DNA of 64,000 nucleotides from Flaccisagitta enflata (taxonomy: Eukaryota), in the NCBI GenBank assembly GCA_965153355.1, contig OZ231126.1, positions 40,300,001 through 40,364,000 of the forward strand. The letters run 5' to 3'. Below the pieces are notes generated by a model. The model had not been told where the DNA came from, searched no databases, and was given only the letters and a program-made list of their open reading frames with translations. Shown one piece after another: positions 1 to 64,000 of this stretch. A program made the position numbers and the translations under genes. Each line of letters opens with the position of its first letter. Position 1 is the stretch's first letter.

Positions 1-1540
1 TTTAAGGCCCTTTAAAGCCCTTTAAGGCCCTTTCAGGGAGGCCTTTAAGGAAGGCCCTTTAAGGCCCTTTAAGGCCCTTTCAGGCCCTTTAAGGCCCTTC
101 AAGGCCCTTTAAAGTCCTTTAAGGCCCTTTAAGGCCCTTTAAGGCCCTTTAAGGAAGGCCCTTTAAGGAAGGCCCTTTGAGGCCCTTTAAGGCCCTTTAA
201 AGCCCTTTAAGGCCCTTTAAGGAAGGCCCTTTAAGGAAGGTCCTTTGAGGCCCTTTAAGGCCCTTTAAGGCCCTTTAAGGAAGGCCCTTTCAGGAAGGCC
301 CTTTAAGGAAGGCCATTTAAGGCCCTTTAAGGCCCTTTAAGGACGGTCCTTTAAGGAAGGCCCTTTGAGGCCCTTTAAGGCCCTTTAAGGCCCTTTAAGG
401 CCTTTTAAGGAAGGCCCTTTGAGGAAGGTCCTTTGAGGCCCTTTAACCCCTTTTAGGCCCTTTAAGGCCCTTTAAGGCCCTTTAAGGCCCTTTAAGGCCC
501 TTTAAGGCCCTTTAACGAGGCCCTTTAAGGAAGGCCCTTTAAGGCCCTTTAAGGCCCTTTAAGGCCCTTTAAGGCCCTTTAACGAAGGCCCTTTAAGGAA
601 GGCCCTTTGAGGCCCTTTAAGGCCCTTTTAGGCCCTTTAAGGTCCTTTAAGGCCCTTTAAAGCCCTTTAACGCCCTTTAAGGCCCATTAAGGAAGGCCCT
701 TTAAGGAAGGCCCTTTAAGGCCCTTTAAGGCCCATTAAGGAAGGCCCTTTAAGGAAGGCCCTTTAAGGCCCTTTAAAGCCCTTTAAGGCCCTTTGAGGCC
801 CTTTAAGGCCCTCTAAGGAAGGCCTTTAAGGGAGGCCCTTTAAGGCCCTTTAAGGCCCCTTAAGGCCCTTTATGGCCCTTTAAAGCCCTTTGAGGCCCTT
901 TAAAGCCCTTTGAGGCCCTTTAAGGCCCTTTAAGGCCCTTTAAGGAAGGCCCTTTAAGGCCCTTTAAGGCCCTTTAAGGCCCTTTAAGGCCCTATAAGAC
1001 CCTTTAAGGCCCTTCAGCGCCCTATAAGGCCCTTTAAGGAAGGCCCTTTGAGGCCCTTTAAGGCCCTTTAAGGCCCTTTAAGACCCTTTAAGGCCCTTTA
1101 AGGCCCTTTAAGGCTTTTTAAGGCCCTTTAAGGAAGGCCCTTTAAGGAAGGCCCTTTAAGGCCCTTTAAGGCCCTTTAAGACCCTTTAAGGCCCTTTAAG
1201 GCCCTATAAGACCCTTTAAGGCCCTTTAAGGCCCTATTAGGCACTTTAAGGAAGGCCCTTTGAGGCCCTTTAAGGCCCTTTAAGGCCCTTTAAGACCCTT
1301 TAAGGCCCTTTAAGGCCCTTTAAAGCCCTTTAGGCCCTTTCAGGGAGGCCTTTTAAGGCCCTTTAAGGCCCTTTAAAGCCCTTCAAGGCCCTTTAGGCCC
1401 TTTAAGGCCCTTTAAGGCCCTTTAAAGCCCTTCAAGGCCCTTTGAGGAAGACCCTTTGAGGAAGGCCCTTTGAGGCCCTTTAAGGCCCTTTAAGGCCCTT
1501 TAAGGCCCTTTAAGGCCATTTAAGGCCCTTTAAGGCCCTT
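1..1540 (+). repeat. 10-bp satellite (TAAGGCCCTT)n with 14-bp variant TAAGGAAGGCCCTT
   Basis: Directly visible tandem array, running off the left edge of the window. Confidence 0.97.
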
Positions 1541-2175
1541 TTGGGCAGCGTCCCCAAAGGGGCCGATGACCTATGCTTTCACACATAGGGGAAATTTCTC
1601 CTTCTTCTCCTTCTTCTTCTCCTACGTCCCCACCTCTTCAAGGCCCAAATCAAAGTCTCAAGACCCAAATCCTAGCTTTGAGGCTCAAATTCCCGCTTCA
1701 AAGCTCAAATCCCAGCCTTGAGGCTCAAATCTCAGTCTCCAGGCTAAAATCCCAGCCTCGAGGCTGAAATCCCAGCCCTTAGGCTCAAGGCACAAATCCC
1801 AGCCTTGAAGTCAAATCCTAGCCTCGAAGCTCAAATCCCAGCTTCAAAGCTCAAATCCCACCCCCAAAGCTCAAATCCCAACCTCAAAGCTCAGATCCCA
1901 GCCTCGAAGCTCAAATCCCAGCCTCGAAGCTCTAATCTCAGCCTTGAAGCTGAAATCACAGCCTTGAAGCTCAAATCCCAGCCTCAAGGCCCTTATCCAA
2001 GCCTCAAGGCCCCAATTCCAGCCTCCAGGTCCTAATTCCATCCTTGAGGCCCAAATAACAACAGCATAGGTCATCGGCCCCTTCGGGGCCGCTGCCCCTC
2101 TAACCACCTTACACCCACATACACTCACATAGGGGCAACGGGTACCGCTGACCATCTAACGCTTTTGCGACTATT
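1541..2175 (+). mobile_element. Non-autonomous Helentron-derived element (HINE family B)
   Basis: Starts with a T-run and GGGCAGCG..GGGGCCGATGACCTATGC; internal ~20-bp GCTCAAATCCCAGCCTYGAR repeats; inverted subterminal copy GCATAGGTCATCGGCCCCTTCGGGGCCGCTGCCC; ends in hairpin CGCTTTTGCG + ACTATT. Confidence 0.8.
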
Positions 2176-2202
2176 AATATATAGCTTAAATCTTTATTTC
2201 AA

Positions 2203-2435
2203 AGGTACTTTAGGATACTTAAGGGTACTTTAGGGTACTTTAAGGAACATAAGATACTTAAGGGTACTTTAGGGTACATTAGGTACTTAAGGGAACTTCA
2301 GGGTACTTAAGAGTACTCTATGTACTAAAGGTATTTAGAGTACTTAAGGGTACTCAAGAGTACTTCAGAGCACTTTAGATACTTTAGGGTACTTAAGGTT
2401 ACTTTAGGGTACTTTTGATATTTAAAGGTATTTAA
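2203..2435. repeat. Degenerate ~10-bp minisatellite (TTAGGGTACT-like)
   Basis: Repeated AGGGTACTT units. Confidence 0.8.
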
Positions 2436-2563
2436 TTACCTTTATTACCTTTATTACTGTCATTACCACGCGACTAAGGTTTGTTGACCGTGTTTCTGTT
2501 GACTAGAGAGGTATGAGGACATATAAGAACATCTTATGGAAAATCTTTATGACTCATTTTAGA

Positions 2564-2714
2564 AACAAGGCCGGATACACGGCAGGACAGTCGCGGACGG
2601 TTGGGCAGGAGCGGAAATGCAAAAAACCACTCGCGATTTAGAAATGTGACGGACCGACGGACGGACGGACCGACCGACACAGTAAGGTGTAGAGTCGCGT
2701 GTCCGCGACTAAAA
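2564..2714 (-). mobile_element. Short DINE-1/HINE-like element (family A)
   Basis: On the minus strand: T-run, AGTCGCGGACACGCGACT hairpin, GTCC/GTCG microsatellite, inverted subTIR GTCCGCGACT, stem-loop GCCGTGTATCCGGC, CTTGTT. Confidence 0.85.
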
Positions 2715-2758
2715 AGAACAAAAGATCACTGAATATCCAGAGAGAGACGGAAAGAGTC

Positions 2759-2799
<41 letters not shown>

Positions 2800-2953
2800 T
2801 AGTATGTACATTATCGACAGTGATTTATTTGTTTACCTCTTCATGATTTACAAAAAAAGACTGAAAATCTGGCTATTTGACTTTTTTATTAGAATTAAAA
2901 AAAAGATAATATTTGACAAAAGAATTATTAAAGTTGGACAACATTACAATAAC

Positions 2954-3334
2954 AACAAGGCCAACAACTATAAGTCGCGTGCGAGACATAAATAACTTAA
3001 GATGACTTTTATTGACTCAAGATGACTTAAAATGACTCAGGGCAACTTTAAATGACTTAAAAAGACCTAAAATGACCGAAATGACTACTTTGACCTATTT
3101 GACTTAAGTGACTTAAAATAACTTAGAATGACTTAGAATGACTTAGAATGACTTAGAATAACTTAGAATGACTTAGAATGACTTAAAATGACTTAGAATG
3201 ACTAGAAACAACTTAAAGTATAATAAAAAAGTAAAGTGTGACGGACCGACGGACGGACAGACGGACGGATGGACCGACGGACGGACCGACAGACCGACAA
3301 AGCGGGTTGTAGAGTCGCGTGCACGCGACTAAAA
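2954..3334 (-). mobile_element. HINE family A copy with internal (AATGACTTAG)n minisatellite
   Basis: Family-A termini (AACAAGGCC ... AGTCGCGTGCACGCGACTAAAA on +) flank 10-bp tandem repeats. Confidence 0.8.
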
Positions 3335-3341
3335 ACGAACA

Positions 3342-3626
3342 TTATAAGTTAAACATCCTAGTTCTTCTTCTCCTCTTCCTTCTCTTCTTCCTTCTCTTCT
3401 CCCTCGGTGTCGACCGTGGGCTTTCGCGTGAAGGCAGCTTGGCCATGAGTTCACGGCTTGTCTCCCGCACTTTTTCCGGGTGTTTGCTCCGGTACCTCTC
3501 GGAACTTTTGGCGCTCTGGTCCGCTCTTTTCCTTTCTTTGTCTTGGGCGTTGCCGTTGCCCTTGACCTTGTTGGCAGCGGCCTGAGCTGCACCACGGGCA
3601 GCTCGCGCACCACGAGCGGCGCTCTC
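3342..3626 (-). CDS. Orphan terminal-exon-like segment encoding a basic Arg/Lys-rich 94-aa peptide
   Basis: GC-richer non-repetitive island; acceptor CTTTACTTCACAG directly precedes in-frame ESAARGAR...; ends at stop 3342-3344. No upstream exon identified. Confidence 0.35.
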   Translation of the reverse strand, partial: ESAARGARAARGAAQAAANKVKGNGNAQDKERKRADQSAKSSERYRSKHPEKVRETSRELMAKLPSRESPRSTPREKRRKKRRKRRRRTRMFNL

Positions 3627-3710
3627 CTGTGAAGTAAAGAACAGGCACTTCCAATTATTTCCGGTTGATATCGCTACCAAAAAATAAAAAAAACCAGAAA
3701 AGAAAATTAA

Positions 3711-4907
3711 AACAAGGCCAACACCTATAAGTTGCGTGCAGGACAAAAATAACTGAACTGACCTGACTCCTTATTGATCTTTTTTTTCAAAAATCAGACT
3801 TAAACCAGACCCAAACCAGAACCAAACCAGACCCAAACCAGACTCAAACCAGACTAAAACCAGACTCAAACCAGACTCAAACCAGACTCAAACCAGACCA
3901 AAACCAGACCTAAACCAGACCTAAAGCAGACCTAAATCAGACATAAACCAGACATAAACCAGACATAAACCAGACCTAAACCAGACCTAAACCAGACATA
4001 AATCAGACATGAACCAGACCTAAACCAGACTCAAACCAGACTCAAGCCAGACTCAAACCAGACCTAAACCAGACTCAAACCAGACTCAAACCAGCCTCAA
4101 ACTAGACTTAAACCAGACTTAAACAAGACTTAAACCAGACTAAAACCAGACTTAAACCAGACTTAAACCAGACTTAAACCAGACTTAAACCAGACTTAAA
4201 CCAAACTTAAACCAGACTTAAACCAGACTAAACAAGACCCAAACCAGCAGACTTAAACCAGCAGACTGAAACCAGCCGACTTAAACCAGCCGACTTAAAA
4301 CAGCCAACTTAAACCAGCCAACTTAAACCAGCAGACTGAAACCAGCCGACTTAAACCAGCCGACTTAAAACAGCCAACTTAAACCAGCCAACTTAAACCA
4401 GCCGACCAAAAATGACCAATATGACCAAAATGACCAAAATGACCAAAGATGACCAAAAATGACCAAAAATGACCAAATATGACCAATGATGACCAAAAAT
4501 TACCAAGAATGATCAAAAATGACCAAAAATGACCAAAATGACCAAAATGACCAAAATGACCGAAATGACAAAAATGACCAAAATGACCAAAAATGACCAA
4601 AAATGACCAAAATAACCGAAAATGACCTAAAATGATTAAAAATGACCAAAAATGACCAAAAATGACCTAAAATGACCAAAAATGACCAAAAACCAAAATG
4701 ACCAAAATGACCAAAAATGACTAATAACAACCAAAAATGACCAAAAATGACCAAAAATGACCTAACACAACAAATAAATGGCTCAAAATAACTCCAGACG
4801 ACCCAAAATGACCAAAAACGACACAAAAAAGCTAAGTGTTACGGACCGACCGACCGACGGATGGACCGACAGAGCGGGTTGTAGAGTCGCGTGCACGGGA
4901 CTAAAAA
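3711..4907 (-). mobile_element. HINE family A copy expanded by (AAACCAGACT)n and (AAAATGACCA)n minisatellites
   Basis: Family-A termini at 3711 and 4885-4907 bracket two successive minisatellite arrays. Confidence 0.8.
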
Positions 4908-4929
4908 GAAATTGCCAGAATCTACAAAC

Positions 4930-5690
4930 CTTAAAGGGCTTTAAAGGGCCTTAAAGAGCCTTAGAGGGCCTTAAAGGGCCTCAAAGGGCCTTCCTTAAAG
5001 GGCCTTCCTTAATGGGCCTTAAAGGGCCTTAAGGGCCTTAAAGGGCTTCAAAGGGCCTTGAAGGGCCTTAAAGGGCCTTAAAGGGCCTTAAAGGGCCCTA
5101 AAGGGCCTTAAAGGGCCTGAAAGAGCCTAAAAGGACCTTAAAGGTCCTTAAAGGGCCTAAAAAGGTCTTAAAGGGCTTTAAAGGGCCTTAAAGGGCCTTA
5201 AAGGGCCTTAAAGGGCCTTAAAGGGCCTTCCTTAAAGGGCCTTCCTTAATGGGCCTTAAAGGGCCTAAAAGGGCCTTATAGGGCTTTAAAGGGCCTTCCT
5301 GAAAGGGCCTTCCTTAATGGGCCCTAAAGGGCCTTAAAGGGCTTTAAAGGGCCTTGAAAAGCCCTAACGGGCCTTATAGGGCCTTAAAGGGTCTTAAAGG
5401 GCCTAAAAGGGCCTTAAAGGGCCTTAAAGGGCCTAAAAGGGTCTCAAAGAGCCTTAAAAGGCCTCAAAGGGCCTTCCTCAAAGGGCCTTCCTTAAAGGGC
5501 CTTGAAGGGCCTTAAAGGGCCTTTAAGGGCCTCAAGGGGCCTTCCTTAAAGGGCCTTCGCTAAAGGGCCTTAAAGGGCCTTAAAGGGCCTTAAAGGGCCT
5601 TAAAGGGCCTAAAAGGGTCTCAAAGAGCCTTAAAGGGCCTTAAAGGGCCTTCCTTAAAGGGCCTTCCTTAATGGGCCTTAAAGGGCCTAA
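4930..5690 (-). repeat. TAAGGCCCTT satellite, reverse orientation
   Basis: (AAGGGCCTTA)n array; contains the empty-site copy of the large element insertion at 5261-5275. Confidence 0.95.
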
Positions 5691-6176
5691 TAGTCGCAAA
5701 AGCGTTAGATGGTCAGCGGTACCCGTTGCCCCTATGTGTGTGTAAGTGGGTGTGAGGTGGTTAGAGGGGCAGCGGCCCCGAAGGGGCCGATGACCTATGC
5801 TGTCTTTATTTGGGTCTCAAGGATGGAATTAGGGCCTGGCGGCTGGAATTGGGGCCTTGAGGCTTAGATTAGGCTTGGATTTGAGCTTCGAGGCTGGGAT
5901 TTCAGCATATCGGGGTAGGGGGGTGTGGATGAGGATTGAAGCCTCTGATCACCCATCAACAATACAACATGAATACTACCAGGAACGCATCACTATTTGA
6001 GGTTATGTCCACCCATCCATCTGTCCGTCCATTCAACTGTCCACCGATCTAATCATTGTCCGTCTTTCTATTTGGTTGTCTATCCGTCCGTCTGTCTAGC
6101 TCTCTGTTGGTCGGTCTGTAACATCTTTTTTATTCACTATTTGTTCAAATACACAAATAAATTTTCCAAGGATGTA

Positions 6177-6925
6177 CCACGCGAATAAAAAAAAAAAAGA
6201 CGCACTTTTAAATGACCATTTTAGCAATTTAATCTTTAATTTCAGGTTAAATGTTTTGCACTATTGAAAAGCCCAGTTTTTAAGCTTTGTGAATCAAAAA
6301 AAAAAGTTCTTAATCTTGAGGCGCTTGGGCCTAGTAAAAAAAAAGAGTAAAAATAGTCAAGAATCGTTCTCACAATTCCATAAGAGGAAAAAGAATTCAA
6401 GACAATCAGTGTTTCACTTTGATGAGCTATAACTTTTAAACCGTTTGAGATACAGACTTGAGATTGGTCTAGAATGAAAGAAAATTTGAAAATCTTCAAA
6501 ATTCCTTTGACTGAAAAAATGGTTGAGAGTTTTTAGTCGCGGACACGCGACTCTATAACCCACTTTTCGGTTGGTCCGTCGGTCGGTTGGTCACAAAACT
6601 CTTTTTTGAGGTTTTCCGCTCCTGCCCACCCGTCCGCGACTACTGCTGCTGTGTATACGGCCTTGTTCATAAGTAATTTCATGAGAAAAAGAAACAATAA
6701 ACAATTTTTATCATGATTTTGTATTTTGTCATGTGCTCAAAATAGTAGTTGTCTTTGACTGGCTGTAACTTTCAAACGGTTTGAGATACAGACCTGGGAC
6801 TGCTCTAGATTGAAAGAAAATTTGAAAATCTTCAAAATACATTCAATGAAAAAATTTTTTGAGAATTTTTTTTGTCTGTTCTATTTATAAATGACCAGGT
6901 GCGTCTTTTTTTTTTATACGCGTGG
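6177..6925. mobile_element. Tc1/mariner-type MITE with nested HINE-A (6531-6667)
   Basis: TIRs CCACGCG(A/T)ATAAAAAAAAAA..GACGCAC, flanked by TA on both sides; internal ~105-bp direct repeats (6428-6534, 6763-6870). Confidence 0.8.
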
Positions 6926-7358
6926 TATAAAGTTCCATGATCTTTGATTGATTTCCCCCCCCTGCCTTTGATTTTCTCCTGTTACAAAATCTATGATTTT
7001 CTTCACTATATAGCAATAAAACAGTGTTTTTAAGGTTCAAATAGTGTTAAATTGTGTTTTACTAATCAGCTTTACCATTTGGTACTGCCAAAAGTTTTAT
7101 TTTCCCAAAATTTCCTTTTTTTTTCTCTCTTTTTTCCCCATCTCTAAACCCTGATATGTTATTTTTCCCCCCAAGGGGGGGGGGGGAAGAATGTAGAACT
7201 ATATACAGGCCTGCAATATTCCAATTCTGTCTAAAATAATCCTAAAAGGAATAGAAAAACTTTTGTTCTATTTCAGGTCAGTGTTAGTGTGTGAAAGAAC
7301 AAGGCTGGATACATGGCTACCCAAGTCGCATGCGGGTGGAAAGGAGCAGTAGTAAAGA

Positions 7359-9285
<1,927 letters not shown>

Positions 9286-9426
9286 ATTATATTTGTTATC
9301 ATTGAACCACATTTTCTAGATACGTTTTGACTCGTTGGCGATATCTCACATCAGCAGATGCAGCAGTCATCCTCTCAAAGAAAACAAGGTCATGTTATTC
9401 TCTTTGTTATAACATACTGATTCAGA

Positions 9427-12400
9427 ATGACGATAAATGGATTGTTGCTGACTGATAGTTTGTTGAAAGAATGCTCATTTGCGGCAAGGCGGCTTTTGAT
9501 TAAGAACTACCGTCTGAATGAGCTGAATGTGCGGTCATTCCCAGGTAAAACCACTGACCAACTGATTGGTGGGAATGGTGAAATTCATGCTCTTATGCGT
9601 GACAAATCTTATGATTATGTTTACTTGGTTGCTGGAGCTAACGATTTTAATCGTAATGAGGATGATTGCCATGTGATGAAATGCAAAATGATTGCAAGGG
9701 TGCGCAGCAATCTTGTTCATGGGTTTTGTACCCAATACCCTTTCACAAAGCTTGTCTTGGCTCCTATCCCAATGCGTCGAATGTCCAAAAACCCAGATAT
9801 GATTCACAATCATCCAGAATGCGGTTCAAAAAACTGGATTGACACAACCAACAACGCAATATCACTCTATCAGAGTTGTTTTTCTGTCTGTGCTTGTCAC
9901 AAAGATCAGGTGAGGTCTGTCATCTCCCCCACTCTGGATCATTGGCTTCCCTATTTGACATCGGATGGGTTGCATTTGACAGATGGAACAAAGGGCCAAA
10001 CTGATGGCAAGTTAAAAATGGTTCAGTACCTCCTTAAACCCAAATCCAAATTTTCACTTTTACAGGATGATTTTCCTCCTTTGCCAGAAGCTTCAGGTTC
10101 TTTTTCATTTGAGCCACAGGTTGTCGTCCCAAAGGTGGTTCGCAGAGAAAAGCCTAATCCTAACTTGTTTATCCACCAGTGTTGCCTTGCCCAGGATGTT
10201 TCATTCAAAGGTCCCATCAAAAAGGCTTGTAAGCAAGAGTCAAAATCACCTGTTTCTTTGCCAAAATTTGCGCCCGTTCCTCGCAAAAGGCGGAAGAAGC
10301 CAAAGAAAGAAAATCAGTGGATTTTTCCCGTTTCTAATGACAAATTTTGTTTTTCCCAGTCCAATCATCTTCCGCGTGCGAAGCCCAAAATCAAACATGC
10401 GAAGAAAGTAGGGAACAAAGATCAACAGCGGGAGGAACATAGTAAGAAATGGCAGAAACAAATTCCATGGTATGAGCGTCCAGAGAACACTTGGAGTGAA
10501 CCAGAGGTACCCAGGGGAAGAGGTTTGGTTAAACAAAATTTTAGGCTAGACTCTTCTCCTTCATTAAAGCGACAACCTCATGTGAAACAGCAACCTGTAA
10601 GGAACAAGGATTTGCAGGTTAAATTGCGTCAAAAGTTATTTTTCTTTAGAAATGCACGAAGACCTCAAGTTAGGGAAAGCGCATTTATACATGATAATCT
10701 AAAGAAAAATGTCGATTCTAACATTAACTTTGATGATATTGATGGTGCTGATGATCACTGTCATAACAATGACTGGGGAGAACTAGGTGATAATTATCTA
10801 GCAATGGCTGGCCCAGAAAAGTGGAATTTTGAAAAATCAAACCCCTTGCCAAAAAAGAAGCTGTCTAAAAAACAGCTAAAGAACGCAATGAAAAAAATAA
10901 AAAAATTCTTAAATCCTATGTTGAAAAGTATGTCAGAGGAAGCAGAGAAAAATGAGGACAAAATAGTACTGACTTACAGATCAAAACATGGGTGTCTCAT
11001 AGAATTGGAAAAAAGTAACGGGAAGACTGAGACCCTAGTTGATCATTTGACTACTAAAAATGATTCCAGTCGCAACAAAAACAGGAAAAAAAATTCCCAA
11101 GGTGATGAAGATCACTCTTTGTTAGGGGGAGCAAAACAGAGATCTAAGAGTAAAGAGGCGCAAAGAAAACAAAATCAACGGGCAAGTAGAGCAAAAAATT
11201 TATCAAAAGAGGAAATTGAAGAACATCAGTCAAAAGAAAGAGCAAGGAAAAAAGAAGCATATGAAAGAAATAAAGATGAGATTTTGTCAAACAGACAAAT
11301 GCATTATGCGCAAAACAAAGATGAGATTTTATCTAATAAGCAAAAGCATTACTATCAAAACAAAGATGAGATTCTAACAAATAGGCAAATGCATTACAAT
11401 CAAAACAAAGATGAGATTCTAACAAATAGGCAAATGCATTTTAAGCAAAACAAAGATGGGATTTTATCAAACAAAAAAGCACATTATGTGCAAAACAAAG
11501 ATGGAATTTTATCAAATAAGTTAGCACATTATGAGCAAAACAAGGATGGTATTTTGTCAAACAGGCAAGCACATTATGAGCAAAACAAAGATGGTATTTT
11601 GTCTAACAGGCAAGCTTATTATGAACAATATAAAGATGGTATTTTATCAAATAAGCAAGCACATTATGAGCAGCACAAAGACGAGATTTTATCAAACAAG
11701 CAAAACCACTACAAAAGCAACCAAACAGACATTTTAAACCGGAAACGCAGCAATTACAATGACAAAAAAGGAGTATCATCTGCAAAATCAACAGCAAAAA
11801 GATATAAAGGTGCAAAAGCACATCAAAGAAAATTAAGATTGGCAAAAAATCTGAAATTAACTACTGTTAAAATGCATGATGAAAGCTACAAGGCCAATAG
11901 ACAAGACATCATTGCCAACTACCAAAATTTTTATGATCTGATCAAGTATGGGCCGGATTTTGTCTGTACATGTTGTCACCGTGGTCTGTTTGAAAATCAA
12001 GTTAAGAAATTGCCCAAAGGCTTCAATACTACAGTCAAAATTGGCAAAACAGATTATGACTGCTCAACGGACAAAATGAGTTTTGATGGAGATGAATACA
12101 TCTGTGAAACATGTTATACTAATTTGAAAAAAGGAAATATGCCCAAGTATGCGGTGGCCAATGGGAATGAATTGCCGTTTGTTCCTCCTGAAATAAAATG
12201 CTTGAATGAAGGTGAGGAAAGATGTGTTGCTCCTCGTGTGCAATTCATTCGTATGCAAAAACTTGGTTGTGATAGACAGAAGGGAATTAAGTCTAACATT
12301 GTGAATGTTCCTATTGATGTTGGGAAACTGAATTTGCAGTTACCATGTCCATCTTTAGAAAATCAGGTGCTTCAATTGCGTTTTAAGAGAAAGTTGTCGT

Positions 12401-15400
12401 ATGAGCATGACTATTTGGCCCAAAATGTTGATCTAAACAAGATCAAGGATGCTTTGAACATACTTGCTAGCTCGGAATTGTATAAGGAAGCTGGTGTTGA
12501 AATTGATGTTGAGAACTTTAAAAAGCTTGATGAAAACAAAAATGCACTTATGCAGGAATGTCTAGAAAATATGACCATCGATGATGCCTCTAATAATGAT
12601 GATGGCAATGCTGAGGTTCAGGCTGATTCTGAGAATGTTGATCAAGAGGAGGATGATGACGATGATGATGATTGGGATGAGTTGGGTGATGACTATCCCA
12701 CTAACATAGGCAATGATGATACAATGGTAATAAATGAAAGTGATGAATTGAAAGACATGATGAATGCCAGGAATGATTTGTCTGTTGCCCCGGGGGAGGG
12801 GCAAACGCCTCTTCCCCTTACTCTAGATACATTTTGTGAAGACCTGGCCTACCCAACTCTCAATGCAGGGGAAAAACCTAGAGATCACATTGTACCAATG
12901 TCCTTCAAAGACAAATGCAAAGTTCAGCTCATGCACGCTGACAATCGATACAGAATGCATCCAACCTATTTGTTTTCAATTTATCGCAAAGCCGAAACCA
13001 TACTTCATAAACAAAATATTCAAATTAGCATGAAGAAAGGTAAAAAAGTTGATGGGGCCTCAGTAACCGCCAAGGATGTTTTGGGTAATGATTTTCAAAA
13101 CATTCTTAGGCATGATGGTGGTTACAAAGTTCTTGATTCAAACCGTTGTAGCCCAGCTTATTGGCAAAAGGTAAAGGGTGAACTATTTGCAATGGTTAGA
13201 CAACTGGGAATGCCGACCTGGTTTCTCACCTTTTCTGCGGCAGAAACCTGGTGGCCAGAACTGATAAGATCCTTGAAGAAAGATTTAGATGGAACTATAT
13301 TGTCAGACAAAGAAATATATGAAATGCCGTGGATAGAAAAAGTCAAATTGATAAGAGCCAATGCAGTTTTATGTGCCCGGCAATTTAATCATCGATTTGA
13401 GGCTTTTTTAAAAACAGTTTTAAAAGAAAAATTGCATTACGATAACAATCTAGATGATTACTTTTTTCGCATTGAGTTCCAACAAAGGGGGTCACCGCAT
13501 GTCCACTTAATTATGTGGAAGCATGATGCCCCTAAGTATGGAATTCAAAGCAATGAAGAGATTTGTCAATATATAGACAAGTATGTTAAATGCTCTATAT
13601 CTTCAGAAGATAAGGAAAATGTTCCATTCCATCTACATTGTCAAATTCATAAACACACTGAATGTTGTAAAAAAAGGAATAGGAAGGAATGTAGGTTCAA
13701 ATTTCCAAGATATCCTATGGATAAGACTAGAATTATTGAACCTCATGATTGGGGACTGTATGTGAAAAAAAATTTTTCTCATCTAGATGAAGTGCAGCAA
13801 AAAGAGATAGAATCACAATTTAAAAAAGAAAACAAAGAACGTAAAGCTTGCATTTTGAAATTTCTAAATGAAATGGATCAAAATGATCCAACATTTTTTT
13901 CTATGTCATTTGAAACTTTTCTCAATACCCTAGATATGGACATTGATAAATACTGCTTGGCAATTGCATCTTTTTTGAAGCGCTCAGAAATCTTCATGAA
14001 AAGGGAGCTTAAAGATGTAAGAGTTAATAATTATAATGATGATCTCTTAAAAGCGTGGATTGGGAATATGGATATCCAATACATATTGGATCCATATTCC
14101 GTTTGTATGTATGTAATAAATTACATTGGAAAATCTTATCGCGGGATGAGTAGATTACTTAGACAAGTAGTAGCTGATTGCAAAAAGAAAAACTCATCAT
14201 TAAAAACAAAAATGACTAGAATCTGTAAAGAATTCCAGGGTGCTAGTGAGGTGTCTGCTCAAGAAGTTGCCTATGATCTTTGTCAATTACATAAAACCAA
14301 ATCAACAAGGACAAAAGTATGGATCAACACTTATCCTAAACATGAACGTGTAAAGATGTTAAAAAGCAAAGATCAATTAAAAAACATGAATGAAGACGCT
14401 GAAAATATCTTTATAGACAATTTACACACCCGATACAGTAAAAGGTCTAGGGAGGAAGAACAATTATCTTTAGTTGACTATGCATTAGGCGTGTCGGGGA
14501 GAAAAAAGGTCCTTCAATACTACCAATATTCCCCTGAGATGGATATGGAAAATTATGCTAGAGTCCTTCTAATGTTGTTTATTCCATGGAGAGATGAAGA
14601 TAAACTTTGTGGTGACTTTGAAACGCACACTGACCGTTATCTATTGTTAAAAGATTATTTAGAAAACAAAAGATCTGAGTTACATAAGATAGATGAACAA
14701 AAACTGGAAGCCTTGTCAAAAGACCCTGAAATAAACGAATTTAGTGATAATTTAGTGCCGACTTTAGACAATGATGAAAATGCGGCTGCTCTTGTTAATG
14801 AGTTGCAAAACGATGGGCCCATTGACAAAGAAAATGTTGACCTTGATTTAATTCATGAATTGGGTGAAGATTATTTTAGAAATGAAGAAGTTAAAATCAA
14901 GAAATACACATCTAGCGCTGAAGAACAAAATGCTATTTATCGCAGTTTGAACAGACGACAAAAAGAAATTTTTTATGACGTCATTAGAAGAGTGCAGCTT
15001 AACATTCCTATAAGAATTATGATCATGGGTGAAGCTGGTACGGGAAAGTCAAGATTATTGCAGGCGATGAACATGTGGGTAGATAATTTTTACTCCAGTA
15101 TAAGAAGTAATGACCCAAACTCTGCCTACTCCATAATATGCTCCTATACCGGAAACGCTGCCTTCAACTCTGGAGGTATGACTTTTCATAGTGCTTTAGG
15201 TATGAAAATAAACCAAAATCTGTCTGATGACTCAGTTTTTGGCTTGATTAGCGACAAACATTTGCAGCAATTGATAGATGCATTTGCCAACATAAGATTT
15301 TTGTGTGCTGATGAGTTCACTTACATAGGCGCCCACATGAATACAAAGATAAACAAACACTTAAAGACCATAAAACAGACAACTAGCGACTATGGCGGTC

Positions 15401-18105
15401 TCGATACTGTTTTTTTTGGAGATCCACGTCAACTTGGACCCATGTTTGATGACTGGATCTTTGAAGCGGACAAAAAACATCCTTGCGGTCCCATTGTAGG
15501 TGATATTTTGTTTAAAAGTTTTCAGAGTTTCACTTTGAATGAGATCATGCGACAAGATGATGAATCTTACATTAAAGCTCTTAACGACCTTTCAAATCCA
15601 TCATCACCTATGAGAGCCGAGAGTATAAAACTTTTTAAACAGCGAGAAATTAAGGAACAAGACATTGATTACTTGCCAAATTGTAGAGTGGATTATTTTC
15701 AAGAAAATAAGGATGTTGATCGTCACAACCTTGAAACATTGGACAAATTAGAAACTGAAAAGTATGAAGTAAATGCTAAGGTTACCTTGCTAGGTGATGC
15801 GACAAATGATGTCAAAAAGACACTTTTGAGTAAAATTAAGGAGGACAATAATCCTAAAGCAACAATGGGTTTACTTTTACATCTTCCATTGAAACTAGGC
15901 GCCAGGTATTTCATTCCAACAAATATTTGTATTAATGACGGTTTGGTTAACGGAGCAATCGGGACTCTCATGGACATAGATTTTAGCTCAAAAAATCGAC
16001 CTTTGACATTGTGGGTAAAGTTTGACAATGAAAAAGTTGGTGTTGACGCAAGGTCAAGGGTGAGGAATGGGTCTAAGTTCAAAAAACGATGCGATGATGG
16101 TTGGACACCCATTACAAAAATAACAAAACAATTCCCAACTTCTCGCATCAAGATATTTGGAATAATAAATCAGTTTCCATTGGCTCTAGGCTATTCATTC
16201 ACTATTGCAAAATGCCAGGGAAATAATAACATAGGTATTCACACTGTAATTCATTTGAACAAGAAGGCTCTCTCAAGGAGAGAGCAGTATGTAGCCTTTT
16301 CGAGAAGTGATAAGCTGGAAAATTTACATATTGTTGGTAATTTTACAGACCCATGGTTTAAAGAAGAGGAACGCAGAAAGAAGAAATTTCCTCAATTAAT
16401 CACAGAGGACAGAGTGTGTAATGCATTTAAAGAACTTGAAAAGAAAGAAGTAGAATTAATTTGGAAGCCATTATACAAATTTCCTAATGAATCACTAAAA
16501 TTAGTTTTCCACAATGTGAACAGTTTAATGCCTCATTTGGAAGACATCAAAATGGACTACAGTACTATGGCTGCAGATGTATGCTTTTTTTTAGACAACC
16601 GGTCAAAACCTAGTGATAATGTTTTCCTAAACAATTTTGTCATAAAAGATCAAATACTTATGGAAACAGAACTTAGGGTTCCTGGAGGCATTCTAATCTT
16701 GGTTAAGCCACACATTAATATTAAGATAATCAAAAAGGTTCAAGAAAAAGCGAATGACTATTATGGACTTGCATTAACATGCATGATAGATGATACAATT
16801 ATCGTTGCGGTATATTTCAGCCCAAAATGCCCTTTGAGTTACATAAAAACATGCATTAACAAGGCCTTAGAGGGTTCTGAAGGATTTCCAAGGATAATGA
16901 TAGGAGGGGATTTTAATCAGAAGAACGATGTACAATTTTTGATTGATATTGGTTTTAAAAATTTTGTGACACTTCCAACAACTAAATGGCTAACAAAAAT
17001 AGACCATTTGTATGCCAATTTTGATAAAGAGATTTTAACATGGGTTAATCCTAGCTACTTTTCTGACCACCATAGCATTATCACAATCATAGGGGATGAC
17101 AACTCTGTTCATTTGGAAAATGTTGCGCCCAAATTTGATGAATGTATGAAAGAAGTTGATAAAAGTGTTCTTTCTGAAAATGTTGTGCCCAATTCAGATG
17201 AATGTATGGATGTTGATGTTACCATAGAAAAATCTTTGACTGATATAAGTAAAGGTAATTTCCATAGATTGAAAAATTCATGGAACACTTGCTGGCTTAA
17301 CAGTATATTTCAAGCTTTGTGGGCAATATTAGCAACAGATACTGAGTTTTCTTTATCATCAACTACTGATATTGCAAGTGTCATTTTTAATTGGATTTTT
17401 GATAAATCTAAAAAGATTCCTCAAACATTTGATCTGTACAAAGAGAAAATCTCAGATCTATCACTTAAAAAAACATTCTTAATGTCGATTGGGAAATTCA
17501 ATGAGCTACAAATGAAGAGCCAAGAAGATGCTGTTGAGGCAATTCAGGAATTCATTAATCAATGTGATAGTTTAATGCCACTACGACATTCTCAGATGGA
17601 AATTTATTACTGTCCTACATGCGGATCTGAGCAAACCACATGTTTGCAGGAAACAATCCTAACAATCCCAATTCAGTCCAAATTTATCAATGGAGGAAAA
17701 TTTGATTTTGGCAGTGCAGTGTTGAGTCTTTTTGGTCAATATGAAAATTCTGAAAAAGTCTGTAATGACCCATCATGTCGCTTTCAGTGTCAAAAGAAAT
17801 CAATGCTAGTCGGAAAACCAAGATATCTTATGATAAATCTAAATAGAGCAGGTCCAAATAATAAAAAAATTCATACTGCTTGTATCATTTCTAGCAACTT
17901 GACAATCAACACTACAGAGGGACCTACTCATTTTGAACTTATTTCTGTCGTGAAACATATTGGGCCAAGTTCTAATTCTGGACATTACATATGTTACAGA
18001 AAATCGGAAGAAGGTTGGTTTGAAATTAATGACGATTCAATCAGAATTATTAACATTTCAACTATGGAAACCGCAAATCTTTTTATATATAAGGAAAAAA
18101 AATGA
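9427..18105 (+). CDS. Helentron/Helitron2 RepHel polyprotein, 2892 aa: SGNH hydrolase, 15-aa repeats, Zn-binding region, HUH Rep, Pif1 helicase, APE-like endonuclease, USP/peptidase C19
   Basis: Rep motifs PTWFLTFS (aa 1263), EFQQRGSPHVH (1350-1360, with the Ser typical of Helentron/Helitron2), YVINYIGK (1562-1569). Pif1 motifs GEAGTGKS (1868), ADEF, GDPRQL, MRQ, DGLVNG, QFPL, YVAFSR. APE motifs HNVNSL, VY.SP, GDFN, IDH, SDH. SGNH blocks TDS, PG, GAND, DGLH. USP Cys box NTCWLNS..Q and His box GHY..W..INDD. Confidence 0.95.
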   Translation: MTINGLLLTDSLLKECSFAARRLLIKNYRLNELNVRSFPGKTTDQLIGGNGEIHALMRDKSYDYVYLVAGANDFNRNEDDCHVMKCKMIARVRSNLVHGFCTQYPFTKLVLAPIPMRRMSKNPDMIHNHPECGSKNWIDTTNNAISLYQSCFSVCACHKDQVRSVISPTLDHWLPYLTSDGLHLTDGTKGQTDGKLKMVQYLLKPKSKFSLLQDDFPPLPEASGSFSFEPQVVVPKVVRREKPNPNLFIHQCCLAQDVSFKGPIKKACKQESKSPVSLPKFAPVPRKRRKKPKKENQWIFPVSNDKFCFSQSNHLPRAKPKIKHAKKVGNKDQQREEHSKKWQKQIPWYERPENTWSEPEVPRGRGLVKQNFRLDSSPSLKRQPHVKQQPVRNKDLQVKLRQKLFFFRNARRPQVRESAFIHDNLKKNVDSNINFDDIDGADDHCHNNDWGELGDNYLAMAGPEKWNFEKSNPLPKKKLSKKQLKNAMKKIKKFLNPMLKSMSEEAEKNEDKIVLTYRSKHGCLIELEKSNGKTETLVDHLTTKNDSSRNKNRKKNSQGDEDHSLLGGAKQRSKSKEAQRKQNQRASRAKNLSKEEIEEHQSKERARKKEAYERNKDEILSNRQMHYAQNKDEILSNKQKHYYQNKDEILTNRQMHYNQNKDEILTNRQMHFKQNKDGILSNKKAHYVQNKDGILSNKLAHYEQNKDGILSNRQAHYEQNKDGILSNRQAYYEQYKDGILSNKQAHYEQHKDEILSNKQNHYKSNQTDILNRKRSNYNDKKGVSSAKSTAKRYKGAKAHQRKLRLAKNLKLTTVKMHDESYKANRQDIIANYQNFYDLIKYGPDFVCTCCHRGLFENQVKKLPKGFNTTVKIGKTDYDCSTDKMSFDGDEYICETCYTNLKKGNMPKYAVANGNELPFVPPEIKCLNEGEERCVAPRVQFIRMQKLGCDRQKGIKSNIVNVPIDVGKLNLQLPCPSLENQVLQLRFKRKLSYEHDYLAQNVDLNKIKDALNILASSELYKEAGVEIDVENFKKLDENKNALMQECLENMTIDDASNNDDGNAEVQADSENVDQEEDDDDDDDWDELGDDYPTNIGNDDTMVINESDELKDMMNARNDLSVAPGEGQTPLPLTLDTFCEDLAYPTLNAGEKPRDHIVPMSFKDKCKVQLMHADNRYRMHPTYLFSIYRKAETILHKQNIQISMKKGKKVDGASVTAKDVLGNDFQNILRHDGGYKVLDSNRCSPAYWQKVKGELFAMVRQLGMPTWFLTFSAAETWWPELIRSLKKDLDGTILSDKEIYEMPWIEKVKLIRANAVLCARQFNHRFEAFLKTVLKEKLHYDNNLDDYFFRIEFQQRGSPHVHLIMWKHDAPKYGIQSNEEICQYIDKYVKCSISSEDKENVPFHLHCQIHKHTECCKKRNRKECRFKFPRYPMDKTRIIEPHDWGLYVKKNFSHLDEVQQKEIESQFKKENKERKACILKFLNEMDQNDPTFFSMSFETFLNTLDMDIDKYCLAIASFLKRSEIFMKRELKDVRVNNYNDDLLKAWIGNMDIQYILDPYSVCMYVINYIGKSYRGMSRLLRQVVADCKKKNSSLKTKMTRICKEFQGASEVSAQEVAYDLCQLHKTKSTRTKVWINTYPKHERVKMLKSKDQLKNMNEDAENIFIDNLHTRYSKRSREEEQLSLVDYALGVSGRKKVLQYYQYSPEMDMENYARVLLMLFIPWRDEDKLCGDFETHTDRYLLLKDYLENKRSELHKIDEQKLEALSKDPEINEFSDNLVPTLDNDENAAALVNELQNDGPIDKENVDLDLIHELGEDYFRNEEVKIKKYTSSAEEQNAIYRSLNRRQKEIFYDVIRRVQLNIPIRIMIMGEAGTGKSRLLQAMNMWVDNFYSSIRSNDPNSAYSIICSYTGNAAFNSGGMTFHSALGMKINQNLSDDSVFGLISDKHLQQLIDAFANIRFLCADEFTYIGAHMNTKINKHLKTIKQTTSDYGGLDTVFFGDPRQLGPMFDDWIFEADKKHPCGPIVGDILFKSFQSFTLNEIMRQDDESYIKALNDLSNPSSPMRAESIKLFKQREIKEQDIDYLPNCRVDYFQENKDVDRHNLETLDKLETEKYEVNAKVTLLGDATNDVKKTLLSKIKEDNNPKATMGLLLHLPLKLGARYFIPTNICINDGLVNGAIGTLMDIDFSSKNRPLTLWVKFDNEKVGVDARSRVRNGSKFKKRCDDGWTPITKITKQFPTSRIKIFGIINQFPLALGYSFTIAKCQGNNNIGIHTVIHLNKKALSRREQYVAFSRSDKLENLHIVGNFTDPWFKEEERRKKKFPQLITEDRVCNAFKELEKKEVELIWKPLYKFPNESLKLVFHNVNSLMPHLEDIKMDYSTMAADVCFFLDNRSKPSDNVFLNNFVIKDQILMETELRVPGGILILVKPHINIKIIKKVQEKANDYYGLALTCMIDDTIIVAVYFSPKCPLSYIKTCINKALEGSEGFPRIMIGGDFNQKNDVQFLIDIGFKNFVTLPTTKWLTKIDHLYANFDKEILTWVNPSYFSDHHSIITIIGDDNSVHLENVAPKFDECMKEVDKSVLSENVVPNSDECMDVDVTIEKSLTDISKGNFHRLKNSWNTCWLNSIFQALWAILATDTEFSLSSTTDIASVIFNWIFDKSKKIPQTFDLYKEKISDLSLKKTFLMSIGKFNELQMKSQEDAVEAIQEFINQCDSLMPLRHSQMEIYYCPTCGSEQTTCLQETILTIPIQSKFINGGKFDFGSAVLSLFGQYENSEKVCNDPSCRFQCQKKSMLVGKPRYLMINLNRAGPNNKKIHTACIISSNLTINTTEGPTHFELISVVKHIGPSSNSGHYICYRKSEEGWFEINDDSIRIINISTMETANLFIYKEKK
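11269..11763 (+). repeat. Coding 45-bp tandem repeat, ~11 x NKD(E/G)ILSN(R/K)QxHYxQ
   Basis: Visible in translation, aa ~615-779. Confidence 0.9.
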
Positions 18106-19344
18106 GTGTATGGATTTTCTAATCATGTGTGATTTATTCATGCCATTTATTTAAACATTTTATCCATATATTTATTCTTATTATCAAAGACACAAATCAA
18201 TGGTTTCAACAAAAAAATAGCCAACAGCTGACTATCCGTAATTGGGTAGTGAATTTATTCATGCTATTTGTTCATGCCATTTATTCATCTGGTTTATTCA
18301 TGCAATTTATTCATGAACTCATTCTTGTTGATATTAAGGATGTAAAAGCGGTCGATTTTAGTGCCGCTCCCACTGCTTACGCTTCTACTTCCTCTTCCAT
18401 TTTGTAGTTAAAATACTAGTAGCTATCCCATCCTCCAAAATGGAAGTGGTCAATCGCTTCCACATCCTTAGTTGATACCAAAAAAATGAGGCTAACGGCT
18501 GGCTATCCATTAATCAATTTGATTGAGTACTTATGTTTGATTGAGCATTAGAAAGAAAAGCCTCTTGAATGGGTTAGGGGTGTCAATGGTAAGGATGGCC
18601 ATTCACATCGATTCCTTTCCTTTAAGGCGTGCTAAAATGATTTAATACAGTACTTGAGCATTGGTAGTATAAAAAACGTATGTAAATGGTTTTTTTCACT
18701 GTACTTAGTGACAAAAGTGATTTTTTTACTACTCATGCCCCTGTACTTTATTGAGCATTTGGTACACTTAATTGGATAAAAGTAACGCGCGGAGCAGCAT
18801 CTACCTCCTGGGTCGCGTGGAAACGGCTGCACTAATCAGTTCACATGTGAGCTAATTAGTGCAGCCATTCCAGATGATTTTAAGCTATATTTCAGAGCTA
18901 TGAAAAACGCAAATTTGTGGACAAAGATGAGGAAGTAAAGATGGCGAATAAAGATTGAGTGGTCTAGCCCAAAGAAACCGCAAAAATGTGTAAATTCTAC
19001 AGCAAGTCATTCTGGTGGTGAAACATGCAGCTGAAAGAAGATGGTGGTGAACACAGAATCAGAAGAAAACCAATGGCCAATAAGCCAATGGGCCAATAAG
19101 CAAGGCTGACACCTTTCAGTCGCGTGCAGTTTTTAAGACCATCAGACCAAAAGACAGATATATTGAAGACCAGGAGACCAAAAGACTAACAGGCAAAATG
19201 AAAATGGACTTAAATCAACTTTGAATAACTTAGAATGACTTAAAATGACTTAAAATGGTGTAAAACAACGAAAATAAGCTTAGGGCTATTGACAGTCGGA
19301 CCAACGGACTGACCAACAGACCATCGGAGTGAGTTGTAGAGTAA

Positions 19345-19895
19345 GAAGAAAGTTGGTGATGCATCTGAAGAGTTGGTGATTAATCAGAAGAGTCGCTGAT
19401 CTATGGAAGAGTTGCTGATCTATGGAGGAGTCGCTGATATACAGAAGAGTTGCTGATATACGGAAGAGTTGCTGATCTACAAAAGAGTCGCTGATCTATG
19501 GAAGCGTCGCTGATCTACGGAAGAGTCGCTGATCTACGGAAGAGTCGCTGATCTACGGAAGAGTTGCTGATCTATGGACGAGTCACTGATTTATGGAAGA
19601 GACGCTGATTTAAGGAAGAGACGCTGATGTACGAAAGAGACGCTGATATAACGAAAAGACGTTGATTTATGGAAGAGTCGCTGATCTACAGAAGAGTTGC
19701 TGATCTATGGAAGAGTTGCTGATCTACAGAAGAGTCGCAAATGTACGGAAGAGATGCTGATCTGCAAAAGAGACGTTGATGTACCAAAGAGACGCTAATA
19801 TATGGAAGAGACGTTGATATACGGAAAAGACACTGATTAAGGGAGAGATGCTGATATACAGAAGAGACGTTGATATGTGGAAGAGACGCTGATAC
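19345..19895. repeat. 19-bp tandem repeat (GAAGAGTCGCTGATCTACG), about 29 units
   Basis: Contiguous diverged units, no spacers. Confidence 0.9.
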
Positions 19896-20229
19896 ATTTG
19901 ACCAAAGGCAACAAAGGTTCTAAAAGAGGAAACGCATTACATTTGATATGATTCTCTGTGAGTGACATTTCTTGAAATCATTGTTAATAAATGTAGTTGA
20001 AAAAAATATCATTTCTTGCTCCTTGTTACTGACATAAATATCTGCTCTTCATGGCTTATATCAAAGGGGGAAAGGGATGTAGGACTGAGCTTTTAAGTGG
20101 AAAGGTTTGAACTGAAAATAGGGTTTTCCAGCTGGTTAGGAATTCATTTATGCAATTTATTCATGGAATAAGAGCTTTGGGGTTAGGGGAGATAAAGAGC
20201 ATGAGAAATAATTGTGATTATATGGGACT

Positions 20230-22489
20230 AGAATGAACAAGCCGATGATCTACGCCATGTTGTGATTTGAGCCACAAAGCTCAGATTTGAGCCAAGAGAT
20301 TGGAATCTGAGTTTTTGATTGGGATTTAAGCCACAAGATTGGGATTTGAGCCTTCAGCCTGAGATTTGAGCTTGGGGTTGGAATTTGAACCTAAGGCCTG
20401 AGGCTGTGATTTGAGCCTTTAGGAGAAGGATGAGGAAGAGAAGGAAGGTAAGAAAGCAGATTTGGGATCAGAATGAAAGGTCACCAGGCCTCAGAGGGGC
20501 CAATGACCTATGCCAGGTTGTAATTCGAGCCATGGGGCTGTTATTTGAGCCCTGAGGCTAGGATATGAGCTATGAGGCTGAGATTTGAGCAACAAGGCTA
20601 GGATGAGCCTTGAAGCTGATATTTGAACCAAAAGGCTGGGATTTGGACCAAGATATTGAAATATGAGCCTTAAGGCTAGGATTCAACTCATAAGGTTTGG
20701 CTTTAAGAATGAGACTAGGATGTGAGCCACAAGGCTGGAATTTAAAGCTAAGATCTACGAGGTCAGCAGGCCCTGAAGGAACCGATGACCTATGCTAGGC
20801 TGTAATTTGAGTCACAAGGCTGGGATTTGAGCCAAAAGATTGAAATATGAATTATGAAGCTGGGAATTAAGCATAAGATTGGGATTTGAGCTCTTAGCCT
20901 GGGATTCAAGCTTGAGACAGTGATTTGGACTTGAGGCTCTGATTTGAGCTTCGAAGCCAGGAGGCGGAGGATGGAAAAGGAGGAGGAGGAGGAGGAGGAG
21001 AAGAAGGAGGAGGGGGGATTTGAGAGGTCAGCAGGCCCCGAAGGGACTGATGACCTATGCTAGGCTGTTATTTGAGTCATAAGGCTGGGATTTGAGCTTC
21101 GAAGCCAGGAGGCGGAGGATGGAAAAGGAGGAGGAGGAGGAGAAGAAGGAGGAGGGGGGATTTGAGAGGTCAGCAGGCCCCGAAGGAACCGATGACCTAT
21201 GCTAGGCTGTAATTTGAGTCATAAGGCTGGGATTAGAGCCAAAAGATTGGAATGTGAGCAATGAAGCTGGGATTTAAGCCATAAGGTTGGAATTTGAGCC
21301 CTGAGCCTGGGTTTCAAGCTCAAGACTGTGATTGGGGCTTGAGGCTGCAATTTGAGCTTTGAAGCTGGGGGGGGGGGAATGGAAAAGGAGGAGGAGGAGA
21401 AGAAGGAAGAGGGGGGACTTGAGAGGTCAGCAGGCCCCGAAGGACCCGATGACCTATGCTAGGCTGTAATTTGAGTCATAAGGCTGGGATTTAAGCCAAA
21501 AGATTGGAATATGAGCGATGAAGCTGGGATTTAAGCCATAAGGTTGGAATTTGAGCCCTGAGCCTGGGATTCAAGCTCGAGACTGTGATTTGGGCTTGAG
21601 GCTGCGATTTGAGCTTCGAAGCCGGGGGAGGGGGGGACGGAGAAGGAGAAGAAGGAGGAGAAGAAGGAAGAGGGGGGATTTGAGAGGTCAGCAGGCCCCG
21701 AAGGACCCGATGACCTATGCTAGGCTGTAATTTGAGTCATAAGGCTGGGATTTGAGCCAAAAGATTGGAATATGAGCGATGAAGCTGGGATTTAAGCCAT
21801 AAGGTTGGAATTTGAGCCCTGAGCCTGGGATTCAAGCTCGAGACTGTGATTGGGGCTTGAGGCTGCAATTTGAGCTTTGAAGCTGGGGGGGGGGGAATGG
21901 AAAAGGAGGAGGAGGAGGAGAAGAAGGAAGAGGGGGGATTTGAGAGGTCAGCAGGCCCCGAAGGACCCGATGACCTATGCTAGGCTGTGATTTGAGTCAT
22001 AAGGCTGGGATTTGAGCCAAAAGATTGGAATATGAGCGATGAAGCTGGGATTTAAGCCATAAGGTTGGAATTTGAGCCCTGAGCCTGGGATTCAAGCTCG
22101 AGACTGTGATTTGGGCTTGAGGCTGCAATTTGAGCTTCGAAGCCGGAGAAGAAGGAGGAGAAGAAGGAAGAGGGGGGATTTGAGAGGTCAGCAGGCCCCG
22201 AAGGACCCGATGACCTATGCTAGGCTGTAATTTGAGTCATAAGGCTGGGATTTGAGCCAAAAGATTGGAATATGAGCGATGAAGCTGGGATTTAAGCCAT
22301 AAGGTTGGAATTTGAGCCCTGAGCCTGGGATTCAAGCTCGAGACTGTGATTTGGGCTTGAGGCTGCGATTTGAGCTTCGAAGCCGGGGGGGGGGGACGGA
22401 GAAGGAGAAGAAGGAGGAGAAGAAGGAGGAGGAGAAAATTTCTCCCTGTGTGAAAGCATAGGTCATCGGCCCCTTCGGGGCCGCTGCCC
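20230..22489 (-). repeat. Tandem array of ~240-bp units built from the family-B terminus
   Basis: Unit marker AGGTCAGCAGGCCCCGAAGGACCCGATGACCTATGC near 20480, 20760, 21025, 21167, 21424, 21685, 21945, 22185; more degenerate leftwards. Confidence 0.85.
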
Positions 22490-22493
22490 AAAA

Positions 22494-25400
22494 GGGCCTT
22501 ATAGGGCTTTAAAGGGCCTTCCTGAAAGGGCCTTCCTTAATGGGCCCTAAAGGGCCTTAAAGGGCTTTAAAGGGCCTTGAAAAGCCCTAACGGACCTTAT
22601 AGGGCCTTAAAGGGTCTTAAAGGGCCTAAAAGGGCCTTAGAGGGCCTCAAAGGGCCTCAAAGGGCCTTAAAGGGCCTCAAAGGGCCTTCTTCCTTAAAGG
22701 GCCTTATAGGGCCTTGAAGGGCCTTAAAGGGTCTCATAGGGCCTTAAAGGGCCTTAAAGGGCCTTAAAGGGCCTTAAAGGGCCTTCCTTAGAGGGCCTTA
22801 AAGGGTCTTAAAGGGCCTTAAAGGGCTTCAAAGGGCCTTAAAGGGGCTTAAAGGGCCTTAAAAAGCCTTTCTTAAAGGCCTTCCTTAAAGGGCCTCAAAG
22901 GGCTTTAAAGGGTCTAATAGTCGCAAAAGCGTTAGATGGTCAGCGGAACCCGTTGCCCCTATGTGAGTGTATGTGGGTGTAAGGTGGTTAGAGGGGCAGC
23001 GGCCCCGAAGGGGCCGATGACCTATGCTGCTGTTATTTGGGCCTCAAGGATGGAATTAGGACCTGGAGGCTGGAATTGGGGCCTTGAGGCTTGGATAAGG
23101 GCCTTGAGGCTGGGATTTGAGCTTCAAGGCTGTGATTTCAGCTTCAAGGCTGAGATTAGAGCTTCGAGGCTGGGATTTGAGCTTCGAGGCTGGGATCTGA
23201 GCTTTGAGGTTGGGATTTGAGCTTTGGGGGTGGGATTTGAGCTGAAGCGGATTTGAGCCGAATTAGATTTGACTTCGGCTCTGATTTGTGCCTTGAGCCT
23301 AAGGGCTGGGATTTCAGCCTCTAGGCTGGGATTTAGCCTGGAGACTGAGACTTGACCTCAAGGCTGGGATTTGAGCTTTGAAGGATTTGAGCACAGTTAA
23401 TCTGGCCCTTGAGACTATAGATTTTGGGCCTTGAAGGGCGGGGACGAGGGAGAAGAAGAAGGAGAAGAAGGAGAAATTTTATACATGAGTTCATAGGTCA
23501 CCGGCCCCTTCGGGGACGCTGCCCAAAAGGGCCTTAAAGGGCCTTAAATGGTCTTAAAGCTATTGGCCTTAAAAGGGCCTTAAAGGGCCTTAAAGGGCCT
23601 CAAAGGGCCTCCCGGTCTTCTCCTTAGAGGGCCTTGTCATTTTAAATACCTTAAATATCTTAGATGGCCTTAAAGGGCCTTAAAGGTCTTTAAAGGGCCT
23701 TCCTTGTGCCATTCCTCTCCTGAAATACTCTGCTATTTTTAGTAATCTTTAGTTACCTTTTGCAAGCATCTTTAAAGGTCTCTCAAAGGGCTTTCCTGAT
23801 AGCCTAATAGGGCCTAAAGGCTCAAAGGTCTGGTAGGGTCTTTTAAAAGGTCTTAACATATCGCCCAAGGGGCACACAGGTCAAGATGGGACTGCTGTTC
23901 TGCTTCTTTGAGTGATTAATTGAGTAGTGTGGTGTTGGTGGCCCGAAGGGGACCCATGTCCTGCAGAAACAGGAATTTCTTTTGTTCGTCCCATGCCTGA
24001 ATAAGGATGGAGATGTTGACTGAAGGCCCTCAAGAGCCTCAACTGAGGTCTAAGAAGGCTCCTGAGAATGTCAATTGGAAGCTTGAGAAAGCTGGCCCTG
24101 AGACTCTGGATTTGAGGCCTGAGAAGCCTACACTATGAGGCCTGAGAGGCCAAGCTTGAAGCCTCCGAGAGGTTGGATCGAGGCCTGAGAGGCTGGATTT
24201 TGAGGCCTGAGAGGCCGGGATTTGAGGTCCCAGCGCCCAGATTGAGGCCTGAGGGGCCCAATGAGGGGGAGGGGGACGAACGTGACCAACGTGACAAACG
24301 AACTAATCCAACGGTAACGCAAAGTCCCCTTGCAGCCCCACAGACACTGCCCTCTTCGGCCGCAGCTCAAAGGCCTTAAAGGGTCCAGCATTTTCCTTGA
24401 AGGGCCTAATAGGGCCTGCGGCCTTAAAGGGTCTTATAGGCCCTAGTGCCCTAAAAGGGCCTTGAAGGGCCTGAAAGGGCCTTCCCAAAGGGCCTTCCCG
24501 AAAGGGCTCAAAAGCCTTAAAAAGCCTTAAAGGGCCTTAAAGGGCCTTAAAGGGTCTTAAAGGGCCTTAAAGGGCCTCAAAGGGCCTTCCTTAAAGGGCC
24601 TTATAGGGCGCTGAAGGGCCTTAAAGGGTCTTATAGGGCCTTAAAGGGCCTTAAAGGGCCTTAAAGGGCCTTAAAGGGCCTTAAAGGGCCTCAAAGGGCT
24701 TTAAAGGGCCTTAAAGGGCCTTGAAGGCCTTAAAGAGCTCTCCTTAAAGGGCCTTCTCCTAATGAATCTTAATGGCCCTCAGCTAGCCTTAAAGTGCTTG
24801 AAGTGCCTTGTATACCTTCCTAAAGGGTTTTCATCGGGCCTTACTTTAGCGTCATAAAGCACCCTTCCTGCTGCCTTCCCTGGCCCCAAAGGGCCTCAGC
24901 GCCTTGGCTGGCCTTTTAATAATGCTGAGGTATCTAACTGGCCTAGTCTTAGTTTTTTTAGGTTAATTTCATAATTTCTTTTTTAAGGCCCCAAAGCGCC
25001 TCTCCCAAAGGGCCTCGCTAGCGGGCCCCGCTAGCTGGGCCTTAAATGGCCTAAAGGCCTTAAAGGGCCTTAGCTGGGCCTAATGACCTTCCTTAAAGGG
25101 CCTTAAAGGGCTTAGCGGCCTTGAAGGCCTTAAAGGGCTCCTCAGTGGCCCCTCCCAGTGGTCGTCTCAAAGGGCCTTTTTAAAGGCCTTGAAGGGCCTT
25201 ATAGCGGCTTCTTAAATGGGCTTCCTTAAAGGGCCTTAAAGGCCCTTTAAGGCCTCAAAGGATCCCTTCCTCAAAAGGGTCTTCCCTTAAAGGGCCCAGT
25301 TGGCTTTTAAAGGGCCTTAAAGGGCTTCTTTAAATATCTTTAAAAGTCTCAGCATTTCCTTGCTGGCCTTCCTTAATGGCCTAAAAGGCCTTGTATGTCT

Positions 25401-26295
25401 TAAAAGACTTTAGTTGTATCTTGAAGGGCCTTAAAGGGCCTTAAAGGGCCTTAAAGGGCCTTAAAGGGCCTTCTCCTTAAAGAAGCTCAGTCCATAAGGG
25501 TCTTAAAGGCTTTTAAAGGTCTGAAGGCTCTTTTAAAGGCCTTATAGCCTTCTTCTCAGAGGGCCTTCCTTAATGGGCCTTAAGGCTCCTTTTAAAGGGC
25601 CTTTTTAGAGCAAATTAAAGGGCCCCAGCTGGCCTTAAAGTTAATTTTTGAAATATCTTCCCTAAAGGCCTTCCTAATGGGCCTTAAAGCATCTCAAAAG
25701 GTCTTTTTTTTAGTATTTTTAATAACATAAGTAAATCTTCCTTAAAGGCCTTCAATCTCAAAGTACCTTCGTGCTGGCCTTTAAGGGCTTCTTTAAAGGG
25801 TTTTGAGGCCCTAACGGCCTTAAAGGCCATAACGTGCCTAGTTAGCTCAAAGGGCCCTTTTTTTTTTTTAAGGGCCCCTAAGGGCCTCCTTAAAGGGCCT
25901 TCGTTAAAGGGCCTTCCAAGGGCCTTAATGGCCTAAAAGGTCTTAAAGGGCCTGCATGAAGGTCTCAAAGGGCCTTAAAGGGTCACAAAGGACCTTCCTT
26001 AAAGGGCCTTGAAGGGTTTTTAAAGGGCCTTAAAGGGCCTTAAAGGCCTCAAAGGGCCTTCTCAGCGTCGTCCCAAGCCCTTAAAGGCCTTAAAGCGCCC
26101 AAAGGGCCTCCTTAAAGGCCTTCCTTGCTGGGCCTGAAGGCCTTTGGCGGTCTCTAAAGGACCTCTCAAAGGGCCTTCCTTAAAGGGCCTTAAAGGGCTT
26201 TGAAGGGCGTTAAAGGGCCTTAAAGATCCTTAAAGGGCCTTCATGGGCCTTAAAGGGCCTTGGAGGCCCTGAAAGGGTCTTAAAGGGCCTTAAAG
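22494..26295 (-). repeat. TAAGGCCCTT satellite, reverse orientation, interrupted by HINEs; partly garbled
   Basis: (AAGGGCCTTA)n; many indels between about 23550 and 26200. Confidence 0.85.
22917..23528 (-). mobile_element. HINE family B copy, near-identical to 1541-2175 over its first ~320 bp
   Basis: Spurious ORFs 1871..2155(-) and 22936..23220(+) differ at one residue; same termini. Confidence 0.85.
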
Positions 26296-26850
26296 GTCGC
26301 CTGGGATGGGCAATATGTGGTCAGCGATACCCGTGTCTCTGCTTTGAGTGATTGCGACTTGGAGCGAGGGGCAGCAGGGCAGCGTCCTGGAAGGGGACGA
26401 AGTCCTGTAGAACACAGGACTTTCTCGTCGTCTCTGCCCGAACAAAGATGAGAGATGTTATAGAGGGCTGACGGGAAGCTTTCAAGAGCCTAAAACTGAG
26501 GTCTGAGAAGGCTGATAAGGTGGCAGAGATCACACCAGAAGTTTTCTGAGAGGCTGGACTTGAGGCTTGAGACAGCTGGTTTAAGGCTTGAAAAGTTAGA
26601 GCCCTGATTTGAAGCCTGAAGTTTAGATGGTTGATTTGAGGCCTGAGAGGCCTTATTTGAGGCCTGAGAGGCCAGGTCTGAGGCCTAAGAATTTGGATTT
26701 GAAGCCTGAGAGGCCTAATATGAGGCTTGAGAGGCCAGGTTTGAGGCCTGAGAAGTTGGATTTGAGGCCTCAGAGGCCAGATTTGAGGCCTGAAAGGCTG
26801 GATTCGACGTCTGAGAGGCTGGATTTGAGGCCTGAGAGGCTGGAAGACCT
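26296..26850 (-). mobile_element. HINE family C copy, 5' part missing
   Basis: GGGCAATATGTGGTCAGCGATACCCG ... AGGGGACGAAGTCCTGTAGAACACAGG followed by 21-bp GATTTGAGGCCTGAGAGGCC repeats. Confidence 0.65.
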
Positions 26851-29578
26851 TTTAAGGCCCTTGAAGACCCTTTAAGGCCCTTTAAGGCCCTTTAAGGACC
26901 TTTAAAGCCTTTAAGGCCCTTTAAGGCCCTTTGAGGCCCTTTAAGGAAGGCCCTTTAAGGCCCTTTAAGCCATTTACGGCCTTTTAAGGCCCTTTAAAGC
27001 CCTTTAAGGCCCTTCAAGGCACTTTAGGGAAGACCCTTTTAGGAAGGCCCTTTGAGGCCCTTTAAGGCCATTTGAGGCCCTTTAAGACCCTTTAGGCCCC
27101 TTCAAGGCCCTTCAAGGCCCTTAGGCCCAACTGAGGCCCTTTGAGACTTGGAGGCCCCTTTGAGGCCCTTTCAGACCATAAGGCCCTTTAATTCCTTTAA
27201 GGCCCTTTAAAGAGGCCTTTAAGGAAGGCCTTTTAAGGCCCTTTAAGGACCCTTTAAAACCCTTTTGGGCTAACACAAAAAGGCCCTTTAAGGCCCTTCA
27301 TTCCCTTTTGAACCCAGTGGCTGAAAGGGAGCTGGAGTGATCTATCTTTGTTCACTCAGGGAAATTTCTCCTCCTTCTCCTTCTCCTTCTCATGCCCCCT
27401 CAGGCCCAAATCCTAGTCTCGAGACCCAAATCTGCTTCGAGGCTCGTCCACTTCAAAAGCTCCGTCCCAGCCTTGAGGCTCAAATCTCAGTCTCCAGGCT
27501 AAAATCCCAGCCCTTAGGCTCAAATCCCAGCCTTGAAGCTGCAATCCCAGCCTCAAGGCCCTGATCCAAGCCTCAAAGCCCTAATTTCAGCCTCAAAGCC
27601 CTATTTTTATCCTCGAGGCCCAAATAAAAACAGCATAGGTCACCGGCCCCTTTGGGGCCGCTGCCCTTCTAACCACCTCACACCCACATACACTCACATA
27701 GGGGCAACGGGTACCGCTGACCATCTAACGCTTTTGCGACTATTAGGCCCTTTAAGGAAGGCCCTTTGTGGAAGGCCCTTTGAGGCCCTTTAAGGCTCTT
27801 TGAGCCCCTTTTAGGCCCTTCAAGGCCCTTTAAGGCCCTTTAAGGCCCTTTAAGGCCCTTTAACGAAGGCTCTTTAAGGAAGGCCCTTTAACGAAGGCTC
27901 TTTAAGGAAGGCCCTTTGAGGCCCTTAAAGGCCCTTTAAGGCCCTTTAAGACCCTCTAAGGCCCTTTAAGGCCCTTTAGGCCCTTTAAGGCCCTTTTAGG
28001 CCCTTTAAGGTCCTTTAAGGCCCTTTAAGGGCCATTAGGGCCATTCAAGGCCTTTTAAAGCCCTTTAAGGCCCTTTAAGGCCCTTTAAGGTCCATTAAGG
28101 AAGGCCCATTAAGGAAGGCCCTTAAGGCCCTTTCAGGCCCATTAAGGAAGGCCCTTTAAGGAAGGCCCTTTAAGACCCTTTAAGGCCCTTTAGGGCCCTC
28201 AAGGCCCTTTAAAGCCCTTTTAGGCCCTTTATGGCCCTTTAAGGCCCATTAAGGAAGGCCCTTTTAGGAAGGCTCTATACGGCCCTTTAAGGCCCTTTAA
28301 GGCCCTTTAAGACCCTTTAAAGCCCTTTAAGGCCCTTTAAGGCCCTTTAAGGCCCTTTAGGGAAGGCCCTTTAAGGCCCTTTAAGGCCCTTTAAGGCCCT
28401 TTAAGGCCCTTTATGCCCTTTAAGGCCCTTCAAGGCCCTTTAAGGAAGACCTTTTGAGGAAGGCCCTTTGAGGCCCTTTAGGGCCCTTTAGGGCCCTTTA
28501 AGGCCCTTTAAGGCCCTTTATGGCCCTCTAAGGCCCTGTAAGGCCCTTTTAGGCCCTTTAAAGCCCTTTGAGGCCCTTTAAGGAAAGCCTCCAAGAAAGG
28601 CCGTTTAAGGCCCTTTAAGGCCCTTTAAAGCCCTTAAAGGCCCTTTAAGACCCTTTATGGCCCTTTAATGAAAGCCCTTTCAAGCCCTTTAAGGCCCTGT
28701 AAGGCCCTTTAAGGCGCTATAAGACCCTTTAAGGCCCTTTAAGGCCCTCTAAGGAAGGCCCTTTGAGGCCCTTTAAGGCCCTTTAAGACCTTTCAAGCTC
28801 CTTTAAGACCCTTTAAGGCCCTTTAAGGCCCTTTAAAGCCCTTTAAGGCCCTTTAAGGAAGGCCCTTTAAGGCCCTTTAAGGCCCTTTAAGGCCCTTTAA
28901 GGCCCTTTAAGGAAGGCCCTTTAAGGCTGTTTAAGGCCCTTTAAGGCCGTTTAAGGCCCTTTAGGGCCCTTTAAGGCCCTTTAAGGGAGGCCCTTTAAGG
29001 CCCTTTAAGGCCCTTTAAGGTCCTTTAAGGCCCTTTAAGGCTCTGTTAGGCCCCTTACAGCCCTCTAAGGCCCTTTAAGGCCTTTAAAGACCCTTTAAGG
29101 CCCTCTAAGGCCCTTCAGAACCCTTCAAGGCCCTTTAAAGCCCTTTAAGGCCCTTCAATGCCCTCTAAGACCCTTTAAGGAAGGCCCTTTAAGGAAGGCC
29201 CTTTAAGACCCTTTAAGGCCCTTTAAAGCCTTTTAAGACCCTTTAAGGCCCTTTAAGGAAAGCCCTTTGAGGAAGGCCCTTTGAGGCCCTTTAAAGCCCT
29301 TTAGACCCTTTAAGGCCCTTCAAGGCCCTTATAGACCCTTTAAGGCTCTTTAAAGCCCTTTTAGGCCCTTTAAGGCCCTTTAAGGCCCTCTAAGGAAGGC
29401 CTTTAAGGAGGGCCCTTTAAGGCCCTTTAAGGCCCCTTAAGGACCTTTAAGGCCCTTTAAGGCCCTCCAAGGCCCTTTAAAGTCCTTTAAGGCCATTAAG
29501 GCCCTTTAAGGCCCTTTAAGGAAGGCCCTTTAAGGAAGGCTCTTTTTGGCCCTTTAAGGCCATTTAAGGCCCTTTAGG
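26850..29578 (+). repeat. TAAGGCCCTT satellite, forward orientation, with a HINE-B copy at ~27310-27744
   Basis: Direct inspection. Confidence 0.92.
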
Positions 29579-29860
29579 CTGTTTTCATGGTCTTTCGGAA
29601 GACGCCCTTAAAAACATGTAAAATTGAGAATTCGGTTTTAAGCTTTGAACGATACATCATTGGAAAGCCCATCGAATTTCCATTAATAAAATAACCTTGG
29701 CTAACGTTAGCGGTGTGTCGTAAAAGCATAATTTCCTTATCCCTGTATGATATCAAATCATCGGTTTTGTGATGAAACTTACTGAAATTTGGGTAAAAGA
29801 TGGAGAAAACGATGGACAGCTACAAAACTTGTGCGTGGGAGACGGAATAGGTGAAGAAAA

Positions 29861-30045
29861 AACAAGGCCGGATACACGGCTACCAAAGTCGCGTGTGGAT
29901 GGGCAGGGGCCATATTTGAGGTCACCAGACCATTTAGGCAGGAGCAGTGAGGTCAGAGAAATAAAATCATAAAAAAAAGTAAAGTGACCGACAGACCGAC
30001 AGACGGACAAAGCGGGTTGTAGAGTCGCGTGCACGCGACTAAAAA
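29861..30045 (-). mobile_element. HINE family A copy
   Basis: AACAAGGCCGGATACACGGC ... AGTCGCGTGCACGCGACTAAAAA. Confidence 0.8.
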
Positions 30046-31077
30046 GGAGGGGAAGAAGTAGAAGAAGAAGAAAGAAGAAGAAGAAGAAGAAGAAGAAGAG
30101 ATGATCAAAAAAGAAGACCAAGAAATAGAACAAGAAGAAGTATACAATGAAGGGGCCGAGTAGAATTGCACAATAAAATAAGGGACAGAAGTTACAGAAG
30201 AAGAAGCTGAAGAAGAAGAAGAAGAAAAAGAAGAAGAAGAAGAAGAAGAAGAAGACAAAGAAGAAGACGAAGAAGAAGAAAAAGAAGAAGAAGAGAGAAG
30301 GGGAGAGATAATTAAAGTTTTACCATGCTACAAACGCAATCCTTAGGGTTGACAGCCGCTCAGATGATATAATCATGCTCAATCGCCTTGAAAGTCACTG
30401 CATACCCGTTCTGCTACCTCGTTACACTTAATAGTGTGAATATAGGTCATACATCGAATCGAATCGAAATGTGGTGCTTCACATAGCTGAAATTGGGAGT
30501 TTTCCTCTACCCCTCTTACGTAAAATGATGGAGAGAAAAATCATGAAGATGATTCTACACCCCGCTTTGTCCGTCCATTGGTTGGTCGGTCGGTCGGTCG
30601 GTCGGTCGGTCGGTCCCCATTTTACTTTTTTTATTAGTCTTATTTCTTCAAGTCGTTTTAGGGTAAACTAAGTTATTCTAAGTCATTCAAAGTCATTCTA
30701 AGTCATTCTGAGTCAAGATGTAGCACCTGGATTGCCGTGTATCCGGCCTTTTCTTTTGGCTTCTCATTCTTCGTCATTTACATCATCCTCTTTTTCTTGA
30801 CTTATACATCGTCAACATCGTAATCGTTGACTTAGTTATCATCGTTATGGTTATCATCGTTGTCTTTGTCATCAAAATCATCTTCGCATTTGTCTTCATA
30901 GTCACGATCTTCATATTTTTCTTCTTCTTCTTCTTCTTCTTCTTCTTCTTCTTCTTCTTCTTCTTCTTCTTCTTCTTTTTCTTCTTCTTCTCTTTAGTCG
31001 CGTGCTACGACTCTACGACTACACCCCGGTGTGTCGGTACGTCGAACGGTCCGTCTGTCACACTACCTTTTTTGGTT

Positions 31078-32775
31078 TTTTGGGCAGCGGTCCCAAAGGG
31101 GACGAAGTCCTGTAGAACACAGGGGGACGTTCGTTCGTCCGTTCGTTAGTTCGTTAGTTTGTCCGTTCATCCCCCCCATCAGGCTCCCCAAGCCTCAAAT
31201 CTGGCCTCTGAGACCTCAAATCTGGCCCCTCAGACCCCAAATCTGGCCTCTTAGGCCTCAAATCCGGCCTCTCAGGCCTCAAATCAAGCCTCAGGCCTCA
31301 AATCCGGCTTCTCAGGCCTCAAATCCAACCTCTCAGGCCTCAAACCTGGCCTCTCCGGCCTCAAATCAGGCTTCTTAGGCTTCAAATCCAAATCCTCATG
31401 CCTCAAACCTAGCCACTCAGGCCTCAAACTAGGCCTCTCTGGCCTCAAGTCAGCTATTTAAGCCTCAATTTATTGCTCTCAGGCTTTAAATCAGTCCTCT
31501 GATCTTTCAAGCCCTAATCCAGCTCTCTTATGCCTCAAGTCAGCCCTCCCATCTTCCAATAGGCAGCAGCCTTCTTAGACTTCAGGTTAGGATCTAGAAG
31601 GCCTTCAGCCAGCCCTCTATCGCATCTCATCCACTTCTGCAGGCACGACGAACGAAAGTCCCCCTGTGTTCTACAGGACTTTGTCCCCTTCGGGGCCACT
31701 GCCCTGCTTCCCCTCACTTCAAATCACAATCACTCAAAGCAGGGCAACGGGTATCGCTGACCACATATTGCCCTTGGGTGACCTGTTTTTTGGGCAGCGG
31801 CCCCGAAGGGGACGATGTCCTGTAGAACACAGGGGACTTTCGTTCGTGCGTTCGTTCGTGCGTCCCCCCCCTTATTGGGCCCCTCAGGCCTCAAATCTGG
31901 GCACTGAGACCTCAAATCTGACCTCTCAGGCCTCAAATTCAGCCTCTCAGGCCTCAAATCCAGCCTCTCAGGCCTCAAATCCAGTCTCTCAGGCCTCAAA
32001 TCCAGCCCCTCAGGCCTCAAATCCAGCCTCTCAGGTCTCAAATCCAGCCTCTCAGGCCTCAAACCTGGCCTCTCAGGCCTCAAATTAGGCTTCTCCAAAT
32101 TCTTCAAACCTGGCCTCTCAGGCCTCAAATTAGGCTTCTCTAAATTCTCAGGGCCAGCTATCTCAAGCTTCCAATTGATATTCTCAGGCCTTACATCAGC
32201 CTTCTTAGACCTCAGTTAAGGCTCCTGAAGGCCTTCAGTCAGCATCTCATCCACTTCTTGAGGCAGGAAAAACAAAATTCCCCCTGTTCTACAGGACATC
32301 GTCCCCTTCGGGGCCGCTGCCCTGCTTCCCCTCACTCAAATTCACAATCACTCAAAGCAGGGCAACGGGTATCGCTGACCACATATTGCCCTTGGGCGAC
32401 CTGTTGTTTGTTCGTACTTTGGTACCCCCATGCGTTCACAGGCCTGATATCGGCCCTCTCAGGCCTTGTATCTGTCCTCTCAGGCTTTGTATCTGTCCTT
32501 TCAGGCATGAAATCTGCTCTCTCAGGTCTAAAATCTGTCCACTCAAGGCCTGTGAGGACAGATTTCAGGCCTTAAGAGGTAGATTTCAGGCCTGAGAGCG
32601 CTGATTACAGGCCTGTGAGGGCCTGGGAGGAACGGATAGATGAATGGACGAACAAAAGTCCCCCTATGTTCTACAGGACTTTGTTCCCTTCGGGCCGCTA
32701 CCCTGCTTCCTCTCAATCCAATTCCCAATTTTGCAAAGCAGGGCAACGGGTATCGCTGACCACATATTGCCCTAT
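31078..32775 (+). mobile_element. Head-to-tail cluster of HINE family C copies (31078-31787, 31788-32405, partial third)
   Basis: ~55-60-bp subterminal inverted repeats GGGCAGCGGCCCCGAAGGGGACG..CCTGTAGAACACAGGGG; 21-bp internal repeats; 3' GCCCTTGGG(C/T)GACCTGTT. Confidence 0.8.
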
Positions 32776-32861
32776 TTCTCACTTCACGGAGGATCTGAAA
32801 AGAAAGTGCCCGAATTTGTTTGTGAGCCACTTTTTTTTAGTTTCTTTTTTATGTTGATGCG

Positions 32862-32913
<52 letters not shown>

Positions 32914-34194
32914 CATTGTTGTTGTCGTCATCGTTGTCCTCGTCGTCGTAGCCGCTGTCATCAGCCTCATCGTTGCATTAGTTTTGTCATATTAGTTATC
33001 CATGTCATCTTATTCATCACCATCATCATCATCGAGGTCATCGTAATCGTCGTTGTCGTCGTTGACGCTGTCGTCGTTGTCGTAGTCGTCGTTGTAATTG
33101 TCATCGTTGTCATCATCATCCTCACCATCGTTTTAGTTTTGTCATAGATATCAACGTTGTCTTTGTCATCATTATTATCTTTGTATTTGTCTTCTTCTTC
33201 TTTTCTTCTTCTTCTTCTTCTTCTTCTTCTTCTTCTTCTTCTTCTTCTTCATTCTTCTTCTTCTTCTCTTTTTCTCTTTCTTCTTCTTCTCTTTTTCTTT
33301 TACTTCTTCTTCTCTTCCTTCTTCTCTTCATACTCGAGAAATAGGGCTAATAGAATCGCATTGGCTCGCGCGCTTTTTTCTCAAGATACTGAAAATCTGA
33401 AAAGAAAGTAACGGAATTTGTTAACACCATTACTAGCATCGCACAGAAACTTTTTCACTTCTCTGGAACGGGTGAAGCGAATATCTTGTAATTTTGGGTT
33501 CTGACATAAAATTCGATGCTTTTTCAAGTCATGTTAAAAAAATTTCACTCAAAGAAGAAGAAAACTATGTTAACCACTATGATACACAGCGTAACGCGAT
33601 CGTAACAGGGTGTTAACAAAATCCGTCACTAGTTAATTTTTTTTATATCTCTGGCTTGAATTGACATGAAGGTCTGAAATTTGGCATGAAACCTGGTTTA
33701 TGTCTGTACTAAATATGGGTCAACCATTTTTTCCTTTTTCGGCCCTCAAAGTATGATTAATTGGGTATAGCATACTGCTATGTATGAAAATGAGAAAATT
33801 GTCTTTTAGGACTAATTTACTATGAGTGAAATTTTTCCATAGTAAACGACGGCCGATCATCACCAAATTTTTGGTGCTTCTTTAGGGATTGCAAATGTAA
33901 AGAAATGACCAAAGCAAGGGGGGGTTTGGCAATTTTTTCATGTCTTTTACATTGATGATATGAAGTGGGACACAAGTGTGACATAGAAAATGGGCTGTTT
34001 TGGCACTAATTTGAGCCACCTAACCTATCAAAATCTTGAGTATGAAGGATGTATGTAGGGTACTTGGTCTAATGTGATGTCTAGGAACAGTTTTCATCAT
34101 CAACGAAATGATTGGTGGGACGAAACTATGTTTCATTGCCCACCATATCATGGATTTCAGCGTGGCCTGTTGTGTAATGACGCTGGTGCTGGGC

Positions 34195-37100
34195 CCTGTA
34201 AGGAAGGCCTTGAGGCCCTTTAAGACCTTTAGGCCCTGCTCAGGAAGGTCCTTTGAGGAAAGGCCCTTTGGGACCTTAAGGCCCTTTAAAGGCCCGCTAA
34301 GACCCTTTAAGGCCCTTTAAGGCCCTTTAAGGCCCTTTAAGGCCCTCTAACGAAGGCCCTTTCAGGAAGGCCCTTTGAGGCCCTTAAGAACCTTTAAGGC
34401 CCTTTAAGACCCTTTAAGGCCCTTTAAGGCCCTTTAAGGCCCTTTAAGGCCCTCTTAGGCCCATAAGAGCCCTTCAAGGCCCCTTGGAGCCCAATAAGGC
34501 CCTTTATGGAAGGCCCTTTAAGGCCTTCAAGGGCCTTTTAGGCCTTTAAAAGGCCCTTTAGACCCTCTAGGCCTTTAAGGCCCTTTGGGCCCTTTAAGAC
34601 TAAAGACCCTTGAGCCATTTAAGGCCCTTTAAGGCCCTTTAAGGCCTTTTTGGGCAGCGGCCCCGAAGGAGACGAGGTCCTATAGAAAACAGGGGGACTT
34701 TCGTTCGTTCGTTGGATTCGTACGTGCGTGCAAGCCCCTCAGGCCTCAACTCTGGCCTCTGAGACCTCAAATCTGGCCTATCAGGCCTCAAATCTGGCCT
34801 CTCAGGCCTCAAATCCTGACCTCTCAGGCCTCAAACTAGACCTTTCAGGCCTTATAATCTGGCCATCAGGCCTCCAAATTTGGCCTCTTAGGCCTCAATT
34901 ATGGCCTCTCAGGCCTCAAATATGGCCTCTCAGGCCTTTATCTGGCCTCTCAGGCCTCAAATCTGGCCTCTCAAGCCTCAAATCTGGCCTCTTAGGCCTC
35001 AAATCCAACCTCTTGCCTCAAATTAGGCCCCTCAAGCCTCAAATCAGCTATCTGATCCTCAAGTCAGTTCTCTATGGCCTTCCAAGCCTTAATCCAGCTC
35101 TTTCAAGCCTCAAGTCAGCCCATTCAAGCCCCCAACTGGCTTTCTGGCCTTACATCAGCCCTCTTAGACCTGAATTCAGCCCAAACGGACGGACGAACGA
35201 ACGGACGAACGAAAGTCCCCCTGTGTTCTACAGGACTTCGTCCCCTTCGGGGCCGCTGCCCTGCCTCCCCTCACTCAAATTTACAATCATGCACAGCAGG
35301 GCAAAGGGTATCGCTGACCACATATTGCCCTTGGGCGACCTGTTGAGCCCTTCAAGGCCCTTTAAAGCCCTTTAAGGCCCTTCAAGGGAGCCCTTCAAGG
35401 CCTTTAAAGCCCTTTGAAAGACGCTAAATTGCCCAAAACCATGGGCCACTTTAAGGCCCTTTTGGGCGAGCGGCCGGCGCTGCAGCCTCCTTTCTTAGGA
35501 GAAATTTCTCCTTCTTCTCCTTCTCCGTACCCCCCCCCCATTCCCCTTCAAGACCAAATCTCAGCCTCGAAACCCAAATCCCAGCCTTGAGGCTCAAATC
35601 CCAGCCTCGAGGGGCCCCAAAGTCAGCCTCGAGGCTAGTCCATGCCCGAGGCCCAAATCCCAGTCTCAAGGCCCAAATCCCAGCCTCGAGGTCCAAATTC
35701 CAGCCTTGGCTCAAATCCCAACTTTATGAGGCTAAATCCCAGCCTCAAGGCTCAAATCCAGTCTCGAGCTAAATCCCAGCCACCATTCCCCACCTTTAAG
35801 CTCAAATCCCAGCTTCAAGGCCCCAATTCCAGCCTCCAGGCTCAAATAAAAACAGCATAGATCATCGGCTCCTTCGGGGCCGCTGCCCCTCTCACCACTC
35901 ACACCTTCATACACTCACATTGAGGCACGGGTACCGCTGGCCATCTAACGCTTTGCGTGATTTGCATTAGATCTTTATAAGGCCTTTAAGGCCCTTTTGG
36001 GCCAGCGACGAAAGAGACAGTGACCTACTTTACCTACACATGAAATTTCTCCTTCTCCTTCTTCTCCTTCTTCTCCTTCTTCTTCTCAAATCCCCCTCAA
36101 GGCCCAAATCTAATCTAGACCCAAATCCTAGCTTCCAGGCTCAAATCTGCCCAGGCTCCAAATCCTAACCTCAGGCTCAAATCCCAGCCTAGGCTCGTCC
36201 CAGTCTCATGCTTTCGTCTGAGGCTCAATCCTAGCCTCAAAGCTCAAATCCCAGCTTCGAAGCTCAAATCAGCCTCTCACACCTTCATTTGTCCAGCCTC
36301 AGCTCAAATCCAGCCTCAGCTCAAATCCCACCCTCAAAGCTCAATTCCCAGCCTCAGAGCTAAAATATCAGCCTTGAAGCTGAAATCCCAGCCTCGAAGC
36401 TCAAATCCCAGCCTCAAGGCCCTAATTCAAGCCTCAAGGCCCCAATTCCAGCCTCCAGGCCCTAATTCCATCCTTGAGGCCAAGATAAAAACAGCATAGG
36501 TCATCGGCCCCTTCGGGGCCGCTGCCCCTCTAACCACCTCACACCCACATTCACTCACATAGGGGCAACGGGTACCGCTGACCATCTAACGCTTTTGCGA
36601 CTATTAGGCCCTTAAAGGCCCTTTGAGGAAGGCCCTTAAGGAGGGCCCTTTAAGGCCCTTTAAGGAAGGCCCTTCAAGGCCCTTTAAAGTCCTTTAAGGC
36701 CCTTTAAGGCCCTTTGAGGCCCTTTTAGGCTCTTTCAGGCCCTTTAAGGCCCTTTAGGGCCCTTTAAGGCCCTTTAAGGCCCTTTAAGGCCCTTTAAGGC
36801 CCTTTAACAAAGGCCCTGTAAGGAAGGCCCTTAAAGGCCCTTTAAGGCCCTTTAAGACCCTTTAAGGCCCTTTAAGGCCCTTTAAAGCCCTTTAAGGCCC
36901 TTTGAGGCCCTTTAAGGCCCTATAAGACCCTTTAAGGCCCTTTAAGGCCCTACAAGGCCCTTTAAGGCCCTTTAAAGCCCTTTGAGGCCCATAAAGGAAG
37001 GCTCTTTAAGGAAGGCTCTTTAAGGCCCTTTAAGGAAGGCCCTCTGAGGCCCTTTAAGACCCTTTAAGGCCCTTTAGGGCCCATTAAGGAAGGCCCTTTA

Positions 37101-38728
37101 AGGAAGGCCCTTTAAGGCCCTTTAAGGCCCTTTAAAGGGCCTTCCTTAGTGTAGCAAAGAGATGTAAAGGGCCGTAAAAAAACCTGAAGACCCCTAAGAG
37201 GGCCAGCAAAGGGCAACGAAGGCTAACTCCTAAAAGGGCCTTAAGAGATTCATAAAGAACCTAGTCTACTAAAGAGTGTGAAGTGGAAACGCAAAGTAGC
37301 GACCTGAAAGGCAGCAAAAAGGAGACTATGAGAACACTTCCTTAAAGAACATAAGGGCCTTTCCTTAAAGGGCCTTCCTTGGCGTAGGCCTTAAAGGGCC
37401 TTAAAGGGCAGCTAAAAGAAAGGGCCTTATAGGGCCTTAAAGGGCCTTAAAGGGCCTGAAAGGGCCTTAAAGGCCCTTTGAGGCCCTTTAAGGTTTTATA
37501 AGACCCTTTAAGCCCCTGTAAGGCCCTATAAGGCCTTTAAGGCCCTTTAAGGCCCTTTAAGGCCTATTAACGAAGGCCCTTTAAGGCCCTTTAAGGCCCT
37601 TTAAGGCCCTTTAAGGCCCATTAAGGAAGGCCCTTTAAGGAAGGCCCTTTAAGGCCCTTTAAGGCCCTTTAAGGCCCTTTAAAGCCCTTTAAGGCCCTTT
37701 AAGGCCCTTTAAGGCCCTCTAAGGAAGGCCTTTAAGGAAGGCCCTTTAAGGCCCTTTAAGGCCCTTTAAAGGCCCTTTAAAGCCCTTTAAGGCCTTTTAA
37801 GGCCCTTTAAGGCCCGTTAAGGAAGGCCCTTTGAGGAAGGCCCTTTTAGGCCCTTTAAGGCCCTTTAAGGCCCTTTGAGGCCCTTTAAAGCCCTTTAAGG
37901 CCCTTTAAGTCCCTTTAAGGCCCTTTAAGGAAGACCTTTTAAGGCCCTTTAAGGCCCTTTAAGGCCCTTTAAGGCCCTTTAAGGCCCTTTAAGGCCCTTT
38001 AAGACCCTTTAAGACCCTTTAAGGCCCTTTAAGGCCCTTTAAGGCCCTTTAAGGCCCTTTTAGGCCCTTTAAAGCCCTTTGAGGCCCTTTAAGGAAGGCC
38101 TCTAAGAAAGGCCCTTTAAGGCCCTTTAAGGCCCTTTAAGGCCCTTTAAGGCCCTTTAAGGCCCTTTAAGGCCCTTTGAGGCCCTTTAAGGAAGGCCCTT
38201 TAAGGCCCTTTAAGGCCCTTTAAGGCCCTATAAGACCCTTTAAGGCCCTTTAAGGCCCTATAAGGCCCTTTAAGGAAGGCCCTTTGAGGCCCTTTAAGGC
38301 CCTTTAAGGCCCTTTAAGGCCCTTTAAGGCCCTTTAAGGCCCTTTAAGGCCCTTTAAGGAAGGCCCTTTAAGGAAGGCCCTTTAAGGCCCTTTAAGGCCC
38401 TTTAAGGCCCTTTAAGGCCCTTTAAGGCCCTTTAAGGCCCTTTAAGGCCCTTTAAGGCCCTTTAAGGCCCTTTAAGGCCCTTTAAGGAAGGCCTTTAAGG
38501 AAGGCCCTTTAAGGCCCTTTAAGGCCCTTTAAGGCCCTTTAAGGCCCTTTAAGGCCCTTTAAGGCCCTTTAAGGCCCTTTAAGGATGGCCCTTTAAGGCC
38601 CTTTGAGACCCTTTAAGGCCCTTTGAGGAGGGCCCTTTAAGGCCCTTTAAGGCCCTTTGAGACCCTTTAAGAGCCTTTGAGACTTTTTTAGGCCCTTTAA
38701 GGCCCTTTACTGCCCTTTAAGGCCCTTT
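34195..38728 (+). repeat. TAAGGCCCTT satellite interrupted by HINE-C (34648-35344) and HINE-B copies (~35460-35960, ~35996-36605)
   Basis: Direct inspection; garbled, locally inverted patch at ~37140-37470. Confidence 0.88.
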
Positions 38729-40265
38729 TTGGCAGCGGCCCTGAAGGGGCCGATGACCTATGCTTTCATACAGGGGAAATTTCTCCTCCTCCTCCTCCTC
38801 CTTCTCCTCCTCTGTACCCCCCCTTCCAAGGCCTAAATCCTAGCCTGGAGGCTCAAATCCCAGCCTGGAGGCTCAAATCCTAGCCTCAAGGCTCAAATCC
38901 TAGCCTCAAGGCTCAAATACCAGCCTCGAGGCTCAAATCCCAGCCTTGAGGCTCAAATCCCAGCCTTGAGGTTCAAATCCCAGCCTCAAGGTTCAAATCC
39001 CAGCCTCGAGGCTCTAATCCCAGCTCTATGCTCAAATTCTAGCCTTGAGGCTCAAATCCAAGCCTTGAGACTCAAATCCCAGCCTCGAGGCTCAAATTCC
39101 AGCCTCAAGGCTCTAATCCAAGCCTCAAGGCTCAAATACCAGCCTCGAGGCTCAAATCCCAGCCTTGAGGCTCAAATCCCAGCCTCGAGGCTCAAATTCC
39201 AGCCTCAAGGCTCTAATCCGAGCCTCAAGGCTCAAATACCAGCCTCGAGGCTCAAATCCCAGCCTGGAGGCTCAAATCCCAGCCTTGAGGTTCAAATCCC
39301 AGCCTCAAGGTTCAAATCCCAGCCTCGAGGCTCTAATCCCAGCTCTATGCTCAAATTCTAGCCTTGAGGCTCAAATCCAAGCCTTGAGACACAAATCCCA
39401 GCCTCGAGGCTCAAATTCCAGCCTCAAGGCTCTAATCCGAGCCTTGAGGCTTAAATCCGAGCCTTCAGGCTCAAATCCCAGCCTCTTGGCTCAAATCCCA
39501 GCCTCCAGGCTCCAATCCAAGCTATCATGCTCAAATCCCAGACTCCAGGCTCAAAAAAAATCAGCATAGGTCATCGGCCCCTTTGGGGCCGCTGCCCCAC
39601 TCACCACCTCACTCGTCCATCAGAGGTGAGCAGAGCAAAATCTATCTAATGATTTATCTGTCTAAATGAGCGAAGCTAATTTTAGGAGAGAAATGATTTC
39701 CAAGAAAGATTTTAATCAGACTACAGCAAATTCGAAATCAACGCAGGGAGAGAGAATATTTGTGACCGATAAAAAGAGAGAGAGAGAGCAAATCATAATA
39801 AAGTGGAAAATAACCAAAATTATATGAGAAATGACCGATAAAATGAGAGAATGGCCAATGGCGCCATTCTTCTCTCGGCCTACAGCTACCTATCATGACT
39901 AAAATTTTTTCAAAAATTTTACTCAGATACAAAAATAACTCAGACCCCTGTATCAGAAAGAGAACTTGCTAAAAAGAAAATTCGTAAAAACTTAAGTAAG
40001 AAAAAGAACAAATTTAAAAGAGAAAAAAAAAATGTGGAAAAATTGCGGTGTGCAATGCGATTGAAAAACCACATACATGAAAATTAGCAAACGAAATAAG
40101 CAATGAATTCCACGCATCCAAAATACCAGGCATTGTGAGACACGCAATACAAGAAAATGACAAATGACAACTCGATAAATTCAAAATGCATATTTACAAG
40201 GCCAAAATTTCGCTCAAATTGAGGTAAAATATGTTTCTCTCACACATGGACCATCTAACGCTTTT
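38727..40265 (+). mobile_element. HINE family B copy with expanded 20-bp repeats, 3' end interrupted by ~630 bp of unrelated AT-rich DNA
   Basis: 5' subTIR at 38731, 3' subTIR at ~39564-39597, terminal GACCATCTAACGCTTTT resumes at ~40249. Confidence 0.65.
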
Positions 40266-40695
40266 AGGCCCTTTAAGGCCCTTTCAGGCCCTTTAAGGCC
40301 CTTTAAGGCCCTTTAAGGCCCTTTAAGACCCTTTAAGGCTGTTTAAGGCCCTTTAAGGCCCTTTAAGGCCCTTTAGAGCCCTTCAAGGCCCTTTAAAGCC
40401 CTTTAAGGCCCTTCAAGGCCCTTTAAGGCCCTTTAAGGCCCTTTAAGGCCCTTTAAGGAAGGCCCTTTAAGGAAGGCCCTTTAAGGAAGGCCCTTTAAGG
40501 CCCTTTAAGGCCCTTTAAAGCCCTTTAAGACCCTTTAAGGCCCTTTAAGGCCCTTTAAGGCCCTTTAAGGCCCTTTTAGACCCTTTAAGGCCCTTTAAGG
40601 CCCTTTAAGGCCCTTTAAGGCCCTTTAAAGCCTTTTAAGACCCTTTAAGGCCCTTTAAGGCCCTTTAAGGCCCTTTAAGGCCCTTTAAGGCCCTT
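40266..40695 (+). repeat. TAAGGCCCTT satellite
   Basis: Direct inspection. Confidence 0.95.
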
Positions 40696-42752
40696 TTGGG
40701 CAGCGGCCCCGAAGGGGCCGATGACCTATGCTTTCACACATAGGGGAAATTTCTCCTCCTCCGTCCGTCCCCCCCTTGAGGCTCAAACCCCAGCCCCAAG
40801 GCTCAAATCCCAGCCTTAAGGCTCAAATCCCAGCCTTGAGGCTCAAATCCCAGCCTTGAGGCTCAAACCCCAGCCTCTAGGCTCATATCCCAGCCTCGAG
40901 GCTCAAATCCCAGCCTTGAGGCTCAAATCCCAGCCTCAAGGCTCAAATCCCAGCCATGAGGCTCAAATCCCAGCCTTGAGGTTCAAATCTCAGCCTCGAG
41001 GCTCAAATTCCAGCCTTGAGGCTCAAATTCCAGCCTTGAGGCTCAAATCCCAGCCTTGAGGCTCAAATCCCAGCCTTGAGGCTCAAATCCCAGCCTTGAG
41101 GATCCAATCCCAGCCTCAAGGCTCAAATTTTGGCCTTTAGGCTCAAAACCTGGCCCCAAGGCTCAAATTCCGGCCTCGAGGCTCAAATCCCGGCCTCGAG
41201 GATCAAATCCCGGCCTCGAGGCTCAAATCCCAGCATCTTGGCTCAAATCACAGCTTGGAGGCTCAAATCACAGCCTTGAGACTTAAATCCATGATTGATG
41301 CTCAATTCAAGCCTAGAGCCTCAAAACCTACTAAGCATAGGTCATCGGCCCCTTCAGGGCCGCTGCCCCTCTCACCACCACACATCAACATATACTCACA
41401 AAGGGGCAACGGGTACCGCTGACCATCTAACGCTTTTGCGACTATTCCTCTTCTCTCTTCTCTTTCCTCTTCTCTTTTTGGGCAGCGGCCCCGAAGGGGA
41501 CGAAGTCCTGTAGAACACAGGGGGACTTTCGTTCGTCCGTTAGTTCGTTCGTTCGTCCCCCCACATCAGGATCCTCCGACCTCAAATCTGGCCTCTAAGA
41601 CCTCAAATCTGGCCTCTCAGACCCCAAATCTGGCCTCTCAGACCCCTAATCTGGCCTCTCAGACCCCAAATCCGGCCTCTCAGGCCTCAAATCAAGCCTC
41701 TCAGACCTCAAAACCGGCCTCTCAGGCCTCAAATCCAACCTCTCAGGTCTCAGACCTGGCCTCTCAGGCCTCAAATTAGGCTTCTTAGGCCTCAAATCCA
41801 AATCCTAAGGTCTCAAACCTGGCCGCTCAGGCCTCAAACTAGGCCTCTCAGGCCTCAAATCAGCTATCTAAGCCTCAATTCATTGCCCTCAGGCTTCAAA
41901 TCAGTCCTCTGACCTTTCAAGCCTTAATCCAGCTCTCTTAAGCCTTGAGTCTGCCCTGCCATCTTCCAGCAGCCTTCTTAGACCTCAGTTTAGGCTCTAT
42001 AGAAGGCCTTCAGTTAGCCCTCTATCGCATCTCATCCACTTCTGCAGGCAGGACGAACGCAAGTCCCCCTGTGTTCTACAGGACTTCGTCCCCTTCGGGG
42101 CCGCTGCCCTGCTTCCCCTCACTCCAATTCACAATCACTCAAAGCAGGGCAACGGGTATCGCTGACCACATATTGCCCTTGGGTGACCTGTTTTTTCTCC
42201 CTTTTGGGCAGCGGCCCCGGAGGGGCCGATGACCTATAATTCCACATAGGGCAATTTTCTCCGGTTTCCGTACGTCCCCCCCTCAAAGCCTCAAAATAGG
42301 CTTCCCAGACTGCAAATGAAGCCCTTTTGACCCCAAAAAAGGCCTCTTAGACCTCAAATCAGACCTTTCAGACCTCAAATCAGCCCTTTCTTGCCCCAGA
42401 TCAGGCCTCTAAGACCCCAAATCAGGCCTTTCAGACCCCAAATTAGACCCCTCAGACCCAAAATCAGGCCTTTCAGACCCCAAATTAAGCCTTTCAGACC
42501 TTAAACCACGCCTCTCAGACCCTGAATCAGACCTTTCAGACCCAAAATCAAGCCCTCCAAACCAGTTTCTCAAACTGGAGAAAATTGTCCAGGCCCTCCA
42601 AACCAGCTTGTCAAGCTGGAGAAAATTGCCCTATGTGGAATTATAGGTCATCGGCCCCTCCGGGGCCGCTGCCCCTCTCATAATCTCAATCCTACATACA
42701 TTAACTTAGGGGCATCGGGTACCGCTGACCATGTAACGCTTTTGCGACTATT
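40694..42752 (+). mobile_element. Three different HINE subfamilies in tandem (40694-41446, 41476-42192, 42203-42752)
   Basis: Each starts TTTTGGGCAGCGGCCCC, has a matching inverted subTIR and ends in a hairpin + TT. Confidence 0.85.
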
Positions 42753-43265
42753 CTCTCTTTTTTCTTCTCTCCCTCCCCCTTGTTTCTTTTTCCCCTCAAA
42801 GCGCGAGGCCCCCCCAAAGCGCGAGGCCTGAGGCTAAGCCTCATTAGCCTACTTGTTGATCGGGCTCAGGTGTGTTTGCGTGTGTGTATACGTGTGTGTG
42901 TGTTTGTGTGTGTGGTTTGTGGTGTGTTTGTGTGTGTGGTATGTGGTGTGTGTTTGTGTGTGTGTGCGTGTGTGTGTGCGTGTGTGTGTGTGTAAAGCGG
43001 GTGACGTTGTAAACCCCTTCCCACCCACTGACTACATTATAGCCTTACTTAACTTGATTTTTTTTCACTTTCTTTCACAAGCTGCCTCACTGCATTTCTA
43101 GCCAGCAAGCTTAGTAAATTTTTTGATTTTTTTTTCTTTTTGATTTTTGGTTAGTTTTGAGCTAATATTGGCCACATGGGCAAGCTTACGGCGTTCTCAA
43201 AACCACTGGTGCACTCACTCCGTTGCCAGCATGCATTACTATCACCATTCACCAAGTACATAGTA

Positions 43266-43691
43266 CACTCTTTTTTTTTTATAAGAACGTCTTTTTTTTT
43301 TCGAAGGCTTCATGTTCTTATTTTCAAGGCTAAATGAAGCCTTTAACGTTCTTAGAGCGTTCTTAATTTTCAATACTATATAAACTATAGCAAACGTTAG
43401 AATATACTATTACTCAATTATACTAAATATATTTATACTAAATATTGTTAAAACAAATGCCAATCATTAAAATCTGAGGATATTTTTATGATATTTATTT
43501 AAAAATTATAAAATATTATCTTAATTATACAAAAATTCAAATGTTTTTTTAATATTCTTTAAGTAATATCTTAAGCGAAGTTTTTTTCTCAAAATTTAAA
43601 GCCTTCGTATGTTCTTAAGATGTTCTTAATTTTGAGGCTATTCTAAGCCTTGATGTTCTTATAAACTAGGTTCTTATAAAAAAAAAGAGTG
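43266..43691. mobile_element. Tc1/mariner-type MITE
   Basis: TIRs CACTC(T)nATAAGAAC / GTTCTTAT(A)nGAGTG, flanked by TA. Confidence 0.85.
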
Positions 43692-44104
43692 TAAAGCTCA
43701 AATATGATTTAACAGAATTTTTTTTCAGGAAAAATGCAAAAAAATGCAAAAAATAAAAATAGATTCAAATAATCATTGCAGAGACCTGGTTGGCGCCATT
43801 TTAAAGAAAAAAGATTAGCTCTTTTTTAGCTGTGAGTATCTGTGAATATCCCAGCCCCAAAATGGCCCAACTTTTCCCCCTATGTTTCAAGAAGTCAAAT
43901 TACGTAATTCGACTTAATTTCAAGGATATTTTTGCCTTGTTTTGGTACAAACTTTGGGTTGATAAAGTTACTGTATGGCATATCGAAATACGGCTTCAAT
44001 TCGTTGCAATGAAAATTGTCTTTTCAACATCAATCTTCTTTTCGTTTCCCCTTTCCCAAAAAGTTTCCACAAAGTTAGGCCGCTGTTGAAGAGCCGACAC
44101 AGGA

Positions 44105-44174
44105 TTTTTAGTCGCGTGAACGCAACTCTAGAAGCCGCTATGTTGGTCGGTCGGTCTGTCTGTCGGTCCGTAAC
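44105..44174 (+). mobile_element. 5' part of a HINE family A copy, cut off at the start of the gene island
   Basis: TTTTTAGTCGCGTGAACGCAACTCTA...GTCGGTCCGTAAC, then unrelated AGTAGT... Confidence 0.7.
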
Positions 44175-44959
44175 AGTAGTATGGGTAAAGTGCATGTGGG
44201 TGACAAGTTACTTGACATCTCACTTTTGACAGGTGGGGGGGAGGAAGAATGGATGGATGGTAGGATGAGAGGTGTCACAAAAGTTAGTCGTCAAAACGGC
44301 GAATAATCTCGTCATTCTATTTGGCCTCCAGGCACGCGAGACCACGCGCCTGCCGACAACGCACGTGAGTGCGTTGTCGGGAGAAAGCGCGTGCACTCGC
44401 GTGTCGTAGCTAAGCGACAATGATTTTTATAACTGCATTCCCCTTTCTATTTCCTTTCTTTCACTAAGGTTCACGAAAAAGTTGGTGGGTGACAACGAAC
44501 GAAAGAAAAGTCGAAGATTGAACACTCGAAACTGACTTTTGTTTCTAGCAGTAAAAAAACGTACGAATGTTGAAAACGAGCTTTTAGTTTAGTCGCATGG
44601 CTTTTGTTTTTAGAAAAAACTCATGGCCCGGGGGCTTCTAACTGCCTTATTTTTCTTTCATTGTGACCATGGAGTAGTCAATTCTTTAACAGCTAGTTTT
44701 TGGAACGCAGGCCTAAAGAGTTGAAGTTGTGCAAACGTAAAAAATTCTGTATTGTTGTCATGCAATAAAAAAGTAGCAGTGTCATAAAATGAATAGCAAC
44801 CAAAAGCAAAAAGTAACAATTGAGGCATCAAGGTTGTTTCAAGCTATCAGAATACCGAAATGAATCATTGGCAAACCAAAAAGTGAATTGTAGTAAGGCA
44901 CGAATGTTGCAAAAAATAAGAACGCGTAATAATGGTTGCCAAGTGAAATGCAGTTGCAT

Positions 44960-47811
<2,852 letters not shown>

Positions 47812-47941
47812 GATGGAGTTTGTTAAACAATTGAAGTGTTAAAAGTCCAAGTGTTAAAAGTCCAACGAAGAAATGGGAGGGGAGAAGTAAATGAAATTTT
47901 ACTAGAGAATCAGGGCTAAATGGAGGAGAACGGGCGAGGAT

Positions 47942-47998
<57 letters not shown>

Positions 47999-48428
47999 TG
48001 TGTGTGTGTGTGAGAGAGAAACAAACGCGAAGTGCGGAAAAGTGGACAGCGTGCAAGAAAGAACCCTTAGAGTCAAAGAAAGCGATAAAAGACTTAAAAG
48101 AGGGTTAGAAGAAGAGGACAGAAAGACCTGTCAAGATAAACTCGCAAAATAAATGATTTCAATGTTAGCCGTTAAAATGTACTACTAAATTGTCAGGCCC
48201 TCATCCGTCAAATTTGTGTGAGGCGAAGAGAGAGAGAAAGCTAGATAGGATTAACAACGTAAATTTGTTGTGATTTAAGTGTAGACTGTCTGCCGCCTTT
48301 CAATTGACATCAAATCGAGATCAACTTTTAAAATTCTTTTCGATTTCGATTTCGGATTCTCTTTCTCTCGCTCTTTTTCTCCCCCTCTTCCTCATAACGG
48401 AGAACGTTGAGAACGATATTGTCGCACC

Positions 48429-48496
<68 letters not shown>

Positions 48497-48653
48497 AAGG
48501 GCTATTTAAGGAGGGATGGAATGGGAGGAAGCCAGTCTCAGTTTCAGTCTCAGTCTCATGGTGATTCCAATCTTCTCAACTCTTCCATCGAGAAGACATT
48601 ATTTCGTAAGCCCAAAAAGAAGCCAATCTCGCTCAAAATCCCCGGATTTTAAG

Positions 48654-48660
48654 TATAAAA
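48654..48660 (+). promoter_or_regulatory. Candidate TATA box
   Basis: TATAAAA about 45-50 nt upstream of the ATG at 48705, which has an A-rich context (CAAAATGG). Confidence 0.4.
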
Positions 48661-48704
48661 AAGCTATTGATTTAAAAAAATTTAAAAACAAAAACAAAAA
48701 CAAA

Positions 48705-51131
48705 ATGGCCTCGCTGCAAGTAAAAGATAAATATTGCCTTTATGGTACAAAGTATTACGATCGTTGTCGATGCAATACTTGCGTCCATATGAACTACGAA
48801 CAACAATGCATGGACGAAGGCATTCCAGCAGATGCATGTCCTTGTTTGATGTGCAAATTTGTCGCGCAACATGACATGACTTTGGAACACGGCGGTCTTC
48901 GTAGACGTTCAACAAATCATCATCTAGCTTGCGATTGTCATTGTTGCGGCGTCAAGAGTTTTGGCACTTTCCAGTCTTTCAACCCTGGAGAGTGCGAATG
49001 TCCGAAATGCTTGTTCAAGATGTATGGCGCCGATGGCGCTAATGGTGGATCTCCGGCGCCGAAAGACGACGTCAAAACTGAATCAGCGGCGTCATCGCCG
49101 ATAGATGGCGCCAAAACTGGATCCGCGTCGGCTCCCATGGAAAGTGACGAAAGTGAATCAGCGCCGCCGCCGCCGCCGCCGGAACCGTTGGAAAGCAACG
49201 GAAGTGAATCAGCGCCGCCGCCAGCGCCGATAGAAGCCGCGCTAGCCGAAACGACGCCGGTAAAGAAAAAGACGCCGCCCCAACCAGTTTACGTTAATGG
49301 GGAAGCCAGAGACCCTTTCAATCCATCAGTAAAATACGATTTTCAGTGGCCGTACGGCTTAGATCCGGAGTTCCACGACGATTTGGCCAACAGCGACCCC
49401 ACACACCGCCGCTGGTGCGGTGTGTGTCGACAACGCTTTGATTTGGCAAAACCGGATGTTCATCCTCCACCGGAAGTCGTCCCTATGCTTCGCGCGCCGG
49501 CGCCGGGAGAATTCCACTTTAAACTTCCGCCACCCGAACCGGTTCTCATGCAGGGTGAATTACGAGATCCCTATTTTCCACATTTATTTCCTTTCGATGA
49601 GAGTTTCGTATGGTCACACTCACCGGACTGGCACAGAGAGTTAACGAGACGCGATAGCAACCACCCTCAATCTTGCTATCATTGCTTAACTGTTAATGCA
49701 CCGTCACCTGGAAAACTGCCTGTACGTGCTGGCATCTTCGACGAACAACCTCATGAATATCACTCGGTTCAAGATTCTAAGTGGCCTCAGATTGTATATT
49801 TCAAATGCGCGCTACACTCTACCTGCGATGGGTATAGCATCAACAACAGCGACAACCGACATCTCAAAATGAATAAAGAAACGCAAAAATGTTTAACGGA
49901 TTTGCCAGTGGAAATCGTCCATCTTGTCAACAAAAGAAGAAAGGACATTAAAGTGGGCCCTGGACATGTCGACGAAGATCTGGATCTCACTGAAGAAAAT
50001 CACTCGCGTTACTGTTTTCAATATTGCAGTTGTACTCTCTGTGGTGCGTACAAGATTAACCTGATAAAAGAAGAGATGGCGGAAGGACGGAAGTCGCTGG
50101 AGCAAAATTTCCAGAGCGCCGTCACCATTGATCCACCAACACCGTCGTTGCATGAACGTCTCCTAAACCGCGTCACCGCCGATCCAACTCATGGTTTCCA
50201 CGTTGTTCGTGATAATGTCAACCCCTTCTTGCTTCATTGGAGGCAGGGACCTAGATGTGGAGTTTGCAAGGCTTGCCAAGCATTTTCTTTCCTGGAAACA
50301 ATCGAGTGTAATCGGGTTTATACTCTCCGCGATAACGCCAAATACAACAAAAACCGAACCAAGTTTCATAAACTTGAAGTGGTAAAATCTCAAGCCAATG
50401 CGGACGTTACCTTTCTACTCTGTCTTCGTCCCGGATGTACGTGCATAGACGCTCCTTCTCCGCAGCTGTTGTCGCAATTGGTTCTCGAGGAAAAAAAGTC
50501 TAAGCTCGAAGATGATGATAATAATGATGATGATACTGATTCTGATATCAGCTGCGATGGGGATTCAAAATGTGACTGCGAAAATTGCGTCAAGGCGGAT
50601 GCCGTTCTATTTGCCGCCGCCGACAAAGCCGCCGCCGCCGAAGCCGCCGACAAGGCCGCTGCCGCTGCCACCGCTTCCACTTCCGCAGCTGCGGCAGTAT
50701 CGAACGAAATCGGCGTCGTCGTTGATGGGCTGGCTGATGCGATTGCCAGCAAGGATTTGATCAACGACCTTGAAATTCCCATGGAATCGGAAGTTGTTGT
50801 GGAATCGTGTGTTGAAGATCAGCGGCGTTGCGTAGCCTGCAACGGGTCCGCCACTCCTGATGACTCCTGGTGTCCTTGGTGCGTGGCTTCTCCCGGCGTC
50901 GAGGGTTACGGGGATCTCAACGAAATGGCGACCAATGAAGAAGCGAAGACGAAGGACGAAGGATTCGAAGAAGCGATGGATGAAGGGCCGATTGTGGGCA
51001 GAGACGTCTTTATGGGCGCGGAAGCTGCCAGTTTAAATGAGCTTGACTTGACCGATGAGAGCCGCGTGGAAAAACTGCAAGAGAAAAACGACGGCGATGA
51101 TGATGATTTGTATTCTGATCTTCTTTTTTAA
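48705..51131 (+). CDS. Cys/His-rich hypothetical protein, ~808 aa from the ATG at 48705
   Basis: Long complex ORF with six CxCxxC motifs, an internal ~50-aa repeat and an acidic C-terminus. The 48516 start in the ORF track is less likely. Confidence 0.85.
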   Translation: MASLQVKDKYCLYGTKYYDRCRCNTCVHMNYEQQCMDEGIPADACPCLMCKFVAQHDMTLEHGGLRRRSTNHHLACDCHCCGVKSFGTFQSFNPGECECPKCLFKMYGADGANGGSPAPKDDVKTESAASSPIDGAKTGSASAPMESDESESAPPPPPPEPLESNGSESAPPPAPIEAALAETTPVKKKTPPQPVYVNGEARDPFNPSVKYDFQWPYGLDPEFHDDLANSDPTHRRWCGVCRQRFDLAKPDVHPPPEVVPMLRAPAPGEFHFKLPPPEPVLMQGELRDPYFPHLFPFDESFVWSHSPDWHRELTRRDSNHPQSCYHCLTVNAPSPGKLPVRAGIFDEQPHEYHSVQDSKWPQIVYFKCALHSTCDGYSINNSDNRHLKMNKETQKCLTDLPVEIVHLVNKRRKDIKVGPGHVDEDLDLTEENHSRYCFQYCSCTLCGAYKINLIKEEMAEGRKSLEQNFQSAVTIDPPTPSLHERLLNRVTADPTHGFHVVRDNVNPFLLHWRQGPRCGVCKACQAFSFLETIECNRVYTLRDNAKYNKNRTKFHKLEVVKSQANADVTFLLCLRPGCTCIDAPSPQLLSQLVLEEKKSKLEDDDNNDDDTDSDISCDGDSKCDCENCVKADAVLFAAADKAAAAEAADKAAAAATASTSAAAAVSNEIGVVVDGLADAIASKDLINDLEIPMESEVVVESCVEDQRRCVACNGSATPDDSWCPWCVASPGVEGYGDLNEMATNEEAKTKDEGFEEAMDEGPIVGRDVFMGAEAASLNELDLTDESRVEKLQEKNDGDDDDLYSDLLF

Positions 51132-51269
51132 AATTTTTGTTTTGATTCTTTCTGTGTACATATGTAAATATTAAATTGACGATATTGATTGCTCAATGAT
51201 ATATGGTCCTGATTATTTTTGTTTTACTAACAGGTTTGTTTACTCGATGAAGAATTTGAAAAGTTTAAG

Positions 51270-52079
51270 ATGACTGTTATTAGTAAACTGAAAGCTAAAT
51301 GTGGGTGTGTTTTGATTCCTGCCTGTCAAGTCCATAAGCTGACTTACAAACAGATTGTTGATGCGCAAAATGCGTGTCCTATTCATGCAAAGGGTAAAGG
51401 AGGAGGTGGTGGTGGTGGTGGTTATCAGCACGTTCACCCTCCAGGCCAGCATCAACAACATCAACATCAACAACAGCAACCGTCATTGGATGTACCTGTC
51501 GCTTCCACTTCTTCAGCATCCGATGCCCCTGTCAACGCAGTCGCCGTTGTTCCCCCCACCGCCGCTGTTAGCGCCACCAACACCCCCAGCACCTTTGCTG
51601 GCGTCCTCGCTGCCGCCGCAGCCGCCGAGGCCGCCGCCTCTAACAACGTGGTGGCCGCGGATACCGTCGCCGTTCTAACTGCCGCCGCCGAAGCCTACAC
51701 CGCCGCCGAAGCCGCCGCTGCCGCCGAAGCCGCCGCCGCCGCCGAAGCCATTGCGGTTAACGCCAGTGATAATCTGTCCCTGATAGTCACTCCTACCGCC
51801 GGCGTTGAGGACGATTTGGCGTCGAGAACTGACTTGCCGCAGCTGGGGAATATTAGCCACCTGTTGGGTGATGATGAAAATGATTTTCAAATCATCCATT
51901 TGATGACGCCCGTTCGTAACTCAGACGATGATGCGACAAATCAAACTGAAATTTCTGCGCTCATGTCACCGGCCACATTTCAACACCTTAATCAATCATT
52001 ACGCTCACCACCTAACAGCGACGATGATGATCAAGACAACAGCAACAACAACAACAACAGCAACAACAACAACAAAAGC

Positions 52080-52159
<80 letters not shown>

Positions 52160-55055
52160 CCCTGCCTCACCTTGGTGGCCCAGCGAGCTTTCTTCTTCCT
52201 CTGAAGAATCTGAAAGCCATTTCAATCGAGTTCGCGCGCCGCCGCCGACTCCTTTCCGAGACAAAAGCGTACTTGACGAAGACGTCGACGACGAAGAACC
52301 CGGTGAAGACATCGACCTTCTCGCCCAAGCAGTTCGTGACGCCGAATGTTGTCTGACCCCGACGGAAGATGTTGACGACGCTGATGGTTCATCGACCAAG
52401 GATTTGAACGGGTTGAAGGCGATCTCAGCGTATGAAAGCTCCGCATCGGACAATAATGATGATGATGATGACGACGACGACGACGACGACGACGTTGTGG
52501 AGAAGGAGTCAACTGCGAGCATGTTGGAGAACATACTTCTCAATCCTTTAAGTAAGTTCAATCCCTGAGTTTACAAATTAATCTTTCCTGTAATAAGAAA
52601 AGAGACAGAGACATAGACATAGACAATGACGATGACGACGAGGACAACTGTCAACAACGCCGACGACGATAACAATAATAACGTAACGTAACATGAGTAA
52701 TATATGACTTCGACTGACGGACTAATAAACTTGAGATGTCAATGACGCAACGACGATGACAACAGCAACAACAACAGTCTCAACCGGCCATGTCGACCAT
52801 CTCGTGCTGGTCGTCGTCGGTCTCGGCGACGGCCATGCGTGCGACTCGGCGGCGGGCGCGTCGCCATTTCCTGTAGAGGTAGATGGCGCTGGCCGCCATC
52901 GCGACCAACGCCAAACCGAGGCAGATGATGCCCAACTCGACATCGGATAATTGATCAACGACGCTGTGGATAGAATATTGCATTTGGTATTGCATCTTTT
53001 CTCATAATAAGTACAGCATCTTTTCTCATAATAAGTTGCATCTTTTCTCATAATAAGTTGCATCTTTTCTCATAATAATCACCTCGGATCTCCTTCGAAT
53101 GGTGCAGTGGTCGCGTTGGTGAAGGGTGTGGTGGTGGTGGTGGTGGTGATAGTGTGAGGAGGAGGAGGAGGAGAAGAGGAAGTGAGGATGTCGATGGGGC
53201 CGTAAGGATGAGGAGTGGTGGTGGTGGTAGTTGGAGTGACGATGGTGGTGGTAGTTGTGGTGATGTTGGATGTTGGTGTTGGTGGGGGTGGTGGTGTGGT
53301 GAGGAAGGCGCAAGCCTTGTTCGCCGCGGCCCGAGTAAAGTCATAGTCGTTGATTTTGCGCCAAACGCACTTAGCCCATTTCTGGGCTTGACGGCGTCTG
53401 TCGGCGGCGGCGGCAGCCATCTTCTTTTTTTTTTGAAAGTTTAAAGAAAGATACTTTTTCACTGCTAAGAAAAGAAAGTTTTTTAAAATAAAGATATTTT
53501 ATCATTGCATTTCACAGGTGATGGTCAAGAAACAACGAAGGATGAAGAACAGCGTCAACAACAACAACAACAAGAGCAGCCGCAGCAATCTTCGCTTCCT
53601 CCCGACGCTCCGGCTGAAATATCTCTATCAATCCCGACTCAGGCCACAGTGTCTCCACAACCTGAGAATCCACCTAACCAATCATCAACGAGGCGTAAGA
53701 CGCGTGGGAAAAATATGAAGTCTCTCTGGCATCAACATCAAACTCTGGATTCTACACCAGCTAGGCGAGTGGATCAACCTAATTTTGCTCCAGCCACTGA
53801 GCAACGCGCCGAAAAATCAGCCACCTGGAATCCTTCAAGAGACTGCACCGATTCTCCTGGACGTTACACATTCCCTATTTACAAGAAGAAGATCGCTTCG
53901 CCTCGAGTGCAACTCGCTCCTCAACTTCCTTCGCCACCAGCATCACCGGATAACGAGGTGGTGGCTAACAATCCGACTTACATCCCCGACACATCCAGCA
54001 TCAGCTCCAATTCCAACCAATCGTCGCCGAGAAGTTTCACCGAAAGTAATCCTCCGGGCTCTCCGGAAGGTCCACCTCCTCCTCAAGAAGATCCACTTCT
54101 TTTTCCTCCTCCTTCCAAGCGTCGACGCGATTCCGCGGAGGGGAATCCAGAGGAGGCGCCGCGGCAATCTTCGATGAAGAATCTTGAAATGACGGTTAAC
54201 AATGCGGGGGGGAGGGAATTTTTTAAGCGATGTATGTTTTCGAATGTAGAAAAACAAGCGAATGGAAAGAGTCGAGTGTCCAGATGTCCAAAGAGTTTCC
54301 ACCGCGCTGATGATTACGAGGCGCATTTGGTAACAACGCATTTTCAAGCGGCTCCCAAGGAATTCACTCGGATCAATTTGTTAGATTACCCATCGATGTG
54401 TGAGTTTTGTGATCACATGTTTTTGGACCCAACTGAGCGTTTCCATCATTTCGCCCAAAGTCATTATGAGTTAGCCGTGCATTTCTGTGTCCACGAGGAT
54501 TGTCGGCGAGCGTTTGTGTCTCTCAAACCCAACACCAAAGGCTACAGGGTACATTCAAAACAGTGGCACCCGGGAAAATCAGATTTCTATCAGAAAATTT
54601 ATAAGCCCTATACCACGTTGTTGGCTACGTTGAGAAGTGTTCCATCGCCCAATTCCTTTTCGATCCAGCGGTATCTCAGTGCACCTGGGTTTGAAGCAAA
54701 GGGAAAGGATATGCTCGAACGACTGTTTTTGTTGAATCCTTCCACGATGAATGATGACCGCCCTGCGAACACGCAGCAGATCGTTGACCAGTCGGCGTCG
54801 ATGCCGTTACAGCGAGGATGGTGTGATGAAGTTCCTTCAAGTTCCGGGCTTCCGCTTCAAGAGTCTTGCCCACCCGGTGCGGCGGAAGCAAAACGAGGAG
54901 GTGCGAGGCCCATCGCCGTGGGCATTCCGTCTGTGAAGGGGAAAGCGAGAAAGAGAACGCGACAAGAGATTAACGAGGCTGAGGAAGAGCGCCGTTGGAG
55001 AAGAGAGAGGGACCGTTGGGAGTACGCAGATTTGGAAAACCCCCCTCGCTCGTAG
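51270..55055 (+). CDS. Predicted spliced C2H2-type zinc-finger protein, ~939 aa; join(51270..52551,53518..55055)
   Basis: A|GTAAGT donor (52552) and TTTCACAG acceptor (53517) are both phase 1. Exon 2 has CPKSF..HLVTTH, CEFC..HFAQSH and CVHEDC..HSKQWH. A further in-frame acceptor TACTAACAG at 51233 suggests an upstream exon. Confidence 0.65.
52780..53420 (-). CDS. Predicted spliced mucin-like membrane protein C, ~173 aa; complement(join(53420..53083,52963..52780))
   Basis: AG|GTGATT donor and TCCACAG acceptor, both phase 2, join a Thr/Pro stalk to TM LGIICLGLALVAMAASAIYLY + RKWRR. Confidence 0.65.
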
Positions 55056-55085
55056 CGCAAGTCACGCACTGAAAGCTGTGATGCT

Positions 55086-55464
55086 GTGATTCGAAATCGG
55101 CGGTTAATTCCATCTGAGTCTTCTAACAATAACAGTAAAAAACGAAAACAATCACTTTCCCTTAAATCTTTAGAACCCCCAAGTAAAAAATGTAAAATTG
55201 ATAAAATTAAAAAAAATAGAAAAAGAAAAAGAGAATCAAGGGCTAAAACTTGGGCGGAAATCAGAGAATCAAGGGCTAAAACTTGGGCGGAAATCAATTT
55301 TGAAGATCAAAAGAAAACAGTCAAATGTCCCAAATGTTTTGAAAAAATGATTATGTCACGTTTGTGCCATCACTTGCAAATGGCCTGTCCTAGAAATAAG
55401 AGGGGTCAACAATTCATGGCTGGGGGAAATAAAAGTACCGATGATCGTGATAATGATGACAATG

Positions 55465-55499
<35 letters not shown>

Positions 55500-55534
55500 A
55501 ACAACAATGACATTATTATTCCAAACCATAAAAC

Positions 55535-55627
<93 letters not shown>

Positions 55628-55629
55628 GG

Positions 55630-55695
<66 letters not shown>

Positions 55696-55719
55696 ACAAC
55701 AACAATAACAACAACAACG

Positions 55720-55804
<85 letters not shown>

Positions 55805-56162
55805 CGATGACAACAACAATGACAACAACAACGATGACAACAACAACAACGATGACAACAACAATGACGACATTCACATTCATGTAAAAAGACGACAGTC
55901 ATTTCGTGGCTTGTTAGAGACTTTTACATTGACCAATCCGCAAATCTCCAGAGATTTCCATCATTATTGGGGTAGAATACGAAGAGAATTAAAAATCATT
56001 ATTGAACGAGAATTAAGGAAACATCCAGGCTTAAAATGTCAAATAGGTTTGAGTGTTGTCTTTAGGAAATTAACAGACGCCTTTATTCCCACGTTCGATA
56101 ATGATGGGAATCCGTTGCTTTTCCAATATACCTTTGCGCGTGTGTTAACAAGATGTTTTTGA
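55086..56162 (+). pseudogene. Truncated ORF resembling the N-terminal region of Polinton/Maverick pPolB proteins, with a C2HC finger and poly-Asn
   Basis: CPKC..HLQMAC; after the (AAC)n tract, SFRGLLETFTLTN..DF..I..ELKIIIERELRKHPGLKCQIGLSVVFRK, recalled as similar to the segment preceding Polinton polymerase domains. Same frame as ORF 53505..55055. No exonuclease or polymerase motifs follow. Confidence 0.45.
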
Positions 56163-56446
56163 ATTTGATGGTCATTCCTAATGACAAGAGGGAAATGTTT
56201 TTAAGCAAAACCACTGAAGCCTAACCGGGCAAATTATTGAAACAGCAAAAACCACTTTTGCATCAACATGAACAACAACAACAACAACAACAACAACAAA
56301 TGACAACGACGAAATGCTAACTGCAACAAAGAAAAGACAACAGCATTATCAAACATCACTGTATAAACAACAACAATAACAAAAACAACAATCAAAGCCA
56401 TAGAAATAGGTGACAAAGCAAATGACGATGACTTTTCGTCTTTAAT

Positions 56447-56505
<59 letters not shown>

Positions 56506-56829
56506 CTAGACGCACACAAAATGCGCACAATAATTCGTTCCGACAAACCCTTCTAACGAGGTAGAAATGAGAAAACATGTTCACAAAACACAAGCAAAAA
56601 GCTCAAAAAGAAATAAAAAGAAATAAAAGAAGCATGAATTGAAAGTAGAATTGAAATTAAATTTGCTGTTCATTTAGTTGGCGCCCGTCGAATTCGTTTG
56701 GTACGCCGGGAAACTTCCAATGTTCGTCTCATAATTCCACTTTCTCTCTGTGTCTCTTAGTCTATCTCAGTGCATACATATCTATAACAATCTTCGTTTC
56801 TGTTTCTTTTTCGGCAGCCCATATGGATA

Positions 56830-56976
56830 ACAAGGCCGGATACACGGCAATCTAGTCGCGGACGGTTGGGCAGGAGAAATAATGCGAAAACCGCTCGGAA
56901 TTCAAAAATATTACCGACGGACCGTCCTACTGATCGACCGACACGGCAAGGTGTAGAGTCGCGTGTCCGCGACTAA
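56830..56976 (-). mobile_element. HINE family A copy
   Basis: Close match to 2564-2714 including both termini. Confidence 0.85.
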
Positions 56977-57368
56977 CAAGTAACGCGGGGTCACAATATC
57001 GTTGCGGACGGGTGGGCAGGGGCACCAACCCCCATCCACACCCCAACCCACCCCCAGCACTCAAACATATACAAAAAGAATTTAAACGCTCGTTTTCCCA
57101 CTTTTCTTCCATATTTTCTTCTAGATATTTGGTTTATTTGTGATTGTGCATTGCCTAATCACATGTCCGAGTTGCTTATCCAAAGTTGATACGTACCCAC
57201 TCCCCAACACATACTCTTGTGAAAATGCGACGACTCAACTGAAAAAAAAAATCCCCATTCAATATAAAGTTAATTTTGTGACGATTCTTCAACAAAATTA
57301 ACTCAACCATGTCCTTATTGATTGAAAACAAAGAATTATCGCTCAGTCTCTTTCTCTTTGACTGTCTG

Positions 57369-57407
<39 letters not shown>

Positions 57408-57566
57408 ACTCACAACTCACCAGTTGGAGGTAGAGCGTAGGGGATGCCGAGGTAAGCGTGTACGTTTGCGGGATAAGCGTCAGCAGAATGGATCGTCAAC
57501 ACGCGTCCACGGACTAAACCGGAAGTGGTGTTGACAACAGGGTATGGGTCTTCGTACAGGCGCAAC

Positions 57567-57659
<93 letters not shown>

Positions 57660-57933
57660 ATCGATTTGAAATGCTTATGGGTCACCCGTTGGTAAGGTGA
57701 TTAGTTCAAAACAGATTGGTAACTAACTCGATGTCTTTTTGTTACCAATTTGAACAGGTGATGAGCTGGTGATGTCATGGATTTTAAATCGACTCTATCT
57801 GTTGTACTTCTTAATACTAGTGGAATATCCAATAGTGATGTTGTGGGTTTTAAACAGACTCATTAATCTATGACCGACAATTCTATTGGGTCATGGGTTT
57901 TAAACTGAGTGGACATCTTGTACGTACCGCTTC

Positions 57934-58751
57934 CTGAGGCGGATCAACAGTGCGCGGGGCCCTAGGCTTTGCTAGGGCGCGGGGCCCCCCTCCCTCTTAT
58001 CTGCCCCCCCCCCCAGTCTGAGGCAGATTATCAAAGTGCGGTACCCTTGGCTTGACTTGAAGGCGGGCCCCCTATCTCTTTTTTTTAGATCCTCCTGCCG
58101 TATTATCTATCATTTTTCCTATTTTACATTTGTACATTATTTAATTTGTACATTATTAAATGTTTCTGTTTATTGATATCAAATTTTTAACTGATTAACT
58201 ATCAAGCATAAAACAAAATACAACATCTAATCTTAATTGAACTGAAGAGAATAATTTAAAAAGAAATTTTCTTGCCTTAAAAATCTAAAAATTGTTTTAA
58301 AAAGTCAATCATACCATTCATGCTATTCCTATTCTCGCTTAATGTATAGTTTTCATTCATTTAAAGTGCAATATAATTGTTATTTATCTTTTTTATGTCT
58401 GTTTTGAATGATACCTCTACAATTTTTTACCATCATTGAGCACCGCTCATGCAGATCACAATCTTTAAAGATCTTTATTCTGTTTTTTTTTTTTTCAATT
58501 TTCTTTTTTTTTCTTCTTCTTTTCCTTTATGCTATACTTTGCTTCTTTATTTCTTTCTTTTGTTTCTTTCTTGTTTTTTTTTTCCTCTTTTCTTTTTTCT
58601 TTCTCTTTTCTCTTTTCTCTTTTTTTTATTTTCTTTTTTTTCTCTTTTTTTTCTCTTTTTTTTTATAAGGGGGGACTGCAGGCGCGGGGCCCCCCTGAGG
58701 CGCGGGGCCCTAGGCTTAAGCCTTTCAAGCCTATTGGGTGATCCGCCTCAG
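57934..58751. mobile_element. hAT-type MITE
   Basis: 13-bp TIR CTGAGGCGGATCA / TGATCCGCCTCAG; 8-bp TSD ACCGCTTC at 57926-57933 and 58752-58759; subterminal GCGCGGGGCCC repeats. Confidence 0.9.
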
Positions 58752-60503
58752 ACCGCTTCAATTGGTGATGTGTTGGAATTTAGATTGTCCCTATGACTTG
58801 TACCTATTGATTCTGATGGGTCATCCATTGATGATCTCATGGGTTTTAAACTGGCTATATATCTTATCCTCACCCAGCGGGGTATGGCGGAAAAATGGTG
58901 AGTCTGTCAGGTTTTTATCAGTGTCTAACGAAACGTGTGTGGTAACAATGATCTGTCAATGTTTCATTAAAACAATGATTTTTTTGCAAAAAGTGTGACT
59001 TTTCTCAGGATTGACTACAATTGTGATTAATTCTTTTGAGCTAATTGAAAAAAAAAATTTGTATTCTTCCTAGATAGATTTTTCATTTCATTTCATTTTT
59101 TCTTATTTTTTTCTTATTGCATTTGTGTCCAACAGCAAGTCTTGTGACATGAGGGACGTCAGTGGACGTCCCTCCCAATACGTCACTGTCCTTACCGATT
59201 CAAGAGGGTCATCCGTTGGAGATGTCATGGGTTCGAAACTGACTTGAGCCCGTGCCCATGGCCAAATGTGAATGAGAAGGAAGAAAATGAGACTCATTGT
59301 AGATCGCAAAGATGAGACGAACCTGAAATAGATGTTAGGTTAGGTTAGGTTAGGTTCAGTAATATCAATCTTCCAGGTCCTGCCCTCAAAGTCAAATACT
59401 AGTGTGATGCGGAATGGTATGATCATATTTACTATAGTAAAACCCCGCAATACTGAATATTAGGAAGCCAACAATTCTTATCCATTATAGGTGGATCTTT
59501 TATTTCATAGAAATAAAAAGATATTGATCTAAGGGGCCAAAAAATTTTTTTCATCCATATTGGGTAAGTTTTCGTTCCTCTTGGATCTGTAATGGCAGGG
59601 TGTAACCGTACAAACATTTTTTACTGTTTGACCATCTTATGCTAGAGCAAGTCAGACGATAAATAAACCAGCCTTTACATAGATGCTTGGACGCTTTCAA
59701 AACTGATCTTCAAAATTGGGAGTTAAACTAGTTATTAATGAATATATGCAGAAAGATGAAATTTCAAATAAAGGAGGAATTTTGGGGGAAACAAAAGCGA
59801 AATTAAAACTGCATTGTAAAAAAGAATCATCAAAGGCCAAAGACAAATTGGAAGAAGTTGTTACAAACGGCAACAATGAAATATTCTCCCAACTCCGGAC
59901 TCGAAAATGGCAATAATGGTATTCGTTGTGTCAGCACAAAAACCGACCCATTCAAAATTTCCAAACTTTTTCTCTCTTCAGGGAGAAAAAAAAGTGAAAA
60001 CCAAGAAGAAAATTTCATAAAGCCGGAGGAACTCTGTCACCAGGAAGAGGAAAGAGGTGGAGGAGGGGAGGAGGGGAAGGAGGAGGAGGATGAGGAAGAG
60101 AAAAGGGATAGAGGATGAGGATGAGGAAGATGCAAAGGAACAGAAGGAGAATCTAGAATGAGGAAAGGAAGAAGGAGGAAAGGGGGGGGGGGTTGGAAGG
60201 TTAAGAAAAAAGAATTCTCTACCAGAAACTTGTCACAAACTGGAAAGGAACAGATTGAATTATTAAGTCACGATGCAATTGGAAGAGTATGCATCAAGGA
60301 ATAGTTTGGTATATATTCAGGGCCTGAATTTCGGCAATGCCTGACACGTAAGGACTTCAGAAATGTCACTGCGAGAATCCAGCAATAGTATGGCATGGCA
60401 GTTAATCGGACACAAATTGTGACAAATATTCAGTAAAGAAGCGCACGAATTGTTCAATGTTCAAAATCTATCAATGCGCTGCTTCACTAACATCGATCAG
60501 GTA

Positions 60504-61116
60504 CTATCTTCGCCAAAAGAAACGCGACACCCTGGGAATGATATGATTTATTGACCATACTCTGACAAAATTTGACAACTGAAAGGGTTTGTAAGTCAAG
60601 TAAGTTTTTTTCCATGAGAAACAAACCAGGCTGTGTATCTGAAATGCAATTTTTATCACACGTTTTCCTTCACAGATGTGATAATCTTTTCTCAGTAGTC
60701 CACAGTTTTCGCAAGCCTATGATTTTTAAAACATGTCTACTCTTTTGCTTGCCATTTCCAAACGGTTTGAGCTACAGGATCCAGATTGCGCTCATCTTTT
60801 AGATTTTTTGATGTAGATCAATTTGCTTTTTTGGAAAAAGTCTCTAGCTTTTCCAGAAGCTGAGATAACCAAAGTTAAACTTACATGAAATTTTTTCTAT
60901 TCTTTTATTCGCAATTCTTTATCAATTCTGAAAATTACTATTTCCTTTCCTCTGCTTGCCATTTCTAAATGCTTTAAGATACAGTTACCAGATTAGACTC
61001 ATTTTGTAGATCTTTTGGAGTAGATTAATATGTTTTTTTTTTTTTAAAGTCTCTAGCTTGTCTAGAAGCCAAGATATTCTAGGTAAACAGTGTCGCGTTT
61101 CTTTTGGCGAAGATAG
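60504..61116. mobile_element. Tc1/mariner-type MITE
   Basis: Perfect 27-bp TIR CTATCTTCGCCAAAAGAAACGCGACAC, flanked by TA. Confidence 0.88.
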
Positions 61117-61991
61117 TACATGATAATTCTGCATGCGAGTTGCGTGATAAATCTCGTTTGAATAAACCAATTCAAAACCGAGATTGGTCGCGAGAAGTTT
61201 CGCAGGGTCAGCTTAGTTTAGAAAACGGCGTTCATTTAATGATTGTCCCAACGGAAAAAAGACTTAAAACTTACTGATTGGAGGAGCTAGATACTTGCCG
61301 TCAAACAGATGCACCTTGCTTATTCGGCCGCTTGAATAAAAACAAGGCCGGATTTGCGGCCAATGAGTACTTTTTTAATCAATCGCTTGCATATCTAGTT
61401 AATCTACGAACACACCCTCTTGTAGTGTCATGTCACTAAGCAAGCGAAAAAAACGTTCGAAACAACTCAGACAGTTGAACCAACTTCCAAGCGAAAAACA
61501 AATCGTAATTTTGAGCCGTTTTATTACTTAATTACTACTTGTTGCGAGAAAAAAAAAACGCCCGAAACTGGAAGACATGCAAAATGATTGACATTATCAT
61601 TTATTTGGTAGTGGCTTTATGATCAGACGCCAAATTGGGGAGTAAAGAGAGCCGAAAGAGTATGTCCCCGATATTGTTGACTTGAAACGTAATTTCACAG
61701 TTTGTACAGCCTCTCCACATGTTCAGGGAATAACTATGGGCAAAAAAGAAAAAAAAACGCACATAGCATCTTTTGATGCCTTTGATCGGCTTGATTTTAA
61801 TAAAAACACAAAAAATCAGTGACTGTTTGAAAGATATTCAAAAGTTCTTAAAATCTAGACCAAGTAGAAAGTTGTCGCTCAATTTGTTTAAAAATGGCAA
61901 CAATTTGAAGTGAGCATCATATTAATCTGTCAATTGAAGGGATTCTGTAGTTTTAGTTTTGTCTTTAAAATCAGAAAGACATATTTGATAA

Positions 61992-62551
61992 CTAGTCATC
62001 CAAGGATCGCACATGGTCAGCGGTACCCGATGCCCTGCTTGGAGTGATCAAGTGAAGAAGTGGAAAGAGAGCAGGGCAGCGGCCCCAAAGGGCCGATGTC
62101 CTGTAGGACACAGGGGGGAATTTCCAGACGTCCTGAGATACAGATGGCTGATTTGAGGCCTGGAGGGCTGAAAAGAGGTCTTGGGGCAGATTTGAGGTCA
62201 TGAGGGAAGATTTGAGCTCTGGAGAGCAGATTTGAGGACTGGAGGGCTAATTTGAGGCCTGGATGGCTAATTTGAGGCCTTGAGGCCAGATTTGAAGTCC
62301 GAATCAAATTTGAGGTCAGAGGGCAGATTTGAGGCCTGGAGGACAGATTTAGGTGATTTTGGCTGGAGAGCCTATCAGGCCTGACAGGCTTGTTCTGCCT
62401 GGGCGTGGAGGCAAAAACAGGCCTGAGATGCTGGTTTAGGTCCCTGGGGGGGACTGACTGGACGGACGGAAGGACGGACGGAAGGACGGACGTCTGGAAA
62501 TTCCCCCCTGTGTCCTACAGGACATCGGCCCTTTGGGGCCGCTGCCCAAAA
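61992..62551 (-). mobile_element. HINE copy, family C-related subfamily
   Basis: Inverted subTIRs GGGCAGCGGCCCCAAAGGGCCGATGTCCTGTAGGACACAGGGGG; terminal TCCAAGGA hairpin; AAAA at the far end. Confidence 0.8.
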
Positions 62552-62849
62552 GGAAACTAAGAAAAATTTGAGTGAAAATGAATGATTTCAATTTGATACT
62601 TTTTTTTCAAATTAATATAGCTTCTACAGTTTTCAAGTTAGAATTTCGTTCGACGACTCAAATGAAAGATTTTTTGAAGTTCTTTAAAATGGTCATAGAG
62701 TTTATGTACTTTCTCAAAAGTTACACCAACTTAAGGTAGAAATAGGCAATGTGCGATTTTGTTTTGCCCATGATTAGTCTTCCGCACTTATACGTGAGTG
62801 AGAGAAAGGAAATAATTGTCCGTGTGTGTGTCTGTGTTTGTGTGATCGC

Positions 62850-62916
<67 letters not shown>

Positions 62917-63015
62917 GTTTAAGTATTTCATGGTCGAGTATATCTCATTCCTCACCGTTCCATGACTTCAAGATGTGTACGTGTGTGTGTGTATGTGTGT
63001 GTATGTGTATGTGTA

Positions 63016-63086
<71 letters not shown>

Positions 63087-63901
63087 CTGTCTGTCTGTTT
63101 TGTATTTAAGTATTTCATGGTTGAGTATCTCTCTTTCCTCACCTTTCCATGACTTCAAGATCCGATGTATTTTTTATTTTCTTTCTTTTTTTTTTTCTAG
63201 TCAGGGACGCTTTGACACTTTTTCCGTTTTCCTTCAGGCAGAAAGTTTTGTCTTTCCAACTTTATTTCCGATTTCACGTACTACATATAATTTCATCGTC
63301 GCAAGAGATAACGTCATTCCACAAGACAAATTGTCTTTCTATCGCCGCACGACTGGGTGTCATTTAGTTCCAATTCCAAAAGACCGATTGTCGTTCTTGT
63401 GCCGTAGAACAGATAGTCGTTCAAACGCAATGAGAGTAAATGTCATTTCAATTCCGCAAGAAGGATTTTCATTTTATAGGTGCAGGACTGAACACTATTC
63501 CGACGCATGAGGCCGATTGTCGATTGCCGATTGTCAGCCTCATAGGACCGAACATTTGTTAATTTGGCAATGCTGCAGTACCGATAGTTATTCCGTTTTC
63601 GCCGGGCAGAATGTCATTTTAACGCCATGAACTTGATGAGACCGATCATTTATCCAAATTGTCGAGACTGATTGTCATTTCAATATCGATGCGCGATGTT
63701 TTCTGAAAAAATATGAGCAAGTACAGTAGGAAGTACAGTACAACAGTACCGTACAGTACAGTTGGAAGTACAGCAAGTACAGTACAGTACTGTAGGAAAT
63801 CCGTATAAGTGATGAAATGGAAAATACGTTGACAATGTCGTAAAAGACGGGAGGAAAACCGTTCGTGACTGGATTGCCGAGTATCCGGCCTTGTTTTAAT
63901 T

Positions 63902-64000
63902 AACAAGGCCGGATACACGGCCACCAGTTGCGGGTGGGCAGGGGCGGGAATGAGTTTTCCCACTTTTCAACTCAAGCGTGACGGACCGACCAACCAACCG
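63902..64000 (-). mobile_element. HINE family A copy, cut by the window edge
   Basis: AACAAGGCCGGATACACGGC ... GGACCGACCAACC. Confidence 0.7.

What the first reader, a model, noticed from the sequence alone, without database searches (positions are those of the whole stretch)
9427..18105. Rolling-circle transposase polyprotein with an N-terminal SGNH hydrolase and a C-terminal USP deubiquitinase
Seen: one uninterrupted 2892-aa ORF joins at least five enzymatic modules (SGNH, HUH Rep, Pif1, APE-like, USP), with catalytic motifs apparently intact except one APE residue. Established: Helentron/Helitron2 RepHel proteins often carry APE, and some elements carry an OTU protease. Inference: I do not know of an SGNH + RepHel + APE + USP(C19) arrangement, so this may be an undescribed Helitron lineage with its own esterase and deubiquitinase.
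Basis: partly seen in the sequence, partly recalled or inferred. Interest (0 to 1): 0.92.

Follow-up and report, generated by a model that had tools for sequence, protein, structure and literature searches.

The report
Helentron transposase with esterase and deubiquitinase
This is an intact rolling-circle DNA transposon gene (a Helentron) whose single giant protein also carries a lipase-like esterase at its start and a ubiquitin-removing protease at its end, an unusual but not wholly unprecedented set of add-ons.

Summary
Window 9427-18105 (+) is one uninterrupted 2892-aa ORF. All five enzyme modules were confirmed:
- N-terminal SGNH esterase: family profile, AF2 model pLDDT 94, Foldseek hits to SGNH hydrolases.
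- HUH Rep and Pif1 helicase.
- APE/L1-type endonuclease.
- C-terminal USP: Pfam UCH, E 1.1e-24.

It is a Helentron (HLE2). It has DUF6570, the RGSPHxH signature and a fused endonuclease.

UCH/USP domains in HLE2 elements were catalogued in 2024 (HELIANO, PMC11417382), and OTU and VTD deubiquitinases of Helentrons are known (PMC9741609). Two of 50 RepHel homologues carry Pfam UCH, and a third has a USP-like N-terminus. SGNH genes beside fish Helitrons are described (PMC4021074).

I found nothing in the searchable literature on an SGNH domain fused in frame to RepHel. It is shared with one of 50 homologues (P0003), in a distinct, well-supported clade.

The APE "defect" is a clade-wide Glu-to-Asp change.

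A conserved L-x-G-G motif between the SGNH part and RepHel suggests self-processing. This is untested.

Termini, copy number and read support could not be established.

The parts
9427..18105 (+). Single 2892-aa ORF (P0001) of a Helentron-type rolling-circle transposon, stop codon included
   Evidence: G+C is 0.33-0.42 and GC3 0.19-0.40 in all modules, against GC3 0.47-0.48 in two neighbouring long ORFs.
9427..10077 (+). N-terminal SGNH/GDSL-type esterase domain (aa 1-217). Blocks: TDS with S11, G40, GAND with N72, DGLH with D180 and H183
10117..11267 (+). Basic, low-complexity linker (aa 231-613) with a lysine/arginine-rich stretch PRKRRKKPKK. No Pfam family
   Evidence: That the basic stretch is a nuclear localisation signal is inference.
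11119..11130 (+). L-L-G-G (aa 565-568), a candidate ubiquitin-tail-like processing site. It aligns with L-S-G-G of P0003
   Evidence: pairwise E 1e-7. Cleavage is hypothesis only.
11268..11704 (+). 45-bp coding tandem repeat, 9.7 copies, giving a 15-aa repeat (QNKDEILSNxQxHYx)
12130..12519 (+). DUF6570 (aa 902-1031), a Cys-rich region described as an HLE2 marker
   Evidence: E 4e-14; HELIANO passage
12925..14136 (+). HUH Rep nuclease: Helitron_like_N aa 1167-1362, RGSPHVH with H1358 and H1360, then the tyrosine pair Y1562/Y1566 with K1569
   Evidence: invariant columns; Helraiser 7lcc E 3.7e-51
14947..16335 (+). Pif1-like SF1 helicase (aa 1841-2303). Walker A GEAGTGKS 1868-1875, Walker B D1962/E1963
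16489..17091 (+). APE/L1-type (EEP) endonuclease (aa 2355-2555). N2363, D2390 in the place of the usual Glu, Y2463, GDFN 2494-2497, D2526, SDH 2546-2548
17269..18090 (+). C-terminal USP (MEROPS C19, Pfam UCH) domain (aa 2615-2888). Cys box with C2622, His box with H2853, D2869
18132..18316 (+). Five copies of ATTTATTCATGC-like motif just after the stop codon, with a sixth at 20155-20166. Possibly internal 3' sequence of the element
   Evidence: 6 matches, 0.41 expected by chance
18335..18470 (+). Nested DNA hairpin downstream of the ORF
   Evidence: z -4.3
18818..18872 (+). Strong DNA hairpin with 24-nt arms, a candidate 3' stem-loop. Its role is not shown
   Evidence: (z -6.1)
19347..19893 (+). 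19-bp tandem array (about 27 copies) between the hairpins and the sixth motif copy. Possibly the element's internal repeats
   Evidence: That it belongs to the element is inference.

Best explanation
This is an intact, probably autonomous Helentron (Helitron-like element group 2). Its one ORF encodes, in order:
1. an SGNH esterase;
2. a basic linker with a 15-aa repeat;
3. the Cys-rich DUF6570 region;
4. a HUH Rep nuclease;
5. a Pif1 helicase;
6. an APE/L1-type endonuclease;
7. a USP deubiquitinase.

**Shown:** the ORF, the domain identities, and conservation of every catalytic motif.

**Inferred from established knowledge**
- Rep, with its two tyrosines, nicks and joins the transposon strand, and the helicase unwinds it 5' to 3'. 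This is the Helraiser model.
- The endonuclease assists nicking of target or donor DNA.

**Inferred by analogy**
- The USP removes ubiquitin (or a ubiquitin-like modifier) from the transposase or from host factors. This is the role proposed for the VTD deubiquitinases of zebrafish Helentrons, which were shown to be active.
- The SGNH domain is an acyl-esterase used like the ORF1p esterase of CR1/L2-type LINEs, in lipid or membrane contact. Its substrate is unknown.

The SGNH fusion is a lineage trait of a small clade. The C-terminal protease slot has been refilled with different modules within that clade.
For: **ORF and domains:**

**Helentron markers**
- DUF6570.
- 'FFR...QQRGSPHVH' matches the diagnostic F/Y-x-R and G-S-P signature quoted in PMC4067079.
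- A fused endonuclease aligns with 17 homologues, and their joint profile hits L1 EN at E 3e-17.

**Catalytic columns invariant across 18 RepHel proteins:** H1358, H1360, Y1562, Y1566, K1569, G1868/G1871/G1873/K1874, D1962/E1963, N2363, D2495/N2497, D2526, H2548.

**SGNH**
- 50 relatives at E<=1e-3, of which 24 at <=1e-10.
- In the 31-row alignment G40 and N72 are invariant and D180 and H183 nearly so.
- 22 of 31 members hit Lipase_GDSL_2.
- PDB profile hit 2hsj, E 1.2e-4.
- AF2 model: pLDDT 94.0, pTM 0.86.
- Foldseek gave 128 matches at E<=1e-3. The top named enzymes are SGNH esterases, with TM 0.44-0.55.
- Atlas nearest clusters are GDSL-like, score 0.95.

**Lineage**
- P0001 groups with P0002-P0004 with SH-like support 100.
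- P0003 is the only one of those three with a complete N-terminus, and it has the SGNH domain (E 2.3e-25).

**USP**
- C, H and D are invariant among four Helentron USP domains.
- 23 of 50 homologues carry a precomputed OTU, Herpes_teg_N or UCH family, so a DUB module is common in this group.

**Composition:** the USP part (GC3 0.26) is as AT-rich as the APE and link parts (0.32 and 0.29), and unlike the neighbouring ORFs (0.47-0.48).
Against: - **Only one copy.** There is one copy in the window and no genome is held, so mobility and copy number are untested.
- **Termini not found.** No subterminal inverted repeat pair and no TT target were found. The only long inverted match belongs to the surrounding satellites.
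- **Weak single-sequence scores.** SGNH and APE each score below Pfam's gathering cut-offs as single sequences.
- **The USP fold model failed** (pLDDT 39).
- **D2390 replaces the metal-binding Glu** of the endonuclease. Activity may be altered.
- **No expression evidence.**
- **All functional roles of the two add-on enzymes are analogies.**
Confidence: 0.8

Rival explanations
1. The protein is a true polyprotein. Its own C-terminal deubiquitinase cuts after the conserved L-x-G-G (aa 565-568). This would release a protein of about 568 aa (SGNH plus basic tail) from a RepHel-APE-USP protein of about 2324 aa, much as viral papain-like or USP-fold proteases cut polyproteins after LxGG.
For: - LLGG at 565-568 aligns with LSGG of P0003 in a pairwise alignment, E 1e-7.
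- A third SGNH-bearing N-terminal fragment, P0055, has LLGG at 569.
- All 3 SGNH-bearing proteins long enough to cover this region have the motif within ten residues of each other. The pattern [LIVMF]xGG is expected about twice per 2500 aa (my estimate).
- P0049, which has an N-terminal USP, has PLVGG-AK just before that domain.
- The site lies exactly between the accessory esterase and the transposase core.
- That viral LxGG-specific proteases exist is recalled, not taken from a call.
Against: - The motif was found post hoc and is short.
- P0055's motif sits in a different local context.
- P0003 has the motif but no USP. Its C-terminal module has no family assignment.
- There is no biochemical evidence, and no ubiquitin-like fold was shown before the motif.
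Confidence: 0.18
2. The ORF is a domesticated, immobile host gene derived from a Helentron, kept for a cellular function rather than for transposition.
For: - Single copy in 64 kb.
- No recognisable termini.
- The frame is perfectly open.
- Erven et al. note domesticated VTD genes derived from transposons (PMC9741609).
Against: - Every transposition motif is intact: HUH, the two tyrosines, the helicase motifs and the endonuclease.
- Base composition differs from neighbouring ORFs.
- It lies among satellites and a MITE-like unit.
- Several database fragments are 77-94% identical to the N-terminus (P0052, P0053, P0060, P0069, P0072, P0079). This suggests multiple diverged copies, though their origin is unknown.
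Confidence: 0.1
3. The USP (or the SGNH) end is an artefact, either an assembly join or a recent read-through capture of a host exon with no role in the element.
For: - The USP junction is not seen in any of the 50 homologues.
- The closest relatives carry another module there.
- Helitrons are known gene capturers (PMC6431247).
Against: - There is no N, and the frame is unbroken across both junctions.
- The USP part has the element's AT-rich codon make-up, not that of the neighbouring ORFs.
- Its catalytic Cys, His and Asp are intact.
- The SGNH end is shared with P0003, and the start codon position is shared with many family members.
- Other Helentrons carry USP domains at either end.
- One coded DNA run holds 0.76 of the stretch's sampled words, and four marine metagenome runs of another study hold 0.30-0.44. 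None was laid, and the best holder may be the source assembly.
Confidence: 0.07

Closest known systems
Helentrons / HLE2 with VTD (Herpes_teg_N, C76) and OTU deubiquitinase domains, e.g. zebrafish DrT1 and DrT2 (Erven et al. 2022, PMC9741609; passages read)
   Same: [quoted passage not shown]
- 14 of 50 homologues found here carry Herpes_teg_N and 12 of 50 carry OTU.
- The same idea applies: the element benefits from deubiquitination supplied by interchangeable DUB classes.
   Different: - Here the DUB is USP/C19 and sits after the endonuclease at the extreme C-terminus.
- There is also an N-terminal SGNH esterase.
- The activity of this USP is untested.
HLE2 elements with a Pfam UCH domain reported by HELIANO (Li et al. 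2024, PMC11417382; section 22 and passages read, supplement not seen)
   Same: UCH (PF00443) recurs in HLE2 together with DUF6570.
   Different: - In that paper UCH is enriched in subgroups c and d (mostly lungfish and axolotl), and EN in subgroup b.
- The text says 17 of the added domains, UCH by implication, lie in ORFs other than RepHel.
- Here UCH, EN and RepHel are one ORF.
- The words GDSL, SGNH, esterase and lipase are absent from its main text.
Database RepHel proteins with USP: P0031 (JGI, 2252 aa, APE then C-terminal UCH), P0033 (Brachionus calyciflorus, N-terminal UCH) and P0049 (N-terminal USP-like)
   Same: - USP fused to a Helentron RepHel. P0031 has the same order, Rep-Hel-APE-USP.
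   Different: - None has an SGNH domain.
- Their USP domains are only 22% identical to this one (phmmer E 6e-6 to 8e-3).
- They fall outside this protein's clade.
P0003, P0002 and P0004 (unnamed ENA proteins, 42-48% identical), the nearest relatives
   Same: - Collinear over DUF6570, Rep, helicase and APE.
- Same Glu-to-Asp change in the endonuclease.
- P0003 has the N-terminal SGNH domain and the L-x-G-G motif.
   Different: - Their C-terminal module of about 170 aa (QxGLSCGY ... GNHW) is not a USP and has no Pfam family.
- Atlas leads to CE-clan peptidases score below 0.9.
- P0002 and P0004 lack their N-termini.
texim SGNH hydrolase genes linked to Helitrons in fish (Tomaszkiewicz et al. 2014, PMC4021074; abstract and passages read)
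   Same: An SGNH esterase travels with a rolling-circle transposon. The authors raised a possible role in Helitron transposition.
   Different: - texim is a separate, intron-bearing gene next to the Helitron, not part of the transposase ORF.
- Sequence relatedness to this domain was not tested here.
ORF1p esterase of CR1/L2-type non-LTR retrotransposons (ZfL2-1; Schneider et al. 2013, PMC3905857; abstract read)
   Same: An SGNH-type esterase encoded by a mobile element. Helentron endonucleases also resemble LINE endonucleases.
   Different: - A different transposon class and a separate ORF1 protein with a coiled coil.
- The ZfL2-1 esterase did not appear among the 12 PDB sequence hits at E<=1, nor in the listed Foldseek ranks up to 50. 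No special kinship is shown.
Helraiser (bat Helitron transposase, PDB 7lcc)
   Same: HUH Rep plus Pif1-like helicase core. Profile E 3.7e-51.
   Different: Helraiser is a Helitron (HLE1) without endonuclease, DUB or esterase.

Membership tests
Helentron / HLE2 rolling-circle transposon | RepHel protein: HUH motif and catalytic tyrosine pair, followed by a Pif1-like helicase | tested here: met
   Helitron_like_N E 8e-26 and PIF1 E 1.6e-16. H1358/H1360, Y1562/Y1566, Walker A and Walker B are invariant in 18 sequences. Helraiser E 3.7e-51.
Helentron / HLE2 rolling-circle transposon | AP-type endonuclease fused to the C-terminus of RepHel | tested here: met
   aa 2355-2555 align with the endonuclease of 17 homologues. 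The profile hits L1 EN at E 3.2e-17 and ExoIII at 3.6e-4.
Helentron / HLE2 rolling-circle transposon | Diagnostic Rep signature: F/Y-x-R before motif 2, and Ser in R-G-S-P-H-x-H (Thomas et al. 2014) | tested here: met
   The sequence reads DYFFRIEFQQRGSPHVH. The criterion is quoted from PMC4067079.
Helentron / HLE2 rolling-circle transposon | DUF6570 upstream of Rep (HLE2 marker per HELIANO) | tested here: met
   PF20209 E 4e-14, above the cut-off. Criterion from PMC11417382.
Helentron / HLE2 rolling-circle transposon | Ends: 12-15-bp subterminal inverted repeats, a short 3' stem-loop, insertion into TT | tested here: inconclusive
   Two strong hairpins lie downstream. No matching inverted partner was found between 5.7-9.4 kb and 18.1-22.5 kb other than satellite sequence. 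One copy only, so the ends cannot be defined.
Helentron / HLE2 rolling-circle transposon | Multiple copies or evidence of mobility | not testable with these tools
   No genome is held. One copy in the window. Locus scans came back empty.
SGNH/GDSL hydrolase | Conserved blocks with catalytic Ser (I), Gly (II), Asn (III) and Asp-x-x-His (V) | tested here: met
   TDS with S11, G40, GAND with N72, D180-G-L-H183. G40 and N72 are invariant, and D180 and H183 at least 90% conserved, in 31 sequences.
SGNH/GDSL hydrolase | Score above Pfam's curated cut-off | tested here: not met
   Lipase_GDSL_2 scores 25.9 bits against a cut-off of 32.9. At family level, 22 of 31 members match at E<=0.01, best 5.3e-9.
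SGNH/GDSL hydrolase | Flavodoxin-like SGNH fold | tested here: met
   AF2 model pLDDT 94.0. Foldseek top hits are acetyl-xylan esterase, TesA, PAF-AH and sialate O-acetylesterase, E 3e-6 to 5e-5, probability 1.00, TM 0.44-0.55.
SGNH/GDSL hydrolase | Esterase activity | not testable with these tools
   Needs an enzyme assay.
USP deubiquitinase (MEROPS C19, Pfam UCH PF00443) | Full-length match above the curated cut-off | tested here: met
   87.9 bits against 23.9, E 1.1e-24, profile positions 3-254 of 254.
USP deubiquitinase (MEROPS C19, Pfam UCH PF00443) | Cys box and His box with catalytic Cys, His and Asp/Asn | tested here: met
   NTC(2622)WLNS aligns with the USP21 Cys box, and GH(2853)Y...ND(2869) with its His box. 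These residues are invariant in four Helentron USPs.
USP deubiquitinase (MEROPS C19, Pfam UCH PF00443) | USP fold | tested here: inconclusive
   The single-sequence AF2 model has pLDDT 39.4 and is unusable.
USP deubiquitinase (MEROPS C19, Pfam UCH PF00443) | Ubiquitin or ubiquitin-like hydrolase activity | not testable with these tools
   Needs activity-based probes or AMC substrates.
EEP (APE/L1-type) endonuclease | Catalytic residues N, E, Y, D, N, D, D, H | tested here: inconclusive
   All are present except the Glu, which is Asp (D2390). The change is found in 4 of 4 members of this clade, while 14 of 14 other homologues keep Glu. Its conservation argues for a working variant, but activity is unknown.

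The most novel reading that the evidence does not exclude
This would be a DNA transposon that makes a self-processing polyprotein. The C-terminal USP (or, in sister elements, another Cys-His module) would cut after a conserved ubiquitin-tail-like L-x-G-G at aa 565-568. That would free an SGNH esterase protein from the RepHel-APE-DUB transposase. The esterase would then act as a separate accessory factor, comparable to LINE ORF1p esterases. Helentron DUB domains in general would double as maturation proteases, as in many RNA viruses.
Probability: 0.15. Interest if true: 0.8.

Novelty: new variant of a known kind. Interest (0 to 1): 0.45.

Why it matters
Helentrons are abundant in animal genomes, yet the purpose of their extra enzymes is unknown.

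- **DUB slot turnover.** This element adds a third deubiquitinase class (USP) in frame with a transposase that also carries the endonuclease. Within one small clade the C-terminal protease slot has been refilled with a different module. This strengthens the view that deubiquitination, or GG-specific proteolysis, is a selected function of these transposons.
- **Esterase recruitment.** The in-frame SGNH esterase parallels the unexplained esterases of CR1/L2 LINEs and the texim genes next to fish Helitrons. Unrelated transposon classes may therefore recruit the same enzyme. Here it comes as a compact, intact ORF in which that role could be tested.
- **Processing.** If the L-x-G-G site is really cut, it would be the first polyprotein processing described for a rolling-circle DNA transposon.

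Tried and rejected
- **Whole-genome copy search.** No genome is held for this window.
- **Reads.** Read continuity, RNA evidence and element ends from other insertions were therefore not obtained.
- **The look-up of sequencing runs.** No RNA holder was listed.
- **Earlier notes of this scan.** Nothing was found.
- **Long proteins sharing the USP or SGNH ends by word search.** None scored. This search needs shared 5-mers, so it is weak evidence of absence.
- **Locus scans for relatives.** After that, metagenome contigs with the SGNH alignment and with the clade alignment, and viral contigs, all found nothing.
- **USP single-sequence structure.** pLDDT 39, discarded, no fold search made.
- **Complex prediction of the USP domain with aa 505-580.** No answer, score 0.00, the alignment was not used. 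This is no evidence either way.
- **Termini.** No shared 11-mers between the flanks. The 13-mer search with one mismatch found only satellite-derived inverted matches at 5770-5802 / 22454-22486 and two weak 12-of-13 matches. The 3' hairpin arm has no other copy in the window.
- **C-terminal module of P0002 and P0003.** No Pfam family. Atlas scores are at most 0.86, leads only, to CE-clan peptidases.
- **Other long ORFs of the window.** No informative Pfam family, so the host could not be named.
- **Rejected: the APE domain is degenerate.** The Glu-to-Asp change is conserved across the clade.
- **Rejected: the large inverted match marks transposon ends.** It belongs to satellite blocks repeated throughout the window.
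Full report
**1. The observation**

Window 9427-18105 (+) is a single ORF of 2892 codons starting at ATG. Read from stop to stop it begins at 9421, so the ATG is the first possible start. The next longest frame anywhere in the 64-kb window is 873 aa. The window contains no N. At about 36% G+C roughly 7% of random codons are stops. By my own arithmetic, an open frame of this length has a chance of about 1e-90. The ORF is real.

**2. The core modules**

A whole-protein Pfam scan found four families:
- Helitron_like_N: aa 1167-1362, E 8e-26.
- PIF1: aa 1841-2047, E 1.6e-16.
- DUF6570: aa 902-1031, E 4e-14.
- Only weak traces of GDSL and Exo_endo_phos_2.

PDB sequence search gave Pif1 helicases at E about 5e-12 and weak USP hits.

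Scanning the ends as separate pieces changed the picture:
- The last 303 aa match Pfam UCH (the USP/C19 family) at E 1.1e-24, 87.9 bits against a cut-off of 23.9, over profile positions 3-254 of 254.
- The first 230 aa match Lipase_GDSL_2 at E 1.6e-5, 25.9 bits, below the 32.9 cut-off.
- The piece after the helicase matches Exo_endo_phos_2 at E 1e-4, below the cut-off.

The USP Cys box (NTCWLNS) and His box (GHY...ND) align with those of human USP21.

**3. The SGNH end**

A full HMMER search of 1.84 billion representatives with aa 1-230 found 50 proteins at E<=1e-3, of which 24 were at <=1e-10 and 15 at <=1e-30.

I aligned 30 of these 50 with the query and left out 20 short or partial rows. 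In this alignment G40 and N72 are invariant and D180 and H183 are nearly invariant. The block I consensus is SDS; here it is TDS, with S11.

Further support:
- 22 of the 31 rows hit Lipase_GDSL_2 at E<=0.01.
- The family profile hits PDB SGNH proteins, best 2hsj at E 1.2e-4.
- With this alignment AlphaFold2 gave pLDDT 94.0 and pTM 0.86.
- Foldseek against the PDB gave 128 matches at E<=1e-3. The top named enzymes are acetyl-xylan esterase, E. coli TesA, PAF acetylhydrolases and sialate O-acetylesterases, with TM 0.44-0.55.
- The protein atlas places it next to clusters of GDSL-like proteins of about 196 aa, score 0.95.

So the N-terminus is an SGNH hydrolase with a complete catalytic set, although it fails Pfam's own threshold as a single sequence.

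**4. The endonuclease**

BLAST of aa 2330-2600 matches the C-terminal region of 28 of the 50 homologues. A profile of 18 RepHel proteins hits L1 endonucleases (2v0s E 3.2e-17, 1vyb 7.7e-16) and ExoIII (3.6e-4) at its C-terminal positions. The same profile also hits Helraiser (7lcc, 3.7e-51) and Pif1 (9e-72).

N2363, Y2463, GDFN 2494-2497, D2526, S2546 and H2548 are invariant.

The four members of this protein's clade all have Asp, and the other 14 aligned homologues all have Glu. It is a conserved lineage variant, not decay.

**5. What kind of element**

A word-indexed search with aa 880-2892 found 50 long homologues. These include proteins annotated from Branchiostoma, oysters, midges, a firefly and a rotifer.

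Their precomputed Pfam domains:

| Domain | Homologues out of 50 |
|---|---|
| OTU | 12 |
| Herpes_teg_N (VTD) | 14 |
| UCH | 2 (P0031, P0033) |

Five homologues have both OTU and VTD, so 23 of 50 carry a known DUB-class domain. A 24th, P0049, has a USP-like N-terminus.

Three features place the ORF in Helentron/HLE2:
- the fused endonuclease;
- DUF6570;
- the Rep signature DYFFR...QQRGSPHVH, which matches the diagnostic features quoted from Thomas et al. 2014 (PMC4067079) and HELIANO (PMC11417382).

**6. The lineage**

The nearest relatives are P0002, P0003 and P0004 (42-48% identity).

I built a FastTree tree of the Rep-to-helicase core with 50 rows. P0047 was left out because it lacks a helicase match. 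In this tree P0001 is sister to the other three, with SH-like support 100 on a long stem.

An HMM of the SGNH family hits only P0003 among the 50 homologues (E 2.3e-25; all others E>=0.76). P0002 and P0004 begin downstream of that region. The two clade members with complete N-termini therefore both have the esterase.

None of the three has a USP. After the endonuclease they carry a module of about 170 aa with conserved QxGLSCGY ... GNHW. It has no Pfam family and only sub-threshold atlas leads to CE-clan peptidases.

The other USP-bearing Helentron proteins lie elsewhere in the tree: P0031 and P0033 in the sister group, P0049 far away. Their USP domains are only 22% identical to this one. USP modules are thus scattered among Helentrons. 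Independent gain cannot be told apart from old presence with loss.

**7. Chimera or capture?**

Against these readings:
- The frame is unbroken, and the SGNH-to-APE order is reproduced in P0003.
- All modules share low GC3: 0.19-0.40 overall, USP 0.26, APE 0.32. Two neighbouring long ORFs have 0.47-0.48.

Still open:
- The USP junction itself has no independent witness.
- The run listing is not independent proof. One coded DNA run holds 0.76 of the sampled words and four marine metagenome runs of another study hold 0.30-0.44, but none was laid.

**8. Ends and surroundings**

There is only one copy in the window. The ORF sits among microsatellites and 10- and 20-bp satellites that recur in both orientations across the window.

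Downstream of the ORF there are:
- five copies of an ATTTATTCATGC-like motif at 18132-18316, with a sixth at 20155;
- two strong DNA hairpins, 18335-18470 (z -4.3) and 18818-18872 (z -6.1);
- a 19-bp array at 19347-19893.

These fit the general Helentron picture of a 3' stem-loop and internal repeats (PMC4067079). I found no subterminal inverted repeat pair, so the ends are undefined.

**9. A possible processing site**

Between the esterase and the transposase core lies HSLLGG-AKQRSK (aa 565-568).
- In a pairwise alignment of this region with P0003 (E 1e-7), LLGG aligns with LSGG.
- P0055, another SGNH-bearing N-terminal fragment, has LLGG at 569.
- P0049 has PLVGG-AK before its USP.

USPs and several viral proteases cut after such ubiquitin-tail-like motifs (recalled). 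Self-processing is therefore conceivable. The finding is post hoc and untested. A complex prediction gave no answer.

**10. Literature**

- **Erven et al. 2022 (PMC9741609, passages read).** Most non-viral VTD domains lie in Helentron ORFs. Three zebrafish ones are active on ubiquitin, and two of them also on NEDD8. OTU domains occur beside or instead of them. The authors propose that different DUB classes serve the same need.
- **HELIANO (PMC11417382, section 22 and passages read).** UCH is among 20 domains stably included in Helitron-like elements, almost only in HLE2 and enriched in subgroups c and d, with EN in subgroup b. The text states that 17 of the domains lie in ORFs other than RepHel. 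The words GDSL, SGNH, esterase and lipase do not occur in its main text.
- **Tomaszkiewicz et al. 2014 (PMC4021074, abstract and passages read).** Intron-bearing SGNH genes (texim) lie next to Helitrons in fish and are related to CR1 esterases and PAF-AH.
- **Schneider et al. 2013 (PMC3905857, abstract read).** The LINE ORF1p esterase is active and binds lipids.
- **Arkhipova and Yushenova 2019 (PMC6431247, passages read).** The paper lists RPA, OTU and AP-EN as Helentron add-ons, and GDSL esterases in other giant elements.

None of my searches listed a paper describing an SGNH domain within a RepHel ORF:

| Search terms | Papers |
|---|---|
| Helitron + ubiquitin-specific protease | 13 |
| Helentron + esterase | 2 |
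| Helitron + SGNH | 11 |
| Helentron + USP | 1 |
| Helitron + deubiquitinase | 10 |
| Helitron + GDSL | 20, of which 12 listed |

For most of these papers I saw only titles and the first lines of the abstracts. Subscription journals, Repbase and Dfam were not searchable.

**11. Verdict**

The element is an intact Helentron ORF.

The novelty claim must be reduced:
- A USP on a Helentron is a known kind of add-on.
- Deubiquitinases on Helentrons are established.
- An SGNH-Helitron link is in print.

What appears new:
- the in-frame SGNH-RepHel fusion as a lineage trait;
- the SGNH + APE + USP combination in one protein;
- the replacement of the C-terminal protease module within one clade;
- the conserved L-x-G-G motif.

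I rate it a new variant of a known kind, of moderate interest.

Noticed in passing
window 8406-8599: A 194-bp unit bounded by perfect 12-bp inverted repeats (AGATGCGTCATC; 3 matches in the window against 0.08 expected). It encloses a (GTCC)n microsatellite at 8438-8483. It looks like a MITE/HINE-type non-autonomous element, and the reference list of PMC4067079 cites MITEs with hitchhiking (GTCY)n microsatellites. Its repeats do not recur at the Helentron's flanks.
   Followed up: partly
window 1-1541, 4929-5651, 22491-22912, 24420-29576 and elsewhere: The window is dominated by a 10-bp satellite (TTTAAGGCCC) and a 20-bp satellite (AGGCTGGGATTTGAGCC...) in both orientations, with composite blocks repeated up to at least 40 kb. 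The Helentron lies in a satellite-rich, possibly heterochromatic region.
   Followed up: partly
window 11268-11704 (aa 614-760 of the ORF): A 45-bp tandem repeat, 9.7 copies at 82% match, encodes a 15-aa peptide repeat (QNKDEILSNxQxHYx). Two other Helentron proteins (P0031, P0033) have unrelated short peptide repeats at the same relative place, upstream of DUF6570. The function is unknown; it may be a nucleic-acid-binding repeat.
   Followed up: no
P0002 aa ~1795-1975, P0003 aa ~2610-2791, P0004 aa ~1560-1731: The nearest relatives end in a conserved module of about 170 aa, with Gln and Cys (QxGLSCGY) and a terminal GNHW, in the place of the USP. It has no Pfam family. Atlas leads to Ulp1, adenain and poxvirus core proteases score only 0.82-0.86. 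It may be an unclassified cysteine protease.
   Followed up: partly
window 48510-56162 (+) and 46016-47509 (-): Several long ORFs (873, 445, 522, 368 and 497 aa) are rich in Cys pairs and in poly-Asn, poly-Ala and poly-Ser runs. None has a Pfam family at E<=0.01 except a weak Vir1p trace. They are probably host or other repeat-derived genes.
   Followed up: no
P0001, whole protein against its pieces: The whole-protein Pfam scan did not report the UCH domain, yet the same domain scores E 1.1e-24 when cut out. Precomputed domain lists for long, low-complexity Helentron proteins may therefore under-report terminal domains.
   Followed up: yes

Follow-up and report, generated by a model that had tools for sequence, protein, structure and literature searches.

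The window analysed here, meaning the whole 64,000-nucleotide stretch of Flaccisagitta enflata contig OZ231126.1 (positions 40,300,001 to 40,364,000, forward strand), carries at 9421–18105 the one ORF of a Helentron-type (HLE2) rolling-circle transposon that looks intact and autonomous. Counted from the first Met, at which the predicted proteins of relatives also begin, the polyprotein has 2892 residues. Its domains run in the order SGNH-like hydrolase, Lys-rich repeats, DUF6570, HUH Rep, PIF1 helicase, EEP endonuclease, variable linker and ubiquitin-specific protease (USP), followed by a repeat-rich non-coding flank:

9421..18105, + strand: one frame of 2894 codons, uninterrupted by stops and closed by TGA, with its first ATG at 9427; Helentron/HLE2 polyprotein
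9427..10050, + strand: N-terminal SGNH/GDSL-like hydrolase; TDS, GAND and DGLH motifs by eye; Lipase_GDSL_2 E 1.6e-5, 25.9 bits, under the 32.9 cut-off (Pfam)
11198..11782, + strand: 45-nt (15-residue) in-frame tandem repeats in a Lys-rich low-complexity stretch, 9 copies in register
12130..12519, + strand: DUF6570, residues 904–1033; Pfam E 4e-14, 53.6 bits against a cut-off of 24.3
12925..13512, + strand: Rep (HUH), Helitron_like_N, residues 1169–1364; Pfam E 8e-26; HVH and Y..Y motifs in the translation
14947..15567, + strand: PIF1-like helicase core, residues 1843–2049; Pfam E 1.6e-16; Walker A GEAGTGKS
16483..17088, + strand: EEP/APE-type endonuclease (EN), C-terminal to the helicase; GDxN, IDH and SDH invariant in 7 aligned rows
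17089..17265, + strand: variable EN–USP linker, including a 60-nt duplication at 17086–17205
17266..18102, + strand: USP (peptidase C19) catalytic domain, 279 residues; Pfam, phmmer, AF2 and Foldseek
18106..20200, + strand: 3' non-coding flank with TTTATTCATG-type 13-nt repeats, a palindrome and a 19-nt array
18133..18315 and 20143..20165: the 13-nt TTTATTCATG-type repeats
19292..19899: the 19-nt tandem array

DUF6570 serves as an HLE2 marker in the HELIANO survey (Li et al., NAR 2024, PMC11417382), and the SGNH-like domain is 53–94% conserved in the relatives P0161–P0167. Pfam detects the EN only below threshold (16–22 bits), and its AF2 model is of moderate quality (pLDDT 71.8); the best Foldseek matches are LINE-1 EN (E 3e-9), TDP2 and AP endonuclease (to 1e-7), and the region is collinear with the Exo_endo_phos region of relative P0055. 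Pfam found neither a VTD nor an OTU domain in the polyprotein.

A multi-copy family

The element belongs to a multi-copy family repeated in the genome. Run X1 (DNA) has 11459 contig pieces over 11800–19280, in all 30 bins and at 90–100% likeness (605 at >=99%, 2694 at 95–99% and 8160 at 90–95%), with 5625 in X2; these are counts of contig depth, which is not copy number, and no single-copy control stands beside them. Depth in X1 at 18550–19049, in the flank, is about 1200–1900, similar to that of the ORF. Within the window, which holds one copy, no pair of termini was identified (T-T insertion site, asymmetric terminal inverted repeat or 3' hairpin); palindromes at 18391–18449 and 18822–18869 are candidate terminus features, for which no 5'/3' pairing was found in this single copy. 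Among the differences between copies, 24 of the 36 listed inside the ORF fall on the third base of a codon (binomial p 4e-5); the same 36 divide into 24 synonymous and 12 non-synonymous, an excess drawn from a selected subset, 40 of 336 differences having been listed.

The single copy and missing termini in the window would also fit a domesticated, Helentron-derived host gene that has lost its mobility. This is extremely improbable given the thousands of contig pieces at 90–99% likeness over the whole ORF in X1 and X2, the many diverged relatives in assemblies, and the intact appearance of every enzymatic domain. RNA does not discriminate here: about 6 in 100 of the polyA RNA run X11 (12.16 million records) gave 5 reads, all partial, at 12550–12799, and none over the USP region. 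The sole RNA-library piece over the USP is a 292-nt metatranscriptome contig (17761–18050, 6 differences) that may derive from carried-over DNA.

A complete USP domain at the C-terminus

An earlier note on this sequence had described a complete USP catalytic domain fused to the transposase, and this description holds throughout. The frame-1 translation of 17266–18102 contains all the motifs that it quoted (RLKNSWNTCWLNSIFQALW, SQEDAVE, YYCPTCGSEQ, VCNDPSCRFQC, RYLMINLNR, VVKHIGPSSNSGHYICY, GWFEINDDSI and NLFIYKEKK, then the stop at 18103–18105), and the domain is joined in frame, with no intervening stop, to the Helitron-like Rep/helicase protein. The cut-out domain scores 88.3 bits against PF00443 (UCH; cut-off 23.9, E 8.2e-25) and spans essentially the whole profile (3–254 of 254), while phmmer finds 23 distinct PDB sequences at E<=1e-3, all of them USP/Ubp enzymes, with USP21 at the top (4e-7). 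In the USP21 alignment the Cys box LKNSWNTCWLNS pairs with LRNLGNTCFLNA, and the GHY and ND of the His box pair with the same motifs. These residues, with the Cys of the zinc ribbon, lie as follows:

17275..17277, + strand: Asn codon, 5 residues upstream of the catalytic Cys (USP21 alignment)
17290..17292, + strand: catalytic Cys codon, aligned with NTC of USP21
17611..17778, + strand: fingers zinc ribbon with four Cys (CPTC ... C-NDPS-C; codons at 17611, 17620, 17761 and 17776)
17983..17985, + strand: catalytic His codon (GHY; USP21 alignment)
18031..18033, + strand: third triad residue, Asp of INDD, aligned with ND of USP21

The residues called C2622, H2853 and N2868 in the earlier note are numbered from the first Met (9427); from 9421 they become C2624, H2855 and N2870/D2871. 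The roles of the catalytic Cys and its upstream Asn are assigned after the USP literature, and the Asn, five residues before the Cys, is presumably at the oxyanion-hole position, as in USP7 and USP21. The peptidase C19 domain is compact, yet nothing is missing from it: the oxyanion Asn, the Cys, His and Asp, and the four Cys of the zinc ribbon are all present.

Comparison of a predicted structure with USP folds, one of the checks that had been proposed, leads to the same family. The AF2 model is confident (pLDDT 91.7, pTM 0.89), and the top PDB matches listed by Foldseek are all USPs (USP35, USP46, USP2, USP21 and USP30; E ~1e-18, TMq 0.77–0.78), including USP–ubiquitin complexes (TMq 0.78). 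With cellular USP cores (USP21, USP2, USP46/12, USP35, USP30) the transposon domain shares the fingers–palm–thumb fold, the Cys and His boxes and the zinc ribbon; however, identity is only 16–21%, the domain is shorter (279 residues against roughly 300–340 in the matched cellular chains), its second zinc pair has a CxxxxC spacing, and it sits in a transposase, the cellular enzymes being host regulators. The best structural matches overall, and the best viral ones, are the compact giant-virus USPs, such as that of Pithovirus LCPAC404 (273 aa; TMq 0.81, TMt 0.83), which are of similar minimal size but are stand-alone viral genes, 21% identical to the transposon USP.

Maintenance of the module in relatives

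An in-frame EN–USP or Hel–USP arrangement recurs in relatives at 23–96% identity. In P0154–P0157 the EN runs into the USP in one frame; P0186 (1921 aa) is a Rep–PIF1–EN–USP protein, 57% identical to residues 979–2891 of the polyprotein; P0055/P0174 have the order PIF1–Exo_endo_phos–UCH at 26% identity; and P0118 and P0196 are RepHel–USP proteins in which EN was not detected. Helicase or EN sequence is carried by 10 of the 158 USP matches found by blastp. Catalytic residues, whose lack of conservation among related elements the earlier note would have taken as a refutation, are retained in every relative that covers them: Asn and Cys in 5/5 close and 9/9 distant relatives, His and Asp in 9/9 close and 8/8 distant ones. 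All four zinc-ribbon Cys are kept in every close relative covering them; in distant relatives three are kept in 9/9, and the fourth is T, A or S in 4/9 (CxxC versus CxxxxC register).

Helitron-like elements are known to capture pieces of host genes (PMC11417382), so the USP might be such a passenger, with no role for the element, and it is indeed conserved less than RepHel. Against P0186, identity is 75% for Rep, 74% for PIF1, 47% for EN, 18% for the linker and 40% for the USP, and this faster divergence of USP and EN points to weaker constraint than on the Rep/helicase core. Passive capture is nevertheless contradicted, and very improbable, because a complete, stop-free domain keeps the same position in relatives down to 23–29% identity, with its catalytic residues present in all covering rows. 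Moreover, across four relatives the EN is 67–86% and the USP 60–86% identical, whereas the linker between them falls to 9–47%. A linker that decays while the USP, the arrangement and the catalytic residues are kept argues for a maintained module rather than a passively captured exon. HLE-linked USPs also form a supported clade (17 rows, SH-aLRT 98); a single origin of all 18 HLE-linked rows is not rejected (p-AU 0.952), and P0055 lies outside the clade in a quick tree. Judged by these comparisons, the USP appears to be a C-terminal module long maintained in the transposase lineage.

The earlier note had proposed an independent capture of a second deubiquitinase fold. USP is a different family from the OTU classically described in Helentrons, and an old acquisition separate from OTU fits the clade. 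Its presence here cannot be called newly seen, as HELIANO already includes UCH, and it is at least the third deubiquitinase type rather than the second, after OTU and the herpes-tegument-like VTD (PMC9741609).

Possible roles of the protease

Taken together, these features describe a Helentron/HLE2 element with a long-maintained USP, which is probably an isopeptidase that protects the transposase and/or the proteins of the transposition intermediate. The USP would strip ubiquitin, or a ubiquitin-like modifier, from these proteins, so that a DNA-linked protein of great size and rich in lysine, otherwise sent to the proteasome, would last longer. A narrower version, in which the EN–USP pair is a dedicated guard of the covalent 5'-phosphotyrosyl Rep–DNA intermediate, seems rather unlikely, though the evidence speaks neither for nor against it. 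It is in essence the proposal of the earlier note, which named a counter to silencing as the alternative purpose. The host would then treat the Rep–DNA adduct as a DNA–protein crosslink and ubiquitinate it for removal by proteolysis, and the tethered USP would take the ubiquitin off in cis until strand transfer was complete. If so, HUH transposons would have arrived convergently at an anti-repair device, with the USP here and OTU and VTD elsewhere.

The substrate could instead be a ubiquitin-like modifier (NEDD8, ISG15, SUMO or Fubi) for which an active domain is specific, for example in blunting cullin-based or interferon-like restriction. USP18 (ISG15) and USP36 (Fubi) are among the structural neighbours found by Foldseek, and the VTD domains of Helentrons act on NEDD8 as well (PMC9741609); most members of the USP family and the best structural matches are, however, ubiquitin enzymes, making such specificity unlikely.

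A further candidate role is that of a processing protease, cutting the 2892-residue polyprotein in cis after LxGG-type sites, with deubiquitination secondary. A USP-fold papain-like protease does so in coronavirus polyproteins, and coronavirus PLpro regions are among the fold matches (E 1e-7 to 1e-9, TMq ~0.5), but PLpro is a far poorer match than the USPs of cells and giant viruses. The long multi-enzyme chain with disordered linkers would suit such a protease, and LIGG (~residues 46–49) and LLGG (~residues 585–588) can be read from the translation; yet LIGG lies inside the folded SGNH domain, the LLGG stretch is covered by no relative, and the EN–USP linker has no LxGG. Nor did Pfam find a ubiquitin-like domain in the polyprotein. 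Cis-processing is quite improbable as the main function.

Modifier removal has precedent in related elements. The zebrafish VTD deubiquitinases DrT1/DrT2 (Erven et al., Nat Commun 2022, PMC9741609) are likewise cysteine deubiquitinases inside a Helentron RepHel–EN polyprotein, and are proposed to protect proteins needed for transposition, although their fold is a peptidase C76-like VTD and that of the window element a C19 USP. Helentron VTD domains were shown to cut K48, K63 and K11 chains, and that report argues that helitrons benefit from deubiquitinase activity drawn from different classes (PMC9741609). OTU-bearing Helentrons similarly combine an accessory papain-like protease/deubiquitinase with an endonuclease-bearing rolling-circle transposon, but OTU is of another family and is reported upstream of RepHel (PMC11417382), unlike the USP at the extreme C-terminus. 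That USP is a third deubiquitinase family in Helentron-type transposases, after OTU and VTD, speaks for a recurring need of these elements to have ubiquitin removed. Of the three types, VTD alone is known to have been tested biochemically.

The presence of USP in this transposon group was catalogued in 2024. In HELIANO, UCH is one of 20 domains described as 'stably included' in HLEs; it is nearly confined to HLE2 and is taken there as a sign of common origin; like the window element, these HLE2 elements have a RepHel with DUF6570 and a UCH/USP downstream of it (PMC11417382). Particular to this case is that the USP lies within the transposase ORF and is accompanied by EN, with an SGNH domain at the N-terminus. 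HELIANO describes domains other than DUF6570, Herpes_Helicase, Herpes_teg_N and UvrD_C_2 as lying in other ORFs, whereas the USP shares the RepHel frame in the window, P0186, P0055/P0174, P0118 and P0196. That survey assigns UCH chiefly to subgroups c and d (largely lungfish and axolotl) and EN to b, in contrast to the pairing seen in the window, where the USP follows an EN that Pfam detects only below threshold; the main text of that survey contains no analysis of the catalytic residues, structure or activity of UCH (PMC11417382).

The window element does not overturn current views; it shows that a USP can share an ORF with RepHel and adjoin an endonuclease barely detected by Pfam. As an intact, compact and confidently modelled domain in an apparently intact polyprotein, it also offers a convenient test object. 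In an hmmscan of the whole 2894-residue protein UCH was absent from the 10 Pfam families listed, though the cut-out domain scores 88 bits, and it was likewise missed in the 2650-residue relative P0196; this is taken as a putative filter artefact of very long proteins rich in low-complexity sequence. A USP can therefore escape a Pfam scan of the whole protein, and published domain surveys may count too few.

A complete USP domain at the C-terminus of a Helentron polyprotein

The forward-strand ORF at 9421-18105 is a Helentron-type (HLE2) rolling-circle transposon ORF with a USP (peptidase C19) domain at its extreme C-terminus, the class assignment being made because of its domain order together with the motifs and fold of its EEP/APE-type endonuclease (EN). 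From N- to C-terminus the polyprotein consists of a GDSL/SGNH-like domain, a Lys-rich stretch with repeats, DUF6570, Helitron_like_N, PIF1, the EN region and the USP.

Features of the polyprotein (window coordinates)
9421-18105, + strand: polyprotein ORF, a single frame of 2894 codons without a stop, first Met at 9427
9427-10050, + strand: SGNH/GDSL-like hydrolase domain with motifs TDS, GAND and DGLH, at the polyprotein N-terminus
11198-11782, + strand: 45-nt in-frame repeats, at least nine in-register copies inside the Lys-rich stretch
16483-17088, + strand: EN domain, recognised by motifs and fold, Pfam match sub-threshold only
17266-18102, + strand: USP domain, 279 residues in frame-1 translation

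The earlier note had described a complete USP catalytic domain fused to the transposase, and this is borne out by Pfam, by sequence and structure comparison with the PDB, and by the stop-free frame. All the USP motifs it quoted are found in the frame-1 translation of 17266-18102, and its residue numbering is accounted for by the first Met at 9427. When the excised stretch is scanned alone, it scores 88.3 bits (E 8.2e-25) against PF00443, the Pfam profile of the USP family (UCH), and the alignment spans positions 3-254 of the profile's 254. Among PDB sequences phmmer recovered 23 distinct entries at E<=1e-3, all of them USP/Ubp enzymes, headed by USP21 (4e-7), in which NTC, GHY and ND are each aligned with the identical motif. 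The AlphaFold2 model, built from an 18-row alignment, has a mean pLDDT of 91.7 and a pTM of 0.89, and adopts the USP fold that the note had proposed to look for: among the top Foldseek PDB matches listed, every one is a USP (including USP35, USP46, USP2, USP21 and USP30, E ~1e-18, TMq 0.77-0.78).

Viral models closest to the USP model are compact giant-virus USPs (TMq 0.81), and coronavirus papain-like proteases match much more weakly (TMq ~0.5). A PLpro-like protease that processes the polyprotein in cis at LxGG sites would find LIGG and LLGG in its sequence, and we consider such a role very unlikely. Two giant-virus matches in BFVD, at ranks 43 and 46 (a Faunusvirus protein of 922 aa and a Hokovirus protein of 813 aa), are annotated as endonuclease/exonuclease/phosphatase family members, and the EEP+USP pairing may also be present in these proteins.

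In the hmmscan listing of the whole 2894-residue polyprotein UCH is absent, with the excised domain reaching 88 bits. It is likewise absent from the hmmscan of P0196, a related database protein of 2650 residues in which a custom HMM places the USP at 2355-2645. The USP may therefore be under-counted in Helitron-like elements (HLEs) by surveys that scan whole long ORFs.

Among the other domains, Pfam on the polyprotein reports DUF6570 (4e-14), Helitron_like_N (8e-26) and PIF1 (1.6e-16), and neither in the whole protein nor in excised pieces did it find an OTU or a herpes-tegument-like deubiquitinase (VTD) domain. The excised N-terminal part gives a sub-threshold match to Lipase_GDSL_2 (E 1.6e-5, 25.9 bits); this SGNH-like domain is kept at 53-94% in relatives P0161-P0167, which share its start Met. 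The 45-nt unit encodes a 15-residue repeat, NKDEILSNRQMHY.Q-like. Pfam assigned no meaningful family to the pieces 10111-12120, 13561-14940 and 15568-16380, and neither the SGNH part nor the EN part had a useful match among PDB sequences. The EN motifs GDxN, IDH and SDH are invariant in the alignment with relatives, and a moderate AlphaFold2 model (pLDDT 71.8) has structural matches in the LINE-1 endonuclease, TDP2 and AP endonucleases (E 3e-9 to 1e-7).

TDP2, which stands alongside the LINE-1 endonuclease among these structural neighbours, is a 5'-tyrosyl-DNA phosphodiesterase, and Rep forms a 5'-phosphotyrosyl link. The likeness is suggestive of an enzyme paired with such a Rep; alternatively, the modelled resemblance may reflect the shared EEP fold alone.

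Relatives, conservation and phylogeny

With the USP part as query, HMMER returned 750 matches at E<=1e-3 from 1.84 billion representative proteins, 24 of them at <=1e-10. A further 11 close relatives (59-96% identity), located on short contigs, came from a word-indexed search. Against proteins of 1591-5065 aa the USP region found no homologue at E<=1e-3, and the long fused relatives P0186, P0196 and P0174 were recovered solely via cluster members. With phmmer, the non-USP part matched only P0154-P0157 among the USP-matched proteins, the distant ones requiring blastp, by which helicase or EN sequence was found in 10 of 158; most of the others are short fragments or resemble host USPs, tandem multi-USP proteins among them.

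The arrangement recurs in several of these relatives. P0154-P0157 run from EN into USP in one frame, and P0186 (1921 aa) carries Rep-PIF1-EN-USP in one frame, with 57% identity to window residues 979-2891. PIF1-Exo_endo_phos-UCH is found in P0055 and P0174, the former sharing 26% identity with the window protein in collinear order, and P0118 and P0196 have Rep and helicase (RepHel) followed by the USP, with no EN detected. P0024 has EN, then two tandem USP-like domains, and a PHD-like match. In P0032 a Macro domain (E 5e-30) precedes the USP, and the protein's connection to a helicase is weak, its Pif1_2B match of 19.3 bits falling under the cut-off.

Identity of the window protein to EN-USP relatives (P0154-P0157) and to P0186
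Domain; P0154-P0157; P0186
Rep; not covered; 75%
PIF1; not covered; 74%
EN; 67-86%; 47%
EN-USP linker; 9-47%; 18%
USP; 60-86%; 40%

The earlier note had made conservation of the triad among related elements decisive for its reading, and in the relatives covering these positions the triad and the Cys-box Asn are kept throughout: Asn and Cys in 5/5 close and 9/9 long relatives, and the catalytic His and Asp in 9/9 close and 8/8 long ones. The USP is complete and retains its full catalytic set; it is joined to RepHel-EN, and its conservation exceeds that of the linker before it. Passive gene capture, in which the USP would simply have been picked up, is contradicted by these conservation data and is highly improbable.

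A quick LG+G4 tree was built from 81 near-complete domains out of the 159 proteins matched by the custom USP HMM, the other 78 (P0157, P0024 and P0003 among them) being left out for incomplete coverage. It contains a 17-row clade (SH-aLRT 98) that unites the window's USP with nine of the ten rows labelled HLE-linked, including the weakly linked P0032; P0055 falls outside. A tree uniting all 18 rows has a p-AU of 0.952 and a likelihood 53.9 log units above that of the quick search, and because it is not rejected, a single old acquisition of the USP within HLE2 is compatible with these sequences, though not proven.

Known elements and proposed function

In the literature searched, which lay outside subscription journals, Repbase Reports and supplements, a USP/UCH was linked to Helitron-like elements only by HELIANO (PMC11417382) and its preprint. 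According to its accessible text, UCH is one of 20 domains stably included in HLEs, is almost confined to HLE2, and is over-represented in subgroups c and d, which are mostly from lungfish and axolotl, subgroup b being enriched for EN and Herpes_teg_N. The same text places domains beyond four named ones in ORFs apart from RepHel, whereas in the window element the USP lies in RepHel's own ORF. An SGNH-like domain is not among the accessory domains that the main text names. The USP module of this Helentron transposase is real and well formed. It belongs to a kind that was catalogued in 2024, and the element has some particular features: the USP in the RepHel ORF, its co-occurrence with an EN barely detected by Pfam, and an N-terminal SGNH-like domain.

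The accessible text of Erven et al. (PMC9741609) reports deubiquitinase and deNEDDylase activity for the VTD domains of Helentrons, and argues that helitrons gain from deubiquitinase activity of different classes; USPs in helitrons are not mentioned there. We infer that the USP is an active isopeptidase, and by analogy with VTD domains it would strip the transposase, or factors present at the intermediate of transposition, of degradative ubiquitin. The more specific idea in the earlier note, that it keeps the covalent Rep-DNA adduct from being removed by way of ubiquitin, seems unlikely, as does specificity for a ubiquitin-like modifier.

Copies, expression and flanks

Of the sampled words, 84% were found in one DNA run (X1, 'organism A'), with smaller shares in marine metagenome runs. 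Over 11800-19280, X1 contributed 11459 contig pieces, with every one of the 30 bins covered (likeness >=99% for 605 pieces, 95-99% for 2694 and 90-95% for 8160), and a second DNA run (X2) gave 5625, the USP bins being covered like the rest; contig depth is not a copy number. Given these pieces at 90-100% likeness, the element family is repeated and diverged. That the locus is a domesticated host gene is contradicted by the many diverged copies, and is extremely improbable.

Among the 40 differences listed of 336 in total, 36 lie inside the ORF, and the third codon position accounts for 24 of these (p 4e-5). Considered one at a time, 24 of the 36 are synonymous and 12 are not; the USP part has four differing codons, three of them silent. 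In a polyA RNA run (X11, ~6% read) no read fell on the USP, and five partial reads fell at 12550-12799. One 292-nt metatranscriptome contig (X7) lies on 17761-18050 with six differences and does not prove that the region is transcribed.

The element ends were not defined by inverted and direct repeat searches and flank self-BLAST within the window, because it holds a single copy. Downstream of the stop lie a near-perfect palindrome at 18822-18869 (24+24 nt) and a hairpin at 18391-18449 (17-nt stem, 25-nt loop), both candidate Helentron 3' hairpins. X1 contig depth is ~6e5 at 18300-18549 and 1.9e6 at 19050-19280, versus ~1e3-1e4 over the ORF, with the same pattern in X2; these are hyper-abundant short repeats in the 3' flank, perhaps non-autonomous derivatives or satellites. 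One X1 contig is without 18217-18393.

Five long open frames at 46016-56162 (368-873 aa, both strands) matched no Pfam family at E<=0.01, bar one weak Vir1p match, and seem unrelated to the element. Satellite-like arrays delimit the stretch that lies downstream of the element; they occur at 20230-22400, at 38800-41300 (opposite orientation) and at ~1680-1980, and are made up of ~20-nt GAGCC...GGGATTT units in ~260-nt units.
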